A DNA stretch of 64,000 nucleotides from positions 36,719 to 100,718 of the forward strand of contig CAXGWS010000003.1 in NCBI GenBank assembly GCA_964013535.1, in the 5' to 3' direction. The stretch comes from an uncultured Candidatus Poseidoniales archaeon. Its GTDB lineage: Archaea; Thermoplasmatota; Poseidoniia; Poseidoniales; Poseidoniaceae. The notes beneath the pieces are model-generated. The model saw only the letters and a list, made by a program, of their open reading frames with translations. It did no database searches and was not told where the DNA came from. Positions 1-64,000 of the stretch are shown in pieces (within the stretch, counting starts at the first letter, position 1; each line of letters begins with the position of its first letter). The position numbers and the translations under genes are program-made.

Positions 1-304
1 CCCGATGAATAATCGGTGTACCTTCATCTCCGTTTTTCTGATAAATAATTACATCACCTTCCATTCCGTGTGTTTCGTAGCCGTGATACTTATTGTCTCG
101 GTCACTGGCTTCTGCAAAAGTTACAATGTTATCGTAGGGTGTGTCCATTACTAAGATTAAGTCGCCAGCATCAATACTACCAATCTCTCCATTCGTTTCG
201 TGAATCATCGATGAGGATTCAACTACAACCAAAGGAGGCATAGTACCGGTGTGCGCCCACAAACCTAAGACGAGGAAAGCAATCATTGCTACCGCTAACA
301 TCAT
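1..304 (-). CDS. Signal peptidase I (archaeal Sec11/SPase I type). Partial: the N-terminal part lies in the window and the C-terminus runs off the left edge
   Basis: Reverse-complement translation from the ATG at 304-302 gives MMLAVAMIAFLVLGLWAHTG...VVVESSSMIHETNGEIGSIDAGDLILV. This has an N-terminal TM anchor, an SSSM catalytic-serine box and a GDLI(L)V box typical of type I signal peptidases. It is absent from the ORF track because it is open at the window edge. Confidence 0.5.
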   Translation of the reverse strand, partial: MMLAVAMIAFLVLGLWAHTGTMPPLVVVESSSMIHETNGEIGSIDAGDLILVMDTPYDNIVTFAEASDRDNKYHGYETHGMEGDVIIYQKNGDEGTPIIHR

Positions 305-352
305 CTCTCGTAGGAGATTACTCAACGGATTACTATCGCTCAACTTTTACCC

Positions 353-739
353 TCATTTGCGCTTTTTCAGGCCTTTTTCAACGAGAAAATCTTCCCACGC
401 AACAGCGTGACCAGCGCCGAGAATTTTTGCCGCTTCATCCCCTTCAGACTTGCGGCGCTTCAATTCAGAAGTCGAGTCAATCTGTTTTAGTTCGTCGAGT
501 AAATTGACATAGCCTCTAAGGTTGAGGAACTCTGGAGTTGCAACAATTAAGATGAGACTTGAAAGTACTATCATTCCTATTGCAGCACCGGTAAAATCAC
601 CCCACTCGGCATCGCTTTGCAGGAATAGTAGTTGGTATGCACTGGCCATTAATAAAACGCTGGAGGCACCAAATGCTGTTGCACTCAACATCAATTGTCT
701 GCCGTGCTGCTTGTCCCATAAATCGCCAAAGAACCCCAT
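353..739 (-). CDS. Hypothetical small membrane protein
   Basis: 128-aa ORF with two hydrophobic segments and a basic C-terminus; no recognisable motif. Confidence 0.3.
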   Translation of the reverse strand: MGFFGDLWDKQHGRQLMLSATAFGASSVLLMASAYQLLFLQSDAEWGDFTGAAIGMIVLSSLILIVATPEFLNLRGYVNLLDELKQIDSTSELKRRKSEGDEAAKILGAGHAVAWEDFLVEKGLKKRK

Positions 740-821
740 ATCATCACCATTGCTTGGTAGGTGGTATCATGTTTGAGTTCTTTGATGTTTTGTTTGGAAT
801 TTTTACTACAAATAATCAAAA

Positions 822-3800
822 GTGATTGGGGTAACCATACACCGCGGGGGTGGGGAGAGTATGTCTAGTGTATTTTCCCGACTTCATGAAAATTTGCAAA
901 AAGCGCTTGCTGCAAAGGGTTGGGAACCAACACCAATTCAAGAATCTGCCATCCCAGCAATAATTCAAGGTAACAATAGATTGTTGATTGCTCCTACCGG
1001 TTCAGGTAAGACATTGTCAGCCATTTTACCAATCCTGCACCGCTGTATCAGCGAAAACTGGGAACCATTATCAGTTCTCTACATAACTCCGCTCAGAGCA
1101 CTTAACAGAGATGTTGATCGTAGGCTGCAGGAAATTGCGGAGTCAGTCGGATTACGTGTTGGTTTGCGGCATGGTGATACTACTCAATCAGAGCGAGCAA
1201 AACAAGTTAGAAAGCCACCACACATTCTTGTGACAACTCCTGAAACCTTTCAATTGATGTTCACGGGAAAGAATCTGCGAGGGTTGTTAAAAACAGTTGA
1301 AGCAGTTATAGTCGACGAAGTTCACGATTTAGCGGCTAGCGAACGCGGTTGGCAGTTGTCGTTGGGTTTAGCAAGGCTTGAGGCTTTGTCGGGCAAAAAA
1401 GTACAGCGAGTAGGGTTGTCGGCCACCGTTGGTAATCCGCAGCAAGTAGCAAGCTGGCTTGCTGATGATGGTGAACCAATTATCGAAACCGGAAAGCGAG
1501 TTACTGAAATTGTTGTGGAAACGGAATTTCCCACTCCAGAAGATGAAACAGGAGGGATTGAATATGCCATCCCGTCTCGGGCTCATGCAATATTTCGAAA
1601 TGTTATCAAAATGATTCGTCAAGATGCACCATGCTTACTGTTTGTCAATAGTAGAAGTGATGCCGAGACAATTGCTAACAGGTTACAAAAGATGGCTCCT
1701 GACTTAGATATTGGAGTGCATCATGGCTCGCTTGCAACCAAGACTAGAGTTGAGATGGAAGAGGGTCTACGAACCGGTAAAATTTCTGGGTTAGTGTGTA
1801 CCTCAAGTCTTGAATTAGGCATTGATATTGGTCTAATTAATCGTATAATACAAATCAAGAGCCCTCGTTCAGTTGATCGTTTACTGCAAAGGGTTGGGAG
1901 AGCAGACCACCGTCTTGGTGGCATCGGCCGAGGCAATATTTTCGCTTGGGATTGTGATGAATTATCCGAGGCCACGGTCATTGCTAATAGAGCCATGCGA
2001 GGTGAATTAGAACCGGTAATTTGGCGTGATAATCCAAGAACTGTTGCGGTAAATCAACTAATACTGATGGCCCACTGTTTCAAGGCGGTACCAATAGATG
2101 ATGCTACGAAAATCATTAGCAATGCGCCCCAATTTAAGGATTGGAATCGTGACAATACAATTGATTTATTGGAGGTAATTGCCGATAATTGGTTGGTAAA
2201 ATACGTCGAGAATCCAATCGAATCGCCTTGGTATCGTTGGCCTACAGCAATTTATGAAGAGGCTAAACTGATGGCAGAAAATAAATTGGTAAATCTTCCT
2301 GACGAACGACCATTGTTCAAAACTCCCGATGCAGATATCGATGATAAATTGAAGAAAATAGAATTAAAATTACCTTCTAAGTATGCTAACGGATGGTTTT
2401 CAGTATCAGGCAGAACACGTGACTGGGTCAGTAAACACCTGTCAATGATTCCAGATAAACAATCATACAAAGTTAGGGATAGTGTTACCAGAAGAACCAT
2501 TGGTACGGTTGATGAGGCATTCGTTCTATCGCTCAATGATTCTGGTGAAGATGAAGATGGGGCAGTGAGACGATTTGTCATCGCTGGTCGCACCTGGATG
2601 ATAATTGATGCAGACCCAGAAAAGTCTGAACTATTGGTTGTCCCTGCATCAGACCAAGCAAAAGCACCGCAATGGGTTGGTGAATTGCCACCTGTGCCCG
2701 CAGATGTCGCAAGAGAGATTGGCAAATTGAGAGAATTGGTAGCCGAAGATTTAGGCTTGATTTCTGTCGACAAATTAGACTCTGTTGATCGATTTAACTT
2801 ACTATCATCATCTAATTTAACGCTCACTGACTACCCGATAAATGAGCATGGACTTGGAATGCTGAGCGAGGAAATCGGCGAACACATGGAAGCATCGGGA
2901 GTTATTCCTACGGATAGTAGAATTACCATTGAGGCAAGGAATGATGCAATAATCATCAATTCCTGTCACGGTACCAAGATTAACGAGACGCTCGGTCACC
3001 TACTACTCGCCATGGCCTCGACTAAATCCGGCAGTTGGGGGCGATTAATCATAGAATCAACAAGAATTGGGATTCAAGCCTCGGGTATATCTCCTGAAGA
3101 TTTAGTAGGTTGGCTGAATGAAACGCCACCTGATGCTTTGGAGGGTGTACTAAGCGTAACTCTGCCCAATTCTCGACAGTTAAGGTGGCGATTTGCTGAA
3201 GTTGGCAAGACTTTCGGAATAATTAGGCATGGGGTAGATCCGAGAAGAATAAATCTCCAAGCCTTAATTCGCAAATACCGTGGTACAGTGGTATTGAGAG
3301 AGGTATTGGATAAATTATTTTTTGAGAAAATGGATATTCAAGGGGCGTCTGATGTGTTATCCGCGATTCAAGAGGGAGTGATAGCGATTGAAATTGCTGC
3401 AGCTGGACCAATTGGTCTGTCAAGACGGTCAAGCAAAGATTTGTTATTACCAAATTGGGATAATGCTGCTGTTAGGGAACGACTCAAATTACGGTTAGAG
3501 AACGAACGAGCAGTACTGTGCTGTTTGAAGTGCAAAAGCATCAGGCGATTTAGAGTTGCAAGGTATAATGAGATTGCTGATATTGGTATTTGTCTAAAAT
3601 GTAATGGTAGGATGCAGGCCTGTGCGAGGGAAGGATTGCTTTCGATGTTGCAGGATTGGGTTGCATCGGATGAAGATTCCGACCGAATTAGGATGATAAA
3701 AAATGCAGAAATGGTACAGAATAGAGGGCAGGAGGCAATCATGTGCTTGATGGGTCGAGGTATTGGTGAAGCGACGGCACAGAGAATCCTGCGCAAGGTT

Positions 3801-3884
3801 CCTCGAAATAATCGAGATGGCCTACTTAGAGCAATTCACTTAGCGGAAATAGAATACGCTCGAACCCGAAGGTTTTGGGGTTAA
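822..3884 (+). CDS. lhr: Lhr-type large ATP-dependent helicase (DEAD/DEAH superfamily 2)
   Basis: 1020 aa. Walker [13 protein letters not shown] box, helicase C motifs, and a C-terminal Cys cluster (CCLKCKS...CLKCNG) as in Lhr-core helicases. Alternative start at M14 (about 861). Confidence 0.85.
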
Positions 3885-4951
3885 TTTGCCGTATCTTGCA
3901 AATTGATTAGTTCGGCAGCCTGTACAACATCACCCTCTTCCCACCAATCAACTGCAATAAACGTCGGTCGTTTTCCGTGCTCTTGCCAACATTCATTGGC
4001 CCTTGCAACGAGAAATTCAACGTCATTTGCTTCTCCAGCCTGGGTTGGGTCTGCTAATCCAACTTGATTGCTCAACCAATTATTCATGTGAAATACTTGC
4101 TGATTCCCGTCACCTCTATGCACATCACAGTTCATTTCAGCAGTGCTCTTTTCACCATAATTCGTTGTCCAACTGTGGCTTAGAAAGTCGTGAATCCATG
4201 GGTGTCGTTCATCATCGCCCTGTTCCCAGAATACAACTAAATTAGTTTGATTATCTATCATACTCTGCAAAGTTGGCCATGGCTGATTGACGGTGTGCAT
4301 GAAGACTCTATCCATTAAGCCTGAATCAATGAACACCTGCTCAAGATGTTCAGGCGATACATAATTTTCGACTAATACTGTTACCACATCTTGAGGATTG
4401 TCACTCATTTTTTCCTCAAGATTAGTTAGCCAATCAACTGCGCTTACATTGCCGTACACGCACGGGCTGAATCCACGGTCATCACTGCCGTGACAAAGTT
4501 TCACCCCTGACAAGGTTTTGTCATTTAGGTTATCATAATGTGTGTCGATCATGAATGCTCGCATACCTGCTTGCCATTGAGCGTTGAAGCCAGTTCGATG
4601 GTTACTTGCCGGATAGTAGATTCCATCATCTTCAGTCGCAAATGCATTGTGCGTCTCTGGGAAGGTAACATTGTCATAAGTACGTAAGCATAGTATCAAC
4701 ATTCCATTGCATGGTTCAGTTGGTTCTGGCTCCGGCTCCGGCTCGGGTTCCGGCTCCGGTTCTGGTTCCGGCTCTGGCTCCGGCTCTGGTTCCGGCTCTG
4801 GTTCCGGCTCCGGTTCTGGTTCCGGCTCCGAGCCATTATTTTGGTCTTCGACATTATCTTCTTGGTTATCTCCCAACGGGTCAAGCGGGTCTATACAACC
4901 GGAAAATAATAACAAAGCGGATATTATTAGCGTAATACCAACTCTGCTCAT
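3881..4951 (-). CDS. Secreted lipoprotein with an (EP)21 linker and a PLC-like phosphodiesterase (PI-PLC X-domain-like) catalytic domain
   Basis: N-terminal signal peptide ending in a lipobox-like LFSGC, then 21 EP dipeptides. The domain carries [17 protein letters not shown] and VKLCHGS, which resemble the PGTHDS / RIFDIRGR / LHHGP catalytic boxes of bacterial phosphatidylinositol-specific phospholipase C. Confidence 0.5.
4703..4828. repeat. Tandem hexanucleotide repeat (GARCCN)x21 encoding the EP linker of the lipoprotein
   Basis: Directly visible: ccggctccggttctggttccggctc... repeated. The plus-strand frames give the shadow ORFs (GS)n and (AP/VP)n. Confidence 0.9.
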
Positions 4952-5001
4952 GGCGGTCCCTGTAAGTTAACATCAATCAAATTCTCGGTCAAATTCGAGA
5001 C

Positions 5002-5448
5002 TCAGATACTTCTTACTTCAACACCGGCTTCTCTCAACATTTCATTAGAGATGGTGAAATCTTCTTGCCATCGCTCCGGAATTTTGCCAGCATCCGGATA
5101 TACTACCTCTTTGATTCCGGCCTGAATCAATGACCTAGCACACCTAGAACATGGTGGCCATGTCACATACGCAGTGCTGTTTTTCAGTGAAACACCGATT
5201 CTTGCAGCATGCATTATGGCGTTTTCTTCGGCGTGGCAAATTAGTGGATATTTCTTCTCTCGATTTGTCAATCTATCCTCATCATCATCAATGCCTCGAG
5301 GGAATCCATTGAATCCCGTTGAGCGAATTTCTCTGTCCTCTCCAACAACTACACAACCAACTTTAGTCGAGGGGTCTTTGCTCCACAAAGAGATGTGCTT
5401 AGCAAGTTCAATGAACCTAAAATCCCACTTATTGCTCATCCGGACCAA
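5002..5448 (-). CDS. dCMP deaminase (cytidine/deoxycytidylate deaminase family)
   Basis: Zinc-binding motifs HAEENA and PCSRCA; about 148 aa. Confidence 0.75.
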   Translation of the reverse strand: MVRMSNKWDFRFIELAKHISLWSKDPSTKVGCVVVGEDREIRSTGFNGFPRGIDDDEDRLTNREKKYPLICHAEENAIMHAARIGVSLKNSTAYVTWPPCSRCARSLIQAGIKEVVYPDAGKIPERWQEDFTISNEMLREAGVEVRSI

Positions 5449-5471
5449 ATGCCCCTAAACAACTCTAAATT

Positions 5472-6755
5472 TCATTGCTTCGGCAATAAACTTAGGTCGT
5501 TATCGGAGTTTTTACCCAGATAATTTAGTATATTTCCTTGAAGATAAAGCGAACCAATCGACAGTATTGTGCCAGCATTATGTGCATCGACAGATAGGAT
5601 TCTATCTAAAGCAGCATCTACTTTTTCAAAGATGTGTACATTACAATTTTTCCAATTATAATCATTCAAATCATTTGGTTCAATTCCGGGATATCTCCCT
5701 CCCTGAGGTTTAGTAAGGTATAATTCAACACTTTCGAAATTCGAAAAGAGATCATTTACCAAATCAAGCATAACTTCGAGCTCTTGTTGCGGCGAGGTCC
5801 CGAAAATCACAGTAATTTTATCTCGGTCATCTCCACGTTTGGCTAATTCAACCAACTGTTCTTTGACACGTCTAATGCCTGATGGGTTATGTGCTGCATC
5901 GAGAATTAATCTATGACCTGAATCCAGTTTAATCTCTTGCAAACGAGCGGGCCAATTCATTCCGATTTTGGCTGACTCAATCATCGACTGGTCAATATCC
6001 AAAGTGGCAAATATTTGTTTTGCGATTTGCGCCGCTTCACTTAGCACATCAGTATTGGAATCAATCTCAACAAATGTGCAAGGAACGTCTTGCTGACGCT
6101 CACCCAATTTCGTATTTGCACTTTCTCGCGTGTAATTTACGACCGTATTTTCATAATTTTTTATTGGCATCTTTCTAGCAATCAATGGTTTTCCGGGCCT
6201 TGCAATTGCTGCTTTTTCTCGAATGATTTGGTAAATATCTTCACCAAGGATATCAGTGTGTTCTTCAGTAATTGCTGTTAACACCGCTAAGTCTGCGGGA
6301 GCACATCTTGTCGCATCTAATCTTCCCCCAAGGCCGGTTTCGAGAATCAAGTATCTGGGTTGCAAGTCCGCCGCAATCACCATGGCTGTCAAGAAGGTCG
6401 TTTCAAAGAATGTAGGATTAATTGACAGCTGTTTAGCAGTGTCCCTCACAGTGTTTAGAGCACCGTCGAACTGGTTAGGACTGACAGGAACACCGTTCAC
6501 CCTTACTCGTTCTTCAATTCGGCATAGATGCGGTGATGAAAAGAAAATATTGGAATCACCGTTGAGAGTTATTGATGTTGCAAGCAGTGAACACAGGGTG
6601 CCTTTGCCGTTACTACCAGCGACATGAATAACAGTTGTATCATCTAATTTGATGTCTAATGATGATAATATTGCGCGAGTATTTCCAAGACCGAGTGCCA
6701 TACCGCTGGATTTGGTTGATTCCAACCACTCTCGATTTGACAACTGACTTGCCAC
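5472..6755 (-). CDS. folC: Folylpolyglutamate synthase / dihydrofolate synthase (Mur ligase family)
   Basis: P-loop AGSNGKGT and a Mur-ligase central domain (ETGLGGRLDAT); 427 aa. Confidence 0.75.
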   Translation of the reverse strand: MASQLSNREWLESTKSSGMALGLGNTRAILSSLDIKLDDTTVIHVAGSNGKGTLCSLLATSITLNGDSNIFFSSPHLCRIEERVRVNGVPVSPNQFDGALNTVRDTAKQLSINPTFFETTFLTAMVIAADLQPRYLILETGLGGRLDATRCAPADLAVLTAITEEHTDILGEDIYQIIREKAAIARPGKPLIARKMPIKNYENTVVNYTRESANTKLGERQQDVPCTFVEIDSNTDVLSEAAQIAKQIFATLDIDQSMIESAKIGMNWPARLQEIKLDSGHRLILDAAHNPSGIRRVKEQLVELAKRGDDRDKITVIFGTSPQQELEVMLDLVNDLFSNFESVELYLTKPQGGRYPGIEPNDLNDYNWKNCNVHIFEKVDAALDRILSVDAHNAGTILSIGSLYLQGNILNYLGKNSDNDLSLLPKQ

Positions 6756-6855
6756 ACTCAGCCCAAATGTCGATACGGCATAATTCTTAGTGATATGATT
6801 TAACTAATTAAAATAAAAGCGATTCACTCAAAAGATAGAGCATCCACGCCAAAAC

Positions 6856-9030
6856 ATGAGCGAAGCAGACATCCCAGATTCTGGTCCGAGCACTGCTTCT
6901 CAAGAATTTGCCATGGTCGAGCAACAACTAGCGCAAGAAACCAGTGTTTTTGCATTGATGAAAGAACAGATGACTTCCATGTTTGGTATGGTTTCGATGT
7001 TCGTTTTGACCATCCTTCTCGCGTTGTTTATTCGGCCATGGTATGATGTTGCGGAACTACACGCATTTGGCGAATCAGGTGCAACACAGTTTAGATTTAT
7101 TCTTCTTGAATTGATCATGATTTTCATCTTCACAGCGGTCGTGATTGCGTTAGCAAGATACAAGAAAGAGTGGGTAATAAAATACGGAATCATGGGAGTA
7201 TTGACCATTGCTCTAATGTATACTACAGTTCCGTTGATGCATATGTTAGTAATCGACTTTGATGTTGAAGACTTTGAATATGAAACCACATCAACATACT
7301 CTGGAGAATATGTTGCAGATATGGGTATGGATGGATTCCTGACTCATGAATTGACTGGCAATGCCACTAATTGGCAAGATTCTATTGCGTTCTACAGCCC
7401 AGAGTCATTGCACGCAGGTGAAGCTGCATGGATTTCGAATTTTAGCAGATTACCTGCCGGAGATTTTGAAAACCTTAGAATTGTGAAATCGGAAGGTTAC
7501 CTCACCATCACCAATACTGCATGGATGTGGACTGTCAATACTGCAACCGGGGCCATTGAGAATGTCTTTGAATGTAATTACTTTGACGGTCAAGGAAATC
7601 TGCAGTTGGGCATGCCTAACGGTTACAGTTGTGACATGGCCGTAATGGCACAGAACGGGGTTTACATCTTTTCGAATAGCGGCGAAGTAACTTATCACGT
7701 AATCAGCGAAAATACCGGTGCATTGTTGGCGCCACAAGCCCAGTGGGTCTTGCCAAGTTACATCAATTACGGAGACGGCTTCATTGAAGCCATACATTTT
7801 GCTGATGACCGCCTACTGCTGGTAACCGAAAAAACCGCCATGGTTATGGCACTTAAGACTAGCAAGGTATCTCTGACAGCCGAAGAGATGCCAATCGAAT
7901 TTGAGCACTATACAGAAGCCGGTTTAACCTCTGCAGACTTCGGACATTCACCGTGGTCAACCGAGAAAATAAGCGATAACAACGGCATGAGTGGTTTACT
8001 AATTGTCGGTGAGGCAAACGGTAACGTTACGGGTTGGGAATGGAATGGAACAAAATCAGATACAAACCAATTTTCTTTGCAGGAAAAGATGAAAATTAAT
8101 GGATTGGTTGACACAGTAAAGCAGGTACAAATCACCGACTTGGGCAACTCAGGATACTCTGACCTACTGGTTTCAGACAACGAAAATTCCTTTTGGTTAT
8201 ACTCTAGCTTACTGAAGAACCGAGCAACATTTAGCGTTGCGGACGATTTCTTGCAAGGAGTGTTTCTAAGCAATGGATCAGAGGATTACTATTATGCGGT
8301 TTCAGCATCTTCGATTGATAGTGGCATTATTGAAGACAACATGTACACTTTAGACGGCTTACAATTGTACAATGTTCCTTTCTGGGCAGGTGTGATATTG
8401 GGATTGCTGCTAATGATTCTCCTTTACTTCCACAGTGAGTGGTATGTGGTGAATACAGTTGGAGTTCTTGTCGGTTCAGGGGTTATTGTTATGCTGGGCG
8501 TGGCATTTGTCCCAGGATTGATTATGATTTTCATGATATTAGCCGCTATTTATGATGCTTGGGCGGTTTACCGCTCGAAACACATGTTAGAATTAGCAGA
8601 CACCATGATTGGCCTTCAGTTGCCAATTCTATTGGTGGCACCACAGGATAAAGGCTACTCATTCAAGGATGAGAAGACCAAGATGGTCGACAAACCACAG
8701 ATTGCTCACTCTTCACCTCCGGTAAACGCTTCAAAGGTAGTTAAGAAGAAGAATAGTGAAGCGTTGTTTATGGGTCTTGGTGATATCATTTTCCCCGGTA
8801 TGTTGGTATTGTCTGCCGTACAGTGGCTGGATAGTGACAGTGCTTTTGCGATTGCTATGTTTGCATTGGCAGGGTCCTTGTTGGGCTATCTTGCACTGAT
8901 GAGTTATGTTGCCAGGGGTCGGGCACAAGCAGGATTGCCACTATTAAACGGTGGAGCGATCTTGGGCTATTTGATTGGCGGATTAATCTTCATGGGCACT
9001 GAAATTTTCAATCTTGGTATTTCGTTTTAG
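6856..9030 (+). CDS. Signal peptide peptidase / presenilin-like GxGD intramembrane aspartyl protease (A22 family) with a large insertion between TM3 and TM4
   Basis: Nine predicted TM segments. AAIYDAWAVY (YD motif, compare SPP LYDVFWVF), FMGLGDIIFPG (GxGD motif, compare SPP GLGDIVIPG) and a C-terminal QAGLPLL (PAL-like). A soluble region of about 370 aa (roughly nt 7258-8356) sits between the third and fourth TM. Confidence 0.55.
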   Translation: MSEADIPDSGPSTASQEFAMVEQQLAQETSVFALMKEQMTSMFGMVSMFVLTILLALFIRPWYDVAELHAFGESGATQFRFILLELIMIFIFTAVVIALARYKKEWVIKYGIMGVLTIALMYTTVPLMHMLVIDFDVEDFEYETTSTYSGEYVADMGMDGFLTHELTGNATNWQDSIAFYSPESLHAGEAAWISNFSRLPAGDFENLRIVKSEGYLTITNTAWMWTVNTATGAIENVFECNYFDGQGNLQLGMPNGYSCDMAVMAQNGVYIFSNSGEVTYHVISENTGALLAPQAQWVLPSYINYGDGFIEAIHFADDRLLLVTEKTAMVMALKTSKVSLTAEEMPIEFEHYTEAGLTSADFGHSPWSTEKISDNNGMSGLLIVGEANGNVTGWEWNGTKSDTNQFSLQEKMKINGLVDTVKQVQITDLGNSGYSDLLVSDNENSFWLYSSLLKNRATFSVADDFLQGVFLSNGSEDYYYAVSASSIDSGIIEDNMYTLDGLQLYNVPFWAGVILGLLLMILLYFHSEWYVVNTVGVLVGSGVIVMLGVAFVPGLIMIFMILAAIYDAWAVYRSKHMLELADTMIGLQLPILLVAPQDKGYSFKDEKTKMVDKPQIAHSSPPVNASKVVKKKNSEALFMGLGDIIFPGMLVLSAVQWLDSDSAFAIAMFALAGSLLGYLALMSYVARGRAQAGLPLLNGGAILGYLIGGLIFMGTEIFNLGISF

Positions 9031-9038
9031 GTGATTAA

Positions 9039-10331
9039 ATGTTAGATATTCACATGTTCAGGGATAATCAAGCACAAATTCGTGCTGATCACGACAAGCG
9101 TGGCATTTCCCATGACAAGATAGATGAGGTTCTAAAGTACGATAAAATGTGGTTGAACCTACAGCACGATACCAATCAACTTAGGCAAAAGAAAAATATT
9201 GCAGCCAGGGGTATTAGCGAAGCAAAAAAATCTGGCGATGAAGCAAAAGCACAAGCAATTTTGGCGGAAGTAGCCTCACTAGGTGCTGAGATATCTCGGC
9301 TTGAGGCTGAGACCCAAGCTGCAAAAGAACAACGCGATACAATACGTATGTCAATCCCTAATATCCTACATCCAGATGTTCCTGAAGGTGACGATGAATC
9401 TGGTAATACCGTACACAGCGTCTATGGGGAAAAACCTGAATTTGATTTTGAGCCTAGAACTCACAACGAACTTATCGAGATGAACAAATGGGTCGATTTG
9501 AAGCGAGCGGCTAAGATTGTAGGTAGTAGGTTTTTCTTCCTCAAAGGAGATTTAGCGCGATTAGAATTAGCGCTACAAAATTATGCGGTCGATTTCATTG
9601 GTAACAGAGGCTATACATTTGTCCAGCCACCGGTTATGATGAATCGTCAGGCGTATGAGGGAGTTACCGACCTAGGTGACTTTGAAACTGTAATGTATGG
9701 TATTGAACCAGATAAATATTACATGATTGCAACATCCGAACACCCACTTACGGCCATGTATATGGGCGAGACCATTCCAGAAGACCAGTTGCCCTTGAGA
9801 ATCGTTGGAGTTTCGCCCTGCTTCAGGCGAGAAGTCGGCTCCCATGGTCAGTCTGATTTGGGAATTTGGCGGGTACACCAATTTACCAAGATTGAACAAA
9901 TCGTCATTGCAAAACCTGATGATTCATGGTCGATTCATGAAGAGTTGTTGAAAAACTGCGTAGATTTGTGGAATGAATTGGGACTGCATTACGAGGTTGT
10001 CAACATTTGTACCGGTGACATGGGGACTGTTGCTGCCAAAAAATATGACTTAGAGGCTTGGTTGCCTGGAGCAGGACAATACAAGGAAATTGTCTCATGT
10101 TCAAATTGCACTGACTACCAAGCCAATCGTTTGCAAATAAAATACGGTCAGCCAGGCCATGCTAATCAACCGATAGTCCACACGCTCAACTCTACCGCAG
10201 TTGCAACCTCAAGGGCTTTAGTAGCAATCATTGAACAAAACCAACTGGCGGATGGTAGAGTGAAAATACCCGAAGTTCTCGTGCCGCTTATGGGCGGGCA
10301 GACTATCTTAGAACCATGTCAGTGGGGCTAA
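9039..10331 (+). CDS. serS: Seryl-tRNA synthetase
   Basis: N-terminal coiled-coil tRNA-binding arm, class II aaRS motifs and a C-terminal catalytic core; 430 aa. Confidence 0.85.
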   Translation: MLDIHMFRDNQAQIRADHDKRGISHDKIDEVLKYDKMWLNLQHDTNQLRQKKNIAARGISEAKKSGDEAKAQAILAEVASLGAEISRLEAETQAAKEQRDTIRMSIPNILHPDVPEGDDESGNTVHSVYGEKPEFDFEPRTHNELIEMNKWVDLKRAAKIVGSRFFFLKGDLARLELALQNYAVDFIGNRGYTFVQPPVMMNRQAYEGVTDLGDFETVMYGIEPDKYYMIATSEHPLTAMYMGETIPEDQLPLRIVGVSPCFRREVGSHGQSDLGIWRVHQFTKIEQIVIAKPDDSWSIHEELLKNCVDLWNELGLHYEVVNICTGDMGTVAAKKYDLEAWLPGAGQYKEIVSCSNCTDYQANRLQIKYGQPGHANQPIVHTLNSTAVATSRALVAIIEQNQLADGRVKIPEVLVPLMGGQTILEPCQWG

Positions 10332-12826
10332 TCGAGCAGACCAGCCTTTTCAATTTCTGAAATGTCAATATCCCCGGGTAACCCGAGGTCTACGGGCATT
10401 CCTCCAATGGTGATTATTACACCCGTAATATGAGTAAACAAACAAGGGGGGAAATCGCTTTCATTCTTCTTGTCGTTCAGTAACTTCCAACCGCTTGCTG
10501 ATTTGCGTTTTATCTTAGCGAAGGTCTCGACATCTCCAAATGCAATCCAGCCATTAGCGTTCCAGGCATGTTTCTGTAACTCTTTGGTCACAAAGGCTGG
10601 AGCAGGGGCTACAGTATGACGATACGGCCAAGCGTTTACCCAATCAAGCCCTGAGTCACGTAGCCATTCGATGCCAGTTGGCTCGCTACTGGCAGAGATA
10701 GTTTGCCCAATTGATTCTAAATGTCTCAACAAGCTGCGCAAATGAGGATGCCTTGATTGATTCTTAGCGAGATTTTCGGCTATGTTAGTTGCCGTCAGTA
10801 TTCTCCCCTCATCAAGGTGCAGTAGTGCACAAACAACATTTCCGTGAACCCATCCTTCGAGACCATTAGTTTTGATGTATCTCTCAAGAAGATTCAGTGC
10901 CTTTTCGAATTTCCCAATTAATCGAAGCCTGGCAACATCGCCAAGCAAAATAAGCCGGTCAGCAGGCTTATCACGATATGCCATTTCAGTAATTGGTTGA
11001 TTGTCTCTATAACGCTTAATCAAGTCAATATTACGCTTAGTTAGTGGATCTACGGACAGCAATGATTTGACTTTCTGGTCGAGTTGGCGTTTTTTAGGCT
11101 GCATAATTGAGGCGAACCATTTGAGTCTTGCCGCCTCAATATCGTCATCGGGCAACATTGCAATTCGAGGTTTTGCTTCGGCTAAGTCACGCTGACTCAA
11201 ACTTGCTGCAACTAGAATCAATCTCGCAATTTGCGCCTCACGACCGCCTCGTAGCGCTAAGATCGAAACAGCGTTATTTTCTGCATCATCCCAGCGTCCC
11301 ATGGCAGCATAAATTTCCATCATAGCATCGGTTTTTCTCACCAAATCAAGACCTTCTAATTGTTCTCCATGACCTTCTATCACCGCGTCAATTCGTTTCA
11401 ATGCCTTGTCCCATGAGTCTTCGGTTACCAATTTTCTAATCGCTTTTTGTTTAAGGTAAATTACATCCTCTAATTGGGCCATTCGAGCGCGGTTTTCACC
11501 AACTGATGCATCAAAGGATATATCTTCGAGTCGAGAGCCGATTTTCCTCGATCTTGCCCATATTACGACGAAGGCAACTTGACCACCAGAAGCAAGCATC
11601 CAAGTCAATTCCTCCAAAGCATCTTTTTGCATCACGGTGCAGATATTGTTTTCCCACGAACCGCAGGCTGCACCCTGCGGCAAGAAAGACGAATCCCAGA
11701 ATGTTATCATGGCCAAGGCCAACAGAAGCATCGATTGTCCGGCAAATCCGGTGAAGCAGAAATTCAAAACTTTAGCTTGCTGACTTCGTTCTGCTCTTAG
11801 CAAACGGCTATCTGCCAACTTAATCCCGCCTTTACCTGATACGTCTTGTACATCGAGGAAAAGTATGCGGGCAACTTCATACACAAACAAGAAACCTATC
11901 AGCGCAACGTTAAGCAATAGGAACAGCAGTACCATATTCACCAGTGGTACCCTGATACCCTCTGCAGGGATGAAAGCAAATAACTCGATGAGGGCAAATC
12001 CAAGAATTCCACCCTCTTCCATAATCGAGGATTGAACACGGTATTCTGGTAAATTTAGGACTCTATCGGAGTGAGTAAACATATTTGGGTCAATTGCGAT
12101 GGCAAATATCGAAACTATGGTATTGAATGCAACGAACGGCATTACAGATAGGTTGATGTTTACTATCTGAGCAATTGCTTGTTGTTTCGGATTTGGCTTG
12201 TGATTGTGAAATGGCGAGGGTTCACCTCCCGCTATTTTGATTGATGACTGTTTCAATGCTTGCCAAGAAGACCCCAACACTCTGCCATAGGCCAGCACGG
12301 CTGGTGAGAAGGCAATAAATGCACAGATACTGAATACTCGATACGATGGAACTTCAAGAGAGGTGAGTAATACCGCAATTATTCCTACAAAAATCATCCA
12401 ACTCAAGGTAAGTACCACATACGAGTAAGTTTGCCAAATATTTGAGTTCTGTAATGTGGCTCGACCCGCTCCAACTGGTTTTACCACCTGAGCGCCAAGC
12501 GATGAACCGCTGGATATTATTGCCGGTATAGCAATGAATGACAATGCGATGATAATTGATGCTGCGTGAAATCCGTCTGAGAGGCCGTATTCCGTCAGCA
12601 AGAATTCAAACAACAAGATCAATACTCCGGTTAAGGCAAACATATAGCTGGTAACACCGAACCTCATCCCTTTGGTTTGAAGGAGATTTCTTGCATCCTC
12701 CACCGACCTTGTAACATTGTGGACTTCGTAGCGTTTTTCTGCAGTTTGAAATGCGACTTGTAATCCTCTTAATTGTCTTGGTACCACACTATTGTAAAAC
12801 AAGTATGCCGTAACGGCTGCAAGCAA
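10328..12826 (-). CDS. Hypothetical polytopic membrane protein with a TPR-like helical domain
   Basis: 832 aa. Many hydrophobic segments in the N-terminal two thirds, then a helical, repeat-like soluble region. No catalytic motif recognised. Its 3' end overlaps the serS stop by 4 nt (convergent). Confidence 0.5.
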   Translation of the reverse strand: MLAAVTAYLFYNSVVPRQLRGLQVAFQTAEKRYEVHNVTRSVEDARNLLQTKGMRFGVTSYMFALTGVLILLFEFLLTEYGLSDGFHAASIIIALSFIAIPAIISSGSSLGAQVVKPVGAGRATLQNSNIWQTYSYVVLTLSWMIFVGIIAVLLTSLEVPSYRVFSICAFIAFSPAVLAYGRVLGSSWQALKQSSIKIAGGEPSPFHNHKPNPKQQAIAQIVNINLSVMPFVAFNTIVSIFAIAIDPNMFTHSDRVLNLPEYRVQSSIMEEGGILGFALIELFAFIPAEGIRVPLVNMVLLFLLLNVALIGFLFVYEVARILFLDVQDVSGKGGIKLADSRLLRAERSQQAKVLNFCFTGFAGQSMLLLALAMITFWDSSFLPQGAACGSWENNICTVMQKDALEELTWMLASGGQVAFVVIWARSRKIGSRLEDISFDASVGENRARMAQLEDVIYLKQKAIRKLVTEDSWDKALKRIDAVIEGHGEQLEGLDLVRKTDAMMEIYAAMGRWDDAENNAVSILALRGGREAQIARLILVAASLSQRDLAEAKPRIAMLPDDDIEAARLKWFASIMQPKKRQLDQKVKSLLSVDPLTKRNIDLIKRYRDNQPITEMAYRDKPADRLILLGDVARLRLIGKFEKALNLLERYIKTNGLEGWVHGNVVCALLHLDEGRILTATNIAENLAKNQSRHPHLRSLLRHLESIGQTISASSEPTGIEWLRDSGLDWVNAWPYRHTVAPAPAFVTKELQKHAWNANGWIAFGDVETFAKIKRKSASGWKLLNDKKNESDFPPCLFTHITGVIITIGGMPVDLGLPGDIDISEIEKAGLLD

Positions 12827-12894
12827 AAAAGGGACAATCGCAACAACTCCGAAATCGTTTATGATTGGCGGTGCTGAAATTTCAAATCCTCCTG

Positions 12895-15015
12895 TCAGAC
12901 TAGGCTGGGTTGCGATAATTTCTCACTAATTTCATTGTTGATTTTGCTGATAAATTCATCAAGTGGTATATCTGCTACTTGATCTCCATTGCGCGCTCGC
13001 AAACTAACAGTGTGATTTTCTGCTTCACCATCTCCAAGGATAATCATGTAGGCCGGGTGAAGTTTTCTGTGAGTTCTAATCTTCTTGCCGATGGTGTCAT
13101 CTCCATCATCAATCTGTACTCGAATACCATTTTCCTTTAGTTTTTCAGCAACTGTATTAGCATATTCAGTGTGCTTCTGAGAAATGGTTAGAATATGGCA
13201 CTGAGTTGGTGACAACCAAGTAGGGAAGCGGCCGGCAAAATGTTCGATTAGCACACCACAGAACCTCTCCATAGAGCCGAACGGTGCTCGATGTATCATC
13301 ACCGGTCGATGCAATTCACCATCTGAGCCTTTGTAGGTCAAATCGAAACGCTCCGGCAGGTTGTAATCTACCTGAACAGTTCCTAACTGCCATTCACGGC
13401 CAATAACATCCTTCACGACGAAATCAATTTTTGGCCCGTAGAACGCTGCTTCGCCTTCTTCTTCTGACCAATCAACACCGAGTGATGCTGCCGCATCACG
13501 GCACGCTTTCTCGGCCTTGTCCCAACGCTTTGGATCGCCAACATATTTGGTTGAGTCCGGGTCACGTAGACCAACCCTAACCCGATAGTCAGTCATGCCC
13601 AACTTATCAAAAATGATTTGCACGAGTTCAATACATCCAAGCACCTCTTGTGCAATTTGATCTTCTGTAACGAATAGATGTGCATCATCTTGCGTGAACC
13701 CCCTCACCCTCGTCATTCCGGAGATTTCACCCGATTGCTCCCAGCGATAAACCGTGCCAAATTCTGCTAATCTTAGCGGTAGATCTCGATATGATCTGGC
13801 TTGCGAGGCGTATATTTTGACGTGATGTGGGCAATTCATTGGCTTAAGCATGTAACCATCAATTTCACCTGACTTCATCATATTGGATAACTCGGAGCAG
13901 GAGCATCCCTCATCGGCTAATTTTTTCATCAGGTCTTTTTCAACCAATGGGGGATATTGAGAGTCTTGGTAGTAGGGGAAGTGGCCGGAGGTTCGATACA
14001 AATCTAATTTCCCGATGTGCGGAGTAAATACTTGAGAATAACCTTGTCTTGTGAGGTGCTCACCAATAAAATTCTGTAACTCTTGGCGAATTATCGCTCC
14101 TCGCGGAGTCCAGAGAATCAATCCTTGTCCCACCTCCTCATCAATGTGGAAGAGTTGCAAATCGCGACCGAGTTTTCTGTGGTCGCGTTTTTTGGCCTCT
14201 TCCATCCTGTGCAAGGTTTGTTTCAAGGCGTCTTTTGTTGGTTCAACAATGCCGTAGATGCGGACTAATTGTTCTCTGTCTTGGTCTCCTCGCCAGTAGG
14301 CCGATGAAACACTAGTTAATTTTGAGAACATTAATTTTCCAGTGCTTTGAACGTGTGGTCCGAGGCATAAATCATACCAATCACCCTGCTTGTAAATTGT
14401 TGAACCCGTTCCTTCTCCGATCTTATCGTTGATTATCTCTATTTTGTACTGATTATCAGTAAAATGTTCGCGCAGTTCTTCATCATCAAGTTCGATTCTT
14501 TCTACGATTAGATTGCGTCTAGCAATTTCTTGCATTTTTTTGTGAATTGGCTTAAGGTCTGCCTCAGTAATCGGCTCCATGGCAAAATCGTAGTAGAAAC
14601 CTCTCTCGATTGCGGGCCCTATAGTAGGCTTAGCGTCTGGATAAAGCTCGACAACGGCTTGGGCAAGAAGGTGAGCTGTGCTGTGTCTGAGGATGTGCAT
14701 TCCGGCAGGTGAATCTGCTTTGATGCCTTCAACTTCACAAGAGTCATGAATTTCGTAGGACATGTCTTTTTGCGAACCATCGACCAGTGCAGCGAGGCAG
14801 CCGTTTTTCTTTCCCAGTGCATCAGTTATTACTTCTAAACAGGTGATTCCAGCAGCATATTCGTTAACTGTTCCATCTGGAAGTGTTATGTTAATCAGTG
14901 CCAAAAAAACCTCTCCTACAGTTGTCGGAGTCTCTAACCCTTCATCAATTTCTCGATACAAATTTGAATTCAGCACTGTATTTTTGCCGCAGTAGCGGTG
15001 TTCAATAATTTTCAT
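12895..15015 (-). CDS. thrS: Threonyl-tRNA synthetase (bacterial/eukaryal type with N-terminal TGS domain)
   Basis: TGS domain (NITLPDGTV), HRKLGRDLQLFH, class II motifs and a C-terminal anticodon-binding domain. The ORF-track start at 15096 would overlap the divergent gene at 15082; an internal start at MKIIEH (15015) is preferred. Confidence 0.85.
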   Translation of the reverse strand: MKIIEHRYCGKNTVLNSNLYREIDEGLETPTTVGEVFLALINITLPDGTVNEYAAGITCLEVITDALGKKNGCLAALVDGSQKDMSYEIHDSCEVEGIKADSPAGMHILRHSTAHLLAQAVVELYPDAKPTIGPAIERGFYYDFAMEPITEADLKPIHKKMQEIARRNLIVERIELDDEELREHFTDNQYKIEIINDKIGEGTGSTIYKQGDWYDLCLGPHVQSTGKLMFSKLTSVSSAYWRGDQDREQLVRIYGIVEPTKDALKQTLHRMEEAKKRDHRKLGRDLQLFHIDEEVGQGLILWTPRGAIIRQELQNFIGEHLTRQGYSQVFTPHIGKLDLYRTSGHFPYYQDSQYPPLVEKDLMKKLADEGCSCSELSNMMKSGEIDGYMLKPMNCPHHVKIYASQARSYRDLPLRLAEFGTVYRWEQSGEISGMTRVRGFTQDDAHLFVTEDQIAQEVLGCIELVQIIFDKLGMTDYRVRVGLRDPDSTKYVGDPKRWDKAEKACRDAAASLGVDWSEEEGEAAFYGPKIDFVVKDVIGREWQLGTVQVDYNLPERFDLTYKGSDGELHRPVMIHRAPFGSMERFCGVLIEHFAGRFPTWLSPTQCHILTISQKHTEYANTVAEKLKENGIRVQIDDGDDTIGKKIRTHRKLHPAYMIILGDGEAENHTVSLRARNGDQVADIPLDEFISKINNEISEKLSQPSLV

Positions 15016-15081
15016 TAAATTACGGTTATTGTTAAACAAATTCCCACAAGTATTGAAGAGTAGTAGGTTCAGAATATTATC

Positions 15082-18000
15082 ATGGCTAAATCCCACAGTA
15101 TCATTGGAATGATGATTCTGGTTCTAATTTTACCACTTTATTCCCCTCTCGTAGCAGCCGATCCGCTACCTGAGGAGCCGCAAATAAACGCTATTTGGCT
15201 GGCTGATGAATTCGGTGAAAATTCCCACAACTACAGGGTCACTTTCGCTGATGGTGAATCATATCAGGCGATTATAGATGTTGTACATGAGAGAAATGGT
15301 GAATCAATCGATGTAGATGTTCTCCAATCTTGGGACTTAATCGATGGTTATCGAGTTGTTGACTTAGTGCTGAATACCAGCATACTATGGAACGATTTAG
15401 TTACCGTTTCAGCCACGATTACTCATTATGATGGTCAAGAATTAACTAATCCAATAGTTACTCACCGAGAATTTGAAATTGGCACTTGGAATCAGCCGAT
15501 GGATGACCATGAAATCATGTTGGAAACAACATGGTTACTCGACCAGACCTACAACAACTCTGATGGACAACAAGGATTCAATTTGGACTTTGCCGGTCAA
15601 GGCTGGCAACAAAGAACCGGTGATACTGTAGAATCATGGGAATTAGGCAATGGTAGCGTATTATTCCTTGAAACAACAGAAATGGGCAGTAATAATTTAT
15701 CTCTTGACCTACAATCGATTTGGAAGAATGAAACAATACAAAGCGGGACATTGACCTCTCAGGTTTTCGAAGCCATCGGCAGTGGCAACATGCACATTAT
15801 CGCATTAGATGATGAAGTTGAAACCTCGATATTAGTACAAGTTACAAATGCAGAACTAAATCGCTCAATAATCGAGGATGTAGTGTCCGAGCGACTGAAG
15901 ATAGATGCAAATGGAGTGCTAAATATTAGTTCAAACGAGGGTGAAAATTCATCAACAAGCATTGATGGTGATATTGGTGTATTTTACCTCGAAACATGGG
16001 ATGAGAACGGCGTTAGGAGATATTACGACCAAAGTTTTGAGGCGATAGCTGAAATGATTGTAATCGAAGAAGGAAGCAGGCTAGACATCGATATAAGCAC
16101 CCTCAGTTCAGGAGAGACTTGGGTTGAAGGGGCGAGAACTGCGCAATTAGAGGAATTAATCGGTTCGGGAACATTTGGTTTCTCCGAAAGCGACAATGAG
16201 TCATCAATAAGCATCAATGGAACAATCTATGACTTCCACACCAAAACAGAACAAGGCATAACATTAGTTGATGAATTACACATAGATGGCGACATAACTG
16301 GCGATGTTCAAGGTAATTTTGGTGTTGTTAGAGGTATTGAGTTGACTGGCCTTCAGGCAAATGCAACAGGGGTAGAATTTCCAGTCAATGTAATACACGA
16401 AGAATCTTGGTTTAACCTGACTGGTATCAACGGTGGTAACTTCTTTGATGGGGCAGGAATAGGTACCACTCACAACCAAACCTGGGATTATCAAGTCATC
16501 TACTCTGATTGGGATAATAGAACGGTTCGTTTGGTCTGGGAAGAATCAGGAGCCGATGCATCCAGCGGTGAAGAGTTCCCCGAGCGTAGTCCAATTGAGG
16601 TTCAGCCCGAGCCACCCGAAGTGGATGAAGCATTGGGAAATCTAACAGTAAGTAGGGAAACTGGCTTGATGCCGATACCTATGATGCCTGGTGATAGTAT
16701 AAGGCTTGACGGACAGCCTGGATTGACTCTAATTGTAACTGCTGAGTCATTGGAAAATGATCCACGAGACGGGCATAACTTCCATGTTGTAACATGGTCA
16801 GGTGTTTACGAAGGCGATGAGTCGGGAACTGCAACCGGAGCTATAATTGACGAAGGGCCGCTGAAAGGACTTATCTCAAGCGTCTCTCGACAACTTTCCA
16901 TTCCATTCGGAGAAGCCGGTTATCTTGCTAATTTTACTGAGACACAACTGCTTACTAGAGTCATTTCACCAGCAGTAGTAACGGCTGAAGAAAATTCTGC
17001 GCCGGTAGTCAACGCACTATACCTCCTCGAGGGATTAATAGTCTCAGAAGGAGGCAGTGTAGCTACGTTGATTGCCGAAGTTAACGATGTTGATTGGAAT
17101 CTAGAGCAGGTAACAGTTGACCTTAGCCCGATTGGTGGTCAAGTTGTGGTAATGAATGACCGAGGTGTTGATGGTGACACAGTAATCGGGGATGATAAGT
17201 ACTCAACACGGATTATCGTCCAAGGTTTGGAGGTAGGAGATTTCACACTCAATGTGGAAGCCATTGATTCATTCGATGTTTTGACTTCTTCCAGCGGTGA
17301 AATCTCTGTCGCCAATCTAGCGCCAAGGATGACGGCAGCAGAAATCTTGCCTAATCAAGGTCCTCGGGGAACAAATATGGTCGTTAATGTCGAGGCATAT
17401 GATGGTCATGGAGTTTCTAACATAAGTATTGATTTGCGAGATTTTGGTGGTGAATTGCTGCAAATGAACGAAAATTCGGGGATATGGACGACTATGATGA
17501 CTGTCCCGGAGGGGATGTCGCCTGGCACGCAAACGTTGGATTTCGTACTGGTTGACGGCTTAGGTAAAGTGGGAATAACCAATGTTTGGTTAAACGGTCA
17601 ACGGTCTGCAGATCATCAGTACGGCTTACATCACATCCCAAATGAAGAGTCCATCCCTATCGAAATCACCGTGGAAAACTCAGCCCCAACCTTCACACTT
17701 CCCGATGTAACAAAGTACACGCGTGGAGATGTTTCAAGCACTGTTGTTTTTGAGGTTGAAATCTCAGATTCGGATGGAATTACCAACGCTCGAGCAAATC
17801 TAGGAGTCTTCACACCATTAGGTAATCAACCCGGGTGGGTTTCTATGAATGACAATGGAATAAATGGAGATAGGGTTCCTCAAGATGGTATCTTTTCAGT
17901 TGAGATGTCGATAAGAACGAGCACACCATTGGGCACCCATGAAATTCAAATTCAAGCAATAGACAGTTTCGACGTTGCCACACCGGTTACTCCAGTATCC

Positions 18001-18177
18001 GTAATCGTAGAAGAAGACACTGATTTAATCCCCAGTTTGGATAGTGAATCTCTATCCAGTACGGTACTGGTTGTGATATTACTTGGATTCACGGCAATCA
18101 CCTTAGTTGCTTTGTTGTTTTTGATGCGTAAATCAAAAGACAAAGAATACCTTGGCGATAGGTTTGGTTTTGAGTAG
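15082..18177 (+). CDS. Large secreted surface protein with a C-terminal TM anchor (adhesin/S-layer-like)
   Basis: 1031 aa. N-terminal signal peptide, many N-x-S/T sequons, acidic composition, and a C-terminal hydrophobic segment followed by a short basic tail (LMRKSKDKEY). Confidence 0.6.
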   Translation: MAKSHSIIGMMILVLILPLYSPLVAADPLPEEPQINAIWLADEFGENSHNYRVTFADGESYQAIIDVVHERNGESIDVDVLQSWDLIDGYRVVDLVLNTSILWNDLVTVSATITHYDGQELTNPIVTHREFEIGTWNQPMDDHEIMLETTWLLDQTYNNSDGQQGFNLDFAGQGWQQRTGDTVESWELGNGSVLFLETTEMGSNNLSLDLQSIWKNETIQSGTLTSQVFEAIGSGNMHIIALDDEVETSILVQVTNAELNRSIIEDVVSERLKIDANGVLNISSNEGENSSTSIDGDIGVFYLETWDENGVRRYYDQSFEAIAEMIVIEEGSRLDIDISTLSSGETWVEGARTAQLEELIGSGTFGFSESDNESSISINGTIYDFHTKTEQGITLVDELHIDGDITGDVQGNFGVVRGIELTGLQANATGVEFPVNVIHEESWFNLTGINGGNFFDGAGIGTTHNQTWDYQVIYSDWDNRTVRLVWEESGADASSGEEFPERSPIEVQPEPPEVDEALGNLTVSRETGLMPIPMMPGDSIRLDGQPGLTLIVTAESLENDPRDGHNFHVVTWSGVYEGDESGTATGAIIDEGPLKGLISSVSRQLSIPFGEAGYLANFTETQLLTRVISPAVVTAEENSAPVVNALYLLEGLIVSEGGSVATLIAEVNDVDWNLEQVTVDLSPIGGQVVVMNDRGVDGDTVIGDDKYSTRIIVQGLEVGDFTLNVEAIDSFDVLTSSSGEISVANLAPRMTAAEILPNQGPRGTNMVVNVEAYDGHGVSNISIDLRDFGGELLQMNENSGIWTTMMTVPEGMSPGTQTLDFVLVDGLGKVGITNVWLNGQRSADHQYGLHHIPNEESIPIEITVENSAPTFTLPDVTKYTRGDVSSTVVFEVEISDSDGITNARANLGVFTPLGNQPGWVSMNDNGINGDRVPQDGIFSVEMSIRTSTPLGTHEIQIQAIDSFDVATPVTPVSVIVEEDTDLIPSLDSESLSSTVLVVILLGFTAITLVALLFLMRKSKDKEYLGDRFGFE

Positions 18178-18227
18178 GTCTATTTCCGATAACGGTTTAT
18201 ACCCCCGTTTAGTGGGATGGCTACCCA

Positions 18228-18302
18228 GCGAGCGTAGTGTAGTGGTTATCACCGGGCGTTGCCAACGCCTGAACCCGGGTTCGAGTCCCGGCGCTCGCAC
18301 CA
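18228..18302 (+). tRNA. tRNA-Gly (anticodon GCC), genomically encoded CCA
   Basis: Hand-folded cloverleaf. Acceptor stem GCGAGCG/CGCUCGC, anticodon stem GGGCG/CGCCU, anticodon loop UUGCCAA, T-arm CCGGG-UUCGAGU-CCCGG, discriminator A plus CCA. Confidence 0.8.
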
Positions 18303-18365
18303 AATTGACAAAATTGTCTAAGTAACATTTAACCGTTGAACGATTATGGCAACGCAGGGTTCAGC

Positions 18366-18689
18366 ATGACAGACAGACGAACAATTTTCATCGGCAAGAA
18401 ACCATTACACGCATACGTAAGAGCAGTCGTTATGGCAATGGAAGCAGGAGATCGCAATTTGGAGTTGGTCGCTCGGGGAGCAACCATAGGCAGAGCTGTT
18501 GATGTTGCTGAGGTATGCCGTAGGAGAAACGGTATCATTGCTCAAGGCCTGCCTGAAGAGGTAGTTATTGGCGAAATTAACTGTGAGAGTGAGGTAATTC
18601 CTTCAGAGGATGGAAGAGACCGAACTGTGAGTGTTCTAAGAATTGAGTTAGACGGTCACGGTGACCTACCAGAAAGAGAAGAAGAGTGA
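18366..18689 (+). CDS. albA: Alba DNA/RNA-binding chromatin protein
   Basis: IFIGKKPLHAYVRAVV...ARGATIGRAVDVAEV...DGRDRTVSVLRIEL matches the Alba fold consensus. The ORF opens at 18336; M11 (18366) is the more likely start. Confidence 0.75.
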   Translation: MTDRRTIFIGKKPLHAYVRAVVMAMEAGDRNLELVARGATIGRAVDVAEVCRRRNGIIAQGLPEEVVIGEINCESEVIPSEDGRDRTVSVLRIELDGHGDLPEREEE

Positions 18690-18690
18690 A

Positions 18691-19050
18691 TCACTCCAGC
18701 ATCAAAATCCGTTGCTCGATAGCTTCTGCTGTTCTTTCAAATACCTCAATGGACTGGCCTACTGGGTCATCTAGATTCCAATCTTGATCTAATTTTATCG
18801 TCGGGCATTCAACTCCACAACCCATTGAAATGACCATGTCAAATGAACTTGGGGTAAACAAATCAAGACTCTTAGGCTTCATGCCAGAAATATCAATTCC
18901 TTTTTTTTGTAATATTGTTAAAGCATGAGTAGAAACTTGTTTTGCTGGGTGGGTTCCCGCCGAGTGTGCATCATGGCCATACAACTTTGCAATACCTTCT
19001 GCCATTTGTGAGCGACAGGAGTTGCCTACACATACAAATAATATTTTCAT
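18691..19050 (-). CDS. Arsenate reductase / low-molecular-weight protein-tyrosine phosphatase family (ArsC, thioredoxin-coupled type)
   Basis: CX5R P-loop CVGNSCRS at the N-terminus plus a downstream Cys pair (CGVEC). Confidence 0.6.
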   Translation of the reverse strand: MKILFVCVGNSCRSQMAEGIAKLYGHDAHSAGTHPAKQVSTHALTILQKKGIDISGMKPKSLDLFTPSSFDMVISMGCGVECPTIKLDQDWNLDDPVGQSIEVFERTAEAIEQRILMLE

Positions 19051-19142
19051 GGATTATTCTAATCGGCCTAACATTTAATTTATTTCTATATAGAAACAGT
19101 CAGTGTTATCACTATGTCATGTAGAGAGTATATTGAACCAAC

Positions 19143-19502
19143 ATGTTGGGACGCTTTCGTGCGGTGATTTATTTTGCAGTCCTGTTTGTAGTATTATTTG
19201 CAACGCACATCATCTTCGCGGCACTAAACAATGATGTTTTATTCCGGATAGTGGTTATTTGTATCACAATTTTGACATTCTTCGCTGGCCCAATTTGTGC
19301 ATTAATTGAATCAGAACATACCAGATATGGTGCAAGTTTTACTCATGGTATGGCACTATCTCTTCCACTATCAACTGGTCTTGGATGGGCTTATAATGGC
19401 ATGTCGGCTGGTTTTGAAATGGTTATTTTTCCGATTTTATCGGTTTTTATTCATCTAGCCATCAAACAAAGCGCTGTGGGTACTACCTATGGGTTGAAGT
19501 AG
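19143..19502 (+). CDS. Hypothetical small membrane protein
   Basis: 119 aa with about four hydrophobic helices; no motif. Confidence 0.3.
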   Translation: MLGRFRAVIYFAVLFVVLFATHIIFAALNNDVLFRIVVICITILTFFAGPICALIESEHTRYGASFTHGMALSLPLSTGLGWAYNGMSAGFEMVIFPILSVFIHLAIKQSAVGTTYGLK

Positions 19503-19507
19503 GATTA

Positions 19508-20530
19508 TTGTTTGGTAAAATCATGGCCGATTCTCCGGTGAGTACTCATGACCCCAAAGGGGCAAAGCCCACGGAAGGGCCAACTGCTCAACAGCAAAAA
19601 GAGATGGAAAGTGCTTATGCCAACATGAAGCGAAAAATGGCAATGCAGGAAATTGGCAGAAAAATAAAACATAAAATCATGGTTTTATCCGGTAAAGGCG
19701 GCGTCGGGAAATCAACGGTTTCAACCGGTCTAGCCTTGTCGCTTGCTCAACAAGGTCACACCGTTGGCATCCTTGACATAGACATCACTGGACCAAATGT
19801 TCCAAAAATGATGGGCTTGGATGGAAAAAGACTCCACGTTGAGCAGGGTAGAATTCATCCAGCACAAGGTCACATGGGTGTTAAGGTCATCTCAATGGCC
19901 TTCCTGCTCGAAGATGAAGATACTCCTGTGGTTTGGCGTGGGCCAATCAAACTCGGCGCAATCCAACAATTCATCGGCGACGTAGAGTGGGGTCAACTGG
20001 ATTACCTCGTAATCGATTTCCCGCCTGGGACCTCAGATGAGCCGTTGACTGTCGCTCAATCATTACCAGATATTGATGGAATGGTAATCGTTACCACTCC
20101 GCAAGATGTTGCACTGCTTGATAGCAGAAAATCAATCACCTTTTCGGAGTCACTCAAAGTTCCAGTTTTAGGTGTTGTTGAGAACATGAGTGGTTATACA
20201 ATTTCGGGGACAACCAATCCGTCAACGAGCCTAGAAATTGCCGGTCCTGGTGGTAAGAAGCACCAAGTCACCTCAGATGAGCAAGGCAAATTCAGTGTGA
20301 CGCTTGATATTTTCAAACAAGGTGGCGGTAAGTCTACCGCACAGGAATTTGGTGTACCCTTCCTTGGTGAGTTGCCATTTGACCCAGGGTTTGTTCGTGG
20401 TGGTGATGACGGAGTACACCGTATTGTCAGTGAGCCAGATGGTGCATCGGCTATTGCGTTTGGTAAAGTTGTCGAAGCGATTAAATCCCAAATTGGGCAA
20501 TCTTCAAGCCAAGGGTTAGAAATTATTTGA
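19508..20530 (+). CDS. Mrp/NBP35 (ApbC) family Fe-S cluster carrier ATPase
   Basis: Deviant Walker A LSGKGGVGKST and conserved CxxC region; 340 aa. Confidence 0.8.
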   Translation: MFGKIMADSPVSTHDPKGAKPTEGPTAQQQKEMESAYANMKRKMAMQEIGRKIKHKIMVLSGKGGVGKSTVSTGLALSLAQQGHTVGILDIDITGPNVPKMMGLDGKRLHVEQGRIHPAQGHMGVKVISMAFLLEDEDTPVVWRGPIKLGAIQQFIGDVEWGQLDYLVIDFPPGTSDEPLTVAQSLPDIDGMVIVTTPQDVALLDSRKSITFSESLKVPVLGVVENMSGYTISGTTNPSTSLEIAGPGGKKHQVTSDEQGKFSVTLDIFKQGGGKSTAQEFGVPFLGELPFDPGFVRGGDDGVHRIVSEPDGASAIAFGKVVEAIKSQIGQSSSQGLEII

Positions 20531-20540
20531 GGCATAGAAA

Positions 20541-20891
20541 ATGTCTGCAATACCAGAACTAACCCGTTTAGAACGGCATGATACTAGTATGGAACTCACC
20601 TACGACAACGGAAACCAATTCACTGTTACATACGATGATTTGAGGTATTCCTGCCCATGTGCAAAATGCGCCCCGCTTAGAAATGACGATGAGTCAAGCA
20701 AATCACTGCGACGTCAAGTAGAATCTATGCCAGCAGAGAAACCCAAAGTAAGAACCATTGGTAAATATGCCCTGGCCTTCGATTGGGTTCAAGGATGTTC
20801 CAGTGGTATTTATCGATTTGAAAGAATTTGGGCTTTAGCTAATAACCAAGATCCAGATGGTGGCAGGCCATATGTTCACGGCGTATGGTAA
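20541..20891 (+). CDS. DUF971-like small protein, frequently linked to Mrp/ApbC
   Basis: 116 aa with CPCAKC and a conserved W-rich core; immediately downstream of the Mrp ATPase. Confidence 0.45.
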   Translation: MSAIPELTRLERHDTSMELTYDNGNQFTVTYDDLRYSCPCAKCAPLRNDDESSKSLRRQVESMPAEKPKVRTIGKYALAFDWVQGCSSGIYRFERIWALANNQDPDGGRPYVHGVW

Positions 20892-20973
20892 TCCATTAAC
20901 GGGTATTTTTGGTTCATTGAAGGCGAGGGTTTGATGTATAATCGACTTAACGCCATTTTGGAGAGAACTAGGT

Positions 20974-23052
20974 ATGCAGGGTGTATATCTTAGCTGGATG
21001 ATAAGCGCACTTGCGCTTGGTGTCATTCTGTTGCCTGTTTTCAAACCGAAGTGGATGGAATTAAGGCTCAGTACTTTCGTTGATTTTTTCCGCAGGTACT
21101 GGATTCACGTTCTAATCTTGTTTTTGATCTACAATGCCAAAGATGGTTTGGATGAAGTCGATAGGATACTTATGGCCAGTACTGGCCTTGATATGACGCC
21201 GTGGATATATGCAATCGAAGGCAATCTTGTGCTCCATGTGCAACAATTCTTCGAGGCTGAATGGTTAACAGTAATGCTAACACATTTTTATGTCGCTGGA
21301 TTTATGTTTATTTGCTATGTGTCAGTATTCTACTTTGCATATTTCGATGACCGTTGGATGGCGGATAGAGTTACCCTCACCATCGCATGGGTCTATATCA
21401 TCGCAGTACCGTTTTACTTGTTCTTCAATGTCAGAGTCACTGGAGCGTATATACCCGAAATGGAAACATTGGCTTATTCACTCAATCCAGAAATTTCTGA
21501 TTGGTTCCGGCGCATTGATCCTTTTACCAATTGTATGCCTTCTCTTCACATTGGAATACCATATGCTGTATGGCTGTGTATTAAGCGGTTTGATCATGAT
21601 GAACGATGGGCATTATATCGTAAGATTGTCTTTGCCTATGTACTGCTTACTGCGTTTACGATAATATATCTTGGAATTCATTGGATACTTGATATCGCAG
21701 GCGGCATGATTGTTGCCTCAATTGCGGTTAATCTCGCAGATAAGACCGCAAAACCAGTTTGGAGTATATTGGATGAAAGAACAATCAATGCGCGATTGGT
21801 TACCGTACTAACCAACCCCAAAAAAGCGTACAATATTACCGCTGGAAAAATCAGTACAGCAGCAAGGAAATTCGCAAAACCAACCTCGAGAGAAACCGGA
21901 ATATTATCAGTTGTTGTGATGATTATCGTCGCTTCAGTAATCACTTGGGATTTGACACACCAGTCACTGCCAGCAGAGGGTGTAGAGGCACCAGAAGGGG
22001 CGGCAGGCGCCGATGGCTGGTTGGCAACCATAGACAATACCACTGATGATGGGCGACTCCTCAAATTGTATGATTTGTCTGATTTATCCAATGATGGAAT
22101 AGAAGTTATTCAACCTAACCTTTCCGCAGACTCTCAATATGAATTAACTGATAATAAATTGATGATGGCCAATGGTACCACTCTCTTCGTAATCGATGTT
22201 GAAAATCCACAGGAGATTTATTTCGAGCAGTCGATACAGAACCCCAAGCAGGTGGAATTATGCAAATCAGGCCAAGATCATGTTATTTTGATGCTACAAG
22301 ACGGCAAATTGACTGCTCAGGCCCTAGATGGTAGAATGATTGATTTAGGTATCTCAAACGATAATATTTCTTTTGTGAAATGCCAAGGTAATGATTTCAC
22401 CTTCCTTGTTGAAGGTCAATCAGATAAGGTCTACATGAGTAATTTGGAGTTGAGTGGGTCTTTGACTTACACAGTTAATGCATCAGCTAGTGAAGAAGAT
22501 GAAGAAGTACTGGAAGATTGGGACACTCCAGCAGACTTAGAAAACGCCACAATCATTGATGTAGTGTTTGACCGCGATTATCTACTGGTCAATGTTAACG
22601 TTTCATCAGTAGATAGAATTGTCCTGATTGACCGAATTTCTGGTGAACAGAGGCTCATTGGCGACGGAAAATATTCTGCTTATGATCCATCGATTAAGGA
22701 TGGCGTAATCGCTTGGGTAATGAAGGATCACTTGAATCCAACAAGCCCAATAGAAGAATACTATGATGGTGAAATCTATTACATGTACCTGTCTGACAAC
22801 TTTACCCACGTTCTTACTGCCGATGAGATTGACCAATGGGGGCCAATTGTTCTCGAAGACCATCTTATTTATCTCGAAGAATCTACGGATGGAGTGGTGA
22901 TTAAGGTACACTCATGGACTCCGGAATTGAAGCTTTACTCGAATATAGTTTTGCAGGTGGCTTCAGTTGTTGGCATTGTTTTGGTCTTTATTTACATCAA
23001 TCAGAAGCAAACCGAGGCAAAACGAGCAGTGCAAGGTAGTGAAGAAGAATAA
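20974..23052 (+). CDS. Membrane protein with an N-terminal PAP2-like domain fused to a large extracellular domain and a C-terminal TM anchor
   Basis: 692 aa. The N-terminal 250 aa are polytopic with PSLHIG and IHWILDIAGG (PSGH / HxxxD-like PAP2 motifs). This is followed by a roughly 400-aa acidic domain and a terminal hydrophobic helix. Confidence 0.45.
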   Translation: MQGVYLSWMISALALGVILLPVFKPKWMELRLSTFVDFFRRYWIHVLILFLIYNAKDGLDEVDRILMASTGLDMTPWIYAIEGNLVLHVQQFFEAEWLTVMLTHFYVAGFMFICYVSVFYFAYFDDRWMADRVTLTIAWVYIIAVPFYLFFNVRVTGAYIPEMETLAYSLNPEISDWFRRIDPFTNCMPSLHIGIPYAVWLCIKRFDHDERWALYRKIVFAYVLLTAFTIIYLGIHWILDIAGGMIVASIAVNLADKTAKPVWSILDERTINARLVTVLTNPKKAYNITAGKISTAARKFAKPTSRETGILSVVVMIIVASVITWDLTHQSLPAEGVEAPEGAAGADGWLATIDNTTDDGRLLKLYDLSDLSNDGIEVIQPNLSADSQYELTDNKLMMANGTTLFVIDVENPQEIYFEQSIQNPKQVELCKSGQDHVILMLQDGKLTAQALDGRMIDLGISNDNISFVKCQGNDFTFLVEGQSDKVYMSNLELSGSLTYTVNASASEEDEEVLEDWDTPADLENATIIDVVFDRDYLLVNVNVSSVDRIVLIDRISGEQRLIGDGKYSAYDPSIKDGVIAWVMKDHLNPTSPIEEYYDGEIYYMYLSDNFTHVLTADEIDQWGPIVLEDHLIYLEESTDGVVIKVHSWTPELKLYSNIVLQVASVVGIVLVFIYINQKQTEAKRAVQGSEEE

Positions 23053-23053
23053 T

Positions 23054-24217
23054 TCACTTTTTGATGCTGAGCATTCTTTCCAAAGCAAGTAGAGAACCCT
23101 CTTGAACTTCTTTTGATACTACTATTTGGTTGGGGATTTCGCCTTCAACCAGTTTCTCCAATACATCCATTAGGTAAGCAGGGTGAATCATGTACATAGT
23201 AGAGCAGGGACATATTTTATCGTCGAGACATTCTATGTGTTTGTCCGGATGTGATTCAGCTAAACGGGCAACCATGTTGATCTCAGTACCGATTGCAATT
23301 TGGCTACCACTCGGCAATTTTTCTACATAATTTTTGATGAATTGAGTTGAGCCATTAGCATCACTTACCTCGACAGTTTCTTTAGGACATTCAGGATGGA
23401 CAACTACCAGTCCTTCAGGAAATCTTTCTCTAAATTCACTTACTTGTTCAACGGTAAAGCGTTTATGAACAGAACAAAAACCATGCCACAAAATAATCTT
23501 GGCATCATTCAAGTCTTTGTCCGAACCTATCTTCGGAATCCAAGTTGGCATTTTTTCTTCATCAATCCCCATCGAAAGCCCGGTATTACGTCCTAAGTGT
23601 TGGTCGGGGAAAAATAGCACAGCGCCATCTGGGCCGGCTCTGTCAAAGGCCCAGTTGAGGATGCCAGTTGCATTGGAGGATGTACAAACAATGCCTCCAT
23701 GTCTGCCCACGAAATCCTTCAAATCAGCACTACTATTCATGTAGGTTACGGGGATGAGGTAAGACTTTCCATCCGTAGGCACATCACCGGGGGATTTTCT
23801 GTCAATCGGGTCATTTAGACCAGTCTCAGCAAGAATCTCTGCCCACGCACTTTCGACATCGGGTAATGTGGCCATGTCGGCCATTGAACATCCCGCTCTT
23901 AGGTTCGGCAGAATTACATGTTGATTGTTATCGGTCAATATGTCAGCCGATTCAGCCATGAAATGGACGCCGCAGAAGACAATAAACTCAGCATCTGAAT
24001 CTGCTGCTTTTTGACTTAACATAAATGAATCACCAATGAAATCAGCGTGCATAACAATGCTGTCACGCTGATAATGGTGTCCAAGAACCATCAATCTGCT
24101 ACCTAGCTGTTGCTTGAGTTCGGTAATACGCTCAGCAATCGCTTGCTCCTCAGGGGACATCGAGGTGTCCATGAAATCAATGGAACACATTGGCAAGGTA
24201 ATCGTCATATGCTTCAA
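23054..24217 (-). CDS. nadA: Quinolinate synthase A
   Basis: Conserved NadA segments (HYQ..., FCGVHFMAE, Cys ligands); 387 aa. Confidence 0.8.
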   Translation of the reverse strand: MKHMTITLPMCSIDFMDTSMSPEEQAIAERITELKQQLGSRLMVLGHHYQRDSIVMHADFIGDSFMLSQKAADSDAEFIVFCGVHFMAESADILTDNNQHVILPNLRAGCSMADMATLPDVESAWAEILAETGLNDPIDRKSPGDVPTDGKSYLIPVTYMNSSADLKDFVGRHGGIVCTSSNATGILNWAFDRAGPDGAVLFFPDQHLGRNTGLSMGIDEEKMPTWIPKIGSDKDLNDAKIILWHGFCSVHKRFTVEQVSEFRERFPEGLVVVHPECPKETVEVSDANGSTQFIKNYVEKLPSGSQIAIGTEINMVARLAESHPDKHIECLDDKICPCSTMYMIHPAYLMDVLEKLVEGEIPNQIVVSKEVQEGSLLALERMLSIKK

Positions 24218-24273
24218 TCCCGCGAGGGGATACTCCTTTTCAATAATTGTTATTCCGTGATGTAAATAAATGA

Positions 24274-24975
24274 GTGCATCAAGCCAGTAACATGGTCTTC
24301 CAACCGGAAACGAGACTCCACCTTGGTGCCGAGGCAGAGGTGTGGTCAGGTTTGTGGATGAATCGGCCAGCGGTGAGGAAACTCAGGCGTAGTCGTGCAT
24401 GGCGCCACCCCGACTTAGAGAAACGCTTAGGATACCGTAGAATGCTCAGTGAGGCTCGGATTCTAATTCGCATTAAAGGTGCAGGATTACCCGTTCCTGC
24501 AATATGGGATGTTGATTTAGAACAGGGTAGAATAGTCATGGAACGAATGAATGGTAGGCCTTTAATCGAAGTTTTACGCGACCCATCCATCAACACAGAT
24601 CAAATTGCAGAAGCATTACACAATTCCGGTGCAGCTGTTAGGATGCTCCACAGAATGGCGGTTACTCATGGTGATTTATCAACCAACAACATTCTAATCG
24701 ATGAAAATTACAAGGCATTTTTAATTGATTTTGGCCTTTCAGCAGTTGAATACGAAGTTGAAAGATTCGGTATCGATTTGCATGTGATGGATGAAATCTT
24801 AGGTGCGTCACATCCTAATGTGTCTAACGGTATGGACTTATTCTTAAACGGATATCGAGATTGCGACGAGGCACAAGGTCCGCTGCAAGAATTGTCAGGC
24901 GGCAAACCACCAGCGGCTGATGAAGTACTCAAACGCCTTGAGGATGTTAGATCTAGAGTAAGGTATCACGGTTAA
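24274..24975 (+). CDS. Bud32/PRPK-type Kae1-associated serine/threonine kinase (KEOPS subunit)
   Basis: GAEAEVW glycine-loop equivalent and catalytic HGDLSTNNILID; about 230 aa, typical Bud32 size. Confidence 0.7.
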   Translation: MHQASNMVFQPETRLHLGAEAEVWSGLWMNRPAVRKLRRSRAWRHPDLEKRLGYRRMLSEARILIRIKGAGLPVPAIWDVDLEQGRIVMERMNGRPLIEVLRDPSINTDQIAEALHNSGAAVRMLHRMAVTHGDLSTNNILIDENYKAFLIDFGLSAVEYEVERFGIDLHVMDEILGASHPNVSNGMDLFLNGYRDCDEAQGPLQELSGGKPPAADEVLKRLEDVRSRVRYHG

Positions 24976-24976
24976 T

Positions 24977-25384
24977 TCAGCCGACTAACAGACGCATCTC
25001 TTCTACACTTTTTAATTCGGAGAGGTATATTTGCTCAATTGAATCATACAAATCGTCTGTTTGTTCGATGAGTGGTAGAAGTTCAGCATAAACTTCTGAT
25101 GCCTTGATTTCAGTTTCCAGTGCATAATTAAGCATCTCCATATAATCCGTAGTGTGAGTTATTGGGTGAGTACTTCTTTCGGTGACTGGTATACCACCAA
25201 GTTGTACAATTCCTTTGCGAACAATATCGGCATGTTCTATTGATTCAGTCATTTCTGTGGTAAACATAGGTGATAATTGTAATCGGTGAATTCCAGTAAC
25301 ATTGGCTGCATAATGTGCGTACATGTTGATTGCTCTTAGTTCCCATCCAAGGGCCGCGTTCATTTTTTCAATCAGTTTTGTCAT
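24977..25384 (-). CDS. Dps / ferritin-like four-helix-bundle protein
   Basis: LRAINMYAHYAANVTG...H...FTTEMTESIEHADIVRKGIVQLGG resembles the Dps ferroxidase helices. Confidence 0.45.
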   Translation of the reverse strand: MTKLIEKMNAALGWELRAINMYAHYAANVTGIHRLQLSPMFTTEMTESIEHADIVRKGIVQLGGIPVTERSTHPITHTTDYMEMLNYALETEIKASEVYAELLPLIEQTDDLYDSIEQIYLSELKSVEEMRLLVG

Positions 25385-25475
25385 ATCATCAACTCTTAGG
25401 GCATACTAAATCTTATTCCAGTTCATCCCTATTGGTGAGGACTTACATCTAGGTGTTAATAAACTAATGCAATAA

Positions 25476-25862
25476 TTAGCTGCCACTTATTCTTTCACCA
25501 GCTTCCCAACCGACAAATGAAAAGATGATGCACATCAAAAAAGACAAACCTGCATACGTTAAAGCCATAGAAAAATTATCATTTTTCATTAGAGTTATGG
25601 TTTCTAAAGAGAATGTTGACATTGTAGTAAATGCTCCAAGTAGACCTGTGGCGAAAAATAGCATTACTTCCTCAGAGTACCCGTAATTAATCGATAACAC
25701 TGCCAACATTCCCAACAAAAACGAACCAACGATGTTTACAATGAATGTCGAGAGCGGGAACTCACTGGTTTCGATAAAATTCCCGACAGTGAACCGCAAG
25801 ATTGCGCCAATTGCCCCACCAAAACCAACGAGAATTAACTGCTGAATCATACTTGCTCCCAT
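25476..25862 (-). CDS. crcB: Fluoride ion channel CrcB/Fluc
   Basis: Four-TM protein of about 125 aa with GFGGAIGAILRF and GAFTTMSTFS signature segments. Confidence 0.75.
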   Translation of the reverse strand: MGASMIQQLILVGFGGAIGAILRFTVGNFIETSEFPLSTFIVNIVGSFLLGMLAVLSINYGYSEEVMLFFATGLLGAFTTMSTFSLETITLMKNDNFSMALTYAGLSFLMCIIFSFVGWEAGERISGS

Positions 25863-25952
25863 TGTCTCCTGCGTGTTAAATTATGTCATACATTCTAATT
25901 TTATTTGTTAATTTATCAATAGACATGATAACATCAACCCGTTAGGACTAAC

Positions 25953-26618
25953 ATGAGTCCGACAGTATGGTTTCTTACTGGCAATGAAGGAAAACTTGCC
26001 GAAGCATCAATTCATTTGTCCAATCTTGGCTACAGTGTTAAACAATTAGTAGTTGATGAAGCAGAATTATATGAGCCTCAAGCGGATAGTCTAGAAGTCG
26101 TTGCGAGGTCAAAAATTAATCAGGCGCTAAATCATCTACCAGAGCAGTTTGGGAATAATGATATGATTTTAGTTGAAGATGCTGGTCTATTTATCAAAGC
26201 GCTAGACGGCTTTCCAGGCGTCTATTCCTCTTTCGTTCATTCAACGATTGGCAACTTGGGAGTGATTAGACTTCTCAATCATCTTTCAACAGAAGATCCA
26301 GTTTCGAGCGCAAATTTGCGGGCTGCTGAATTTAGAGCAGTTGCTGCGTTATGGTGCAACGGTGAAATAACCATTGGGGAAGGAATTTGTCCTGGACACA
26401 TTGGAGACGAATTGATGGAAGGTAACGGTTTTGGATTTGACCCAATCTTCATCCCGTACGACCTTGACGAACATAAAAATCCGTTGCCGGCAGGGAATTA
26501 TGGGGCTTACAGTACACACGGCAAGACCTTTGGAGCCATTGATTCAGTAGCCAAAAACAAATTCAGTCATCGGGTGAGGGCTTTGGAAAACTTGTTCAGC
26601 CAATTGCCATCAGCATGA
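25953..26618 (+). CDS. Non-canonical purine NTP pyrophosphatase (Ham1/RdgB ITPase family)
   Basis: N-terminal FLTGNEGK, central D/E cluster and C-terminal FSHR motif. Confidence 0.75.
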   Translation: MSPTVWFLTGNEGKLAEASIHLSNLGYSVKQLVVDEAELYEPQADSLEVVARSKINQALNHLPEQFGNNDMILVEDAGLFIKALDGFPGVYSSFVHSTIGNLGVIRLLNHLSTEDPVSSANLRAAEFRAVAALWCNGEITIGEGICPGHIGDELMEGNGFGFDPIFIPYDLDEHKNPLPAGNYGAYSTHGKTFGAIDSVAKNKFSHRVRALENLFSQLPSA

Positions 26619-26642
26619 TAAATTAGAAGTCACTGGGGGTTA

Positions 26643-27554
26643 TTGAGGGACATGGGATTCTTCCGAACAACTTGTGCATTGGTTGCTGCCAGTGCGGGAA
26701 TATTCTACTTGACCTCAGCTTCGAGCCTATCTGATAACGGCAAATGGTCGCTTATTGGGGTCACGTTTCTTGCATCACTTGGATGGGTGATGCTCGGGGG
26801 CAGAGGAGTGAAATCACGTCCCCAAGATGCCGTTACAGTCGCAGCAGTCTCGAGTGAGATTGAGGATTCTGAAACCGTAGTTGAATCCTCGATCGCTTCA
26901 GATATACCCGATCCGGTTGTTGCTGATGAAAACATGGATGGAGTTTCGCTTAGGGAAAGGAAGTTGGCTAAAATACAAGCAGCTAACCAACAAGACAGCG
27001 AATCTGAAGAAACCGCTGAAGAACTGGTTGAAATTGAAGTTACAGTTGAGAATGTTCATACTGCGGATGAGTATGTTGTTGAGGTCAGCCCTGAATCGGT
27101 TGAAGACGCTGACATTGAAATGACTGTGTCAAACCGGAGAGTGAAGCACCAAGAAATTAGACAGCGAATAGAGAAGCGCAGACGCAATCAACTCGCTGAA
27201 ATAAGGGCTTCAACCGTTAGAATGTGGGAACAACACAATGAAGGAGAGGACATTGTTGGCTTGTTGCAAAACCCTCAACACGGATTAAACGTCATAGATG
27301 AACCGCAAAAGCCAGAGGCTGGGCATGTTTATGGTGCAACGTTCATTCGATTGGATGAGAGTACGATTTTAAAATTGAGAACTCCACTTGACTCAGGATT
27401 CGAAGTGGTTGAAAAGAAGCAAAAGTTGCCTGAACTACCAGGGCTAGATGGCATGCCTTTACCTCCGCTACCAGGAATGGAACTGCCTCCTCCTGCAATG
27501 CCCAATGCAAGCGACGCATTGGCGGAATTGAAGTTACAAATGGATGAGGACTGA
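26643..27554 (+). CDS. Hypothetical acidic membrane-anchored protein with a proline-rich C-terminus
   Basis: Two N-terminal hydrophobic helices, a long acidic low-complexity middle and PLPPLPGMELPPP near the C-terminus. Confidence 0.4.
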   Translation: MRDMGFFRTTCALVAASAGIFYLTSASSLSDNGKWSLIGVTFLASLGWVMLGGRGVKSRPQDAVTVAAVSSEIEDSETVVESSIASDIPDPVVADENMDGVSLRERKLAKIQAANQQDSESEETAEELVEIEVTVENVHTADEYVVEVSPESVEDADIEMTVSNRRVKHQEIRQRIEKRRRNQLAEIRASTVRMWEQHNEGEDIVGLLQNPQHGLNVIDEPQKPEAGHVYGATFIRLDESTILKLRTPLDSGFEVVEKKQKLPELPGLDGMPLPPLPGMELPPPAMPNASDALAELKLQMDED

Positions 27555-27559
27555 GTTGG

Positions 27560-28270
27560 ATGGGTGAAAACCATCAACATACTTCTAAATCTAACAATTT
27601 GGCACTGACCGGGCTTATTCTTGCCGCTATTGCACCAACCATCTCAGTAGTTACCGGTTTTGTTTTGCAGGCGGGAATTATTGCTATCATCGTGTTTGTG
27701 TTGACGAAGTTGTGGATGTTTGGCCTTCCAGCATACTGGCATCTAAAGGTAGATGGTGAACAAGTATCAATGTCAACACCAAAACAAGGTGGATGGGGTT
27801 TATCTTTTGGTCTTGGAATTGCAATGAGTTTGGTAATTTTCGTTGCTTACTTTTTCCTTGGAGATTTGATGATCTCTTCCGATGATTTAACCGCGATACT
27901 TGAGCCGGTTGGATTGACCAATCCAGTAGTCTTTTTCTGGGCAGTTATGTTTTGGATTTTTGTTAATTCTGTTTTGGAGGAATATTTGTTTAGATGGTTC
28001 ATACTAACAAAGTTAGAGCAAGTAATCGGAGGATTTTGGTTGCCGATAATAGCTTCGGCACTGATTTTCACTCTACACCACACTATTGCACTGTCACTGT
28101 TTATTTCGCCGTTAGGGAACTTCTTGTGCTCTTTGGGGCTGTTTATCGGAGGAATCGTATTTTCATGGTTATATCTTAAATCAAGAAGTGTATGGATACC
28201 TTGGCTTGCCCATGCACTGTGTGATGTTGCCGTATTTACGATTGCTTGGCAATTAGTGATTGGTTTCTAG
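27560..28270 (+). CDS. CPBP-family (CAAX protease / Abi) intramembrane metalloprotease
   Basis: Motif 1 LEEYLFRWF (EExxxR), motif 2 FTLHH and motif 3 HALCD, within a polytopic membrane protein. Confidence 0.65.
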   Translation: MGENHQHTSKSNNLALTGLILAAIAPTISVVTGFVLQAGIIAIIVFVLTKLWMFGLPAYWHLKVDGEQVSMSTPKQGGWGLSFGLGIAMSLVIFVAYFFLGDLMISSDDLTAILEPVGLTNPVVFFWAVMFWIFVNSVLEEYLFRWFILTKLEQVIGGFWLPIIASALIFTLHHTIALSLFISPLGNFLCSLGLFIGGIVFSWLYLKSRSVWIPWLAHALCDVAVFTIAWQLVIGF

Positions 28271-28271
28271 A

Positions 28272-29114
28272 TCACTTGTCTTGCCAAGTTGGTTTACTTC
28301 TGTCCATAAATGCCTTAACGCCTTCTTGTTTGTCAGCGCTATCAAATAAATTGGCAAATTCTTCGGCCTCAATTGCGATACCTTCGTCTAGAGAATTATT
28401 CAATGCGGCCTTTATCGTGCGCTTCGCTACTTTCAGTGTAAAGACGGATTTACTGGCAATTTTATTGGCCATATCCATAGTGAAATCCTCCAAGTCTTCA
28501 ACTTCACATACGTGATTTACTAAGCCGATGTTTGAGGCTTCATCAGCACTAATCATTTCACCGGTCATAATCAATTCGAGCGTTTTCCCGTAACCAATTA
28601 ATTTGGCTAACCGTTGAGTGGCTCCGTATCCCGGTATTAGCCCTAAATTTATTTCCGGAGTTCCAAACTTCGAGCGCTTTGAGGCAATTCGGATGTCACA
28701 TGAGCATGCAACTTCACATCCACCGCCAAGAGCAAACCCATCTACCATGGCAATGGTAGGTTTGGTCAGTTTCCACAGTGCTTCCACTGCATTATCAGTG
28801 AACTTAACCTTTGCAGCCTGCTTATCCATATCGACAAATTCTGCAATATCAGCACCGGCAACGAAAGCATTGGGCTTGGCTCGCCGACCTTCTTCAGCAG
28901 GTAGCGGGCTTGCACCGGTGATGACAACGCATCTAACTCGGTCGTTCGCTTCAACCCATGAACAGAAATTCTTCAATGAGTCCATAACTTCGCTATTAAG
29001 CGCGTTAAGTTTGTTTGGTCGATTGATGGTTGCAAGTGCAATACATCCAGACATCGAGTCGTCAGAAAGCGGCATTTCTTGTACCGTCAAAACAGCACTA
29101 CTTGGGTCGTCCAT
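28272..29114 (-). CDS. Enoyl-CoA hydratase/isomerase (crotonase fold)
   Basis: AGADIAEF and the oxyanion-hole segment ALGGGCEVACSCDIRIAS. Confidence 0.75.
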   Translation of the reverse strand: MDDPSSAVLTVQEMPLSDDSMSGCIALATINRPNKLNALNSEVMDSLKNFCSWVEANDRVRCVVITGASPLPAEEGRRAKPNAFVAGADIAEFVDMDKQAAKVKFTDNAVEALWKLTKPTIAMVDGFALGGGCEVACSCDIRIASKRSKFGTPEINLGLIPGYGATQRLAKLIGYGKTLELIMTGEMISADEASNIGLVNHVCEVEDLEDFTMDMANKIASKSVFTLKVAKRTIKAALNNSLDEGIAIEAEEFANLFDSADKQEGVKAFMDRSKPTWQDK

Positions 29115-29199
29115 GCGATTGCTAAATCAATCAACTTCATGATTTATCCGATTGTGGCTCAATCCAATAATACATAGAATAGAACAGTTACCAAACATC

Positions 29200-29976
29200 A
29201 TGGGTGACGACATACCGTTGGTAAAGGCAATCGATATGGCCAAAAAATATGGCGATTTTATCGCCCTTCACCCACTAAATGTCGAGGTTCATTCAGGTGA
29301 GTTTTTCGGTGTATTCGGGCCTAATGGTGCAGGTAAATCGACGTTCATCAAGTTGTTAACCGGTCAGTTAAAGCCGAGCAAAGGTAAGATTGAGGTCTTG
29401 GGTATCAATGCAACCAAGTCTCCACAAAAGGTCAAGGCCAATATTGGGATAGTTCCTGAATCCGAGTCGCCACCATCTTATTTGACTCCGGTAGAGTTTT
29501 TACAGTTCGTCGCTAAGTTAAGAGACATCGACAATAGTGAGTTCGAAGTAGAGTATTGGATTGAGTGGTTTGGTTTAGAAGAAAAAAGAAATACAATGTG
29601 TAAGGATTTGTCAAAAGGTCAACGACAGAAAGTCATGTTGGCTTCAGCATTTATTCACAAACCAAAGTTGCTATTCCTCGATGAGCCGTTTGCTAATCTT
29701 GATCCAATCTATCAACGGAAGTGTCGTGAATGGTTGCTCGATCACGTCAAGGCTGGTGGCACAATTTTTCTCTGTTCGCACGTTCTTGAGATGGCTGAAA
29801 GGATGTGTAATAGAATGGCGATAATCAATGATGGCAAAGTGCTGGCAGCTGGTACAGTTAGGGGCTTGAAAATGGACTCCTCAGAAACCTTGGAGGATGT
29901 CTTCATTCGTTTGGTTGGCAAATCGATTGAAGATGTGGAAAGGCAATTAGAACAAGAGGCGGCTGAGGAGGAGTAG
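29200..29976 (+). CDS. ABC transporter ATP-binding protein (ABC-2 type)
   Basis: Walker A GPNGAGKST, signature LSKGQRQKV and Walker B LLFLDEP. The ORF opens at 29152; the start at MGDD (29200) is preferred. Confidence 0.8.
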   Translation: MGDDIPLVKAIDMAKKYGDFIALHPLNVEVHSGEFFGVFGPNGAGKSTFIKLLTGQLKPSKGKIEVLGINATKSPQKVKANIGIVPESESPPSYLTPVEFLQFVAKLRDIDNSEFEVEYWIEWFGLEEKRNTMCKDLSKGQRQKVMLASAFIHKPKLLFLDEPFANLDPIYQRKCREWLLDHVKAGGTIFLCSHVLEMAERMCNRMAIINDGKVLAAGTVRGLKMDSSETLEDVFIRLVGKSIEDVERQLEQEAAEEE

Positions 29977-29978
29977 TT

Positions 29979-31673
29979 TTGCCGGGCGCTCACATATCTA
30001 CCAGAGAATGGGATGATAATGACTATTCGATCGCCTCGGCAAATCTTGGGACTCATTCTGGCGGTCAAAAATTATTGACTCCACTAAATGGTATATCTTC
30101 CTTCACAGCAACTTTCCAGGTTATGTTCAAAGAAGAATATCGCAAAAATGTCGAATTTGCTAAGGCCCGACAAATGGTTCTTTTCCCGCTTCTACTCGCT
30201 CTAGTGACCATGGTATCGACAGTTGGTTTACAGTTTTTAGTCGGTGATTCAGCCGCTCAAACTACAGATACAGAAGCCAACAGTTTTACTTGGCAAGAAC
30301 TACGCTTTGCTCTTCACTTGCCGTTATTGATGTTCAGTTTGGGAATGGGTACTTTCGCTTTCATGGGGCGAGACGCGTTGGTGAGACGGACTGCAACCAA
30401 GAATCATCTACTCGCCTCCCCCGCACTTCAACCACTGCCAAATTCAATGGCTCACTTCGCATATTTCATCAAGGATTTGGTATTTTACGTGTTATTGATT
30501 CTCACTCCAATCATTGTTGGTATGGGTATGGGCAAGGCCTTAGATACCTTTTTTGGCATTACTACTCCTTTGGAATATAGCAGTTTACCATGGACTTGGT
30601 TTGCTATGGTGGTGACTCTTGCTCAGGGTCTCGCAATTTCATTTCTTGCCTCAGCGTTGTGGATGAGAGGAAGGCCTTTCACAATCTTCGGACCCATAGC
30701 AGTTGTACTATTGGGCATCATCATCGGTGTCGGTGCTTTTGATGCAGAAATCGCAATAATAGGATTAGAAATTCAAACCGGAAAAAATCTTCTGTTTGGA
30801 TTGTTTGGTTTTGGAATTTGTATCTTACTGGGGTATTTGTCTTCGTTGCTAATAATCGATGACTTCGATGTTAATGTGGTTGAGAAAGGGGACCTCTTCA
30901 AACCAATTTATGCACGACTTTCATTCCTCGGTCGAGGTGAAATCAGACTCATTGTAGCTAAAGAATTCGTTGATTTGTTTAGGTCAGGCTCAATTAAGAA
31001 GATGGTAGTTTCATACTCCATACCGTTGGCCGTGCTGCTTGGCATGGCTTGGCTAATCGATTTTGCTGAGGCTCCAATACCGATTAACTTGCTATCATAT
31101 GCACCTTTCCTTGGATTCTTTGGCTTCAACTTTTATTCATGGTTAACAATACTGGATTCTCCAGAATTCATGAATGGTTTGCCAGTAAGAGTGCCGCAAC
31201 TCATTAGAGCCAAGGTGTTGGTTTATTTCTTAATCACATCTTGGATTTCTTTGATTTTCATAATTTTGATGGCTTGGCGCCTTGATGAGTGGACTTCTTT
31301 GCCGACAAGCATAGTTGTTATGTTCGCTAACTCAATCTATATCGTTGCCTTGACCGCCTTCCTAATGGGATTAAGGCCAAACAAAGCCATATTCGATGCG
31401 TCAATTATGATTTGGTTTTGGGTCGGAACAGTTTTGCCACTGCTCGGGTTGTTTTTGTTATCTTTTACGCAAGGGGATGTCTCTCTGTACGGAAATTGGT
31501 GGGAGCGTGCCTCTGAAGACGGATTGGCAGCCACTGCAGGTATGTACGATGAGACTATGGTTCGACAAGGCTATGTTGGTATGCTAGGAATTTCAGGATT
31601 CTTACTATTTGCCTCAGCAGTGCTTTGGAAGCTGATGGATCGTCGTTGGGGCAGTGCCGAATTCAGCAATTAA
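29979..31673 (+). CDS. Putative ABC-2 type permease (polytopic membrane protein)
   Basis: 564 aa with more than 10 hydrophobic helices, immediately downstream of the ABC ATPase. Confidence 0.45.
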   Translation: MPGAHISTREWDDNDYSIASANLGTHSGGQKLLTPLNGISSFTATFQVMFKEEYRKNVEFAKARQMVLFPLLLALVTMVSTVGLQFLVGDSAAQTTDTEANSFTWQELRFALHLPLLMFSLGMGTFAFMGRDALVRRTATKNHLLASPALQPLPNSMAHFAYFIKDLVFYVLLILTPIIVGMGMGKALDTFFGITTPLEYSSLPWTWFAMVVTLAQGLAISFLASALWMRGRPFTIFGPIAVVLLGIIIGVGAFDAEIAIIGLEIQTGKNLLFGLFGFGICILLGYLSSLLIIDDFDVNVVEKGDLFKPIYARLSFLGRGEIRLIVAKEFVDLFRSGSIKKMVVSYSIPLAVLLGMAWLIDFAEAPIPINLLSYAPFLGFFGFNFYSWLTILDSPEFMNGLPVRVPQLIRAKVLVYFLITSWISLIFIILMAWRLDEWTSLPTSIVVMFANSIYIVALTAFLMGLRPNKAIFDASIMIWFWVGTVLPLLGLFLLSFTQGDVSLYGNWWERASEDGLAATAGMYDETMVRQGYVGMLGISGFLLFASAVLWKLMDRRWGSAEFSN

Positions 31674-31720
31674 TCATTATGAATGATGTTTAATTCATTA
31701 TGCATAACAGGTAGTTTATA

Positions 31721-32305
31721 GTGGCGGCAGGGATACGGAAACTCATGGGGCATGCTGTAGCAGTCTGTGGAATGCCAGGCTCTGGTAAAGGTGAATTCGC
31801 CAATATTATCGCAGACAACGGAATCCCGGTTAGATCAATGGGAGACATGGTAAGGGCCGAAGTTAAACTTAGAGGTCTTGAAGGTAATCCGAATGTATTT
31901 GGCGAAGTTGCAGCAGATTTACGAGCAAAATTTGGCGAAGAGGTTTTGGCAATTCGCCTTGCAGATGAGGTGACGGAACTGATGAAAACTCACCCCATTG
32001 TATTGATTGAAGGGATGCGAGGTACCGCAGAATTTCAGATATTCAACTCGAGATGGGCGCCACGGTTCAGTAGTGTCGCTATCACTGCGAACCCCGAAGT
32101 GCGGTTTCAGCGAACCCAATCGAGAGGGCGCTTAGAAGACGGTGATAGAGAACAATTCCAAATTAGAGAAGCTAGAGAAGCTGGCTGGGGATTGCACACT
32201 CTAATCGAACAAGCCGACTATCAAATAAATAACGAATCCACATTGGAAGATTTGGTTATCTCAACAAATAGTTGGTTGACAAAGTTTAGAATAATTATTT
32301 CTTGA
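31721..32305 (+). CDS. P-loop nucleotide kinase-like protein (archaeal UPF0200 / dephospho-CoA kinase-like fold)
   Basis: Walker A VCGMPGSGKGEF; about 190 aa; family assignment tentative. Confidence 0.4.
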   Translation: MAAGIRKLMGHAVAVCGMPGSGKGEFANIIADNGIPVRSMGDMVRAEVKLRGLEGNPNVFGEVAADLRAKFGEEVLAIRLADEVTELMKTHPIVLIEGMRGTAEFQIFNSRWAPRFSSVAITANPEVRFQRTQSRGRLEDGDREQFQIREAREAGWGLHTLIEQADYQINNESTLEDLVISTNSWLTKFRIIIS

Positions 32306-32376
32306 ATGCATTAATTTATGGCCAGTGTGGCCATTTTTTATCATCCTTTCACCGAAGTGTTATAGTTGTCCAACGC

Positions 32377-33942
32377 ATGTCGTCAAGTGCAACGGCAGGG
32401 GGTAATGGTTTGGCGAGGAAACGTGGAAAGCGCGGAGATTCAAGAAAACGGCAGCGTGCACAACAAAGAGCACAGTATGACGAGTTGGATAAATATCCAG
32501 TTATGCCTCCACACGCATTTGCCAGAATTGTGCGTGATAAAGCCACTTTAAACATCATTTACCAAATTATTGAGCCGCCAATGACAAAGAAGGAAGAGCA
32601 ATACCGTGAAGAAATAATGGATATTTTTATCCGTTCATTGACTGCCAATATCGATGAGATAGATGCAAATCCCGAGGCTTACCTAAGAACTGCAATGGAC
32701 AAGGTCATCAAATCATATGGTATGAAGATTAACAAGAAGTCGAAATCTAAGATTTTCTACTATCTGCGCAGGGACTTGATTGGTTATGGTGACATGGATG
32801 TTTTGATGAACGACGCTAACGTTGAGGATATTTCTTTGGACGGAACCAATGTACCAATTTTTGCGTATCACAGAAAATTTGAATCTGTTGAAACAACCTG
32901 TATCTGGAAGACCGATGATGAATTGGAATCATATGTAATCAAACTAGCACAAAGGTGTGGCAAACACATTTCAGTCGCCGACCCGCTGCTTGATGCAACG
33001 TTAATGGATGGTTCTAGAATCGTTATGAAACTGGGTCACGAAGTGTCGACGAGAGGTTCATCATTTTGTATTAGAAGGTTCAAGGATGATCCGTTTTCTC
33101 CAGCGGATATTATTGCGTTTAGAACAATGTCATCATTGATGGTATCATACTTGTGGATTGCTTTTCAAAATGAAGTCCCAATGCTGTTTGTCGGCGGTAC
33201 TGCGTCAGGAAAAACCACGACGCTGAACGCAATGTGTATTTTCATTCCATGGCAGATGAAGATTGTATCAATCGAATCCACCAGAGAAGTAAACATTCCT
33301 CAACCTAACTGGGTACCAGGTCTAACAAGACAAGGGTTCGGTGGCGAGTCCAGTGAAGGTGTAATCGGTGAGTTCGAGTTATTGAAAGCGGCTTTGAGAG
33401 AACGGCCGGAGTACATCATCGTGGGTGAAATACGTGGTGCAGAAGCATATGTTCTGTTCCAAGCCATGGCAACAGGTCACTGTGCTTATTCTACTGTTCA
33501 CGCTGATTCTGTACCTTCACTGGTACACAGATTGGAGAACAAGCCGATTGATATTCCTCGTGTTTTACTGCCTGCTCTCGAGGCATGTTCGATACAAATA
33601 CAGACTAGGATTAACGGTAAGCGTGTGCGAAGAACCAAACAACTGGTAGAAATTGTTGGAATAGACCCCAACTCGCTTGAGGTAATCACTAACGAAGTAT
33701 TCCGTTGGGATGTAACTTCTGATGACTTTATTTTCAGTGGTAAGTCATATGTTTTGGAAAAAATCATGGTTAAACTAAACTATTCGCAAGACGACATGCG
33801 CAGAGAACTAAGAACTCGAAAGAGAATACTTGAATGGATGGTTCTAAACGATATAAGGAAAGCAGACCAAGTTTCCCAAATCGTTACAGAATATTATGTA
33901 CGTCCTAATGAAATCCTTGCTCGTGTCGACGGACTACGTTGA
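32377..33942 (+). CDS. FlaI/ArlI-type secretion ATPase (GspE/VirB11 family) of an archaeal type IV pilus-like system
   Basis: Walker A FVGGTASGKTTTLNAM, Walker B and Asp/His boxes (IIVGEIRGAEAY, GHCAYSTVHA). The ORF opens at 32302; the start at MSSSAT (32377) is the likely one. Confidence 0.75.
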   Translation: MSSSATAGGNGLARKRGKRGDSRKRQRAQQRAQYDELDKYPVMPPHAFARIVRDKATLNIIYQIIEPPMTKKEEQYREEIMDIFIRSLTANIDEIDANPEAYLRTAMDKVIKSYGMKINKKSKSKIFYYLRRDLIGYGDMDVLMNDANVEDISLDGTNVPIFAYHRKFESVETTCIWKTDDELESYVIKLAQRCGKHISVADPLLDATLMDGSRIVMKLGHEVSTRGSSFCIRRFKDDPFSPADIIAFRTMSSLMVSYLWIAFQNEVPMLFVGGTASGKTTTLNAMCIFIPWQMKIVSIESTREVNIPQPNWVPGLTRQGFGGESSEGVIGEFELLKAALRERPEYIIVGEIRGAEAYVLFQAMATGHCAYSTVHADSVPSLVHRLENKPIDIPRVLLPALEACSIQIQTRINGKRVRRTKQLVEIVGIDPNSLEVITNEVFRWDVTSDDFIFSGKSYVLEKIMVKLNYSQDDMRRELRTRKRILEWMVLNDIRKADQVSQIVTEYYVRPNEILARVDGLR

Positions 33943-33957
33943 TGGGGAGAGATTACT

Positions 33958-34977
33958 ATGGAACTAACTGCTTGGCAAAGATTCTGTAACAGAATTCTTG
34001 GTAGGATACTCAAAAAGCGAGCACGTAGAGACACAAACCTCTCTGAAAACCTCGTTAAGGGTTCGATGGGCATCATGCCAGAAGTCTACCTCTCAACAGT
34101 GATTTTTACTTCGATTGCTGTCGCTTTAGTATGCTGGGGAATAATCGGGATATTCTTTCTACCAGAAGTTGGGGTGATTGCGTTTTGGGAAAGCCTACAA
34201 GATCCTGCCACAATCAATCCATGTCTCGACTGGGAATATTGGGAGCCCGAGTTGGTAGACAAATCCAAACCAGGTAACGGCTGTCCGGATTACGCAACCA
34301 GAATTTTCCCAGCGCCGTTCAAAGTTTTGATTTTGGCTCTGTTTGGCGCGATAATCCCTTACTCAGGTTTCCTACTAGTGCGTGGCGGTGCAAAACGTGA
34401 GGCCGACCGACGCGGTGCTCAAATCGAAAAGTACCTGCCATATGCTGCTTCATACACTGCTGCAATGTCTGCAGCTAACGCCACACCAGCTAAGATTTTC
34501 CGTTCTTTAGCGATGAATAAAGACATTTACGGTGATGTGTCCGAAGATGCTGGATTGATATATCGAGATGTAACATTACTCGGTTATGATTTAATCACTG
34601 CGATAAAACTCAGCGTTGACCGTGCTGCATCGGTTTGGCTAACTGAGTTTTTCCAAGGTATGGTTGGAACACTAACTTCTGGTGGTCACTTGAAATTGTA
34701 TTTCCTAAATAGGGCAGAACACTACATGAGAGAGAACCGAACTCGTCTCCAGCAATTCCTCGAGTCCATTGCATTACTGGCAGAATCATATATCGTAGTC
34801 GCAGTTGCTATGCCGCTGTTCTTGATTGTAATGTTGGTAATTATGTTCTGGGTTTCTGGCTCTGGCGCACAGATGTCAGAAGGCATGCTGTATGGAATAG
34901 TTCTTGGTTTCATTCCAATGATCCACATTGCATATGCTGTTTTAGTTTACACAAGCAGCAAGGAACAAGAGATGTGA
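33958..34977 (+). CDS. FlaJ/TadC-like platform membrane protein, first T2SSF-type domain
   Basis: N-terminal TM, a cytoplasmic helical T2SSF-like domain (KYLPYAASYTAAMSAAN...LTSGGHL) and C-terminal TM helices. Confidence 0.55.
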   Translation: MELTAWQRFCNRILGRILKKRARRDTNLSENLVKGSMGIMPEVYLSTVIFTSIAVALVCWGIIGIFFLPEVGVIAFWESLQDPATINPCLDWEYWEPELVDKSKPGNGCPDYATRIFPAPFKVLILALFGAIIPYSGFLLVRGGAKREADRRGAQIEKYLPYAASYTAAMSAANATPAKIFRSLAMNKDIYGDVSEDAGLIYRDVTLLGYDLITAIKLSVDRAASVWLTEFFQGMVGTLTSGGHLKLYFLNRAEHYMRENRTRLQQFLESIALLAESYIVVAVAMPLFLIVMLVIMFWVSGSGAQMSEGMLYGIVLGFIPMIHIAYAVLVYTSSKEQEM

Positions 34978-34986
34978 GTTGAGATT

Positions 34987-36603
34987 ATGGCAAGGAAGAA
35001 GAAGAAAAAACTAGTTGTTGAACTAGATCTTCCTAAGGATGATAAAACGCTAAAAAATCTGTACATTATTATTTTCATATCACTAATTTTGGGATTGTCC
35101 TCCGGGATTATGTGGGCCACAAATTCAGGATTTATTCCAACTGCTAACGGTGAACCTATGTTCACCAACGTATACTGTGGAGCAACAGCACAGGATGAAC
35201 TTGGAACGGATTTTTCCGCTGAATTTAGCGGCTCAGTAAAGCCATCATATCAGGCTAACGAATCCTGCGCAATTCTCAAAGACCAACCAGACCAGTTAGA
35301 GTGGTCTGAGAATCCGTGGACGAACTTCGTTTCTAGAGCTAAGTCATTTGACGTTCCCGGTATGCCTGAACAAGTCAAGGGTAATGTTGTGATTCAACAA
35401 CCGATGTCATTAGATTGCAAAGTAGAAGCAGCAACTCCGACCAGTTATACCGTTGCGGTAAGAGATCCAGATCTCAACGTGCTGGGCTCATTCACTGGCG
35501 TTACTGGCAAGGCTAGCGATGTATGCGCGATAGGTATTGACAACATGGAGCCAGACCGTGGCTATGAAGTGGCCATATTTTCAAATGAGGATGGAAAAAG
35601 GTTGAATTCTGCTGAATTCGACGTGACACTCGATTTCTATGACGGTATTCCAACCAATATGAATAACAAATCATTTTGGTTGGGTCCAAAGTTCGACTTG
35701 GGACCAATCGATTTGCGGCCAATGATTTTCCTAAACTTCTTCGGCTTGACTTTCTTTTTCTTACTATATCCTGCATCTTACTACTGGGAGAGAGTCGAGA
35801 AGCGTAAGAATGAGATTGAGGAAAAGTTCCCGGACTTCTTGAGAGATATGGCGGAGTATTGGAAAGGTGGTCTCTCAATGACAGTTGCTGTTCAAACGCT
35901 GGTTAAATCGGAATATGGTGCGCTGAATGACGAAGTCAAGAAAATGTCCGACCAATTGAGTTGGGGAATTAAGTTCAGTGACGTTATCAAACAATTCTCG
36001 GAACGGGTTGGTACGCCGCTGGTAAAAAGAGCGATTACCCTAATAGCAGAGGCAGACCGCGCTGGAGGAAAAATCTCAGACATTCTTGTCACTGCAGCGA
36101 ATGACTCTCGTGAAATCAAGTTCCTTGAGGGTGAGAGAAATCGAGCCATAGGTTCGTACATTGCGGTTATATGGACCTCATATTTCGTATTTTTAGGGGT
36201 AATTACGCTGCTTGGTAAGATCTTTATTCCAGCTATTGCTAAATCCAATTCCGGTGATGAAGGAGGCGGAGATTCCGGTGGTGCGAACATTGGTAATATG
36301 ACAATTAGATCAATCGACCCGTTATTTTTCGTAACAGTATTTTATTACGGCGTGACTATGCAAGCACTCGGTAATGGTTCTATGGCTGGTTTGATGCAGA
36401 ATGGTAGGTTCTCAGCCGGATTTAAGCACTCGGGAATGATGATTGTCGCCGCTCTATTGGCGTTCAACTTGTTGGTATTCAGCCCCGATTTAATTGGTGA
36501 ATCGAGCCACGCAATTTCCCAACAAATCATTACTTCAGATTCAACTTATACAGTTGGATTAAACCCGTCAGGTGGTGGCTATGTTCCATCACCAATAATA
36601 TGA
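34987..36603 (+). CDS. FlaJ/TadB-like platform membrane protein, second T2SSF-type domain, with an N-terminal extracellular insertion of about 200 aa
   Basis: TM near residue 25, a soluble Cys-containing region to about residue 250, then a T2SSF-like cytoplasmic domain (EKFPDFLRDMAEYWKGGLSM...ADRAGGKISDIL) and C-terminal TMs with a Gly-rich loop. Confidence 0.55.
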   Translation: MARKKKKKLVVELDLPKDDKTLKNLYIIIFISLILGLSSGIMWATNSGFIPTANGEPMFTNVYCGATAQDELGTDFSAEFSGSVKPSYQANESCAILKDQPDQLEWSENPWTNFVSRAKSFDVPGMPEQVKGNVVIQQPMSLDCKVEAATPTSYTVAVRDPDLNVLGSFTGVTGKASDVCAIGIDNMEPDRGYEVAIFSNEDGKRLNSAEFDVTLDFYDGIPTNMNNKSFWLGPKFDLGPIDLRPMIFLNFFGLTFFFLLYPASYYWERVEKRKNEIEEKFPDFLRDMAEYWKGGLSMTVAVQTLVKSEYGALNDEVKKMSDQLSWGIKFSDVIKQFSERVGTPLVKRAITLIAEADRAGGKISDILVTAANDSREIKFLEGERNRAIGSYIAVIWTSYFVFLGVITLLGKIFIPAIAKSNSGDEGGGDSGGANIGNMTIRSIDPLFFVTVFYYGVTMQALGNGSMAGLMQNGRFSAGFKHSGMMIVAALLAFNLLVFSPDLIGESSHAISQQIITSDSTYTVGLNPSGGGYVPSPII

Positions 36604-36654
36604 GGAGTTGATTGCCTGCGCGATGATGAAGCCGCTCAAATCCACATTCTTGAG

Positions 36655-37056
36655 ATGCTTACATTGTTTTGGCTATTCTTCATGTCCGCCACATTTCTGA
36701 TTCGTATCGACGTCCCAGATTCTCGTTCTGTAGCTCATGATACAAGTCTTGAGGCTGCTGGCGAATCGGTTTTACAATACGGTTTGGGCCTTGATGCAGA
36801 GGTCGCAGGTGAAAACCGACTTGCTGAATTACTATCTCAAGCAGATAATGACGGCGCATGTACTCTACTTCAAGACGCACTTATGGCCGGTAAAGAAGCG
36901 AATTGTTGGTTGGCCAAAAATAGCGGCATCTCCAATCCATATGGGCTGGTTGGAACACCATCAGGCAATACGGTAACAGTGCATCATCTTCTAACCGTTG
37001 ATGATAATGTTTGGACAATAAGCTTGACTTTGTGGAATATTGGCGGTGGTGCTTGA
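36655..37056 (+). CDS. Hypothetical small protein with an N-terminal hydrophobic anchor (possible pilus-associated component)
   Basis: 133 aa starting MLTLFWLFFMSATFLI. Lies downstream of the platform genes and is translationally coupled to the next ORF. Confidence 0.3.
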   Translation: MLTLFWLFFMSATFLIRIDVPDSRSVAHDTSLEAAGESVLQYGLGLDAEVAGENRLAELLSQADNDGACTLLQDALMAGKEANCWLAKNSGISNPYGLVGTPSGNTVTVHHLLTVDDNVWTISLTLWNIGGGA

Positions 37057-37493
37057 TGCATCGTACCACTTGTACTCGTGATGAACGGGCTCAAATGTTG
37101 CTAGCAACGGGGGTAGTTCTTCTGTTATCCCTGCTTTCTATGGCCGTATTTAGTGTAAAAGTAGCAGGTTTAACTTCTGCTCACGAACCTAACGCCGATT
37201 CAGTTATCGAAACAACCAAGGAGGTTGTCGATGTATTGCCTTCACTAACTGAAAATCGTACAGAACTATGGGTAACTAACGGTGTGGAACGGTTAGATGC
37301 TGTTGAGTTAGCAATGTCAAGCGTGAACGATGACCTGTTACATCACGGCGAAATAAGAGGCGTTGAGATAAAAATGTTGAATATTGTAATGGTATCAATA
37401 GACTCAACAACCATCGAAATAAGTCTAGATTTAGGTGTTACCGATGATTCATCAACCTTGCAAAGCCAAGTTACTTTCACCATCAACGGTTAG
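37056..37493 (+). CDS. Candidate archaeal pilin-like protein (class III signal-peptide-like N-terminus)
   Basis: Start ATG overlaps the upstream TGA (TGATG). N-terminus MHRTTCTRDERAQ then MLLATGVVLLLSLLSMAVF, i.e. a charged region, RA, then a hydrophobic stretch as in prepilin-peptidase substrates. The ORF track opens at 37011. Confidence 0.3.
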   Translation: MHRTTCTRDERAQMLLATGVVLLLSLLSMAVFSVKVAGLTSAHEPNADSVIETTKEVVDVLPSLTENRTELWVTNGVERLDAVELAMSSVNDDLLHHGEIRGVEIKMLNIVMVSIDSTTIEISLDLGVTDDSSTLQSQVTFTING

Positions 37494-38173
37494 CCTCGTC
37501 TTTGATTCCAAGCGACATCCAAGTGATGTTCAATTTTTTCTAAATCACTCGACACTCTAGATATATCGACAACTGGCCATGAGGCAATTTTTGAACGTTC
37601 AATCAGTCCATCCTGGATTCTTCTAATCCGATCAAAATTGGCCATGTATCGGTCATGTCTTCTAAATGAGTGAGCATCGCGTGATTTAATCATCGACTTG
37701 TGTTTGTCTTCATCACTCACCGCCATTATTACGCCAACAGCAATTCCGCCAGATTCTATCCAGTTGCGAATCAATCGATCGCTTGGAATTATGTGTACTC
37801 CTTCAATCAATAAGTCAATACCTTCTCGCATTGCTCGATTAATGGTTGCATCAATGCCTTGCTCAACCGCCTTACAGGTGTCGACCCAGTCAATAATTGC
37901 GTCATTTGAATCACCGATCGAGAATGAGGAACGATGCAATGCTGGATTGGCATGGTCTTCATCAGTGGAACGGAGAATTTCTCTTATTGCGTCGGTGGAT
38001 ATTAATCGCGCAAATTTACTCTTAGCGCCAATGGTCATGGCCACAGTTGATTTTCCAGTAGCCGTTGCCCCCGCAATAATCAGCAGTCTTGGTGGACGTT
38101 TGGCGATGGTCCTTGCCGTTGTTCCAGCGAGACCGACCGTTCGAGCCATGGTGTATGTATGATGAACTGACAA
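37490..38173 (-). CDS. P-loop kinase of the 2-phosphoglycerate kinase-like family
   Basis: Walker A AGATATGKST, about 225 aa; resembles the archaeal 2PGK / ATP-binding domain family. Confidence 0.4.
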   Translation of the reverse strand: MSVHHTYTMARTVGLAGTTARTIAKRPPRLLIIAGATATGKSTVAMTIGAKSKFARLISTDAIREILRSTDEDHANPALHRSSFSIGDSNDAIIDWVDTCKAVEQGIDATINRAMREGIDLLIEGVHIIPSDRLIRNWIESGGIAVGVIMAVSDEDKHKSMIKSRDAHSFRRHDRYMANFDRIRRIQDGLIERSKIASWPVVDISRVSSDLEKIEHHLDVAWNQRRG

Positions 38174-38265
38174 TTATAGTTATCATGCAAAAATGACGAA
38201 TTGACTTCATTACTTAGTCTACAGAATTAGCGAACACCTTTCAAGAGAAACTCAGTGCGGCTAAT

Positions 38266-39702
38266 ATGAGCGCAGAAAAAATGTACATTGCTGGTGAATG
38301 GACCGACTCGGAAAACGGTGACGTCAGCAATGCGATAAACCCCGCAACAGGCGATACAATTTCCACCGTGCCAAAGGCTACAGTCGGTGATGTTAACCGC
38401 TGTGTTGAAGCCTCAAGAGCTGCTTTTGAAAGCGCAGACTGGAAGAAAATGGACCCAGCACAAAGAGGTAGAATTCTCAACAAGATGGCGGCAGCCACAT
38501 ATGCAGCAGCAAAAGAATTAGCAAAGGTAGAATCGGAGAATAATGGCAAAACATTCCGAGAAGCACTATCTGAAATCCGTTACGGTGCGTGGACATTAGA
38601 ATACTTCGCCGGTCTTACCGACAAGATTGAGGGAAGTACAATACCAGTACCGGGGAATAGATTGAACTACACGCTCCGGCAACCAATTGGGGTAACAGCC
38701 CATATCGTGCCTTGGAACTTCCCGCTACAATTGGCTCTGCGTTCTATTGCCCCAGCGCTTGCTGCTGGTTGTACAGTAATCGCCAAACCTGCATCTTGGA
38801 CTCCACTATCACTAATTGCTTGGATGAGGAAAATGGATGAAGCGAATGTTGGCCTTCCAGCTGGAGTGTTGCAAGTAATTACTGGCTCGGGCGGGCTAAT
38901 TGGAGATGCACTGGCAGGTCACAAGGGTGTCGACGGTATCGTCCTTACCGGTGGCGTTCCAACTGGTAAAACTGTGATGGCGAAAGCAAGTGAAAACCTC
39001 ACCCCAGTGACTCTTGAACTCGGTGGGAAAGGTGCAAATATCGTATTTCCCGATGCAAATCTAAAGTATGCGGCTAAGGCAATTTGTTTTGGTATTTTCA
39101 TGAACGCAGGACAGATGTGTTGGGCTGGTTCAAGATTGATTGTTCACGAGGACATTCATGATGAATTAGTAGCTGCCGTTGTCGCTGAGGTCGGTAAGTG
39201 GAAAGTAGGGCCAGGCATGGCAGAAGGAGTCAGAATCGGCAGTCTTGTCCACGAAAATCACCGTACTGAGGTGTTGGAAAAGTTAGCACAAGCCCTATCT
39301 CACGGCGGTTCAGTCGCCTGTGGTGGTAATGCGATATCTGGTGATGGAGCATTCATGGAAGCGACGATTGTAACAGATGTAGACGTAGAAAACCCTCTGT
39401 TCAATGAGGAATTGTTCGGTCCAGTATTATCGGTTACTAAATTCTCAACCGATGAGGAAGCATTAGCCTTGGCAAACCATTCTGATTTTGGCCTACTAAA
39501 CGGTATATGGACTAATAATTTGAGTCGTGCGCACAATTTAGCCCGCGACTTAGAGTCTGGTATGGTCTCTATCAACGAGTATCCGATTACTTTCCCACAA
39601 ACCGCTTTCACAGGTTGGAAGCAATCAGGAATCGGTATTGAACAAAGCAAAGATGCGCTAAGGTTCTACACCAAGGTAAAAAATGTCAATGTGAAATTGT
39701 GA
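38266..39702 (+). CDS. NAD(P)+-dependent aldehyde dehydrogenase
   Basis: ELGGKGANIVF (general base Glu) and catalytic Cys in NAGQMCWAGSR; 478 aa. Confidence 0.85.
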   Translation: MSAEKMYIAGEWTDSENGDVSNAINPATGDTISTVPKATVGDVNRCVEASRAAFESADWKKMDPAQRGRILNKMAAATYAAAKELAKVESENNGKTFREALSEIRYGAWTLEYFAGLTDKIEGSTIPVPGNRLNYTLRQPIGVTAHIVPWNFPLQLALRSIAPALAAGCTVIAKPASWTPLSLIAWMRKMDEANVGLPAGVLQVITGSGGLIGDALAGHKGVDGIVLTGGVPTGKTVMAKASENLTPVTLELGGKGANIVFPDANLKYAAKAICFGIFMNAGQMCWAGSRLIVHEDIHDELVAAVVAEVGKWKVGPGMAEGVRIGSLVHENHRTEVLEKLAQALSHGGSVACGGNAISGDGAFMEATIVTDVDVENPLFNEELFGPVLSVTKFSTDEEALALANHSDFGLLNGIWTNNLSRAHNLARDLESGMVSINEYPITFPQTAFTGWKQSGIGIEQSKDALRFYTKVKNVNVKL

Positions 39703-39711
39703 AGTGGAAAT

Positions 39712-40494
39712 ATGCCAGTGTTAGTTAGCGAATTGGAGAATGGTATTGCGCTGGTCACTATGGCCGGAAAATCTGCAACCCAGTCATTTTCAATGGAGTT
39801 TCTTCCGCAAATTGCTGAAGCGATCGATTCCTGCTTGTCTAACCCTGACACCCGAGCTGTTGTCATTACAGGCGAGGGTAAATTCTTCTCTGCGGGTGCA
39901 GATATCAATGCATTTGCTGAAGCGATTCAAACCGGCGAAGCGCCGCAATTAATACGCGGTCTTACCGGAATTTTACATCCGCTAATCTTGCGAATGAGGC
40001 AATCGCCCACGATTTGTGTAGCTGCAATAAATGGAGCATGTGCAGGTGGCGGGTTGGGGCTCGCACTTGCTTGTGATGCAAGAATTGCTTCAGACGGAGC
40101 CAAAATTGCCGCATCATATTCTGGGATGGGACTGTCACCTGATGGTGGTACAACTTGGCTATTACCAAGATTGGTCGGTAATCAAGTAAGCCGCAAATTC
40201 TTCTTTGAAAATAGCATTTGGGACGCTAAGCAATCACTGAACTACGGTGCGGTTGATGAATTGGTTGACCAATCAGAGTTACTGGAACGAGCCAAACAAG
40301 TAGCGAAGTTGTGGAGTTCTTGGGGTTCACACACCAAGGAAGCCACCAAGCATTTACTCGATGTACAAACTCATCATGACTTCGAGACGCATTTGAAGCA
40401 TGAGCGTACTTTAATCGAAGCCGCAGGAACCACTGAAGCCTTCAAAGAAGGTGTGTCGGCATTTATCGAAAAGCGGAAACCGAATTTTGATTAA
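39712..40494 (+). CDS. Enoyl-CoA hydratase/isomerase (crotonase fold)
   Basis: FFSAGADINAF and AAINGACAGGGLGLALACDARIAS. Confidence 0.75.
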   Translation: MPVLVSELENGIALVTMAGKSATQSFSMEFLPQIAEAIDSCLSNPDTRAVVITGEGKFFSAGADINAFAEAIQTGEAPQLIRGLTGILHPLILRMRQSPTICVAAINGACAGGGLGLALACDARIASDGAKIAASYSGMGLSPDGGTTWLLPRLVGNQVSRKFFFENSIWDAKQSLNYGAVDELVDQSELLERAKQVAKLWSSWGSHTKEATKHLLDVQTHHDFETHLKHERTLIEAAGTTEAFKEGVSAFIEKRKPNFD

Positions 40495-41381
40495 AAATCA
40501 GGCAAATCGGTTTCTTCGGCTTCACCACTTGACCAGTCATAAATTCCGATACCAGTTTTTTTACCCAAGCGATTTTCAGCGACCAATTTCTCAAGTAGTG
40601 GATGTGGTTTATATGAATCATCATTGAATGAGTCTTGCAAATTATTCAAGATGTCTCTTCTAACGTCAAGTCCAACTAAATCCGTTAGGGCAAGTGGCCC
40701 CATTGGATGTTTGTAACCAAGTACCATCGCAGTGTCGATATCCTTTGCGCTAGCCACTCCATCAGCCAACATTCGAATTGCTTCATTGCCTAGAACAACA
40801 CCCAATCTCGAAGTTGCAAATCCAGGAACATCATTGACCAAGATGGTGGTTTTATTCATCGCTGAACCGGCAGCTCTGGCTAATTCAATAGTTGCTGAAC
40901 TGGTTCCTTCATGCTTTACTAGTTCTAGTAATTTCATAATTGGGACTGGATTAAAGAAATGCATACCGATTAAACGCTGAGGATTTGATACCGCGCTGGC
41001 TATTTTCCTTATCGACAGGCTTGAGGTATTGGTGGCAAAAACGGTAGTATCAGCGCAGTGCGGGGCTATCTCTTGGAATATTTGTTGTTTCAGTTCAAGA
41101 ATTTCAGGTACTGCTTCGATTACTAAATCTGAATCCTTTACTGCACTTGGTAGGTCTGCATTTGGTGATAAGTTTGCTGACCATTCCTGTTTTTGCTCGA
41201 TAGTGGTTTTTCCTCTCGCAATACCCTTGTCCCAAAATGCTTCAATTCTTTGCATACCTCGTTCAAGACCATCAGGATATGCGTCATAAAGCGTGGTTTT
41301 CCATCCCGCTTGAGCACAGACTTGAGCGATTCCCGCCCCCATTGTTCCGGCTCCAATCACTGTGACTTTGCTAATCCCCAT
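40491..41381 (-). CDS. 3-hydroxyacyl-CoA (3-hydroxybutyryl-CoA) dehydrogenase
   Basis: Rossmann VTVIGAGTMGAGIAQV plus a C-terminal 3HCDH domain. The ORF opens at 41447, but the start at MGISKV (41381) abuts the upstream gene's stop. Confidence 0.8.
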   Translation of the reverse strand: MGISKVTVIGAGTMGAGIAQVCAQAGWKTTLYDAYPDGLERGMQRIEAFWDKGIARGKTTIEQKQEWSANLSPNADLPSAVKDSDLVIEAVPEILELKQQIFQEIAPHCADTTVFATNTSSLSIRKIASAVSNPQRLIGMHFFNPVPIMKLLELVKHEGTSSATIELARAAGSAMNKTTILVNDVPGFATSRLGVVLGNEAIRMLADGVASAKDIDTAMVLGYKHPMGPLALTDLVGLDVRRDILNNLQDSFNDDSYKPHPLLEKLVAENRLGKKTGIGIYDWSSGEAEETDLPDF

Positions 41382-41382
41382 G

Positions 41383-42327
41383 TTACATCCCAGCAGGTGA
41401 TGATTCATGATGCTTGCTTGCCAAAGAATTCTTCTTTTGCGCCACAATCACTCCGCCGGTAATCAGAATAAATGCGGCAATCAGCGACAATCCTAAACTT
41501 TCCTGCAGTAGCAAATAGCCCCCGATGATTCCAAACGGCGGCACTAAGTAGACATACAAGGCGCTCATTGAAGCGCCAATTTTTACAATTCCATCGGCAA
41601 ACCAAACATAAGCAATAACCGTGGAAAATAGGGCGAGAAATACCAAACCTATCCAACCATCAGTACTTGGCATTGATAATCCCTTAACGGTAGCTTCAAC
41701 TGCAAATATAGGTGTCAGTATAATTAAACCAGCAACTGAAGACCAAACCGTTAATTCGAGTGGATTTAGTGGTTTTTCTGAGGCTTCTGCGGGAGACGTC
41801 ATTGCTTTTTTCATTAGTATTGTATTACAAGCCCATGATAGTGCAGCGCCAGCAATTAACAAGTTCCCAAGGATACGATCTGCGAGTGGGATGTCGACAT
41901 TAGGGGAGTAGTAGAACAATATCGCCACGCCGGCAAACCCCATCATCAAACCAACAACGAGGTTCAGATGTAATTTCTCACTTAGAAAAATAACTGCAAG
42001 AATGGCGGTAAATAATGGGTTGAAGGTAATCATTAGCGAGGCATCGCCTGCAGCGGTAAATTGCATGCCAAACATAAAAAACGCTTGATACACACATGTC
42101 GAGAAAAATCCAATTAGGAATATACGACCCCATTCCGCTCGATTAGGAAACATCCACTGGCCGGAAATTCGCAAAAAGAGTAGGAAACTGAGTGTGGCAA
42201 TCACGTATCTAATCCATGATGCGGTGAATGGTAGAATGTCATTTGCTACCACTCTGCCGGCTGGCCAACCCAAGCCCCATATTACTGCAACTAAGAATAA
42301 TTTGATGTGAACAAATACATTGCTCAT
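41383..42327 (-). CDS. DMT superfamily (EamA-like) transporter
   Basis: About 10 TM helices in two EamA-like halves; 314 aa. Confidence 0.7.
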   Translation of the reverse strand: MSNVFVHIKLFLVAVIWGLGWPAGRVVANDILPFTASWIRYVIATLSFLLFLRISGQWMFPNRAEWGRIFLIGFFSTCVYQAFFMFGMQFTAAGDASLMITFNPLFTAILAVIFLSEKLHLNLVVGLMMGFAGVAILFYYSPNVDIPLADRILGNLLIAGAALSWACNTILMKKAMTSPAEASEKPLNPLELTVWSSVAGLIILTPIFAVEATVKGLSMPSTDGWIGLVFLALFSTVIAYVWFADGIVKIGASMSALYVYLVPPFGIIGGYLLLQESLGLSLIAAFILITGGVIVAQKKNSLASKHHESSPAGM

Positions 42328-42869
42328 TCAAATCGCTCCAAACCAAGTTGGAGCATTCTTGACCTTGGCAGGCCTATTTCGGGAAGGCCAGTAGCAGGAG
42401 CGTACATCTTTAGTCCTTCAATTCGTGATACGTACAGACCATAGCTTGCCATGTCATCTAGTTTGTAAGGAGTTTCAAGTCCCATTTCTGTTAGAGCATC
42501 ACATGCTTTTTGGCTGTATATTGGGTATAAATTAGTCGAGAAGTGCATCCATTCTGAGATTCTTTGGGTGTCAATTCCATCAATGGTCAAAAGGTGTTGA
42601 AGTAGTGCGACATCAGGATAAGATACTGTTCTTATGATCATCTCAATTTCGTTGGTAACTTCTTCTGGAAACGCAAAAGGTTGTCTTTGCGACCAACTTT
42701 CGGCAATTTTGATGTGGTCAATTGAGGCTTTGTTTTGGATGGTAAATATCGCGTTTGAATATTCTTCGTCATCAACACTATCTTCTACAAGACCAGGAAG
42801 AACAGAGTAGAATGATTCGCACTTGTCTACATCTACGCCGTAAAGGGAAACAGGTATCATTTGACTCAC
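42324..42869 (-). CDS. Hypothetical protein, co-oriented and overlapping with the PaaA-like gene
   Basis: 181 aa, acidic, no motif; 4-nt overlap with the next gene. Confidence 0.35.
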   Translation of the reverse strand: MSQMIPVSLYGVDVDKCESFYSVLPGLVEDSVDDEEYSNAIFTIQNKASIDHIKIAESWSQRQPFAFPEEVTNEIEMIIRTVSYPDVALLQHLLTIDGIDTQRISEWMHFSTNLYPIYSQKACDALTEMGLETPYKLDDMASYGLYVSRIEGLKMYAPATGLPEIGLPRSRMLQLGLERFE

Positions 42870-42874
42870 CTTAT

Positions 42875-44035
42875 TTATGCAGAGACACCGATGCCGGATT
42901 CTATTTGTCTTGTTGACATAGGCTTGTTAGCAATCCATTCCTGCTTGAACAGTTCCTTTAGATCAATTTCGTCTTGGTCGGTTGGGAGATTTGCTTGTAA
43001 GTAAGCATTCCAGTCATCATCGCTTCCCTCGAAAGGAGTTCCATCGACGTTGAATCGTTGTCCCTTTGCAGTACCAATGCTTCTGTTGAAGTTCTCATGA
43101 GGAACGTACAATTTTGGCGCATCGTCAGACAAGTAGCCACATAGTTTTCTTACTTCACCGACAATCTCTTGGTGATAGTGACCCCTTGATTCTTCGTTTA
43201 GGGTTGCTTTGTCGACTTCTACGCCTGCCTCTAGTTTCTTACGCTCGTCCCAGCGTCCTTTAACTCCCCAGACATATGCCCAGTGGGCAGATGATGAAGC
43301 ATCGACACCAAATAGGTCGTGAGCAGTAGAGACCCACTTGTTGATGTATCTCTGTAGTAAATCAAGTGGAATAACACCAGCTTTGATGATTCTTCTTAGA
43401 CCATTGAAACCAGTACCCAAGTGGAATGCTTCTTCTTTGAGCATTGGTCCCATAGATGCTGCAAGGGGCTTGAAAGCAGAAGTTGAAAGCATTCCAAGTT
43501 GGAATTTTCCGTCCCTGTCAACGAACATAGTGTAGCAGAAGAAATCCAACCAGTGCGGCATAGGAATGTTGAACGCTCCAAGTAGTCTGTCTCCATCTTG
43601 AGCATTTCTCTCGAGTAGTTTTTGTGCCTCTCTGCGTCCTTGTTGGCCAAAGTAGGTCATCAACAGGTAAGCCATTTGCCAACCGTGGCGTTGTTCTTCG
43701 GCCATGATTCTAGCAGCGGAGTATCGATCGAAGTCTGTTGGTGCAGATGCCAGTAGATGTCTTTGTTGTTCTACAGAAGCGAATTCAGTGTCACCCTGAA
43801 CGGTAATCATGGTGATTAGAGCATCACGCATGCTCTGGTGGGGAACTTGTAGGGAGCGTTCCCACTTTGGCCTACCTTGATAGTCGCCAAATTCGATAAT
43901 GTCGCCAGCTCTTTCCCAGTCAAATAATACGGATAGCTCGAAGTCCCCTAACCACGATGGGTCGAAACCCACCCTTTTTTGCCAGTCTTCAAAGTTTGAA
44001 ATCCACTCATCCCAAGTATTCGGTAAATTGTCCAT
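42875..44035 (-). CDS. Ferritin-like diiron-carboxylate protein related to PaaA/PaaC / BoxB CoA-ester oxygenase subunits
   Basis: Putative diiron ligands in TVQGDTEF, AEEQRHGW and KEEAFHLG (E...ExxH...E...ExxH pattern); 386 aa. Confidence 0.4.
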   Translation of the reverse strand: MDNLPNTWDEWISNFEDWQKRVGFDPSWLGDFELSVLFDWERAGDIIEFGDYQGRPKWERSLQVPHQSMRDALITMITVQGDTEFASVEQQRHLLASAPTDFDRYSAARIMAEEQRHGWQMAYLLMTYFGQQGRREAQKLLERNAQDGDRLLGAFNIPMPHWLDFFCYTMFVDRDGKFQLGMLSTSAFKPLAASMGPMLKEEAFHLGTGFNGLRRIIKAGVIPLDLLQRYINKWVSTAHDLFGVDASSSAHWAYVWGVKGRWDERKKLEAGVEVDKATLNEESRGHYHQEIVGEVRKLCGYLSDDAPKLYVPHENFNRSIGTAKGQRFNVDGTPFEGSDDDWNAYLQANLPTDQDEIDLKELFKQEWIANKPMSTRQIESGIGVSA

Positions 44036-44085
44036 GTTAATGCGAAGAATGGGTCATCCTTATTGTCTTTGCGAACATGTTCGTA

Positions 44086-44700
44086 TTAGCCGATTATTTC
44101 ATTGTAATATCTGTCGATAATTTTGCATTCAATGGCGTGTAGCATAACTGACAACGTTGACTTAGCAGTGCCCAACTCATCTGACAAGTCGGTTAGGGTT
44201 ATTTCTCTTGGAGCAGACCAGTAGCCTCTTCGCAGGGCAAGTTCGAATACCTCGCGTTGTCTCCGTGTAAGCAATTTTTCTTCACTAGATCGAGTAGATT
44301 TTAGACGCATCTGGATTTTTTCTGCTTGAATTTCACGGACCAATTGTTTGGCTTGAGATGAAGAGCATTGAATGGTCCAATCAGCCCATCCATCGATTAC
44401 ATCAAATGGGGTCCTTGGAACGACACCTACCGTTCTCAATGGTTTGATGAAACCTCCTCCACCGCTGGCAATAGTTACGCTTGCTTTACCCTCGCCGAGT
44501 GGGTTTACTGTCTCGATACCTCGCAGATTTTCTAAATCTGCGATTAACTCGGATTCTGCTGCTATCTGTGCAGTACCTCTTCCTTTGCTTAATGGCATGG
44601 TTTCGATTATTTGTAAAACTGCATTTGGATAATTCCGAGTTGCTTCGCCTGCCCAGTGTCCGTCTGGTAAGCGCACTTCTATTCTTACTATCTGGGACAT
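44086..44700 (-). CDS. Transcriptional regulator with C-terminal HTH_10 (Bat-type) domain
   Basis: C-terminal LTRRQREVFELALRRGYWSAPREITLTDLSDELGTAKSTLSVMLHAIE, as in bacterio-opsin-activator-type HTH. Confidence 0.5.
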   Translation of the reverse strand: MSQIVRIEVRLPDGHWAGEATRNYPNAVLQIIETMPLSKGRGTAQIAAESELIADLENLRGIETVNPLGEGKASVTIASGGGGFIKPLRTVGVVPRTPFDVIDGWADWTIQCSSSQAKQLVREIQAEKIQMRLKSTRSSEEKLLTRRQREVFELALRRGYWSAPREITLTDLSDELGTAKSTLSVMLHAIECKIIDRYYNEIIG

Positions 44701-44704
44701 GCAA

Positions 44705-45661
44705 TCACAAACTATGGATTCTATCGTGTCGTGATAGTTGATTTGTTTCTACATCAATCATCTCTGCAAAAGTAGCTATGCTTCCATCATCATTTATCTC
44801 CACACCCGGAAGATATCCGTCACAAACACCCGAAGCAACGAATATTGCATCCTCTGAGCGGCACAAATCTTTAGCATCCCATAATCTTGTCAAGTCATCA
44901 TCTATCATGTTCTCTGCACGGGCTTCCTCTTCATCGGAACGGAATACTAACCTACCCTCAAACACGCCACCAATACCTCGAATAGCAGTCGCAGTAATCA
45001 CGCCCTCTGGAGCAGCACCGATTCCCAACAACATGTCGTGTTCACCCTCGGGTCGAGCCGCCCAAAGAGCCGCTGAAATATCGCCATCACCGAGTAAATG
45101 GAGTTGTGCTCCTAACTGCTTAATTTCCTTGAATAGACCATGGTGTCGCGGTCTATCGAGTGCGATTATTCGAACTTCCTCAATCGATTTATCAAGAACG
45201 GATGCAACTTGCTCTATGTTGTAAGCAACACCAGCATCGAGACTTACATGCCCTTCCATTTCCGGCCCGGCTGCAATTTTGTCCATGTAACAGTCGGGAG
45301 CGTGTAGCAGGGTTCCTCTGGGTGCAGCAGCGAGGACAGCAATTGAATTAGGAAGATTATCAGCACAATTGTTAGTACATTCGAGCGGATCTACTGCAAT
45401 GTCGATTCTTGCAACATCTGGCCTGCCCACTGCCGAGCCCAATTTTTCACCGATGTACAGCATCGGGGCCTCATCCCGTTCGCCTTCACCAATCGCGACA
45501 CGTCCGTCAAATGGCACATTGTCAAAAGTGCGTCTCATCGCCTCGACTGCTGCTGCGTCAGCCGCCATTTTATCGCCTTTACCACGCCACTTTGCACTTG
45601 CTATAGCAGCCATGTCAACAGCTTCCAAGAAGTGATTTGCTAGGTTGGAGACTGTTCCCAT
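44705..45661 (-). CDS. glpX: Fructose-1,6-bisphosphatase class II (GlpX)
   Basis: KWRGKGDKMAADAAAVEAMR, GEGERDEAPMLYIGEKLG and the rest align with GlpX. The ORF opens at 45694; MGTVSN (45661) fits the family N-terminus better. Confidence 0.75.
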   Translation of the reverse strand: MGTVSNLANHFLEAVDMAAIASAKWRGKGDKMAADAAAVEAMRRTFDNVPFDGRVAIGEGERDEAPMLYIGEKLGSAVGRPDVARIDIAVDPLECTNNCADNLPNSIAVLAAAPRGTLLHAPDCYMDKIAAGPEMEGHVSLDAGVAYNIEQVASVLDKSIEEVRIIALDRPRHHGLFKEIKQLGAQLHLLGDGDISAALWAARPEGEHDMLLGIGAAPEGVITATAIRGIGGVFEGRLVFRSDEEEARAENMIDDDLTRLWDAKDLCRSEDAIFVASGVCDGYLPGVEINDDGSIATFAEMIDVETNQLSRHDRIHSL

Positions 45662-45709
45662 ATTGGGGGTTGAGAGATTCCAATCAATGAACAATGCGGT
45701 TTGAGTGGA

Positions 45710-46159
45710 TTACTCGGATTTGAATTTCTCGACTATTTTTACATCGCAAATTTCGCTATGTGGATACTGTCCGTTGCTGTCTTTCTCAAACGATTTAACC
45801 ATGTCAAGCGCGCACAGCAAACCTGCGCAAACACCGGTGATGGCTTCCATCTCTATGCCGGTTTTGTAATGAGCAGTAACACTTACAGTACATCTTACAG
45901 AATCATCTGAAACCTTCCAATCAACTTTACAACCCTCCAATGGAATTGGGTGACAGTGTGGAATAATTCTTGGCGTTTCTTTCACTGCTTGTATGGCTGC
46001 TATTGTAGAAGCCTCGATTACGTTACCTTTTTTGACACTGCCGGAGTTAATCGCCTCGATTGCTTGCTTACTCAATCTGAGCAATCCGCTAGCCACCGCA
46101 CTACGCTTGATAATCTCCTTATGACTGATATCAACGACTCCTTCTATTTCTTTATCCAT
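45710..46159 (-). CDS. moaC: Cyclic pyranopterin monophosphate synthase accessory protein MoaC
   Basis: About 150 aa with the conserved MoaC core (GVCAGLLCALDM region). Confidence 0.8.
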   Translation of the reverse strand: MDKEIEGVVDISHKEIIKRSAVASGLLRLSKQAIEAINSGSVKKGNVIEASTIAAIQAVKETPRIIPHCHPIPLEGCKVDWKVSDDSVRCTVSVTAHYKTGIEMEAITGVCAGLLCALDMVKSFEKDSNGQYPHSEICDVKIVEKFKSE

Positions 46160-46163
46160 ATTA

Positions 46164-46610
46164 TCAACCCAATCCTGCTTTCCATTGCTCTCCGTTCTCT
46201 GAAACCTCTTTTTTCCAAATTGGAGCCTGAACCTTCAATTCATCAATCAGCCATTCACAGGCTGCGAATGCTTCCTTGCGGTGCGGACTTCCCACATGGA
46301 TAGAAACAATATTTTCTCCAGCATTTACTTTTCCGGTACGATGAGACATAGCAATTTTCTTCACGCCAAATTTGTCGATTGCTTCACTCGCTAAACTGTG
46401 CAAGACACCACCTAGTTTGTCTTGCCAGGCATCGAATTCTAATCGGTGTATTTTGACGCCATCGTCGTACCCTCTAGTGATTCCCAGAAACGATACAACA
46501 GCGCCACAGCCTTGCAAATCAAGTGCGTCAAGCAACGACTGATGGTCCAAACTATCCGGAGATTCTGTTATCACAATGTCTCCGGCCATGGCTATGGGAT
46601 AGAAACGCAT
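46164..46610 (-). CDS. moaE: Molybdopterin synthase catalytic subunit MoaE
   Basis: About 148 aa; conserved MoaE segment HRTGKVNAGENIVSIHVGSPHRKEAF. Confidence 0.75.
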   Translation of the reverse strand: MRFYPIAMAGDIVITESPDSLDHQSLLDALDLQGCGAVVSFLGITRGYDDGVKIHRLEFDAWQDKLGGVLHSLASEAIDKFGVKKIAMSHRTGKVNAGENIVSIHVGSPHRKEAFAACEWLIDELKVQAPIWKKEVSENGEQWKAGLG

Positions 46611-46635
46611 AATTCAAACCTCACGCCTCGTTGGA

Positions 46636-47895
46636 GTGAACATGGCAGGGGTGAGCCCAATCAATATCATGGGCGCTGGCTTGTCAGGTTTGGCGGCAGC
46701 AACTATTCTGGCAAAAGCAGGTAGAGAGGTACACGTCCACGATATAAGAGAAGAGTCAGGTGCTCGATTCGACGGTGATTTTCAAGCCTTGGAAAACTGG
46801 AGCATGGATACCGATTTCTTTGACCAATTGAGCGATTGGGGTTTCGATATCAGTGAGTTCAAAGCAACCGAATTCAAAGTAGTCGATTTAATTCATCCAG
46901 ACGATACAATTACCCAAGCTAAAAGCCCTAAAGTCGCTTATCGCATAGTAGAGCGAGGGACTTCGAGTCACACCATAGACCAAGGCATAAAGCGGCAAGC
47001 TCTAGCCGCTGGGGCTAAAATTCATTACAAATCAAAGGTAAAGCAAGAAGACTGCCAAATTATCGCTTGTGGCCCCAAGGGCACTTCAGCAGTCGCATAC
47101 GGTGAAATATTCCATACAGACCACCCGAATCACATCGCTTTTCAACTGAACGATAAGTTGGCGCCCGGGGCTTACTCTTACCTGATAATTATCGACGGAG
47201 TTGGTCTAATCTGTACCTGTTTGTGGCGGAAGCAAAAGAAGAGTGATAGGTTTCTCAACGAAACTATTGCTTGGTATGACAAACATTACCCGACTTTGAA
47301 CCGCCGCCCTATCAAGCGTGTAGGTGGTAAAGGTGATTTTACCATCAACAAGAACTACCTGCAAGACGGTAGATATTATGTCGGAGAATCGGGAGGTTTA
47401 CAGGATTTCATGTGGGGTTTTGGCATGAGAATGGCAGTATGGTCTGGCGTTCTTGCAGCGAAGGATATCCTCGGAGAATTGGATTATGAAACCGAGGTTA
47501 GGAAACAATTACTGCCGTATGTCAAGACCAGTGTGGCAAACCGTTGGTTGATGAATCGAGTTGGCGATAGATCATTCAAATTAATGTGCAAACGCTGGAT
47601 GAAAGACCAAAACAAGCGTGGCGATGGATTGGTATGGATTGGCAAATTGTTTCGACCGACACTGCTGAAAAGTATTCTATATCGAATAGTCAATCCGTTT
47701 ATGTTGCAAAAAGACCCCAAATCAATGGGTCGCGGAGTTCGAAGAATGCCGTTTAGAAAGGCATTGAAAAGAGACGATTGGGAACCATCTAGCGAAGCAA
47801 TGGCGGTAAAAGAGCAGTGGAATCTCGTAAGAAAGGGTGGTGGCAAGACATCATTCGCTGAGGATTCCGACCAGATTTCCATCCCTAAAAGTTGA
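46636..47895 (+). CDS. FAD-dependent oxidoreductase of the geranylgeranyl reductase family
   Basis: N-terminal dinucleotide fold IMGAGLSGLAAA and a GDAAG-like second motif (YYVGESGGLQDF); a basic C-terminal extension. Confidence 0.5.
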   Translation: MNMAGVSPINIMGAGLSGLAAATILAKAGREVHVHDIREESGARFDGDFQALENWSMDTDFFDQLSDWGFDISEFKATEFKVVDLIHPDDTITQAKSPKVAYRIVERGTSSHTIDQGIKRQALAAGAKIHYKSKVKQEDCQIIACGPKGTSAVAYGEIFHTDHPNHIAFQLNDKLAPGAYSYLIIIDGVGLICTCLWRKQKKSDRFLNETIAWYDKHYPTLNRRPIKRVGGKGDFTINKNYLQDGRYYVGESGGLQDFMWGFGMRMAVWSGVLAAKDILGELDYETEVRKQLLPYVKTSVANRWLMNRVGDRSFKLMCKRWMKDQNKRGDGLVWIGKLFRPTLLKSILYRIVNPFMLQKDPKSMGRGVRRMPFRKALKRDDWEPSSEAMAVKEQWNLVRKGGGKTSFAEDSDQISIPKS

Positions 47896-47935
47896 ATGCG
47901 ATTTATTCATAATGCTAGTCCACTTCGGTTGACAC

Positions 47936-48802
47936 ATGAGCGACCTATATGGATTAAAACTCGAGCCTATGCCAAATAAACTGGTAAACTACGGAGTCAC
48001 TGAAAATGGAATTGCGGTGATAGAACTCACATCTAATTCAGCTGGAAAACCGTTAGACGGAACCAATGACCGTTCCCCTAATACCTATACTCACGAAATG
48101 ATGCGTGACATCGACGAGGCGATAGTCAAAGCCAGATTCAACGATGATGTAACCTGTATAGTACTAACCGGGAACGGAGCGTCCTTCTTTTCAGCCGGGG
48201 CTTCAATCCAAATGCTAAATTCTGTTTCTCCAGGTTTCAAGTACAATTTCTGTCTGCACGCCAATGAAACACTTTCGCGACTGGAACAAACTGCAAAGTT
48301 GGTCGTCTGTGCAATCAATGGTCACGCAGTGGGTGGCGGTCTTGAAATCGCAATGGCCGCTGATATCAGAATTGCTCGTAAGAATTCTGGCAAAGTTGGT
48401 CTGCCTGAAATCAATCTTGGTGTTTTGGCTGGAACCGGAGGTACCGCGAGACTGACAAGATTGATTGGCAAAGCAAAAGCGTTGGAAATGATGGTGACTG
48501 GTGAATTGATGTCTTTTGAAGATGCCCATGCATGCAATTTAATTAATCACATATGGGAAGGTTCTCCAGAAGACTTCCGCAGGGATATTCTTGATTGGTG
48601 TTCACAATTCACTCTGCCAAACAAGGCAGTAAAGGCTGTTGGCAATATCAAGCGTTCTTGTCAAACAGGTCCAGAGATTCCGTTTGAATACCACTTGGCA
48701 CTTGAACGTGAACTACAAGCCGCTCTGTTCAATAGTACTGATGCCAAAGAAGGTATTGCTGCATACGTTGAAAAGCGTGTAGCGAATTTCACTGGAAATT
48801 GA
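47936..48802 (+). CDS. Enoyl-CoA hydratase/isomerase (crotonase fold)
   Basis: FFSAGASIQML and CAINGHAVGGGLEIAMAADIRIA. Confidence 0.7.
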   Translation: MSDLYGLKLEPMPNKLVNYGVTENGIAVIELTSNSAGKPLDGTNDRSPNTYTHEMMRDIDEAIVKARFNDDVTCIVLTGNGASFFSAGASIQMLNSVSPGFKYNFCLHANETLSRLEQTAKLVVCAINGHAVGGGLEIAMAADIRIARKNSGKVGLPEINLGVLAGTGGTARLTRLIGKAKALEMMVTGELMSFEDAHACNLINHIWEGSPEDFRRDILDWCSQFTLPNKAVKAVGNIKRSCQTGPEIPFEYHLALERELQAALFNSTDAKEGIAAYVEKRVANFTGN

Positions 48803-48819
48803 GGCAGAGGTGATTTCAG

Positions 48820-49743
48820 GTGGCGAAATACGATGTCCCAGCAGATGTGCCCGATGAGTTGATTGAGACATTTATTCAAAACATGGATGCCGCCACTGCC
48901 GGAACGGGCAAAATGAATTTATTTGCCTGCGACCAAAAAATCGAACACTTGAATGATGATTTTTACGACGGTGACAACACTATACCGCTATCGTCGAATG
49001 ACCCCAGACATCTGTTCGAGATTGGCAATCGATGTCACGAAGCAGGAACTATAGGAGTACTTGCGGGCCAATTAGGACTAATCTCTCACTATGCACGAGA
49101 TTATCCGGATGTGCCTTATTTAGTGAAATTAAATTCAAAATCACATCTTGTGAAGACCTCTCAAAGAGATCCCGTTTCTCAAGCACTTTGGGACATGGAT
49201 GACGTGATGTCATTGGTGCACAATGGAATCAATGTCGTAGGAATCGGCTACACCATATACATCGGCAGTGAATATGAGCACGAAATGATGTCTGAGGCAG
49301 CACAGTTCATTCGTCAAGCACATGAACTTGGGATGGTCTCTGTTGTTTGGATGTATCCCAGAGGCAAGGCAGTTGCTAATGAGAAAGATCCGCAACTTAT
49401 CTCCGGTGCAGCAGGAGTTGCTGCATGCATTGGTGCAGACTTTGCCAAAGTGAACTACCCGAGTGAATTTCCAGGTATGACAAGGTCTGAATCATTAGCC
49501 ATAGCTTCACAGGCTGCTGGTCGTACAGGAATAATTTGTTCTGGTGGCGGCTCTTTACCTCCAGAAGAATTCTTGCAGAGACTTTGGGAGCAGATGAATA
49601 CAGGAAATTGTCGTGGTGCTGCGACAGGTCGCAATATTCACCAAAAAGATACAGAACGTGCAGTAAAGATGACTGCTGCTTGCCACGCGATTATTTGTGA
49701 AGGTGCGTCGGTAACTGATGCCCTCAAAATTTACAATTCTTGA
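48820..49743 (+). CDS. Class I fructose-bisphosphate aldolase, DhnA/FbaB (DeoC-fold) family
   Basis: TIM-barrel DhnA-type pattern with a Schiff-base lysine context (GADFAKVNYP); 307 aa. Confidence 0.6.
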   Translation: MAKYDVPADVPDELIETFIQNMDAATAGTGKMNLFACDQKIEHLNDDFYDGDNTIPLSSNDPRHLFEIGNRCHEAGTIGVLAGQLGLISHYARDYPDVPYLVKLNSKSHLVKTSQRDPVSQALWDMDDVMSLVHNGINVVGIGYTIYIGSEYEHEMMSEAAQFIRQAHELGMVSVVWMYPRGKAVANEKDPQLISGAAGVAACIGADFAKVNYPSEFPGMTRSESLAIASQAAGRTGIICSGGGSLPPEEFLQRLWEQMNTGNCRGAATGRNIHQKDTERAVKMTAACHAIICEGASVTDALKIYNS

Positions 49744-50807
49744 TTTATGAGGTGGAGGAAGTGGGTGTAATTCATCCAGATATCTGTAAGGCTGAAACAT
49801 TGCCATCAGAATATTACACGGATGAAAAATTGTATCATCAAATATTAGACAAATTCCCAACCTCATGGTCTTTCATCGGGCCATCCTCTGTGCTCAATCA
49901 AAACACTGTTGTTCCAGTATCAATTGGTAAAATTCCAATGCTGTTGACAAAAAAAGGTGATGAGATAAACTGTGTGTCAAATGTTTGTACCCACAGAGGG
50001 ATGATTCTATGCCAGGAAAATAAAACAACTTCATCGATTATTTGTCCTTATCATGGGCGAACTTTTTCCCTTGATGGTAAGATAAAACACATGCCAAAAT
50101 TTTCTGGCGTCGAAAATTTCCCTGCACCAAGTGATGATTTGCCCTGTGCGCAAGTGGTTAATTGGCATGGTATGTTGTTCGCTAACTTGTCAGCATCGAA
50201 AACCTTCGATGAATACATCTCAGTGGTAGAGGAGCGTATGAATTTCATTGAATTTTCCCGGCTTACTATTGTTGATAACCTAGCTCGTTTGCACGACATC
50301 TCGGCGAATTGGATGCTTTATGTAGACAATTATCTTGAGGGATTCCACATACCTTATGTGCATAAGGGACTAAATTCAGTTATTGATTATTCAAATTATG
50401 AAACCGAGGTATTTGATGATGCAGTACTTCAAGTTGGTTATGCAGTTGACGGCGAGGAAGTATTTGACATTCCGGCAGGACACCAAGATTACGGCAAAAA
50501 CATTGCCGCTTATTACTGGTGGATATTCCCGAATCTAATGTTGAATTTCTACCCGTGGGGGTTATCAATCAACGTTGTCAAACCAAAAGGCATCAGTTCA
50601 ACTCAAGTCGTCTACCACGGTATGGTATTAGATCAAGATAAATTCGGCATCGGAGCTGGCGGTGATTTGGATACTGTGGAGCATGAGGACCAAGATATCG
50701 TTGAGGGTTGTAATTTAGGCATGAATTCGCCACTATATCATCGAGGGCGTTATTCGCCTACGATGGAAAAGGGCGTTCACCATTTTCACAGATTGCTTAC
50801 TGAATGA
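49740..50807 (+). CDS. Rieske [2Fe-2S] non-heme iron oxygenase alpha-subunit-like protein (choline-monooxygenase-like)
   Basis: Rieske box CTHRG...CPYHG. Mononuclear-iron motif NYLEGFHIPYVHKG with a downstream Asp; 355 aa. Confidence 0.65.
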   Translation: MIYEVEEVGVIHPDICKAETLPSEYYTDEKLYHQILDKFPTSWSFIGPSSVLNQNTVVPVSIGKIPMLLTKKGDEINCVSNVCTHRGMILCQENKTTSSIICPYHGRTFSLDGKIKHMPKFSGVENFPAPSDDLPCAQVVNWHGMLFANLSASKTFDEYISVVEERMNFIEFSRLTIVDNLARLHDISANWMLYVDNYLEGFHIPYVHKGLNSVIDYSNYETEVFDDAVLQVGYAVDGEEVFDIPAGHQDYGKNIAAYYWWIFPNLMLNFYPWGLSINVVKPKGISSTQVVYHGMVLDQDKFGIGAGGDLDTVEHEDQDIVEGCNLGMNSPLYHRGRYSPTMEKGVHHFHRLLTE

Positions 50808-50809
50808 AT

Positions 50810-51154
50810 TCAGAATTTGTCTTCAGCAGGAGTTCCTGTGGTGACGTTACCATCTTGGTCGATGATGATTGGTGTTCCTTCTTCCCAGCCTGGGCAGTTG
50901 CTGGAAACCCAAGTTCGAGTTGCCCATTCGCAGATGTCATATCCGCCAGAGAGAATTCCAGATCGCTTTATGTATCCAACTTTGACAATGTCTTTGTCTT
51001 TAGATAGAACGTTACCCAATTGTTGGCTTGTAGTGCCGTGACGCATCGTACTATTGATGTGTTCCAAAATCTCCGCAGTGTTGCGGGGTCGTTCTCCTAA
51101 AAATTTCTTGATTTTTTCTCTTATCCTAGTTGTTTTCATCATAATCACGCTCAT
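50810..51154 (-). CDS. Small hypothetical protein, possible winged-helix DNA binder
   Basis: 114 aa; NTAEILEHINS...TSQQLGNVLSKDKDIVKVG resembles an HTH-wing. Divergent from the 840-aa gene across an AT-rich intergenic region. Confidence 0.3.
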   Translation of the reverse strand: MSVIMMKTTRIREKIKKFLGERPRNTAEILEHINSTMRHGTTSQQLGNVLSKDKDIVKVGYIKRSGILSGGYDICEWATRTWVSSNCPGWEEGTPIIIDQDGNVTTGTPAEDKF

Positions 51155-51159
51155 GTCAC

Positions 51160-51399
51160 GCAGCGCATATCCATTGAATAATTGCCACTAAATGACAGGA
51201 CAGCGGTGGCTGATATAATAGTTCCTCCAAAATCAATAGTTTGTTACATTTAGGTACGAAATTAAGTGTAAAAAAGTAACCAATTATGATGGGGTGTAAG
51301 TAAATCCATACTATTCCAGTGGAAATATGTAACTAAATGTAACTATAAATTATATTAAACAATAAAATTATAACATAATTGTGAGTAGCGCACTTTGAG
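51160..51399. promoter_or_regulatory. AT-rich intergenic region containing an archaeal mini-ORB dyad, repeats and a DUE-like tract: candidate replication origin and/or operator region
   Basis: Exact TTCCAGTGGAAA at 51314-51325 with GGGGT 22 nt upstream. Tandem ATGTAACTA x2 at 51327-51344. An AT-only run of about 45 nt follows. Confidence 0.35.
51242..51343. repeat. 11-bp inverted repeat GTTACATTTAG / CTAAATGTAAC flanking the ORB-like dyad
   Basis: Arms at 51242-51252 and 51333-51343, about 80 bp apart; checked by reverse complement. Confidence 0.7.
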
Positions 51400-53922
51400 G
51401 TGACATATTTGTCTAAAAACAGGATAAGAAGTCACTACCAGCGCCGTATTCTTACTTGGTTGGTTGATAACAGTGGCTCGGTATCTGAAGTTTCAAAATC
51501 ACTCAAACTCCAGACGCCTCATGCTTCATCTTCGTTGAGCGAATTAAGAAAAAGAGGGTTGGTGCACAGAGATGACGCTCATGGAATCCGAGGGGCGATA
51601 CACAGTATTACCCAAGCTGGTAGAAAACAATTAGAGGAAGATCGTCTAAGTCTGTATAAGAGATATGTGGCAAAAACAAATCAAGAATCTGATGGTATTG
51701 TGTTAGAAACTAAAGGCCGTGAATTGCTACTTTGTTATCATAAAAACCCACCAAACTCTTTGATTTCCCTACCACTATATCCGTATAGTGACAATTCCGA
51801 TGATGCAATAATCTCCAGTGGAACAGATGGGGTGATTTGGGCATCAGTCGTCCCCGATTCAACTCGATGGTATTCTACTGATACACTAAAGCAGGTTTCA
51901 CCACCGAATGAACTCGGTACGGGTACCTTAGATGCATGGTTGCAAACCACTGATTCATTTGCTCTAGTGCGGGCAATTTTGTTTGAGCCAATCAAGCAGT
52001 GGAATGTTCCACCAGGGACTGAATTTTCGACTCCGAATTTGCACTCTTCACCATTACCAAAAGTAATTACGACAGGGAAACACAGTATTGGAAACATTGT
52101 TGGGACTGAGCTTGGCGTCATGTGGGAGAATAGACTTCATGCTCACCTATCGTCTAATGTTGATATTAACATTCTAATCAACTCGTTTTCACAGGAGGCA
52201 TATGTAATGCGCAAAAATCCGGTTAAACCTGACGTGACAAATATCCCAATTGGTAGTCTGTTCGAATGGCTGAAGTTACGGCACAAGCGATTAGGTGAAA
52301 ATAAAATCACTGAGAAATTCCTTCACCTTAAATCAATCATCCAGAGTGACTCAATAAACGGATTGAGTTTTTCCTTGCAGAAGGAAATTGCGAAGGATTT
52401 TGGTTACTGTAATTGGATTGATGAAATTCCAAGAAATATCGAGATATCGAATCTCTCAAGTAATGGCCTAAAGGCTATAATTCGGCATTTAAAAAACAGC
52501 CTTGATGCAGAATATGTAATCGAATGGGACTGGCCAATTAATGACGATATAGAGTTTCTAAATCACTTGATAAGAGACACTAACTGCCGTCTGTTGGTAA
52601 CCAAAGTAGGTCCACCAGGGAATATTATCTCTACATTGGGAACATTAAATTCTCTATCAGATTTAGCAATGGTTCGGTTAGAATTGCCAAATCAACACTC
52701 TCTCGATATCAAACTAACCGGCGATTCAAGGCCACAAATGAGTATTTCTCACAGCGTCGTACCGGCCGATGCTGTTGAATTACTATCGGCTTTTAATGAT
52801 GGTAATTGGCAATTAGACTTGATGTCCGAGGTTTCAAGGGATTTTGAAACGAGTAGCCAAATTTGGCAGGCTTTGAGTAAATATCCTGATGGCGATGAGA
52901 TGTGGGCAAACAGTATTGAAACATCTAATCCATTGGCGGCATGGATTGCAACTCCTATCGAACACCGCCCAAGCCGATGGGTAAGAGTTCAAAATAAATT
53001 TGATACAAATTGGGCAGATTTACTGCCGCTTGAAAATTCTTCTGCAGAGTTAATCGCGGCAAGTTTACATCAAGGTAGCGAGAATTTTCGTTCAAATGCA
53101 ATTGATCAACTCGCTCAGCGATTTCTTTTAGACCATCAGCTGCTTATTGAAATCGAAAATTTAGACGGCAACTCGCTACAATCAAGTGGGATTTCAACCG
53201 CTATTCTATTGGTGTGCGATAAATTACCTGATGAATTTTCTAAGTATGTTACCTCGGCAGTAGATAATTGGTTAGACTATCCACTATTCCCTGCGAGGGT
53301 ACTTAGTGCCTTATTTACTAGTAATCAGCATGGTGATACAGACCGTTTTGGAGTTTACAACAAGGTTGTCCTAGCCTCTAAAATTCATCCAAAAGATTCG
53401 ATTTTGTTCAACTGGGGTCGTTACGTTGCTTGCCTAAAAAATTCTGAGACAATTCAAAATGAATTGATGCGGACATTTATGACATTACTACCTTATCATT
53501 GGTGGCAAGCAAACTCTTCAGATTGGCTGGTTAGTCAATTATCCAGTTCTGCTGGGCGCAGATGGTTGACCAATCAGACCATACCATGGCCAGCCTTAAT
53601 TTTTAGATTAGATGGCGAATTGTCAGGACCTCCCGGCTCACAAAGCAAATTTGTCAGGAAGATACCGCCAACTTCCGAGTTGCTTTTCATTCCCATAATG
53701 CAGGATTGTCTGGCTAAAGATTCACTCATGGATGTTTATGATTTAGCATCCAAGACCGAGGACAATAAATTCAACATAACCCCACGAACTCACCCCATGA
53801 TCGGGTATCTGGTTCGGTCGCTTCAAGAATGGCCAGATTTTGATAGTGATATAATTGACCAAGGTGACAAAATGACCGGGTGCTTGTTATTTGGTATTTC
53901 TTATCATAAAAATATCATTTAA
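51400..53922 (+). CDS. Large orphan protein (840 aa) with N-terminal winged-helix (MarR/ArsR-like) domain
   Basis: The N-terminal 90 aa (RRILTWLVDNSGSVSEVSKSLKLQTPHASSSLSELRKRGLVHR) look like a wHTH; the other 750 aa show no recognisable motif. Codon usage looks more AT-rich than neighbouring genes. Confidence 0.5.
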   Translation: MTYLSKNRIRSHYQRRILTWLVDNSGSVSEVSKSLKLQTPHASSSLSELRKRGLVHRDDAHGIRGAIHSITQAGRKQLEEDRLSLYKRYVAKTNQESDGIVLETKGRELLLCYHKNPPNSLISLPLYPYSDNSDDAIISSGTDGVIWASVVPDSTRWYSTDTLKQVSPPNELGTGTLDAWLQTTDSFALVRAILFEPIKQWNVPPGTEFSTPNLHSSPLPKVITTGKHSIGNIVGTELGVMWENRLHAHLSSNVDINILINSFSQEAYVMRKNPVKPDVTNIPIGSLFEWLKLRHKRLGENKITEKFLHLKSIIQSDSINGLSFSLQKEIAKDFGYCNWIDEIPRNIEISNLSSNGLKAIIRHLKNSLDAEYVIEWDWPINDDIEFLNHLIRDTNCRLLVTKVGPPGNIISTLGTLNSLSDLAMVRLELPNQHSLDIKLTGDSRPQMSISHSVVPADAVELLSAFNDGNWQLDLMSEVSRDFETSSQIWQALSKYPDGDEMWANSIETSNPLAAWIATPIEHRPSRWVRVQNKFDTNWADLLPLENSSAELIAASLHQGSENFRSNAIDQLAQRFLLDHQLLIEIENLDGNSLQSSGISTAILLVCDKLPDEFSKYVTSAVDNWLDYPLFPARVLSALFTSNQHGDTDRFGVYNKVVLASKIHPKDSILFNWGRYVACLKNSETIQNELMRTFMTLLPYHWWQANSSDWLVSQLSSSAGRRWLTNQTIPWPALIFRLDGELSGPPGSQSKFVRKIPPTSELLFIPIMQDCLAKDSLMDVYDLASKTEDNKFNITPRTHPMIGYLVRSLQEWPDFDSDIIDQGDKMTGCLLFGISYHKNII

Positions 53923-53949
53923 TACGATGGTTTCATTTATGTTGGCGTA

Positions 53950-54300
53950 TGCCACGAACTGCCGTACTAGCAACATCGGGCAGAGCTACTGTGAAATTGC
54001 AATGAAGTTCGATACCAATGTGCGGTCCGCTATCGAAGACCAAAATGACCCTTGAGGGGATGATTTTTGGGGCAAAAGCGGTAAACCATTTGGTAGGTTA
54101 TGGGTCCTTGTGTGACGCAAGGATGAACTCAAGACAACCACCCTATCATACAGCACGCCCCGGCACCGAGGGTCAGGCCTTGGAGCAATGCGATGAAACA
54201 GGCCGTTAGGAGCCGGGGCACAGCGCTGACAAGCAAAGAAATCGAGTTATCGACCCAAAATCGAGCGATTAACTCAAAGGCCAATTTCGTTACAGGCAAG
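53950..54300 (+). ncRNA. Candidate structured non-coding RNA (possibly SRP/7S RNA); strand and ends uncertain
   Basis: About 380-bp gap with no credible ORF. Locally GC-rich and hairpin-dense, with perfect stems GCCCCGGC...GCCGGGGC, TCCTTG...CAAGGA, CTGCCG...CGGGCAG. An internal ACCGAGGGUCAGGCCUUGGAG resembles the SRP helix-8 segment ACCAGGUCAGGUCCGGAAGG. Confidence 0.3.
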
Positions 54301-54302
54301 CA

Positions 54303-55325
54303 ATGGCAACTAATTACAGCTATGCTTGTTGCCTCGTCGGGGGAACTTTTGACAGATTTCATTCGGGGCACAAATTACTACTAAGCATGGCTATATCCCG
54401 CTCAGAAAGGGTAGAAATTCACGTAATCAATGATAATCTAGCCGGCCGTAAATCAACCTTCATTGAAGATTATGATACGAGAGTTAATTCTATTCTTGAT
54501 TGGTTAGAAGAGAAATCATATCACTCAGTTAAGTTGTTTCAGTTAGACGATGCTTTTGGCCCAGCGCCTTCTCACAAATCCGCCGATGTAATTGTCGCAA
54601 CACCGGAAACTGTTGGTAATTGCCACGAAATAAACCGTATGCGCAGCGCTCAAGGTTTAGCAGAATTAGCAATTCTTGAGGTGCCCCACATGCTAGATTA
54701 TTCTGGCAAAATTATCAGCAGTTCGAGGATAAGAAGCGGAATAATTGACTCCGAGGGTAATCCATGGATTGAGCCACATCAGCGTAGTCAAAATCTGAAA
54801 ATGGTTTCGAGTTTAGATGAAGAACTCAAGACACCCATGGGAGTTTTATTCCAAGGTCCGGAAGAATTTCCAGAAATCGCAATGTCTGAGGCATTAGAGT
54901 TCATCGACCGAGAAAATAGTGCTATTATCGCAGTTGGTGATGTATCAGTGGCAACGCTGATTGGTATGGGGTTAACGCCCGATGTCGGAATAATTGACGG
55001 TATGACAAAACGGGCAGAACTTGATGATGCCCAAAAAGTAGTAACAACGAGTTTCAAGAATAAACTCAGTGCAGTGAACCCTCCCGGTCATTTGACGCCT
55101 TCACTCATTGAGGCAATTGAACAGGCCCTGTCGAACGAAGCGCCGACAGTAATCAATGTAGATGGGGAAGAGGATTTAGCTCCAATAATTATCCACTGTC
55201 TTGCGCCAATTGGGACCTCAGTTGTTTACGGTCAACCAAAGGTAGGGGTTGTGGTACAAATTTCAAGCCTTGAAGTAAAGCAACGTTGCCGTAACATAAT
55301 ATCAATGTTCGAGGTGGTTGATTGA
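54303..55325 (+). CDS. Bifunctional phosphopantetheine adenylyltransferase (archaeal PPAT) / GTP-dependent dephospho-CoA kinase (DUF359) fusion
   Basis: N-terminal nucleotidyltransferase motif VGGTFDRFHSGH (the (H/T)xGH box of archaeal PPAT). The C-terminal half carries AIIAVGDVSV and INVDGEEDLA, signature segments of the DUF359/COG1909 dephospho-CoA kinase. Confidence 0.55.
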   Translation: MATNYSYACCLVGGTFDRFHSGHKLLLSMAISRSERVEIHVINDNLAGRKSTFIEDYDTRVNSILDWLEEKSYHSVKLFQLDDAFGPAPSHKSADVIVATPETVGNCHEINRMRSAQGLAELAILEVPHMLDYSGKIISSSRIRSGIIDSEGNPWIEPHQRSQNLKMVSSLDEELKTPMGVLFQGPEEFPEIAMSEALEFIDRENSAIIAVGDVSVATLIGMGLTPDVGIIDGMTKRAELDDAQKVVTTSFKNKLSAVNPPGHLTPSLIEAIEQALSNEAPTVINVDGEEDLAPIIIHCLAPIGTSVVYGQPKVGVVVQISSLEVKQRCRNIISMFEVVD

Positions 55326-56437
55326 CTAGCAATCCTCTAATCTCGGTAACAGTTTGTGTTCGAGATGGTGTTGATTGGGTTGACGGCTGTATAGAATCCC
55401 TGAGAAATCAAACCTATCGCCCCCTCGAAATCATCGCAGTTGACGATGGTTCGACCGATGGCTCACGAGAACGGCTAAAACAGTGGCATAGTCCTGATAA
55501 TGAGGTTCCAGTTTTTGTTCATGTTCAAGATGCTCTTGGACTATCTGCAGGTAGAAATCTTGCTGTTGAAAATTCACGCGGTGAGTGGATTGCGATAACT
55601 GATATTGATGTCAGACCAACTCAAAACTGGCTTGTTAATCTATATGAAAAATCACACTCTGTCGATGATGATGAAAATGTCGTAGCCGTAACAGGTAGGA
55701 CAATTTTTGAACGTGCAGACGATTTAGTGAGTTTGCTGAGATCGGTAGAAATAGAATCAAAATATCGTTCAAGGCCAAGGAGGACAAGTCTAGCAAATGG
55801 CCCGTGTTCAATGTTTAGGCGAGACTCGCTTAACGAAATTGGAGGGTTTGATCCCGCATGGTATCATGCTGAGGACATGGAAGTTAGTTTGAAACTTCTC
55901 GAACAAGGAGGGAGCATAATATATGCTCCTGAAGCAGTGGTTGCTCACGTCGCTGAATCAGGTCGCAAACGCTTTCTTGGCAAACGCTCGAGAGATGCGA
56001 GGGCTCACGTGAGGATTGTGCGAAAATATCCTAAAAGTCGACGTAGCGGGCCAAATTTTGATTTCATTGGCAGTTCAACAACGGTATTTATCGTCGCACC
56101 GCTGTGGTTTGTGGCAATACTGTCAGGCTTGCCATTTCTTTACTTATTTTTACAATCGGATAATCGAAGTTGGGATGAAATCCAAACGTGGTGGCAAACC
56201 AATGTTTTGTTGGTGACATTAGGGCTTTTACTGGTACAGGAATTGGTTCTGTGGCGTGGACCTTTGGGAGTTGTCAATCGGACTGCTATACTTTACAGCA
56301 GCAAAAATCGCGTATTTGTCTACCTTGCTTTGAAGGGTTTAATCCTGCAGTGGAGTTTAGCATTGTGGAAAGGTTTGATGCTCGGCTGCTATGATATGTT
56401 AACCAAGAAGAACGGCCATGATTTCAAAAAATCATGA
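55322..56437 (+). CDS. Family 2 glycosyltransferase with a C-terminal membrane region
   Basis: ISVTVCVRDG...NQTYRPLEIIAVDDGSTDGS (GT-A fold, DxD region), followed by hydrophobic helices. Confidence 0.7.
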   Translation: MTSNPLISVTVCVRDGVDWVDGCIESLRNQTYRPLEIIAVDDGSTDGSRERLKQWHSPDNEVPVFVHVQDALGLSAGRNLAVENSRGEWIAITDIDVRPTQNWLVNLYEKSHSVDDDENVVAVTGRTIFERADDLVSLLRSVEIESKYRSRPRRTSLANGPCSMFRRDSLNEIGGFDPAWYHAEDMEVSLKLLEQGGSIIYAPEAVVAHVAESGRKRFLGKRSRDARAHVRIVRKYPKSRRSGPNFDFIGSSTTVFIVAPLWFVAILSGLPFLYLFLQSDNRSWDEIQTWWQTNVLLVTLGLLLVQELVLWRGPLGVVNRTAILYSSKNRVFVYLALKGLILQWSLALWKGLMLGCYDMLTKKNGHDFKKS

Positions 56438-56995
56438 ATTGCTTTCTTCAGCCTTTGGTGAGTTTGCAGCATAGACGAGAGCGAATCCAAAGGCCATCAA
56501 ACCAATCGTAACTGAATATACACCGGGGTCTATCCAGCCTGTTGACAATATTCCAAAGTATAGGTAATTGATTACGCTGAGAAGAAGACACCATGCTCCT
56601 ATGGTTTTAGACCATCCTCCATTGTCAGGGTCGGCCAATGACATCCAAGTTTGGTTGACAAAAATTGATTTGACCCATGCGCCAACTCCGCCATCCTGTT
56701 CGTTGATGGTTTTTAGACCCAGAACGGTGAAAACGCCACAGATTGCAACAAACACAATATCAGACATAACGAAAGCTGGTGCTGTGTCCAAATTTTCGAA
56801 TGCTTTGTTGGTTAACTCAAAAGTCAATACTCCCGACCAGGATACACGATAACTTGGATGAATCTCTCCAAGCAGGTTTAGTACGGCGAGAAAAATGCCT
56901 AGCAAGCCCAAACCGACGAACCAGTTAGACAGTGTTTGTGAGGGATTTATGACCATTTGAATAAATCCATCATTTGTCTCATTTACTTCGCTCAT
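56432..56995 (-). CDS. Hypothetical membrane protein
   Basis: Four or five hydrophobic helices. The ORF opens at 57118 but would overlap the orc1 3' end; the start at MSEVNE (56995) is preferred. Confidence 0.4.
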   Translation of the reverse strand: MSEVNETNDGFIQMVINPSQTLSNWFVGLGLLGIFLAVLNLLGEIHPSYRVSWSGVLTFELTNKAFENLDTAPAFVMSDIVFVAICGVFTVLGLKTINEQDGGVGAWVKSIFVNQTWMSLADPDNGGWSKTIGAWCLLLSVINYLYFGILSTGWIDPGVYSVTIGLMAFGFALVYAANSPKAEESNS

Positions 56996-57053
56996 GCGTC
57001 GCCCACCTGCCTTCTGATTATAAGTACACCGAACATAGATTTTTCGAATAATT

Positions 57054-58295
57054 TTACAATCGTGTTTGATATTTGTATGTTCCATTGAATATATCTTCGA
57101 GTTCGGTTTCTGATTCAATCATTATCTCAATTGGGTCAATATTTTGTGGAATACACGAATTGATTTCTTTTGAACGGCCGTATCTACCTTTGCTAATGGT
57201 TCTTGCAGTGATTAATCCTAACATATCCAAACTCGAGATTAATCCAGAAACTCTGCGCTGTGTCAAGGCGTTTGTACCGAGGTGTCGACAAGCCTGCGAG
57301 TATATGTTGTATACTTCTCCAGTTTGTATATTTTTTAGACCGTTTTTCTCGTTGATTAGAATTGCTGCTAACACTATTTTTTGCTGATTCGGTAGCTTTG
57401 CAATCACTGGAGTCATCTGATCAGCTTCGATTTGGTGCTGGGCTAGTTTAACGTGATTTTGTTCGACTTTGACTGAGCCGCTAAGTTCTGCTTTTTCCGC
57501 CGACACTCTAAGCAAATCCAGTGCGCATCTAGCATCCCCATGTTCTTGGGCAGCAAGTGCCGCACACATTTCAATAACGCCATCACCTATGACACCTTCA
57601 TGAAGCGCAATTTTTGTTCGCTCTCGCAGGATATCTTGCAGTTGCTGAGCATCATATGGATTAAAAATCACATCCAGTTGGCCGAGCCTTGACCTAACTC
57701 TTGGATCGAGGAAATCGGTGAATTTGAGATCGTTTGAAATTCCAATTACACATGATCGTGCTTTTTTCAAAGAGGAGTTTAGATTGGTGAGGTTGTACAG
57801 TAAGTCATCTCCAACTTTTCTAACCAAATGGTCAATTTCATCAAGTACTATTATGAATACACCCTGTCTTGAATCCATACGCTTTACAAGCTCGCTGAAT
57901 ACTCTGTCAGTAGGCCATCCTGTGAATGGTATCTCATCTATTTCATGGGCTTCTAACAGTGAATTGCCAATGTGACTTAGCACTCTATATTGTGTGTCTA
58001 TTTGTCGGCAGTTAACAATAACAGTCTGAACAGACCTGTTTAATTGCTCTCCTTTCTCTTCGAGTTGCGCACAAACATAGTTTGTAACTGCGGTTTTTCC
58101 TGCACCCGTCACTCCATAAAGCGTCATATTCGAGGGAATATGGCCTTTGAGTGCTTCAACAAGATTGAATGATAGAGTTTCTATCTCATTCTTGCGGTGA
58201 GGTAGGTTGTTTGGATGATAGTTGTGGCGGAGAAATTCTTTGTTCTGGAACAGTGTTTTTCTAGACAGATAACCATCAAATATGTTTTCTGTCAC
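57054..58295 (-). CDS. orc1: Orc1/Cdc6 replication initiator (AAA+ plus C-terminal winged helix)
   Basis: LPHRKNEIETL, Walker A YGVTGAGKTAV, Walker B VLDEIDHL, sensor regions and a C-terminal wH; 413 aa. Confidence 0.85.
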   Translation of the reverse strand: MTENIFDGYLSRKTLFQNKEFLRHNYHPNNLPHRKNEIETLSFNLVEALKGHIPSNMTLYGVTGAGKTAVTNYVCAQLEEKGEQLNRSVQTVIVNCRQIDTQYRVLSHIGNSLLEAHEIDEIPFTGWPTDRVFSELVKRMDSRQGVFIIVLDEIDHLVRKVGDDLLYNLTNLNSSLKKARSCVIGISNDLKFTDFLDPRVRSRLGQLDVIFNPYDAQQLQDILRERTKIALHEGVIGDGVIEMCAALAAQEHGDARCALDLLRVSAEKAELSGSVKVEQNHVKLAQHQIEADQMTPVIAKLPNQQKIVLAAILINEKNGLKNIQTGEVYNIYSQACRHLGTNALTQRRVSGLISSLDMLGLITARTISKGRYGRSKEINSCIPQNIDPIEIMIESETELEDIFNGTYKYQTRL

Positions 58296-58449
58296 TGTTT
58301 TTCCCCCTACATGTTAGCGCAACCGGGCCAGCCGGATTGAGCGCGATGAACCTCCCAGTCCGAGTCCCCCTCATAAGCATACCTTCGAGAATTTTTTTCA
58401 CAATCAAATTTTACAGGTATTTGATAGTAAATTGTTCAACAATGTAATG

Positions 58450-59235
58450 TTAGAAAATCCACTTTTTATTCCATAAAATTGTGTATCCATCTTTCGCGTG
58501 ATAGACATTTTCAGGGTGATCTGGGAATTGACTCTCAGTTATCACCGGGAATTTCGAATCCTCGCAGTCTATGTAGGTATGAGTGATAATAAAATTTACA
58601 TCAGGATTATTTTCGCTAAGCAGCTGAATATCTGAAGGTTTGTGGTGCTCATTGCTTGGCACCCATTCTGGTATTGACATCTCTATGACCGCTAACTCTG
58701 TTTGTGCTATCTGTTCGTACAGGGTGTCACATGGGCCTGAGTCTCCACTGTGAACAAATTTTGCGCCTTGCCTTGAGTGGAAACTATACCCATAAGGGTC
58801 AACTGCATCATTGTGATTGACTTCAAATCTGGTCCATGACCATCCGTCTTCAGTGATTCCATCTGTATTCTCATTCCAAGTTATTGTTGAGAGTATTTTA
58901 CCCAAGGAACCAGGGTATGCTATCTCACAGACATGTTCGATTCTTTCTCTTGCGCCCGGCGCTGCAACTATGGTTAGGGGGTGCAAGAATTCTCGGTCTG
59001 AGATGTAGGTCCGCTCGAGCAATAGAAATGGAAGGCCAAATATGTGGTCGCCGTGCAAATGTGTGATGAAAATTGTTGAAATCTCATTTATTGAAATTCC
59101 GTTTTCTCGTAGTGAAATGAGCGCAGTCGGCGGTGCGTCAATGATGTGTTTTCGGTCAAAAATGGCGAATGAATGGTGACGTCCATTGGGCAAAAACGCA
59201 TTGCCCGTTCCAAGCATGGTTATTTCATGCGCCAT
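58450..59235 (-). CDS. Metallo-beta-lactamase-fold hydrolase
   Basis: FITHLHGDHIFGLPFLL (HxHxDH) plus downstream His/Asp ligands; 261 aa. Confidence 0.65.
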   Translation of the reverse strand: MAHEITMLGTGNAFLPNGRHHSFAIFDRKHIIDAPPTALISLRENGISINEISTIFITHLHGDHIFGLPFLLLERTYISDREFLHPLTIVAAPGARERIEHVCEIAYPGSLGKILSTITWNENTDGITEDGWSWTRFEVNHNDAVDPYGYSFHSRQGAKFVHSGDSGPCDTLYEQIAQTELAVIEMSIPEWVPSNEHHKPSDIQLLSENNPDVNFIITHTYIDCEDSKFPVITESQFPDHPENVYHAKDGYTILWNKKWIF

Positions 59236-59345
59236 AGTTGAGCCAGCGTGTCGTAGGTCTTGTTATAATCGGTGCATTCAACCGACAGTAATATTCGATT
59301 TCCGAACCTTCAATTACCCCCTCCGGCAGGGCGTATTGCTCGTGA

Positions 59346-61163
59346 TTGAGCGGTGGTTCTCCGATGTCAAACAATAACGACAACACATTGGCAATCCTAT
59401 TTGGTTCGCAAACAGGTAATGCAGAAGAATTAGCTGAAAACACAAAAAAACTCGCTGACAAGGCCGGATTGGACTCTCAAGTCTTTGATATGGATGGTTT
59501 TAGTGCAGCAAACCTTACCAATTACAAGAGGATTTTCATTATTACCTCAACATGGGGTGAAGGAGAAATGCCCGACAATGCAATCGACTTGTGGGAGTCC
59601 GTCTGCTCTCAAGGGCCACAACTTAACGGAGTGCACTTTTCTGTCTGTGCTATTGGCGATACTTCATACGATGAGTTTTGCCAAGCAGGTATTGATTGGG
59701 ACAATAAACTACAGGAACTCGGCGGTAACAGAACCACTGAAATACAACTGTGTGATGTTGATTTTGAACCTGAATGGCAACAATGGGTCGACAAAGCAGT
59801 TCCCGCAATGGCGGCCATAGTAATACCCGTTGATAGTACTGAGAGTGAGGCAGAAGATGAGCCTGAAGTAGTTCAAGAAGTAGTTGCCGTAGAACCAGAA
59901 GTTAAGGCCGGGAAATCCGAATGGAGCGCAAAGAATCCATACTTTACCAACATCGTTGAAAACTATGTGCTAAATGGTGAGGGATCAAAGAAAGAAACCA
60001 GGCACATTGTTTTCGAACTTGGTGACTCGGGATTAGATTACAAGGTTGGTGATGCGCTTGGAGTGGTTCCAGAAAATCCACCTCATATCGTCGAGGAACT
60101 TATCCAAATTCAAGGCTGGGATAGAGATTATAAGGTTACAACTCACAACGGTGAAAGGTCACTCTATGATGCTTTGAAACTCGATTACGAAGTGCATATG
60201 GCAAGCAAGAAATTTGTCCAGTCATTATCTGAAAAGATAGTTTCTAGTGGTCTGAAGATTACTGTTAAATTTGTCTCTAGAACCCGAGGTAAACAGCAAT
60301 GGGATGCGAGTGAACAAGAGCTCCTGCCTCCCGAACTTCTTCCCAATGCACCATCAGAAGAGCCAAGCGAGAAAATCGAACACCTCATCAATGATGCAAA
60401 GGCCATGGAAGATTACCTCTGGACTCGAGATTATGTTGATATCCTAAGGGAGTTCGATGCGAAGTACTCACCAGAAGAATTCTTGGAACTTGCTGGAAGA
60501 TTGAAGCCAAGATTGTACTCTATTGCCTCATCACATGATGCCCACCCTGGTCTGGTAGAATTGACCGTTGGTATCGTACGATTCAGTTATCATGGTAGAG
60601 AGCGTGGTGGACTATGTACACAATACATGGCAGATGAAATTGGAATTTCTGATAAGCAAGTCGGAGTTTTTATGTCACCAACCAAATCATTTGTTCTGCC
60701 AGAAGACAAAGATATCGACATCATAATGGTCGGACCCGGTACAGGTATAGCACCGTTTAGAGCCTTCATGGAACAGAGGATATTCGATGGTGGAAAGGGT
60801 AAGAATTGGCTATTCTTTGGTGACCAATCCTCGAAGACTGAATTCTACTACAAAGAATCGATTGAATCATGGCTTGATAGCGGTGATTTGTATCGCTTTA
60901 CGACTGCATGGTCGAGAGACCAAGCAGAGAAGATATATGTTCAGCACAGACTAAAAGAGCACGGTGCTGAAGTCTGGGAATGGTTCGAAAGAGGTGCTTA
61001 CTTCTATATTTGTGGCGATAAGACATACATGGCCAAAGATGTACACAGGGCACTAATAGAAATTGCCATCGAACATGGTGGAATGTCGGAAGCAGACGCC
61101 ACTCACTTTATTGAAAAGACGATGATGAAGGAGCAGAAGCGTTACCTCAGAGACGTCTATTGA
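59346..61163 (+). CDS. Diflavin reductase (flavodoxin plus FAD/NADPH-binding FNR domains; CysJ / cytochrome P450 reductase-like)
   Basis: Flavodoxin ILFGSQTGNAEELA, FAD-binding RLYSIASS, NADPH-binding MVGPGTGIAPFRAF, and C-terminal YVQHRL...W. Alternative start at 59364. Confidence 0.75.
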   Translation: MSGGSPMSNNNDNTLAILFGSQTGNAEELAENTKKLADKAGLDSQVFDMDGFSAANLTNYKRIFIITSTWGEGEMPDNAIDLWESVCSQGPQLNGVHFSVCAIGDTSYDEFCQAGIDWDNKLQELGGNRTTEIQLCDVDFEPEWQQWVDKAVPAMAAIVIPVDSTESEAEDEPEVVQEVVAVEPEVKAGKSEWSAKNPYFTNIVENYVLNGEGSKKETRHIVFELGDSGLDYKVGDALGVVPENPPHIVEELIQIQGWDRDYKVTTHNGERSLYDALKLDYEVHMASKKFVQSLSEKIVSSGLKITVKFVSRTRGKQQWDASEQELLPPELLPNAPSEEPSEKIEHLINDAKAMEDYLWTRDYVDILREFDAKYSPEEFLELAGRLKPRLYSIASSHDAHPGLVELTVGIVRFSYHGRERGGLCTQYMADEIGISDKQVGVFMSPTKSFVLPEDKDIDIIMVGPGTGIAPFRAFMEQRIFDGGKGKNWLFFGDQSSKTEFYYKESIESWLDSGDLYRFTTAWSRDQAEKIYVQHRLKEHGAEVWEWFERGAYFYICGDKTYMAKDVHRALIEIAIEHGGMSEADATHFIEKTMMKEQKRYLRDVY

Positions 61164-61634
61164 TTACAAACCGGCATCTGGTAATTCTACACATCTTATC
61201 GGGATGTGATGACTCTCAGCCATTTCTATCATGCGCTTGGTCCATACCGAATCAGGGCCAGGAAATGCCAGCATATGAGTTGCATGCTCCAACATTTCTT
61301 TTGCTAGCGTTGCAACTGCCTCTGGCCTACCACTATCCAATTCGGAATTTGGTCTTGGGCTCTGCCACGCTTCGGTATAAACTGCTAAAGGAATATTTTG
61401 ATTGTCAGCCCAACGCTCTGCTAAGTAATCTACTCCACTCGCCCCTCCAATAATTACCATGTCCGGGTAAGCATACAACTCAACCCAATTGTCGAGCTGG
61501 TTCTCGAGCCAAGAGTAGTCGTAAAATTTCGAATTTCCGCAAATTACTAAATTGATTATCTGTCCATCTTTATTGAGATCTTTTCCACCTAACTCGGCGA
61601 CGACTTCCGCACCTGATTTGTCCACCCGTATCAT
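61164..61634 (-). CDS. Hypothetical Rossmann-like protein (SLOG/DprA-LOG-like; tentative)
   Basis: 156 aa; VIIGGASGVDYLAERWA resembles the GGAxGxD nucleotide-binding segment of the SLOG superfamily. Confidence 0.3.
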   Translation of the reverse strand: MIRVDKSGAEVVAELGGKDLNKDGQIINLVICGNSKFYDYSWLENQLDNWVELYAYPDMVIIGGASGVDYLAERWADNQNIPLAVYTEAWQSPRPNSELDSGRPEAVATLAKEMLEHATHMLAFPGPDSVWTKRMIEMAESHHIPIRCVELPDAGL

Positions 61635-61815
61635 AATGTTCCATCACCATTCTATAATATTAATATATTCGATAATTCGTAATATTATGGCGAAAAAACG
61701 CCTAAATTTTGACCCTTTTTCGGATATTTTTGCCGGAATCCGGCATTCGCAAGTAAGGTTCTTTACCCGTTATTCAACCGTTTTACTCATAGATTACCGA
61801 TGATTACCATGATTT

Positions 61816-63156
61816 ATGGGATTCAAGCGAGTCTTAATTGCAAACCGTGGGGAGATTGCCCTCAGGATTCTCCGAACTCTAAGGGATATGGGCATCGAAG
61901 CGGCCATAATTCATGGCAAGGAAGATAGATTATCTCTTCCGGTAATGATGTCTGATATTGCCTATCCAAATTACTGTTCAAATCCACTCGACTCATATCT
62001 TGATATCGAGGCAGTTGTTCAAGCAGCCAAAGAATTAGACTGTGATGCAGTACATCCAGGATACGGTTTCTTGGCGGAAAACGCTCATTTCGTCAAGCGT
62101 TTGACAGAGGAAGGTATCACCTTTATTGGTCCTGCCAGCGAAGTAATCACCCTACTTGGCGACAAAATTGAAGCCAGAGCAGCAATGGAAGCGGCTGGAT
62201 TGCCGGTGGCAAAAGGCTCGTCAGAACCAATATCGGACGAAAAAGTGGCGAGTTCACTCGCTGATGAAATAGGCTATCCTGTCATAATCAAAGCAGCTGC
62301 AGGAGGTGGTGGTATCGGTATGCAAATCGTTGAGGAGGAATCACAGTTTGCGAGTGCATTGAAACTATGTATGTCGCGGGCGAAATCTGCTTTTGGAGAT
62401 GAACGAGTATTTGTTGAGAAGTATATTCAAGGCGCACAGCACGTAGAGTTTCAAGTTCTTGCAGATGGAAATAAAGCGATTCATTTTGGCGAGCGGTTTT
62501 GTTCTATCCAAAGAAGGCATCAAAAGCTTGTCGAAGAGGGGCCATGGTTATCAGATGAAAAGCGGGCAGAAATAGGTGAACTGGTTTGCAAAGGTGCAGA
62601 ATCTGTGGGCTACAAGGGCTTAGCAACCTTCGAGTTTCTTCGAGACGCAAATGGCGATTTTTACTTCTTAGAGGTAAACCCAAGAGTTCAGGTCGAACAC
62701 ACAGTAACCGAATTAATTACTGGATACAATCTTGTTGAACTTGGTATTAGGGTGGCTCAAGGTGAAGCATTGCCGCTCAATCAGTCAGACATTAAGTGGC
62801 GAGGTCATGCTATTCAATGCCGGTTAAACGCAGAGGATCCAAAGGAATTCGTACCGAGTCCCGGTAGATTATGGGATTGTCACTTTCCTTCCGGATTTGG
62901 TATAAGATGCGATACTCACGCACATCCGGGATACGAGATGCCGGGATGCTTTGATTCATTATTAGCAAAACTGCTGACTTGGGGTCATGACAGAGATGAT
63001 GCTATCAGAAGAATGCGGACTGCTTTAGATGAAACTCAAATTACTGGTGTTCAACATCTAATTCCTCTGCATCGAAGAATTATGGATGAGCAGGATTTCC
63101 TCAACCGCGAGGTCACCATACAATACATTGACAATCATCAAGAATTACTTGGCTGA
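61816..63156 (+). CDS. accC: Biotin carboxylase subunit of acetyl-/propionyl-CoA carboxylase
   Basis: KRVLIANRGEIA N-terminus, ATP-grasp Gly-rich loop, and EVNPRVQVEHTVTE; 446 aa. Confidence 0.85.
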   Translation: MGFKRVLIANRGEIALRILRTLRDMGIEAAIIHGKEDRLSLPVMMSDIAYPNYCSNPLDSYLDIEAVVQAAKELDCDAVHPGYGFLAENAHFVKRLTEEGITFIGPASEVITLLGDKIEARAAMEAAGLPVAKGSSEPISDEKVASSLADEIGYPVIIKAAAGGGGIGMQIVEEESQFASALKLCMSRAKSAFGDERVFVEKYIQGAQHVEFQVLADGNKAIHFGERFCSIQRRHQKLVEEGPWLSDEKRAEIGELVCKGAESVGYKGLATFEFLRDANGDFYFLEVNPRVQVEHTVTELITGYNLVELGIRVAQGEALPLNQSDIKWRGHAIQCRLNAEDPKEFVPSPGRLWDCHFPSGFGIRCDTHAHPGYEMPGCFDSLLAKLLTWGHDRDDAIRRMRTALDETQITGVQHLIPLHRRIMDEQDFLNREVTIQYIDNHQELLG

Positions 63157-63177
63157 GGTGGTATTTTGGATGTGTTA

Positions 63178-64000
63178 ATGGTCGGAAGTATTGCATACGA
63201 TAGTGTCACTTCACCTGCAGGTAATGTTGAAGACGCACTGGGTGGCTCTGCAGTTTACGCTGGTATTGCCAGTAGATTTCACGGTAATTACCTCAATCTC
63301 GACAGCATCGGTTTAGTAGGTGTAGTTGGAAGTGATTTCAAGTCGAGCGATATTGCTATGTTGGAATCTCAAGGTTTAGATTTGACTGGATTAGAAATCG
63401 CTGATGGCAAGACCTTTCGCTGGGAGGGATCCTATCATGGAGATATGGGCGTAGCACAAACCCATGACACGCAGTTGAATGTGTTCGGTGATTTTGACCC
63501 AAAGGTTCCTGCAAGCTCAACGACTCCAAAGGTTCTATTTTGCGCAAACCTCATCCCCATGCTTCAATTGAAGGTTCTCGAACAAGCGAAAGGAACTAGG
63601 CTTTCGATGCTTGATTCAATGAACTTGTGGATAGAGATTGCAAGAGATGATTTATTGTCGGTAATGAGAAGAGTAGACCTGATAATAATCAACGATGGAG
63701 AGGTTAGGATGCTCACTGGCGATGACAATCTTGTTCGCGCAGCAAAAGCCCTAGTCAAAATGGTCAATTGTCAAACTCTAATTGTAAAGAAAGGAGAAAA
63801 TGGAGTAATGGCGTTTCATGGCGATGAGATCATTGCATTACCTGCGTATCCAACCGAGAGCGTGGTAGACCCGACCGGTTGTGGAGACTCATTTGCTGGT
63901 ACAATTGCCGCTTATTTGGCATCTAATGATGGTGTTCTTACCAGAGACGAACTAAGACAAGCACTGGTCAGAGCCACGGTTACTGCAAGTTTCACTTTAG
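63178..64000 (+). CDS. PfkB-family carbohydrate/nucleoside kinase (ribokinase-like). Partial: the 3' end runs off the window
   Basis: Translation from ATG 63178 gives MVGSIAYDSV...DPTGCGDSFAGTIAAYL, the PfkB catalytic DTxGAGD-type box. No stop before position 64000. Absent from the ORF track because it is open-ended. Confidence 0.7.
   Translation, partial: MVGSIAYDSVTSPAGNVEDALGGSAVYAGIASRFHGNYLNLDSIGLVGVVGSDFKSSDIAMLESQGLDLTGLEIADGKTFRWEGSYHGDMGVAQTHDTQLNVFGDFDPKVPASSTTPKVLFCANLIPMLQLKVLEQAKGTRLSMLDSMNLWIEIARDDLLSVMRRVDLIIINDGEVRMLTGDDNLVRAAKALVKMVNCQTLIVKKGENGVMAFHGDEIIALPAYPTESVVDPTGCGDSFAGTIAAYLASNDGVLTRDELRQALVRATVTASFTL

Follow-up and report, generated by a model that had tools for sequence, protein, structure and literature searches.

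Presenilin-family proteases have been intensively studied owing to γ-secretase, and the archaeal homologue PSH provides a minimal structural and mechanistic model for them; to our knowledge, no substrate of an archaeal PSH is known, and nor is its natural regulation. In the PSH of Methanoculleus marisnigri (MCMJR1), D162 and D220 are catalytic, and mutating them abolishes activity (PMC2947513). Substrates gain access to presenilin between TMD2/3 or TMD2/6 (PMC13507816), and the nicastrin ectodomain covers presenilin, with substrates needing short ectodomains (PMC13507816, citing Bolduc et al. 2016). Soluble modules are also known from other intramembrane proteases: in RseP, a PDZ tandem located between TM2 and TM3 serves as a size-exclusion filter (PMC7728848), and the PA domains of SPPL2 enzymes discriminate between substrates (PMC12043953).

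The window analysed here, a 64,000-nucleotide stretch of Poseidoniales DNA, carries a gene that adds such a module to the presenilin fold (Table 1). Its open reading frame, which a prior sequence-only reading had delimited correctly, starts with ATG and encodes 724 aa plus stop (ORF listing). The assignment of the C-terminal half to the A22 family by the same reading is borne out by matches well above chance to PF06550 (E=9.9e-49, 166.8 bits; cutoff 23.9), to the PSH equivalog NF041679 (212.7 bits; cutoff 125) and to PDB 4hyc_A (4HYC; E=1.7e-29), with the Presenilin profile PF01080 remaining below its cutoff (E=0.05, 12.8 bits vs 34.3). The PF06550 match is split, residues 46-130 covering profile positions 1-83 and the C-terminal residues 509-712 covering positions 92-281, and the unmatched block between them (residues 132-501) falls between residues 96 and 97 of the M. 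marisnigri PSH, i.e., in the TM3-TM4 loop, when the protein is aligned with five compact PSHs (MAFFT). The gene thus almost certainly encodes a PSH-family (MEROPS A22) GxGD protease with a propeller inserted between TM3 and TM4, hereafter a long-form PSH. Three antisense ORFs (6900-7289, 7450-7797 and 7908-8273) were rejected as genes, since the frame opposite them is coding and strongly conserved.

Table 1. Features of the long-form PSH gene and its two flanking genes (window positions).
Feature	Position	Strand	Basis
FolC/Mur-ligase-like gene, upstream, divergently transcribed	5472..6755	-	Pfam Mur_ligase_M, Mur_ligase_C
Complete gene for the predicted long-form PSH, a GxGD intramembrane aspartyl protease	6856..9030	+	ORF listing, profile matches, homologue clusters
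N-terminal extension, residues 1-41, acidic, partly helical, cytoplasmic by topology model	6856..6978	+	Absent from compact PSHs
TM1-TM3, residues 42-131	6979..7248	+	Hydropathy, PF06550 match, loop charge
Inserted ectodomain, residues 132-501, predicted acidic β-propeller of about seven blades, predicted extracellular	7249..8358	+	
Cys240 codon, first of conserved insert pair	7573..7575	+	Invariant in 36/36 homologues
Cys259 codon, second of conserved insert pair	7630..7632	+	Invariant in 36/36 homologues and in all 31 sequences of the divergent comparison
DFGHSPWS loop, residues 361-368	7936..7959	+	Best-conserved Poseidoniaceae-wide motif of the insert
FG-GAP-like blades GEANGNVTGWEW and VQITDLGNSGYSDLL, residues 385-438	8008..8169	+	Weak FG-GAP matches, conservation
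TM4-TM6, residues 506-572, including YD motif	8371..8571	+	Alignment with PSH
TM6-TM7 loop, residues 573-635, Lys-rich, predicted cytoplasmic	8572..8760	+	Net charge +3.5, alignment
TM7-TM9, residues 636-714, including GLGD and PAL-like PLL	8761..8997	+	Alignment with PSH, invariance
serS (seryl-tRNA synthetase), 8 nt downstream	9039..10331	+	Pfam Seryl_tRNA_N, tRNA-synt_2b

The catalytic signature occurs in the order and at the positions read from the sequence beforehand: a YD motif (IYDAWAVY, residues 565-572, nt 8548-8571, with the Asp567 codon at nt 8554-8556), a GxGD motif (GLGD, residues 640-643, nt 8773-8784, the aspartate being D643) and a PAL-like box (AGLPLL, residues 692-697, nt 8929-8946, PLL itself at nt 8938-8946). 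D567 aligns with D162 of MCMJR1 PSH (IYD567AWAVY vs VYD162AISVY), D643 with D220 (GLGD643 vs GMGD220), and AGLP695LLNGG with AGLPPLNGG. Hydropathy delineates three hydrophobic segments N-terminal of residue 133 (about 42-60, 79-100 and 107-133), a hydrophilic stretch of 370 residues, and six further hydrophobic segments from about residue 506, in agreement with the helices of the AF2 secondary structure. These nine predicted helical or hydrophobic segments, of which three are N-terminal and six C-terminal of the insert, are collinear with compact PSHs, the TM part of the AF2 model being of low confidence. Hydropathy and AF2 place residues 552-573 and 637-655 in two successive TM helices with a Lys-rich loop between them, so that the aspartates of YD and GxGD occupy neighbouring helices as anticipated (D567 in TM6, D643 in TM7). 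Both aspartates and the PLL box are invariant among 36 close and 30 divergent homologues, and a pseudo-protease reading was rejected because of this invariance of the aspartates. Under our best explanation, the Poseidoniales PSH is a candidate active nine-helix GxGD protease. Outside the core, the N-terminal extension retains F18, L25, E28 and Q38 in the close-homologue alignment (AF2 helices 16-28 and 31-65, at low confidence), and the TM6-TM7 loop exceeds that of compact PSHs by about 17-30 residues.

Modelled alone with AF2, the insert is predicted confidently to be a β-propeller of about seven blades (pLDDT 85.5, pTM 0.86), and the same region reaches pLDDT 80-93 in the full-length model. 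The TM part of that model stays below pLDDT 55, too low for it to place the propeller relative to the substrate gate. Three statements of the sequence-only reading stand on these data: that a soluble domain of about 370 aa separates TM3 from TM4 (split profile match, MAFFT gap and AF2), that nt 7258-8356 (residues 135-501) set the N-terminal three helices apart, which is accurate within three residues, and that this region is large enough to be a folded domain of its own (confident model of the insert alone).

At the sequence level, the insert matched Pfam only below threshold, to FG-GAP_3 (PF13517; E=1.3, 10.2 bits vs 26.9), with no PA, PDZ, PKD, peptidase or lectin domain, and its profile found nothing significant among PDB sequences (top match a WD40 protein, E=0.16); across both searches, no recognisable enzymatic or binding motif emerged. 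Against 1.84 billion proteins, the insert profile matched almost nothing beyond long-form PSHs. FG-GAP repeat proteins did appear as weak, multi-stretch, reciprocal matches, and hhalign aligned the insert to one such protein over 73 columns only (73%, E=3e-5), which suggests, if weakly, that FG-GAP repeats are its sole sequence relatives outside its own family. The two FG-GAP-like blades are the only insert motifs kept in every divergent clade. The second, VQITDLGNSGYSDLL, corresponds to a Ca-loop-like Dx[DN]xxGxxD motif, resembling the Ca2+-binding loop Dx[DN]x[DN]GxxD of FG-GAP propellers. It is kept across the clade, though in the window protein it is incomplete, Gly430 occupying loop position 3; this putative motif may bind Ca2+. 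In the DFGHSPWS loop, D361, S365 and W367 are invariant among close homologues (set A1), and the motif weakens to xxGxSPWx in distant clades. In most divergent long forms, the insert contains exactly two Cys (divergent comparison of 31 sequences, i.e., the window protein and 30 representatives), and we infer a putative disulfide between Cys240 and Cys259.

Within Poseidoniales, long-form PSHs are the norm, occurring at 195 genome loci that span both named families and in more than 200 full-length homologue clusters. The insert was never lost across these loci and more than 300 protein clusters, again including both families, and its length is kept within 336-415 aa. The long form looks like a lineage marker for Poseidoniales. 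By comparison, the 120 relatives closest to the Methanoculleus PSH are all compact, at about 290-307 aa when complete, in line with the earlier claim that known archaeal presenilin homologues are compact. As part of the same best explanation, the Poseidoniales PSH gene would be orthologous and vertically inherited. The most divergent long-form clade (P0169 group) comprises proteins of 678-697 aa from records classified at Thermoplasmatota or Euryarchaeota level, and is suspected to represent MGIII or deep Poseidoniia.

This distribution also bears on whether the insert is an artefact, be it of mis-assembly, gene fusion, frameshift, an intein or a mobile element, which we regard as practically negligible in probability. 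In one NCBI record a homologue is indeed split, its parts being the partial proteins P0188 and P0189, but hundreds of independent assemblies carry the continuous ORF, among them contigs of more than 1 Mb, and the insert carries no intein or transposase signature. It sits at a fixed position, bounded by the short conserved linkers VIDFDxExFEY and GLQLY that join the propeller to TM3 and TM4, and is modelled confidently as a single propeller. Together, recurrence, fixed site, conserved linkers and confident fold effectively refute an intein, mobile insertion or fusion artefact.

The gene neighbourhood is equally stable. Directly downstream, serS was found in all 73 testable loci, and in divergent members as well, and the two genes are probably co-transcribed; the FolC/Mur-ligase-like gene is the divergent upstream neighbour in 63 of 69 testable loci. 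These neighbours, together with a dCMP deaminase gene, are housekeeping genes, and no conserved partner gene was found in the neighbourhood of the long-form PSH.

Several features suggest that the insert is extracellular, which we consider very likely. Its net charge is about -50 (pI 4.05), and it contains about six (five to six) N-glycosylation sequons vs almost none elsewhere in the protein, so that the propeller is probably glycosylated. Loop net charges are positive for L2 (+2.0), L6 (+3.5) and L8 (+1.9) and negative for L1, the insert and L7. All the positive loops, namely L2 (RYKKEW, between TM2 and TM3), the Lys-rich L6 and L8 (with ARGR), are found across the membrane from the insert, and L2 is therefore assigned to the cytoplasm. 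The resulting topology would be presenilin-like: N-terminus in, propeller out, Lys-rich TM6-TM7 loop in, C-terminus out. For an N-in assignment, the acidic N-terminal tail is at best neutral and at worst slightly awkward. Eukaryotic SPP and SPPL enzymes are oriented opposite to presenilin, and an inverted orientation of this kind, for which that precedent and the acidic tail would speak, would leave the propeller in the cytoplasm. We judge this very improbable, given that the positive-inside rule is contrary to it, that the charge, sequons and conserved Cys pair of the insert point outward, and that the nearest characterised relative is PSH itself (equivalog NF041679).

What would an extracellular propeller do on a presenilin-type protease? 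In our proposal, a 370-residue acidic propeller with FG-GAP-like blades has taken the place of the short extracellular loop between TM3 and TM4, held on short conserved linkers from the outer ends of TM3 and TM4 and thereby positioned over the extracellular mouth of the bundle. Such a position is expected because TM3 borders the presenilin access routes and the linkers are short. From there, the propeller would serve in cis as a receptor or filter that acts on the ectodomain or stub of a substrate, choosing which single-pass membrane proteins reach the active site. By analogy with nicastrin, the RseP PDZ tandem and the SPPL2 PA domain, this role for the propeller can be put forward tentatively, with rather less than even confidence; the complete best explanation, a Poseidoniales PSH with the propeller as substrate filter, we hold as finely balanced between acceptance and doubt.

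β-propellers are generic interaction scaffolds, and for this reason the fold alone points to no ligand. Binding of ligands or partners is typical of FG-GAP/integrin-type propellers, and the insert could instead be a docking or sensing module, recognizing a partner, the S-layer or envelope, a glycan or Ca2+, and localising or allosterically switching the protease with the substrate untouched. Beyond the ligand binding of these relatives, no feature of the insert is more universal than the Ca-loop-like Dx[DN]xxGxxD motif, the domain is acidic, predicted extracellular and sequon-bearing, and its rapid divergence fits co-evolution with variable surface partners. We nevertheless rate a docking module as unlikely: the neighbours are housekeeping genes with no conserved partner among them, the Gly at Ca-loop position 3 of the window protein is unfavourable, and the short conserved linkers to TM3 and TM4 suggest rigid coupling near the substrate access face.

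Evolutionarily, the insert is far less constrained than the helices, with 14-45% identity across the clade vs 50-79% for the TM core, a fast divergence equally compatible with weak or diversifying constraint on a surface domain and with a precise substrate receptor. This divergence, like the lack of a recognisable enzymatic or binding motif noted above, would be compatible with a propeller irrelevant to proteolysis, whether a lineage-specific structural embellishment that aids the stability or folding of the membrane domain, or an independent moonlighting surface module (e.g., an adhesin) for which the PSH helices are the anchor. The maintained insert length, the conserved Cys pair and FG-GAP blades and the absence of any loss argue otherwise, as does the insertion site, since inside the catalytic helix bundle, as opposed to one end of the chain, the domain must suit, and is probably coupled to, enzyme function; an irrelevant propeller is accordingly quite improbable.

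With respect to novelty, the architecture had been called undescribed on first reading. This holds for the literature searched, in which no propeller-bearing or long-form PSH is described (the survey of Raut, Glass and Lieberman 2021, Proteins 89:232, being outside its scope), but not for public databases, where these proteins are abundant under the automatic name “presenilin family intramembrane aspartyl protease PSH.” If our reading is true, the long form offers a tractable one-polypeptide system for the ectodomain control of presenilin-type proteolysis, and the recombinant propeller, used as bait, would provide a handle on the first physiological substrates or partners of a PSH. Among the planktonic archaea of the surface ocean, Poseidoniales are the most abundant, and ecologically the long form would be a conserved cell-surface feature of these dominant uncultured marine archaea (marine group II).

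Compared with known systems, the window protein is closest to the M. marisnigri PSH (PDB 4HYC/4HYG), with which it has in common a nine-helix core, aligned YD and GxGD aspartates and a P-x-L before TM9. That enzyme stands alone without γ-secretase partners, and the same appears to apply here as far as neighbourhood genes can tell, since no γ-secretase-partner-like gene was seen near the gene within the window. The differences are that PSH is 301 aa long with a TM3-TM4 loop of a few residues, whereas the 724-aa window protein has its 370-aa β-propeller there, an extra N-terminal extension of about 35 aa and the longer TM6-TM7 loop. For the insert itself, the comparison is with FG-GAP/integrin-α propellers (PF13517, PF01839), which have the (AF2-predicted) fold in common. 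One or two blades bear the G-x-x-G-x-V-x-x-W and D-x-[DN]-x-x-G-x-x-D signatures; however, only about 75 of 370 residues align, the other blades lack a detectable repeat signature, and structurally WD40 propellers outscore integrins.

The closest architectural precedent is the site-2 protease RseP, which likewise places a soluble extracytoplasmic module between two TM helices, but is an M50 zinc metalloprotease with a PDZ fold on another membrane scaffold, as opposed to an aspartyl protease with a propeller. SPPL2a/b/c belong to the same GxGD A22 clan and have a luminal or extracellular accessory PA domain that affects substrate recognition; in these enzymes, however, the domain is N-terminal to TM1 and the membrane orientation opposite, whereas the window protein has no PA match (Pfam, whole protein and insert) and its extra domain lies within the bundle, between TM3 and TM4. 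In fold, the propeller has no relationship to nicastrin or to PDZ or PA domains, and a propeller gate would have arisen independently of all three. If true, this would mean that intramembrane proteases have repeatedly evolved a bulky ectodomain over the helix bundle, the present case being the first within the presenilin fold. The functional model proposed for the propeller is nicastrin, a large, glycosylated and extracellular domain over the presenilin bundle, and it is possible, if doubtful, that a cis-acting propeller gate or receptor makes the long form the first single-chain presenilin-family protease with a built-in nicastrin counterpart. Nicastrin differs in acting in trans, as a subunit of its own that crosses the membrane once and has an aminopeptidase-like α/β fold, whereas the propeller would act in cis.

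The window protein, product of the long-form gene for a presenilin homologue (PSH, a GxGD intramembrane aspartyl protease), belongs to the PSH/A22 family, as the sequence-only reading had claimed, and every testable defining feature of that family was found. Its matches lie far beyond chance: PF06550 ("SPP, presenilin aspartyl protease") with 166.8 bits (E = 9.9e-49; gathering score 23.9), the NCBIfam archaeal PSH equivalog NF041679 with 212.7 bits (cutoff 125) and, among solved structures, the 301-aa Methanoculleus marisnigri PSH (4hyc_A) with E = 1.7e-29. The three motifs named in the sequence-only reading all lie where it placed them (see table). D567 and D643 align with D162 and D220 of M. 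marisnigri PSH, where Ala, Asn or Glu at either position leaves no proteolytic activity (PMC2947513); the PAL-equivalent box of that enzyme, GLPPLNGG, has its aligned counterpart in GLPLLNGG. Since the two catalytic residues and the PLL box are also invariant across 36 close and 30 divergent homologues, the window protein is presumably catalytically active. A γ-secretase-type presenilin was rejected, as the Presenilin profile PF01080 scored below threshold, no nicastrin-like partner gene lies in the neighbourhood and the extra domain has no nicastrin-like fold.

Positions of the PSH gene, its catalytic motifs and other genes of the window
Feature	Position	Strand	Remark
Long-form PSH gene	6856..9030	+	single ORF, ATG start, 724 aa
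Motif IYDAWAVY	residues 565-572	+	located in ORF translation
Motif GLGD	residues 640-643	+	located in ORF translation
Motif AGLPLL	residues 692-697	+	located in ORF translation
356-aa ORF	3881-4951	-	
832-aa ORF	10328-12826	-	
Threonyl-tRNA synthetase gene	12895-15096	-	
1031-aa ORF	15082-18177	+	

By hydropathy, three hydrophobic segments before residue 133 are followed by a hydrophilic stretch of 370 residues and six further segments from about residue 506, with the same helices in the AlphaFold2 secondary structure of the full-length protein. The PF06550 match is split (positions 1-83 on residues 46-130, positions 92-281 on residues 509-712), and when five compact PSHs (reference forms lacking the insert) are aligned with the window protein by MAFFT, its residues 132-501 stay unpaired as a single block that falls where TM3 ends, between PSH residues 96 and 97. 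The short flanking linkers are conserved (VIDFDxExFEY after TM3, GLQLY before TM4). Further differences from compact PSHs are ~35 extra residues at the N-terminus and a TM6-TM7 loop lengthened by 17-30 residues. As a control, the 120 closest listed database relatives of M. marisnigri PSH were all ~290-307 aa when complete. Modelled with AlphaFold2 from an alignment of 20 insert sequences, the insert gave ~30 β-strands and almost no helix (pLDDT 85.5, pTM 0.86); it reached pLDDT 80-93 in the full-length model, whose membrane part was poorly modelled. The insert is confidently predicted to be a propeller replacing the TM3-TM4 loop. The earlier picture of an independent folded domain at nt 7258-8356 within a 3 + 6 helix layout, in a family whose known archaeal members are compact, is thus borne out, its bounds agreeing with the alignment to within 3 residues.

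The relationship of this propeller to known families is traced by weaker lines. Pfam returned only a sub-threshold FG-GAP_3 match (E = 1.3) and a PDB profile search with the insert found nothing. Positions 252-331 of the insert profile weakly match large FG-GAP repeat proteins, hhalign aligned residues ~377-449 to an FG-GAP protein (73% probability, E = 3e-5), and two motifs, G-[DET]-x-x-G-x-[IV]-x-x-[WFY] and the Ca-loop-like h-x-h-x-D-x-[DN]-x-x-G-x-x-[DE]-h, are kept in every divergent clade of long forms. Because the matches are weak and the Pfam score is sub-threshold, we call the propeller "FG-GAP-like" and do not file it as a family member. Within the Ca-loop-like motif D-x-[DN]-x-x-G-x-x-D of the FG-GAP-like blade, position 430 of the window protein (in residues 428-430, window 8137-8145) is Gly, against Asp in at least 90% of close homologues; metal binding there may be weakened in its lineage.

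Among 5.8 billion proteins, 209 relatives were found, the best 120 of which were nearly all full-length long forms (~716-768 aa, 47-99% identity) plus a few fragments, several being named PSH by NCBI or JGI and assigned to Candidatus Poseidoniaceae or Poseidoniales. Scanning one genome per GTDB species gave 195 loci; within the best 80, matches not cut by a contig end were all full-length (42-75% identity), and titles read Poseidoniales, Poseidonia, euryarchaeote or similar with one exception, Verrucomicrobiales. That contig (NZEQ01000067.1, locus L080, "Verrucomicrobiales bacterium ARS100") and protein P0099 ("[bacterium]") carry archaeal long-form PSHs with 45-48% identity to the window protein, and are probably mis-binned Poseidoniales contigs. 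An insert-only profile retrieved only 67 proteins from 1.84 billion cluster representatives: long proteins of 688-770 aa matching at the same internal position, fragments, and a handful of FG-GAP repeat proteins. In all eight distant matches tested, the PF06550 C-terminal half resumes at profile position 86-94. With P0169, the most divergent member, as query, 324 relatives were recovered, and complete sequences among the top 120 measure 678-827 aa. One is assigned to Candidatus Thalassarchaeaceae, and one clade has no finer label than Thermoplasmatota or Euryarchaeota. Across long forms the insert spans 336-415 aa at 14-45% identity to that of the window, and the membrane core keeps 50-79%.

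The gene neighbourhood is fixed: serS comes immediately downstream, in the same direction, at all 73 testable loci, and a FolC/Mur-ligase-like gene lies divergently upstream at 63 of 69; the most divergent members keep this arrangement. With the insert found throughout Poseidoniales, in both families, and synteny fixed, an assembly or fusion artefact was rejected, and the long-form PSH is one orthologous, vertically inherited housekeeping locus, its insert an old, never-lost feature of the order. One 9.5-kb contig has its long PSH split by annotation into two neighbouring incomplete proteins (P0188/P0189: MDP6010896.1, a "hypothetical protein, partial" of 393 aa, and MDP6010897.1, a "PSH, partial" of 379 aa), so the architecture can be obscured when pipelines break the gene within the insert or close to it. 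Several homologues (P0033, P0038, P0052 and others; columns 1-34 of the close-homologue alignment A1) are annotated 25-44 residues longer N-terminally (749-768 aa); these upstream starts are probably mis-called, since all share the internal MSE... start used in the window protein.

Elsewhere in the window, the 832-aa ORF (multi-helix hydrophobic N-terminal half, long soluble C-terminal half; no Pfam match at E <= 0.001) is convergent with serS, the gene ends overlapping by 4 nt. The start of the 1031-aa ORF, also lacking a Pfam match, overlaps by ~15 nt the start region of the divergent threonyl-tRNA synthetase gene. The 356-aa ORF, whose sole match is a sub-threshold acidic Pro/Glu repeat (PARP-like, residues 35-77), probably encodes a low-complexity acidic surface or linker protein.

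In the 36 close homologues, mean loop charges are +2.0 for TM2-3 (RYKKEW), +3.5 for TM6-7 (11 Lys or Arg in 63 residues) and +1.9 for TM8-9, and the TM1-2 loop, insert and TM7-8 loop are negative, which by the positive-inside rule suggests that the protein is oriented like presenilin/PSH, its insert facing outwards. This domain is strongly acidic (net charge ~-50, pI 4.05) and carries five NxS/T sequons (mean ~6) versus one in the remaining 352 residues; we infer that it is extracellular and probably glycosylated. Its two cysteines, invariant in the close set and matched by exactly two insert cysteines in most of the 30 divergent sequences, point to a disulfide.

The sequence-only reading had called this architecture undescribed. 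We found no mention of a long form, inserted domain or propeller of PSH in the literature searched, leaving aside Raut et al. 2021, reportedly the only survey devoted to archaeal intramembrane aspartyl proteases; the proteins themselves are already named PSH in public databases. The architecture is solid and moderately surprising, and its functional meaning is directly testable.

The propeller would lie above the extracellular opening of the helix bundle. Presenilin TMDs surround the substrate helix in γ-secretase-substrate complexes, and the entry routes under debate lie between TMD2 and 3 or TMD2 and 6 (PMC13507816), so a domain attached to the extracellular end of TM3 adjoins the access face. 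A role unrelated to proteolysis is improbable, as the insert was never lost and lies within the catalytic fold. Docking of a partner or ligand is possible, and nearly as likely as our preferred, still tentative reading, in which the propeller would select substrates in cis by their ectodomains. The most divergent long-PSH genome has a site-2 protease gene (Peptidase_M50 + PDZ domain; locus L081, 529-2088, minus strand) ~4 kb upstream of the PSH gene, so this lineage also encodes a classical PDZ-gated intramembrane protease. Selection of substrates by ectodomain, through a large extracytoplasmic domain on an intramembrane protease, has three precedents: the nicastrin ectodomain covers presenilin, and γ-secretase substrates must have short ectodomains (PMC13507816); in RseP, a PDZ tandem inserted between TM2 and TM3 filters by size exclusion (PMC7728848); and the N-terminal PA domains of SPPL2 tell apart substrates differing in their luminal parts (PMC12043953). 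An SPPL2-type enzyme was rejected here, since the window protein has no PA domain and bears its extra domain at a different position.

Follow-up and report, generated by a model that had tools for sequence, protein, structure and literature searches.

The Locus and Its Surroundings

The window, that is, the whole stretch of 64,000 nt from an uncultured Candidatus Poseidoniales archaeon that was analyzed, contains on its plus strand (32377-37493) a locus that encodes five proteins, namely, an ATPase, two platform proteins, and two small proteins of about 145 aa. The genes and the associated features are compiled in Table 1. All features that had been claimed earlier for this region are present at the coordinates assigned to them, and HMM searches verified the domains that had been assumed, i.e., T2SSE in a FlaI/GspE-family ATPase and T2SSF in two separate platform proteins.

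Table 1. Genes and sequence features of the locus and its upstream region. A slash marks the putative cleavage site.
Feature	Coordinates	Strand	Evidence and remarks
P-loop nucleotide-kinase-like gene	31721..32305	+	AAA_17 2.3e-11, AAA_18 4.1e-9
Perfect 7-bp hairpin ATGGCCAGTGTGGCCAT, then TTTTTATCAT	32318..32344	+	Terminator-like scan; between the kinase-like gene and the ATPase gene
Secretion/assembly ATPase, 521 aa, FlaI/GspE/VirB11 superfamily	32377..33942	+	Pfam T2SSE 1.1e-25
Platform protein, N-terminal half of FlaJ/TadC-type, 339 aa	33958..34977	+	One T2SSF, 1.9e-12; about 4 TM segments
Platform protein, C-terminal half of FlaJ/TadC-type, 538 aa	34987..36603	+	One T2SSF, 3.6e-12, residues 284-408
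Insert of the second platform protein, residues 44-245, about 200 aa, Cys-containing	35116..35721	+	Between TM1 and TM2
Shine-Dalgarno-like GAGGAG	36602..36607	+	8 nt upstream of the CTG start of pilin-like protein 1
Pilin-like protein 1, DUF7288-like, 146 aa	36616..37056	+	CTG start 36616; N-terminus LRDDEAA/QIHILEMLTLFWLFFMSATFLI
TGATG stop/start overlap of the two small genes	37054..37058	+	Sequence
Pilin-like protein 2, DUF7261-like, 145 aa	37056..37493	+	N-terminus MHRTTCTRDERA/QMLLATGVVLLLSLLSMAVF

In a comparison across Poseidoniales MAGs synteny of the five genes was found in 66 of 66 related loci of the MGII (Poseidoniales) for which the sequence is long enough. Order, length, and reading frame are all retained, far more than chance would allow. 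Records labeled Thalassarchaeaceae contain the locus, too, and an orthologous operon with strictly the same core order exists in nine MGIII loci. Because all five ORFs are intact and conserved, the locus is not a degenerate remnant. The ATPase gene is the most conserved gene of the neighborhood in the MGII loci compared, and its product exhibits 81-98% identity across 71 MGII loci and 56-58% identity to the MGIII proteins. This very high conservation suggests that the system is under strong selection.

The ATPase is a secretion ATPase of the hexameric type, and all its four nucleotide-binding motifs are intact, i.e., the Walker A motif (GGTASGKTT), the Asp box (IVSIESTRE), the Walker B motif (PEYIIVGEIR), and the His box (GHCAYSTVH). 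Its best NCBIfam match is the FlaI model (395 bits, 5e-118), the cutoff of which (550) is not reached. The best match in the PDB is GspE of Archaeoglobus fulgidus (afGspE, 2OAP; 3.9e-117), followed by FlaI (4e-78) and CpaF (7.6e-36), and by these matches the ATPase is closest to afGspE. The designation "Tad-like" of the original prediction is appropriate only in a broad sense; the ATPase is far nearer to afGspE and FlaI than to CpaF. The C-terminal domain PilB3_C gives a weak match in the ATPase of the window (19.8 bits, cutoff 27), while the MGIII ortholog and the haloarchaeal comparator reach 32.2 and 31.5 bits, respectively.

The two platform genes can literally be regarded as a split platform, because the first aligns to the N-terminal half (positions 52-223 of 555) and the second to the C-terminal half (positions 224-448 of 465) of the ArlJ/FlaJ models of NCBIfam. 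The split had been presented as a deviation from a canonical single FlaJ/ArlJ protein. It is real, but it is not an unusual trait, because many euryarchaeal systems of clades 1/2 have two tadC genes, as noted by Makarova et al. (2016, PMC4858521). Since the two genes correspond to one half of FlaJ each, the split seems to be of the euryarchaeal type, and not an import of bacterial TadB/TadC proteins. The part of the first platform protein that contains the cytoplasmic domain has a median identity of 89% among the closer MGII loci. In the second platform protein the predicted TM segments at residues 25-43 and 246-264 flank the insert, which is present in MGII and evolves fast (median identity 46 and 33% in two groups). 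It has no Pfam match at E ≤ 10, and a counterpart was not detected in MGIII, whose second-platform ortholog comprises 395 aa. The flanking TM segments and four cysteines suggest that the insert is extracellular.

The small P-loop kinase-like gene that had been noted directly upstream of the ATPase gene is indeed present, and all its NCBIfam kinase matches are below threshold. It is parted from the ATPase gene by the hairpin and a T-run, and a homolog was found neither in the MGIII loci nor in six of the MGII loci compared. Therefore, a functional tie was rejected, and the gene is probably a mere neighbor and not a part of the machine. The hairpin and T-run likely mark the upstream boundary of the operon, and they might act as a terminator and/or as a TATA-like element. 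A functional tie to a P-loop kinase gene downstream of the locus was also rejected, because that gene is convergent and resembles 2-phosphoglycerate kinase.

The Two Small Pilin-Like Proteins

The first small ORF almost certainly begins at the CTG at 36616, 39 nt upstream of the ATG (36655) given earlier; a start at the latter codon would strip the signal from the protein. The start position is occupied by ATG, GTG, or TTG in most homologs and by CTG in the window and two further loci (L001, L068), a GGAGG/GAGGTG-like motif precedes it at equal distance in most related loci, and gene callers predict a length of 146 aa for most homologs. The N-terminal signature [M/V/L]R.D[DE].[AG]Q[VI]HILEMLTLFW is present in all MGII homologs. 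Frameshifting or read-through of a stop codon was rejected as an explanation for the missing start. In the window and in L001 the platform gene and this gene share one reading frame, interrupted by a single TGA. However, the frames of the two genes differ in other loci (e.g., L005), and a start codon is found at the homologous position after a Shine-Dalgarno-like motif, and therefore the CTG start is the simpler reading.

The overlap of the two small genes, from which translational coupling had been deduced, is present, and 53 of 64 related loci have retained such an overlap, by 1 or 4 nt. An N-terminus similar to class III signal peptides had been described for the last ORF, and its core [A/G]-Q-M-L-L-A-T-G turned out to be invariant across 94 aligned homologs. 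However, this is not a feature of the last ORF alone, because the first small ORF has such an N-terminus too, and in the homologs class III-like N-termini are conserved in 64-72 loci. In both proteins a polar N-region, which is short and varies in length and sequence, precedes an invariant [A/G]-Q, and an invariant hydrophobic helix of about 20 residues and a small, predicted alpha/beta domain follow. Relative to the putative cleavage site, glutamine is at position +1 in both proteins, and protein 1 has a glutamate at position +6, while protein 2 has no such glutamate. At position -2 a charged residue is not always found (A, K, R, E, T, S, and V occur), in contrast to classical FlaFind sites.

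Pilin-like protein 1 of the window has no Pfam match, and its MGIII ortholog matches DUF7288 below the cutoff of 27 (7.7e-5, 23.6 bits). It contains two invariant cysteines, and an AF2 model (pLDDT 74) predicts an N-terminal helix followed by an alpha/beta domain. A phmmer search against 1.84 billion representatives yielded only 50 matches (32-93% identity), and these all seem to be near relatives, or fragments, from this one family. Pilin-like protein 2 matches Pfam DUF7261, also below the cutoff of 27 (1.3e-3, 19.4 bits), and its AF2 model (pLDDT 82) contains a helix (residues 5-39), two more helices, and three strands. For both proteins, sequence relatives were not found in the PDB, and Foldseek searches against the PDB with the predicted globular domains gave no significant match. 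These predicted domains are of the alpha/beta type, and not Ig-like sandwiches as in solved archaeal pilins. The possibility that the two proteins are paralogs was rejected, because hhalign detected nothing beyond the N-terminus (probability 0.2).

Archaellum and Prepilin Peptidase Genes

The original prediction had stated that FlaB/ArlB, FlaH, and FlaG/F are missing from the locus. This was confirmed and can be extended, because domains of archaellins (PF01917), FlaH, FlaF/G, and FlaC/D/E were not found in any of the major ORFs of the 64-kb window, and thus archaellin genes were not detected just outside of the locus, either. In the MAGs EAC30 and SP3054 the published archaellum operon resides on another contig than the locus (L051 and L040). 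Therefore, the operon is distinct from the MGII archaellum. Most Thalassarchaeaceae genomes are without annotated flaB, flaH, and flaK (Tully, 2019, supplement).

An A24 prepilin peptidase was not found in the 64-kb window. A presenilin/SPP-type protein (6856-9030), the sole GxGD membrane protease of the window, was rejected as a candidate, because it does not belong to the A24 family. A flaK gene is annotated in 90% of MGIIa and in 16% of MGIIb genomes (Tully, 2019, supplement), and the MGIIb have kept the locus although so few of them have an annotated flaK.

Proposed Function and Alternative Explanations

Domain searches, synteny (66 MGII and nine MGIII loci), and the two MAGs with separate archaellum operons agree with the earlier proposal of a type IV pilus-like machine other than an archaellum. 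From the sequence data we consider it probable that the five genes form an operon for the assembly machine of a type IV pilus-like structure (type IV filament) that belongs to the euryarchaeal "clade 2" systems. Machines of this sort are known, and the lineage is new for them. The two small proteins would be inserted into the membrane, and an A24 prepilin peptidase of the FlaK/PibD type, encoded elsewhere, would cleave them between [A/G] and Q. The ATPase would dock on the cytoplasmic T2SSF domains of a heterodimeric platform, and ATP would drive the lifting of the small proteins from the membrane, so that their hydrophobic helices could pack into the core of a filament. Because just two of the five haloarchaeal pilin-like genes have been kept, and because there is no PilA-type gene within 10 kb, most likely either the small proteins would act as a pair of primers or minor pilins, with the major pilin supplied from another place in the genome, or they would form a thin or short fiber themselves. 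We infer adhesion as the function, the likely role being surface attachment, e.g., to particles or phytoplankton, and the structure might be an adhesion pilus or a short pseudopilus. Several observations are at odds with this explanation. The Pfam scores of the small proteins are sub-threshold, position -2 is not consistently charged, and the alpha/beta folds have no significant Foldseek match in the PDB. In addition, the window contains neither a prepilin peptidase nor a candidate for a major pilin, and flaK is annotated in only 16% of the MGIIb.

The most serious alternative, which we nevertheless regard as unlikely, is that the product is not a long adhesive pilus, but a short pseudopilus or a device for the assembly or secretion of surface proteins, comparable to the bacterial T2SS or the bindosome assembly system of Sulfolobus. 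The small proteins would then be a piston or stub that aids the export or positioning of class III or secreted proteins. The presence of just two pilin-like genes fits this idea, and a PilA-type major pilin head (..A[VI][ST]P[VI]I..) was found neither in the window nor in 71 MGII loci at distances of up to 10 kb. However, the Haloferax PilB3-C3 system is well known for pilins whose genes lie elsewhere in the genome (Makarova et al., 2016, PMC4858521), and the homologous haloarchaeal and MGIII clusters hold pilins of the Pilin_N/DUF7289 type, which are typical of true pili; the PilA-type head is present in eight of nine MGIII loci. The conservation of the ATPase and the presence of the locus irrespective of the archaellum content suggest a core rather than an accessory role, and the insert of the platform, which is predicted to be extracellular and was detected in MGII but not in MGIII, also points in this direction. 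The BasE and BasF models of NCBIfam yield matches as well, but these are far below the cutoffs (BasE 195 bits versus 1000, BasF 31.6 and 14.7 bits versus 1300), and substrate genes are not linked to the locus.

A more far-reaching version, to which we give slightly less credence still, would be that the MGII have stripped an ancestral multi-pilin type IV pilus down to a machine that is minimal, nearly universal, and conserved to an unusual degree. This machine would form a short pseudopilus for a core surface function instead of an adhesion pilus, and in most MGIIb something other than the annotated FlaK might process it. If this were true, the machine would consist of the ATPase, a heterodimeric platform with a lineage-specific extracellular domain of 200 aa, and just two pilin-like subunits, and the core function could be, e.g., the export of hydrolytic or surface proteins, or their positioning.

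Clearly less probable than either is the view that the small proteins are uncleaved bitopic accessories of the platform, like ArlF/ArlG or the bacterial PilN/PilO, and that all filament subunits are encoded elsewhere. It would explain the variable position -2 of the putative cleavage site, the predicted helix-plus-sheet ectodomains, which differ from those of solved archaeal pilins and for which Foldseek recovered no pilin, and the overlap of stop and start codons, as stoichiometric coupling fits a fixed complex. However, an invariant small residue plus glutamine in front of the helix, after a variable N-region, is the signature of a processing site and not of a plain anchor. This motif is also found at the N-terminus of the haloarchaeal DUF7288/DUF7261 proteins within pilin sets, and small proteins of this sort have been classed as pilins (Makarova et al., 2016, PMC4858521).

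The idea of an archaellum operon, or of its degenerate remnant, is effectively refuted: the FlaI model is the best NCBIfam match of the ATPase, the platform genes match ArlJ/FlaJ models, a KEGG-style annotation would name the genes flaI and flaJ, and "additional" flaJ, flaI, and tadC genes of MGIIa have been counted as flagellar components (Orellana et al., 2019), but the FlaI score remains below the cutoff, afGspE is a far better PDB match than FlaI, the domains specific for the archaellum were not found in the major ORFs of the window, genuine archaellum operons are found in the same MAGs on other contigs, the locus occurs in records of a family mostly lacking annotated flaB, flaH, and flaK, and all five ORFs are intact and conserved.

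Implications for MGII

Uncultured to date, the MGII (Poseidoniales) outnumber all other planktonic archaea in the surface ocean. Their attachment to particles or phytoplankton has been discussed almost wholly on the basis of the archaellum operon, which is absent from about half of the MGIIb (Rinke, 2019; Tully, 2019). In the literature searched a description of the present locus was not found; papers on MGII treat the archaellum alone, and the locus has apparently gone unremarked. It may correspond to the "additional" genes of Orellana et al. (2019). A second filament machine, which is independent of the archaellum and is encoded in every MGII locus examined, is a candidate surface-filament system for all MGII. 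Furthermore, annotated flaI and flaJ genes are not reliable markers for an archaellum in MGII, because this locus would be annotated alike.

Comparison With Known Filament Systems

Euryarchaeal clade 2 systems, in which two tadC genes are frequent, have separate sets of pilins, e.g., the PilB4-type system of Haloferax volcanii (Makarova et al., 2016, PMC4858521, Figure 4B). A haloarchaeal cluster on a plasmid of Halobaculum halophilum (NZ_CP058531, 55760-64241) has the order pilB-pilC-DUF7287-DUF7288-DUF7261-DUF7266-DUF7289. As in this cluster, the MGII ATPase contains a T2SSE domain, and the T2SSF platform follows directly; a putative PilB3_C-type C-terminal domain of the MGII ATPase scores below the cutoff. 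The small MGII proteins weakly match the haloarchaeal DUF7288 and DUF7261 proteins that are encoded after pilB-pilC, and a DUF7288-like gene is followed by a DUF7261-like gene in both cases. The haloarchaeal DUF7288 protein (a 220-bit DUF7288 match) has the N-terminus MRAQAHTLEGLIAGL and shares the QxHxLE head with pilin-like protein 1, the full motif being [A/G]-Q-x-H-x-L-E, while ERAQM(F/L)L heads the DUF7261-like proteins. The haloarchaeal counterpart of pilin-like protein 2 reads ...VERAQMFLIGGLALAL and is itself a weak DUF7261 match (2e-4, 22 bits). Because of these weak matches in the same order, the locus can be viewed as a reduced member of clade 2. The differences are that MGII retains just two of the five pilin-like genes, with no gene for DUF7287, DUF7266, DUF7289, or Pilin_N nearby, and that the Pfam scores of its small proteins are sub-threshold. 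In addition, its platform is split, whereas that of H. halophilum is fused (679 aa), its second platform half has the insert of about 200 aa, and its ATPase is devoid of the long N-terminal extension of the haloarchaeal enzyme (989 aa).

The operon of MGIII (e.g., MIYU01000012, L074) encodes the same ATPase (57% identity), a split platform, and two trailing small proteins. However, there are two extra upstream pilin-like genes, one for a protein of 329 aa with a canonical N-terminus (..DDA/VTPVIS) and weak DUF7289/Pilin_N matches, the other for a DUF7266-like protein of 149 aa. The MGIII ATPase has a K/E-rich C-terminal extension of about 190 aa, unlike that of MGII, and the second platform half of MGIII is shorter (395 aa), with no detectable counterpart of the MGII insert.

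GspE of A. fulgidus (2OAP/2OAQ) is the best solved relative of the ATPase, the similarity covering residues 38-516 including the C-terminal domain. This comparison is confined to the ATPase, and to our knowledge the biological role of the afGspE system has not been established. Bacterial Tad/Flp systems also have two single-T2SSF platform proteins beside the ATPase, followed by small pilin genes, and CpaF is a recognizable relative, but it is much more distant from the MGII ATPase than afGspE or FlaI. An Flp pilin (G/XXXXEY), TadV, TadZ, and an RcpA secretin were not found by Pfam in the window. The archaellum (ArlB/ArlI/ArlJ/ArlH/ArlF/ArlG) shares a homologous ATPase and platform and the general principle of assembly with the MGII machine. 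The MGII locus differs in lacking archaellin, ArlH, ArlF/G, and ArlC/D/E/X, in its split platform, in an ATPase below the FlaI equivalog cutoff, and in its coexistence with a separate archaellum operon in the same MAGs.

The operon and its surroundings

The operon consists of five consecutive forward-strand ORFs, which overlap or are separated by gaps of 9-15 nt, and its parts list, integrity and conservation are established. The originally described ATPase, two T2SSF-domain proteins and two small ORFs are confirmed at their coordinates. The window is ordinary core chromosome, with an even base composition and genes for tRNA synthetases, Cdc6/Orc1, NadA and MoaC/E. An intergenic region adjacent to the Cdc6/Orc1 gene might hold a replication origin, and three large ORFs without a Pfam match may encode surface proteins; the longest has a signal-peptide-like start, MAKSHSIIGMMILVLILPLYSPLVAA.

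Features of the operon and of other parts of the window
Feature	Position	Strand	Length	Match or remark
Presenilin-type GLGD protease	6856-9030	+	724 aa	PF06550, 1e-48
Large ORF	10328-12826	-	832 aa	no Pfam match
Large ORF	15082-18177	+	1031 aa	no Pfam match
ABC ATPase and polytopic membrane protein	29152-31673	+		membrane protein 564 aa, no family match
Small P-loop protein	31721-32305			AAA_17/18 kinase-like
Hairpin and T-run	32318-32344
ATPase	32377-33942	+	521 aa	T2SSE, 1.1e-25
Platform protein 1	33958-34977	+	339 aa	T2SSF, 1.9e-12
Platform protein 2	34987-36603	+	538 aa	T2SSF, 3.6e-12
Insert in platform protein 2	35116-35721			residues 44-245
First small ORF, as originally listed	36655-37056	+	133 aa	homologous start at CTG 36616
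Second small ORF	37056-37493	+	145 aa	ATG within TGATG
Downstream gene	37490-38173			convergent
Large ORF	51400-53922	+	840 aa	no Pfam match
Cdc6/Orc1	57054-58295	-

The predicted small kinase-like gene is indeed found directly upstream, and a hairpin plus T-run lies between it and the ATPase gene, with a perfect stem of 7 bp in ATGGCCAGTGTGGCCAT and with TTTTTATCAT after it. This element could be a terminator of the upstream gene and/or a TATA-like element for the operon. No homologue of the kinase-like gene was found by tblastn in six loci of Marine Group II (MGII, Poseidoniales) or in any locus of Marine Group III (MGIII), and the convergent gene downstream has a below-threshold resemblance to 2-phosphoglycerate kinase; neither looks like a part of the machine. 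Farther upstream, the ABC ATPase and the membrane protein are syntenic with the operon in most MGII loci; the pair was not found in the MGIII loci, and no functional link to the operon is evident.

ATPase and split platform

All four nucleotide-binding motifs of the ATPase are intact. Its top NCBIfam match is the FlaI equivalog, at 395 bits versus a cutoff of 550, and the solved structure that it matches best, by a wide margin, is GspE of Archaeoglobus fulgidus (2OAP; 3.9e-117, residues 38-516), followed by FlaI (4e-78) and CpaF (8e-36). Judged by these similarities, the protein is not an archaellum FlaI.

The platform is split, as had been proposed. Each of the two proteins contains exactly one T2SSF domain; the 339-aa protein aligns to the N-terminal half of the NCBIfam ArlJ/FlaJ models (positions 52-223 of 555 and 4-171 of 465) and the 538-aa protein to the C-terminal half (224-448 of 465 and 312-449 of 555), so that the two jointly make up one canonical two-domain platform, i.e., a split FlaJ/TadC. 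In the second protein, a segment of about 200 residues with four cysteines and no Pfam family match separates the first two hydrophobic segments. It evolves fast: its median identities in two groups of MGII loci are 46% and 33%, compared to 87% and 70% for the adjoining T2SSF domain. The insert is probably extracellular, and it could not be detected in the second platform protein of MGIII, which has 395 aa.

The two small genes

After upstream extension of each homologue's reading frame, all MGII versions of the first small protein start with [M/V/L]-R-x-D-[DE]-x-[AG]-Q-[VI]-H-I-L-E-M-L-T-L-F-W-L-F-F-M, and in the window this conserved head, LRDDEAAQIHILEM..., begins upstream of the originally assumed ATG. 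Most loci have ATG, GTG or TTG at the homologous start position, and CTG occurs there in the window and in the related loci L001 and L068; no ATG, GTG or TTG lies between the preceding stop codon and the CTG in the window. A Shine-Dalgarno-like motif precedes the start by about 8 nt in most loci (GGAGG/GAGGTG; GAGGAG in the window), and gene callers assign 146 aa to most database homologues. Because of the head, the homologous position, this motif and the gene calls, the gene appears to start at 36616, presumably with CTG as the start codon. In L001 and in the window (region 36601-36660), the second platform gene and this gene moreover share one reading frame, interrupted by a single TGA.

The second protein has the TGATG start and the prepilin-like head that had been noted. 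The head follows the pattern M-x(5-15)-[AG]-Q-M-L-L-A-T-G-V-V-L-L-M-S-L-L-S-M, the core of which is invariant in 94 aligned sequences, and the stop/start overlap of the two genes is retained in 53 of 64 loci. The region preceding [A/G]-Q is variable in length and sequence in both proteins, while [A/G]-Q and the hydrophobic stretch of approximately 20 residues after it show essentially no variation. Class III (prepilin-type) signals have this pattern, with a predicted cleavage before Gln; the proteins depart from it at position -2, where a charged residue is not consistently present.

The first protein has no Pfam match and contains two invariant cysteines, which would be compatible with an extracellular domain; the second resembles DUF7261 below the cutoff (1.3e-3, 19.4 bits versus 27). 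Beyond the N-terminus no relationship between the two was detectable, and the PDB contains no sequence relatives of either. Alignments of database homologues served to build AlphaFold2 models, which contain a helix (5-28), three more helices and a four-stranded sheet for the first protein (pLDDT 74), and an N-terminal helix (5-39), two more helices and a three-stranded sheet for the second (pLDDT 82). Foldseek searches of the PDB with both models yielded nothing significant. The database homologues of both proteins include entries on contigs 1.4-2.1 Mb long.

Conservation in MGII and MGIII

Scanning one genome for each GTDB species yielded 80 related loci, 71 from MGII records (Poseidoniaceae, Thalassarchaeaceae, 'Poseidoniales'; ATPase 81-98% identical) and nine from Marine Group III/Poseidoniia (56-58%). 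According to tblastn searches with each window protein, both platform genes are present in 69 MGII loci, and the synteny comparison that had been suggested revealed both small genes, in conserved order, in all 66 MGII loci with enough DNA. No other gene of the neighbourhood is as conserved as that of the ATPase; in Thalassarchaeaceae-labelled records its product is 84-89% identical, compared to 67-79% for the ABC ATPase encoded upstream and 50-55% for enoyl-CoA hydratase. One locus, L015 (NZEQ01000077.1), is fully syntenic with MGII and encodes an ATPase of 91% identity; it belongs to a MAG labelled 'Verrucomicrobiales bacterium isolate ARS100' and is probably a mis-binned Poseidoniales contig.

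The MGIII loci contain the same core operon, and the first small protein can be aligned from end to end between MGIII and MGII. In the MGIII locus L074, the PilB3_C match of the ATPase is significant (32 bits), and the trailing genes start with MQDKAQMHVLEV... (DUF7288, 7.7e-5) and MINKKGQLLLMAG.... Its upstream flank encodes a 149-aa DUF7266-like protein (4.8e-5) and a 329-aa protein that begins like a canonical archaeal pilin (..DDA|VTPVISTVLILGIM) and has weak DUF7289 and Pilin_N matches. PilA-type pilin heads occur within 10 kb in eight of nine MGIII loci; neither the window nor a single one of the 71 MGII loci has such a head within this distance. Additional heads of this type (..EQAVSPVIAVILMVAITVVLAAV) lie a few kb from the operon in two MGIII loci, L073 (~19566, -) and L079 (~16925, -). 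The MGIII ATPase, as shown for L074 (9860-12037), carries a Lys/Glu-rich C-terminal extension of about 190 aa, which is absent in MGII.

Separation from the archaellum

Among the major ORFs of the window, Pfam scans revealed no archaellin, ArlH, ArlF/G or A24 peptidase, in accordance with the predicted lack of archaellin, FlaH and FlaG/F. A motif scan for a peptidase retrieved only the presenilin-type GLGD protease. The C-terminal ~200 residues of this protein form the presenilin/signal-peptide-peptidase domain, preceded by an N-terminal region of about 500 residues without a Pfam match, and an extension of this size is unusual for an archaeal presenilin homologue.

The archaellum operon has been assigned to NZRR01000031 in MAG EAC30 and to PBGS01000033 in SP3054 (Tully 2019, PMC6336850, Supplementary Table 3); the locus studied here is on other contigs, NZRR01000042 (L051) and PBGS01000014 (L040), respectively. 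The feature is real, and its interpretation as a pilus-like machine rather than an archaellum was essentially right. The genes flaB (86/26%), flaH (86/29%) and flaK (90/16%) are strongly enriched in MGIIa versus MGIIb (Tully 2019, PMC6336850, family-comparison table), and flaI and flaJ are absent from that file, a combination that is compatible with a second, ubiquitous flaI/flaJ-like pair. 'Additional' flaJ, flaI and tadC genes in MGIIa have been mentioned without interpretation (Orellana 2019), and a literature search retrieved no paper describing the present locus in MGII.

Proposed mechanism and comparison with clade 2 systems

By analogy with type IV filament systems, both small proteins would be inserted in the membrane and processed by an A24 peptidase whose gene lies elsewhere, and the ATPase would then extract and polymerise them via the two-subunit platform. 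They might prime a pilus of a trans-encoded major pilin, form their own thin fibre, or build a short pseudopilus. Among haloarchaeal relatives, adhesion has been demonstrated as the function of Haloferax PilB3-C3 and PilB1-C1 and of Halobacterium pil-1. The ecological relevance of the MGII locus is moderate.

Haloarchaeal clusters were located by tblastn of plasmids with the ATPase as query. The cluster of Halobaculum halophilum (NZ_CP058531) comprises, in this order, a Pilin_N gene and a hypothetical gene, the ATPase (T2SSE plus PilB3_N/C), a fused 679-aa T2SSF protein, DUF7287 (5e-32), DUF7288 (2e-65), a DUF7261-like protein (2e-4), DUF7266 (5e-25) and DUF7289 (6e-50). Its DUF7288 protein starts with MRAQAHTLEGLIAGL and its DUF7261-like protein contains ...VERAQMFLIGGLALAL, and the two share their heads and gene order with the MGII small proteins. 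In euryarchaeal 'clade 2' systems, as described by Makarova et al. 2016 (PMC4858521), an ATPase/TadC module, often with two tadC genes, is combined with PilA pilins from other loci (PilB3 type) or with a pilin set of its own (PilB4 type). The shared heads and gene order, together with this description, argue for the MGII operon as a reduced member of this clade, which keeps two of the five pilin-like genes of the haloarchaeal set. The MGII locus is a lineage-specific member of a kind that is already known, and is marked by the reduced pilin set and the platform insert.

Follow-up and report, generated by a model that had tools for sequence, protein, structure and literature searches.

Two Origin Recognition Boxes (ORBs), one located in a divergent promoter region (ORB1) and the other inside the adjacent coding sequence (ORB2), are found in the chromosomal DNA of a Marine Group IIa (MGIIa) archaeon that belongs to the Poseidoniaceae. 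We consider it probable, with moderate confidence, that both boxes serve as Orc1-1 sites in the origin of replication of the MGIIa chromosome, interleaved with a promoter that bears GTAAC boxes. Archaea of Marine Group II rank among the most abundant in the surface ocean. To our knowledge they have never been cultured, and no description of a replication origin for this group was found in the literature searched. The window, i.e., the entire stretch of DNA that was analyzed, comprises 64 kb, and the elements discussed below are the following:

50810-51142, minus strand: DUF3860 gene, encoding a small putative nucleic-acid-binding protein, ortholog of PDB 2OD5
51211-51221, minus strand: TATA-like element TGATATAATAG, the presumed DUF3860 promoter as judged from its position
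51243-51257, minus strand: mirror pair GTACC-N5-GTAAC, 23 bp upstream of the minus-strand TATA
51295-51303, no strand assigned: conserved block TGTAAGTAA, kept as (T/A)GTAAGT(A/G)A in MGIIa lineages
51313-51326, presumably minus strand: ORB1, mini-ORB dyad ATTCCAGTGGAAAT, identified by exact match and conservation
51329-51343, plus strand: GTAAC-N5-GTAAC pair, candidate activator/operator site, 24 bp upstream of the plus-strand TATA
51344-51395, no strand assigned: AT-rich tract, candidate duplex unwinding element (DUE), in which the presumed TATA/BRE of the 840-aa gene is located as well
51364-51373, plus strand: AAAATTATAA, presumed BRE/TATA of the gene for the 840-aa protein, positioned 27-36 nt upstream of the GTG at 51400
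51400-53922, plus strand: gene of an 840-aa protein, composed of an N-terminal MarR/ArsR-type wHTH and ~750 aa without a recognized fold
51813-51834, plus strand: ORB2, complete ORB CTCCAGTGGAAC-AGAT-GGGGTG, in the coding sequence of the 840-aa protein (codons S-S-G-T-D-G-V)
57054-58295, minus strand: orc1/cdc6 gene of the Orc1-1 (initiator) type, the presumed binder of ORB1 and ORB2

A first-pass annotation of this DNA identified a 12-mer, TTCCAGTGGAAA, as the core dyad of an archaeal ORB. This sequence is indeed present at 51314-51325, within a 245-bp divergent promoter region, and has no second exact copy in the 64-kb window; its assignment as an ORB core agrees with the published consensus (12 of the 12 dyad positions) and the element is conserved. 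The annotation argued from the improbability of a chance match. The dyad is non-random, but chance is the wrong test and the decisive evidence is conservation: TTCC-N3-GGAA holds its position, ~87-98 nt before the start of the 840-aa gene, in 27 orthologous loci, where identity of the flanking 840-aa protein falls to 27-66%. Because the dyad has kept its place despite this divergence, the 12-mer is, judged from the aligned sequences, functional rather than a chance match. The center of the dyad is variable among loci (AGT/ACA/ACC). On a 1.54-Mb MGIIa contig (ena:ERZ28548078, hoskyn_2__contig_17080_pilon), ORB1 is found near record position 137,700 (L001 9907 + 127,801). The DNA of the divergent promoter region is conserved to at least the same degree as the flanking genes, with an intergenic identity of 0.84-0.95 per 30-nt block, a level no lower than in the coding flanks. 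Elsewhere in the window there is no enrichment that would indicate a dyad regulon; 11 copies with two mismatches were observed as compared to 7.85 expected (i.e., the relaxed pattern is not enriched), and TTCC-N3-GGAAA was observed once as compared to 0.69 expected.

The G-string of ORB1 is degenerate in the window (minus strand, GGAATAGTATGGAT) and is lost in most of MGIIa as well, and for this reason we infer the orientation of ORB1 in the window. In L030 and L036, which are the most divergent relatives, ORB1 is a full minus-strand ORB, TTTCCGGTGGAAC-ATA-GGGGGT. A GGGGT string at 51291-51295, to which the first-pass annotation had drawn attention, cannot serve as the G-string, since it is found on the wrong side of the dyad and at the wrong spacing; it is also unconserved, the relatives reading GATGGGTTG, GATGGATG or GACTGGTTG.

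The stronger of the two elements is ORB2, which was absent from the earlier annotation. It is located 499 bp downstream of the 12-mer, less than 450 nt into the 840-aa gene, and is composed of a dyad, a spacer of 4-5 nt and a G-string. The 64 kb contain a single full-ORB match (0.12 expected), namely ORB2, and ORB2 agrees with the published consensus sequences for Archaea (CTTCCAGTGGAAACGAAAGGGGT) and for Methanomassiliicoccales (GTTCCAGTGGAAATGG-AGGGGTA) (PMC4153887, Table 2). It reads CTCCAGTGGAACAGATGGGGT in the window, ATTCCAGTGGAACAAAAGGGGT in L001 and CCTCCAGTGGAAATGAGGGGGG in L030, and the match to the Methanomassiliicoccales ORBs spans 18-20 of ~22 positions. ORB2 is present in 30/30 MGIIa loci, at a distance of 499-502 bp from ORB1. 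Among 56 invariant S/L/R/G/A/P/T/V columns in 30 MGIIa sequences, three use a single codon, and these are the ORB2 codons TCC, GGA and GGG; each of the remaining 53 uses 3-6 codons. The middle codon of ORB2 alters the residue (AGT/ACT/AAT, i.e., S/T/N), yet TCCA-N-TGGA is retained. ORB2 is under selection at the DNA level inside a coding sequence, where it encodes a lower-confidence loop of the 840-aa protein (AF2 model).

L030 and L036 have full ORBs at both positions, in inverted orientation and with inward dyads, i.e., the opposite polarity around the candidate DUE is explicit. This polarity is that described for DUE-flanking ORBs (PMC6742236); the winged-helix domain binds to the mORB (PMC3089459). 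The boxes in the window are most likely also inverted, with the dyads inward and the G-strings outward, but here ORB1 lacks a G-string and the spacing is unusually long. The gap of 485 bp between ORB1 and ORB2, of which 415 bp are coding, and the presence of two boxes only, count against an origin. Also counted against an origin is that both ORBs are missing from MGIIb-like loci, in which the gene order is retained along with the GTAAC boxes and orc1. In favor of an origin, no further full ORB was found in the 64 kb and none is found consistently in any locus. Two ORB-like sequences in MGIIb, TTCCCCTGGAAGTAGAGGGGC (+160) and GTTCCGATGGAAC (+1233), were rejected as chance matches because their synonymous sites vary, and were used as a negative control.

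The presumed binding protein is encoded on the minus strand at 57054-58295, exactly where the first-pass annotation had placed it. In the window, the gene is not adjacent to the boxes but found at a distance of 5.2 kb and four genes, and in all lineages it resides 5.5-7 kb from the 840-aa gene, i.e., the linkage is conserved. The protein belongs to the NCBIfam equivalog NF001625 (508 bits, cut-off 501), and its best PDB matches are Sso Orc1-1 (2QBY_A, 1.5e-98) and Ape ORC1 (2V1U, 1.3e-89), as compared to just 1.9e-12 for ORC2 (1W5S). It keeps the DNA-contact residues of the HTH (TQRRVS), the wing (GRYG) and the ISM (PFTG), the roles of which are taken from PMC3089459. Upstream of orc1 no dyad was found, in agreement with the earlier observation that this region lacks an ORB; it harbors only a conserved block, CTTATGAGGGGGACTCGGACT.

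The AT-rich tract is found at the left end of the 485-bp interval between the boxes. It had been described as a purely A/T stretch of about 45 nt; the stretch exists and is extreme, but it is not purely A/T over this length, as the segment 51344-51383 contains 36 A/T in 40 positions, with runs of 16 and 13 nt parted by a single C. The tract ranks first in the 64 kb for both AT content and nearest-neighbor instability at every scan size tested (40-100 nt), and in 16 of 27 loci no 60-mer is less stable than the homologous tract (rank 2-9 in the others). Because the tract must also carry the promoter of the gene, its composition has a second explanation.

The dyad was originally described as bracketed by an 11-bp inverted repeat and followed by tandem copies of ATGTAACTA. 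The repeat is real, but its coordinates were one base off and it is longer, i.e., 15 nt (51243-51257/51329-51343, 93% complementary) with a perfect 11-nt core (51243-51253/51333-51343); two copies of ATGTAACTA are present, 10 bp apart. These elements are not parts of an ORB but two pairs of GTAAC boxes, one for each divergent TATA. The plus-strand pair is invariant in 24/24 aligned lineages, including the ORB-less MGIIb loci, and in the mirror pair every lineage retains GTTAC, with a degenerate inner box (GGTAC/GATAC/GTTAC/ATGAC). The pairs are located 23-24 bp upstream of both TATA-like elements, an arrangement that fits a divergent promoter with upstream factor-binding boxes, and GTAAC-N5-GTAAC is not enriched elsewhere in the window. 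Because the boxes persist in MGIIb relatives that lack ORBs, they are assigned to the promoter rather than to the ORBs, and their probable binder is a transcription factor, which may be one of the flanking DNA-binding proteins. The proposal that the locus is an operator array is probably right for the GTAAC boxes, but for these boxes only. In the minus-strand TATA-like element, ATATAA is invariant in MGIIa; if this element is the promoter of the DUF3860 gene, then 51143-51210 would be its conserved 5' leader with the SD-like sequence GAGNGTGAT. On the plus strand, AAAATTATAA is conserved in the close clade, where also the start codons GTG ACA of the 840-aa gene are frozen.

The DUF3860 gene is always divergent from the 840-aa gene. 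Its product matches Pfam PF12976 (E = 2.7e-35) and PDB 2od5_A (E = 7e-58), and has a conserved start, MKTTRIR, at 51139-51137, with an ORF that extends to 51154. The 840-aa protein displays weak matches to HTH_5 and MarR_2. In its AF2 model (pLDDT 74.6) only residues ~10-95 match known structures, all of which are MarR/ArsR, and a Foldseek search of the model against the PDB gave no link to replication proteins, the N-terminal wHTH alone being matched. Only 42 homologs of this protein were found, and the named genome records among them are Poseidoniales or marine euryarchaeote MAGs.

If the locus functions as an origin, the region 51243-51834 would offer two sites for the Orc1-1 that is encoded 5.2 kb away. 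One Orc1-1 monomer would bind to each box, such that the winged-helix domains point at each other across 485 bp. In this mechanism, which is the standard one for archaea, ATP-bound Orc1-1 at the opposed ORBs would recruit MCM to the intervening DNA, and unwinding would begin at the AT-rich tract (51344-51395). The locus would then be the oriC of the Poseidoniaceae, with the same DNA doubling as a divergent promoter. A non-adjacent oriC was among the options listed in the first-pass annotation, and it is now the leading explanation on the basis of support that is new, i.e., the complete ORB2 with its frozen synonymous sites, the inverted full ORBs in basal relatives and the linked initiator of the Orc1-1 type.

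Of the features by which an oriC is recognized, an ORB consensus match, an easily melted AT tract (confounded by the promoter) and a nearby Orc1/Cdc6 gene were found, while a switch in strand composition was seen neither in the window nor in 10 relatives. A skew analysis, proposed earlier as a check, revealed no inflection at the locus, through which the cumulative skew rises. For the plus strand, the GC3 skew corrected for gene orientation amounts to +0.059 to the left (23 vs 14 genes) and +0.046 to the right (5 vs 4 genes) of the site; in 10 related lineages it is +0.072 and +0.091, respectively, without a change in sign. The window comprises just 12.7 kb to the right of the site. This test can neither confirm nor exclude an origin, and because a peaked skew is seen in only 18/224 archaeal genomes, the missing switch carries limited weight. 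Two long IMG/VR "viral" contigs also carry the motif; they would reach leftward of the locus only and cannot, therefore, supply sequence on the right side.

In Orc1-1-dependent archaeal origins (e.g., Sulfolobus oriC1, Pyrococcus oriC and Aeropyrum ori1) ORB or mini-ORB boxes of opposite polarity are found around an AT-rich DUE. The MGIIa locus shares with these origins the same box (TTCCAGTGGAA dyad, 4-6 nt, GGGGT), the inward dyads (explicit in L030/L036) with an AT-rich tract between the boxes, and a linked gene of the Orc1-1 type with conserved HTH, wing and ISM residues. It differs from them in the number of boxes, which is only two, and in the 485 bp that separate these, while Sulfolobus ORB pairs flank the DUE directly; one of the MGIIa boxes is intragenic and the other is without a G-string in most lineages. 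Furthermore, the locus is separated from orc1 by 5.2 kb and four genes, for which Thermococcus offers a precedent of an oriC far from cdc6, and it shows no skew signal.

Similar ORB pairs have been predicted by Borrel et al. 2014 (PMC4153887) in Methanomassiliicoccales, which are reported to be the sister lineage of MGII. The box of these archaea is near-identical and has the same spacer, shorter by one nt (GGAAATGA-AGGGGT vs GGAAATGAGGGGGG in L030), and their boxes are paired, inverted and near orc1/cdc6.1. In contrast to the MGIIa boxes, these pairs are intergenic, with 39-256 bp between the boxes, and border directly on orc1; they are likewise predictions only. The ORB cluster in dp1 of Pyrococcus and Thermococcus (Matsunaga et al. 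2007, PMC1904270) is also intragenic, is separated from cdc6 by a few kb and is conserved across an order, and these ORBs are bound by Cdc6/Orc1 in vivo (PMC1904270). The dp1 cluster, however, exists in addition to an intergenic oriC that has many boxes, whereas the intragenic box of MGIIa is the sole complete one. A single mini-ORB is bound only weakly by Pyrococcus Cdc6 and is unoccupied in vivo (PMC1904270), which is counted against an origin at the MGIIa locus. A conserved non-ORB motif next to or within the AT-rich part of an origin is also known from Sulfolobus, i.e., ucm (Dhanaraju et al. 2025, PMC12141716), which is bound by the small DNA-binding protein UBP, restricted to Sulfolobales and Desulfurococcales (PMC12141716). 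The GTAAC boxes and TGTAAGTAA of MGIIa take a place analogous to that of ucm, without sequence similarity; the positions of the GTAAC boxes relative to the TATA elements and their persistence without ORBs point to transcription.

A rather unlikely alternative is that Orc1-1 binds both boxes but that the site is regulatory or dormant, with replication starting elsewhere; transcription of the divergent pair would then be controlled, e.g., for cell-cycle coupling, by Orc1-1 bound at positions -85 and +415 relative to the 840-aa gene. The embedding of the boxes in a promoter and a coding sequence, the absence of a skew inflection and the presence of the genes without the boxes in MGIIb are all consistent with such a role, as is the dp1 cluster of Pyrococcus, which binds Cdc6 though initiation maps to oriC (PMC1904270); for archaea, dormant origins as well as replication independent of origins have been reported (PMC4595724, PMC5663688). 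Against this alternative, the same Pyrococcus data show that oriC is practically the sole Cdc6 site (PMC1904270), the 64 kb around the Orc1-1 gene harbor no other ORB, and the inverted, dyad-inward geometry together with the extreme AT tract are features of an origin that are unneeded for repression. Quite unlikely, in our assessment, is that the region is no more than a divergent promoter, with the flanking wHTH proteins or a different factor acting on its operators; the ORB likeness would then be coincidental and the dyads would be bound by that factor instead of Orc1. Such a promoter would account for the symmetric architecture, [GTAmC-N5-GTAAC]-N23/24-TATA, at both genes, for the DNA-binding character of both neighbors and for the GTAAC boxes that outlast the ORBs in MGIIb, and dimeric regulators typically bind to dyad symmetry. 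A dimeric regulator does not, however, need the asymmetric G-string, which in ORB2 is found at ORB-specific spacing and is frozen synonymously (in L030/L036, ORB1 has it as well), and coincidence would have to extend to the 18-20 of ~22 positions shared with the ORBs of the sister order.

The high intergenic identity, at or above that of the coding flanks, the strictly conserved spacing of 196-198 nt, the 15-nt inverted repeat and a hairpin-like covariation in two deep clades (GTGTAATTTTTACAC vs CAGTGCATTTTTCGCACTG) could also indicate a small structured RNA (~51243-51343) closed by the repeat. This explanation was rejected and is very unlikely: RNAalifold, applied to both strands, all lineages and sub-clades, gave no supported structure (24 lineages: -0.23 and -0.43 kcal/mol for the plus and minus strands, respectively, with 5 invariant pairs and 0 compensatory changes), Rfam yielded no match at gathering and E-value thresholds, and the region is 67-75% A+T. 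The pentamers of the box pairs are invariant and their spacers do not covary, which makes an RNA stem unlikely, while a real ncRNA 2.6 kb away in the same genomes, used as a positive control, covaries at 17/55 pairs. The last option, the origin of an integrated plasmid or virus, was raised in the first-pass annotation and has a practically negligible probability. The lack of adjacency to orc1 and the motif in the two IMG/VR contigs would fit such an element, but it is refuted by chromosomal synteny; more than 30 Poseidoniales MAGs, including a contig of 1.5 Mb, share one gene order. In addition, the neighboring genes are housekeeping genes (e.g., a CoA biosynthesis fusion and FBPase), the composition is uniform across the window without a break at the locus, and the sole tRNA is 33 kb away.

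The preferred reading, i.e., an MGIIa origin that is interleaved with a promoter, may be extended to a composite in which the DUF3860 protein, the 840-aa wHTH protein or both act via the GTAAC boxes as accessory or licensing factors, analogous to UBP/ucm or WhiP. This extension is tentative and on the unlikely side. If true, expression of the flanking proteins would be coupled to initiation, and the initiator site would have dictated the S-S/T/N-G-x-x-G-V/G sequence of the 840-aa protein throughout the history of the family.

A defined origin would allow coverage-based (peak-to-trough) estimates of in situ growth of MGIIa from existing metagenomes, and would offer a fixed reference for orienting MGIIa genomes. 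If the site does not fire, it would represent a conserved non-origin target of Orc1-1, for which there is hardly any documentation in archaea. With its frozen codons, ORB2 cleanly illustrates how an initiator-binding site constrains a protein-coding sequence over the long term.

The window has a uniform composition (G+C ~43% along the 64 kb) and carries one tRNA as well as housekeeping genes. The search for relatives of the 840-aa protein gave 42 clusters at 48-66% identity and no others, and a scan using one genome per species gave 33 loci from records of Candidatus Poseidoniaceae, Poseidoniales or marine euryarchaeote MAGs. The gene order, DUF3860 gene, 840-aa gene, PPAT-dephospho-CoA-kinase fusion, glycosyltransferase, small hypothetical gene, orc1 and metallo-beta-lactamase gene, is the same in every locus, including that on a 1.54-Mb contig. 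This constancy across relatives marks the region, as judged from sequence comparison, as a chromosomal segment conserved among Marine Group II (MGII) archaea; a mobile-element interpretation is rejected, and with it the earlier suggestion of an origin belonging to an integrated element. The features discussed below are:

50810-51142, minus strand: DUF3860 gene
51211-51221: TATA-like ATATAA, invariant in 24 lineages
51243-51247: GTTAC, invariant in 24 lineages
51313-51326: ORB1, intergenic dyad
51329-51343: GTAAC-N5-GTAAC pair, invariant in 24 lineages
51400-53922, plus strand: 840-aa gene, N-terminal wHTH
51813-51834, plus strand: ORB2
53962-54230, plus strand: structured, conserved ncRNA candidate (~270 nt) within intergenic 53923-54302
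54303-55325, plus strand: one gene with phosphopantetheine adenylyltransferase (N-terminal) and DUF359/GTP-dependent dephospho-CoA kinase (C-terminal) domains, i.e., the final two steps of CoA biosynthesis
57054-58295, minus strand: orc1

The DUF3860 gene is among the best conserved of the region (0.86-0.92 nucleotide identity), and its product shares ~90% identity with the structural-genomics “hypothetical protein” of PDB entry 2OD5.

The first-pass annotation had identified the 12-mer TTCCAGTGGAAA (51314-51325) as the exact core of an origin recognition box (ORB), and it is indeed present, as a single exact copy within the 64 kb. Looser forms of the motif are no more frequent than chance predicts, so window-only statistics are weak and the case for the dyad rests on relatives. 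The inverted repeat around the dyad is real but spans 15 nt (51243-51257/51329-51343) rather than 11 bp, and the tandem ATGTAACTA copies are present. The GGGGT at 51291-51295, noted previously, is ruled out as the G-string of an ORB because it is not conserved in relatives and lies on the wrong side.

When all loci were scanned for TCC-N3-GGAA, a second dyad turned up in almost all of those from MGIIa. It lies 499-502 bp downstream of ORB1, within the 840-aa coding sequence, and has a G-string after it at the right spacing. The search for further ORB copies thus yielded a complete box, ORB2, which the first-pass annotation had overlooked; it is the only full-ORB match in the 64 kb, where 0.12 are expected.

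ORB2 in the window and in related loci, with published consensus sequences
Window, 51813-51834: CTCCAGTGGAAC-AGAT-GGGGTG
Locus L001: ATTCCAGTGGAACAAAAGGGGTG
Locus L003: ATTCCAGTGGAAGCATGGGGGTG
Locus L025: CTTCCAGTGGAAAAGCAGGGGGG
Locus L030: CCTCCAGTGGAAATGAGGGGGGC
Archaea, consensus (PMC4153887): CTTCCAGTGGAAACGAAAGGGGT
Methanomassiliicoccales, placed as MGII sister, consensus (PMC4153887): GTTCCAGTGGAAATGG-AGGGGTA

The peptide encoded by ORB2 varies (SSGTDGV, SSGSMGV, SNGNEGG, SSGKAGG), while the DNA motif is constant. Among 56 columns in which one four- or six-fold degenerate amino acid is common to all 30 MGIIa sequences, 3-6 different codons are used in 53; the three single-codon columns (Ser TCC, Gly GGA, Gly GGG) all belong to ORB2, and the odds of these three particular columns are 1 in 27,720. 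The middle codon of the box varies at the dyad centre only (AGT/ACT/AAT). These patterns indicate that selection at ORB2 acts on the DNA, not on the protein. In an AF2 model of the latter, the encoded residues belong to a loop that follows the wHTH domain and is modelled with lower confidence. The MGIIb homologs contain ORB-like strings too, and these change at synonymous sites, which shows how unconstrained look-alikes behave.

The G-string of ORB2, a plus-strand box, is on the right. On the plus strand ORB1 has no G-string, but GTAACT in that position, and on the minus strand most lineages show only a degenerate G patch (GGAATAGTATGG in the window, GGAAAAGTATGGGT in L002). In the most divergent lineages, L030 and L036, ORB1 is a complete minus-strand ORB, TTTCCGGTGGAAC-ATA-GGGGGT, and therefore the ancestral arrangement would have been two full, inverted ORBs with dyads facing inward. 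This arrangement fits the opposite polarity described for boxes flanking a duplex unwinding element (DUE), which turns winged-helix and lid domains toward one another (PMC6742236); the mini-ORB part is bound by the winged-helix domain of Orc1-1 (PMC3089459).

The Orc1 protein reaches the NCBIfam equivalog cut-off. It matches two proteins whose structures were solved on ORB DNA, S. solfataricus Orc1-1 (2QBY_A, 1.5e-98) and A. pernix ORC1 (2V1U, 1.3e-89), far more closely than the Orc1-2 type (1W5S, 1.9e-12). In the alignment to 2QBY_A the HTH (TQRRVS), wing (GRYG) and ISM (PFTG) motifs are all conserved, and we infer that they hold the equivalents of R341, R365 and G120 (chain-number offset ~11), mutation of which weakens origin binding in S. 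solfataricus (PMC3089459). A 21-nt block at 58357-58377 (reverse complement CTTATGAGGGGGACTCGGACT), ~60-80 nt upstream of the orc1 start, is invariant in all MGIIa lineages, even where Orc1 identity is 67-70%; having no dyad, it is not an ORB and may be a promoter or leader element of orc1. The adjoining 58296-58356 is GC-rich, variable and leader-like.

In 20 close relatives the 840-aa protein shares just 48-66% identity, and per-column identity of the DNA is 0.84-0.95 in intergenic blocks over 51160-51339, except for a 0.76 block at 51280-51309, and 0.62-0.86 in the 840-aa gene, which points to strong selection on the intergenic region. In all MGIIa lineages 196-198 nt separate the DUF3860 start codon from the GTAAC repeat, and the layout is identical seen from either gene: a GTAAC-type box pair, 23-24 bp and a TATA-like element. 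We infer that the two genes have divergent promoters, each with factor-binding boxes upstream. The GTAAC-type boxes persist in the MGIIb-like loci L031-L035, which have no dyad, and so belong to the promoters, not to the ORB; TGTAAGTAA and the dyad TTCC-N3-GGAA are invariant within MGIIa only. GTGAC at the start of the 840-aa gene (51400-51405) is kept even where translation begins at an ATG 8-11 nt further on, and in the close clade the codons GTG ACA are frozen. Its reverse complement GTCAC (51155-51159) stands at the head of the conserved DUF3860 leader; both may be initiator or box elements. Two IMG/VR contigs filed as viral, L037 (151 kb; 5015-5034) and L038 (192 kb; 119-138), carry ORB1 and the GTAAC motif and end 0.1-1.9 kb to the right of these; they may be mis-filed MGII chromosomal fragments.

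An RNA interpretation of the ORB1 intergenic region was rejected: Rfam gave no match, and RNAalifold on all lineages predicted nothing beyond the five invariant GTTAC/GTAAC pairs and saw no compensatory change (-0.23 and -0.43 kcal/mol on the plus and minus strands). In contrast, the next intergenic region of the same loci has 55 pairs, 17 with compensatory changes. The ncRNA candidate there is GC-rich (about 0.55), with an identity of 84-96% among close relatives, falling to 76-77% in deep MGIIa lineages; it folds at -60 kcal/mol in RNAalifold and has no match in Rfam 15. Its 3′ hairpin (GGGUCAGGCCUUGGAGCAAUGCG...) may resemble SRP RNA helix 8.

The “purely A/T” 45-mer was overstated, as 36 of 40 nt are A/T and the pure runs measure 16 and 13 nt, but the tract has the highest A/T content and lowest thermodynamic stability in the window at sizes of 40-100 nt. 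It adjoins ORB1 on the inner side, and in 16 of 27 loci no 60-mer is less stable than the homologous tract. The tract probably doubles as a promoter, one of the cautions against an active origin.

At a bacterial-type origin the skew is expected to change sign. The inflection sought at the proposed oriC is absent: plus-strand GC3 skew, corrected for gene orientation, is +0.059 to the left (23 vs 14 genes; t-test, p ~0.004) and +0.046 to the right (5 vs 4), cumulative skew climbs through the locus without turning, and 10 related lineages give +0.072 to the left and +0.091 to the right. The test is weak because only 12.7 kb lie to the right, gene-specific effects are large, and skew is peaked in only 18 of 224 archaeal genomes (PMC7111523). 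Independently of orientation, mean coding-strand GC3 skew is +0.03 for plus-strand and -0.09 for minus-strand genes (window 1-64000), an asymmetry that peaks at 51.4-59.2 kb and is kept in 10 lineages; replication direction, expression or another factor may cause it.

Further cautions are that there are only two boxes, 485 bp apart, that ORB1 is degenerate, that MGIIb has neither box, and that Cdc6 of Pyrococcus binds a single mini-ORB poorly (PMC1904270). The main rival, an Orc1-bound site that does not initiate, being regulatory or dormant, is possible but rather unlikely. That the array is purely an operator for the divergent genes is more doubtful still, as this leaves the frozen G-string of ORB2 unexplained.

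The original observation is confirmed and extended. The literature searched describes no Marine Group II origin, and the position of the only complete ORB within a gene is unusual, with a partial precedent in Pyrococcus dp1 (PMC1904270). Despite the missing sign change, conservation among relatives and ORB2 tip the balance modestly toward the non-adjacent oriC, in which the predicted pair of Orc1-1 sites would constitute the chromosomal origin of MGIIa, interleaved with a divergent promoter.
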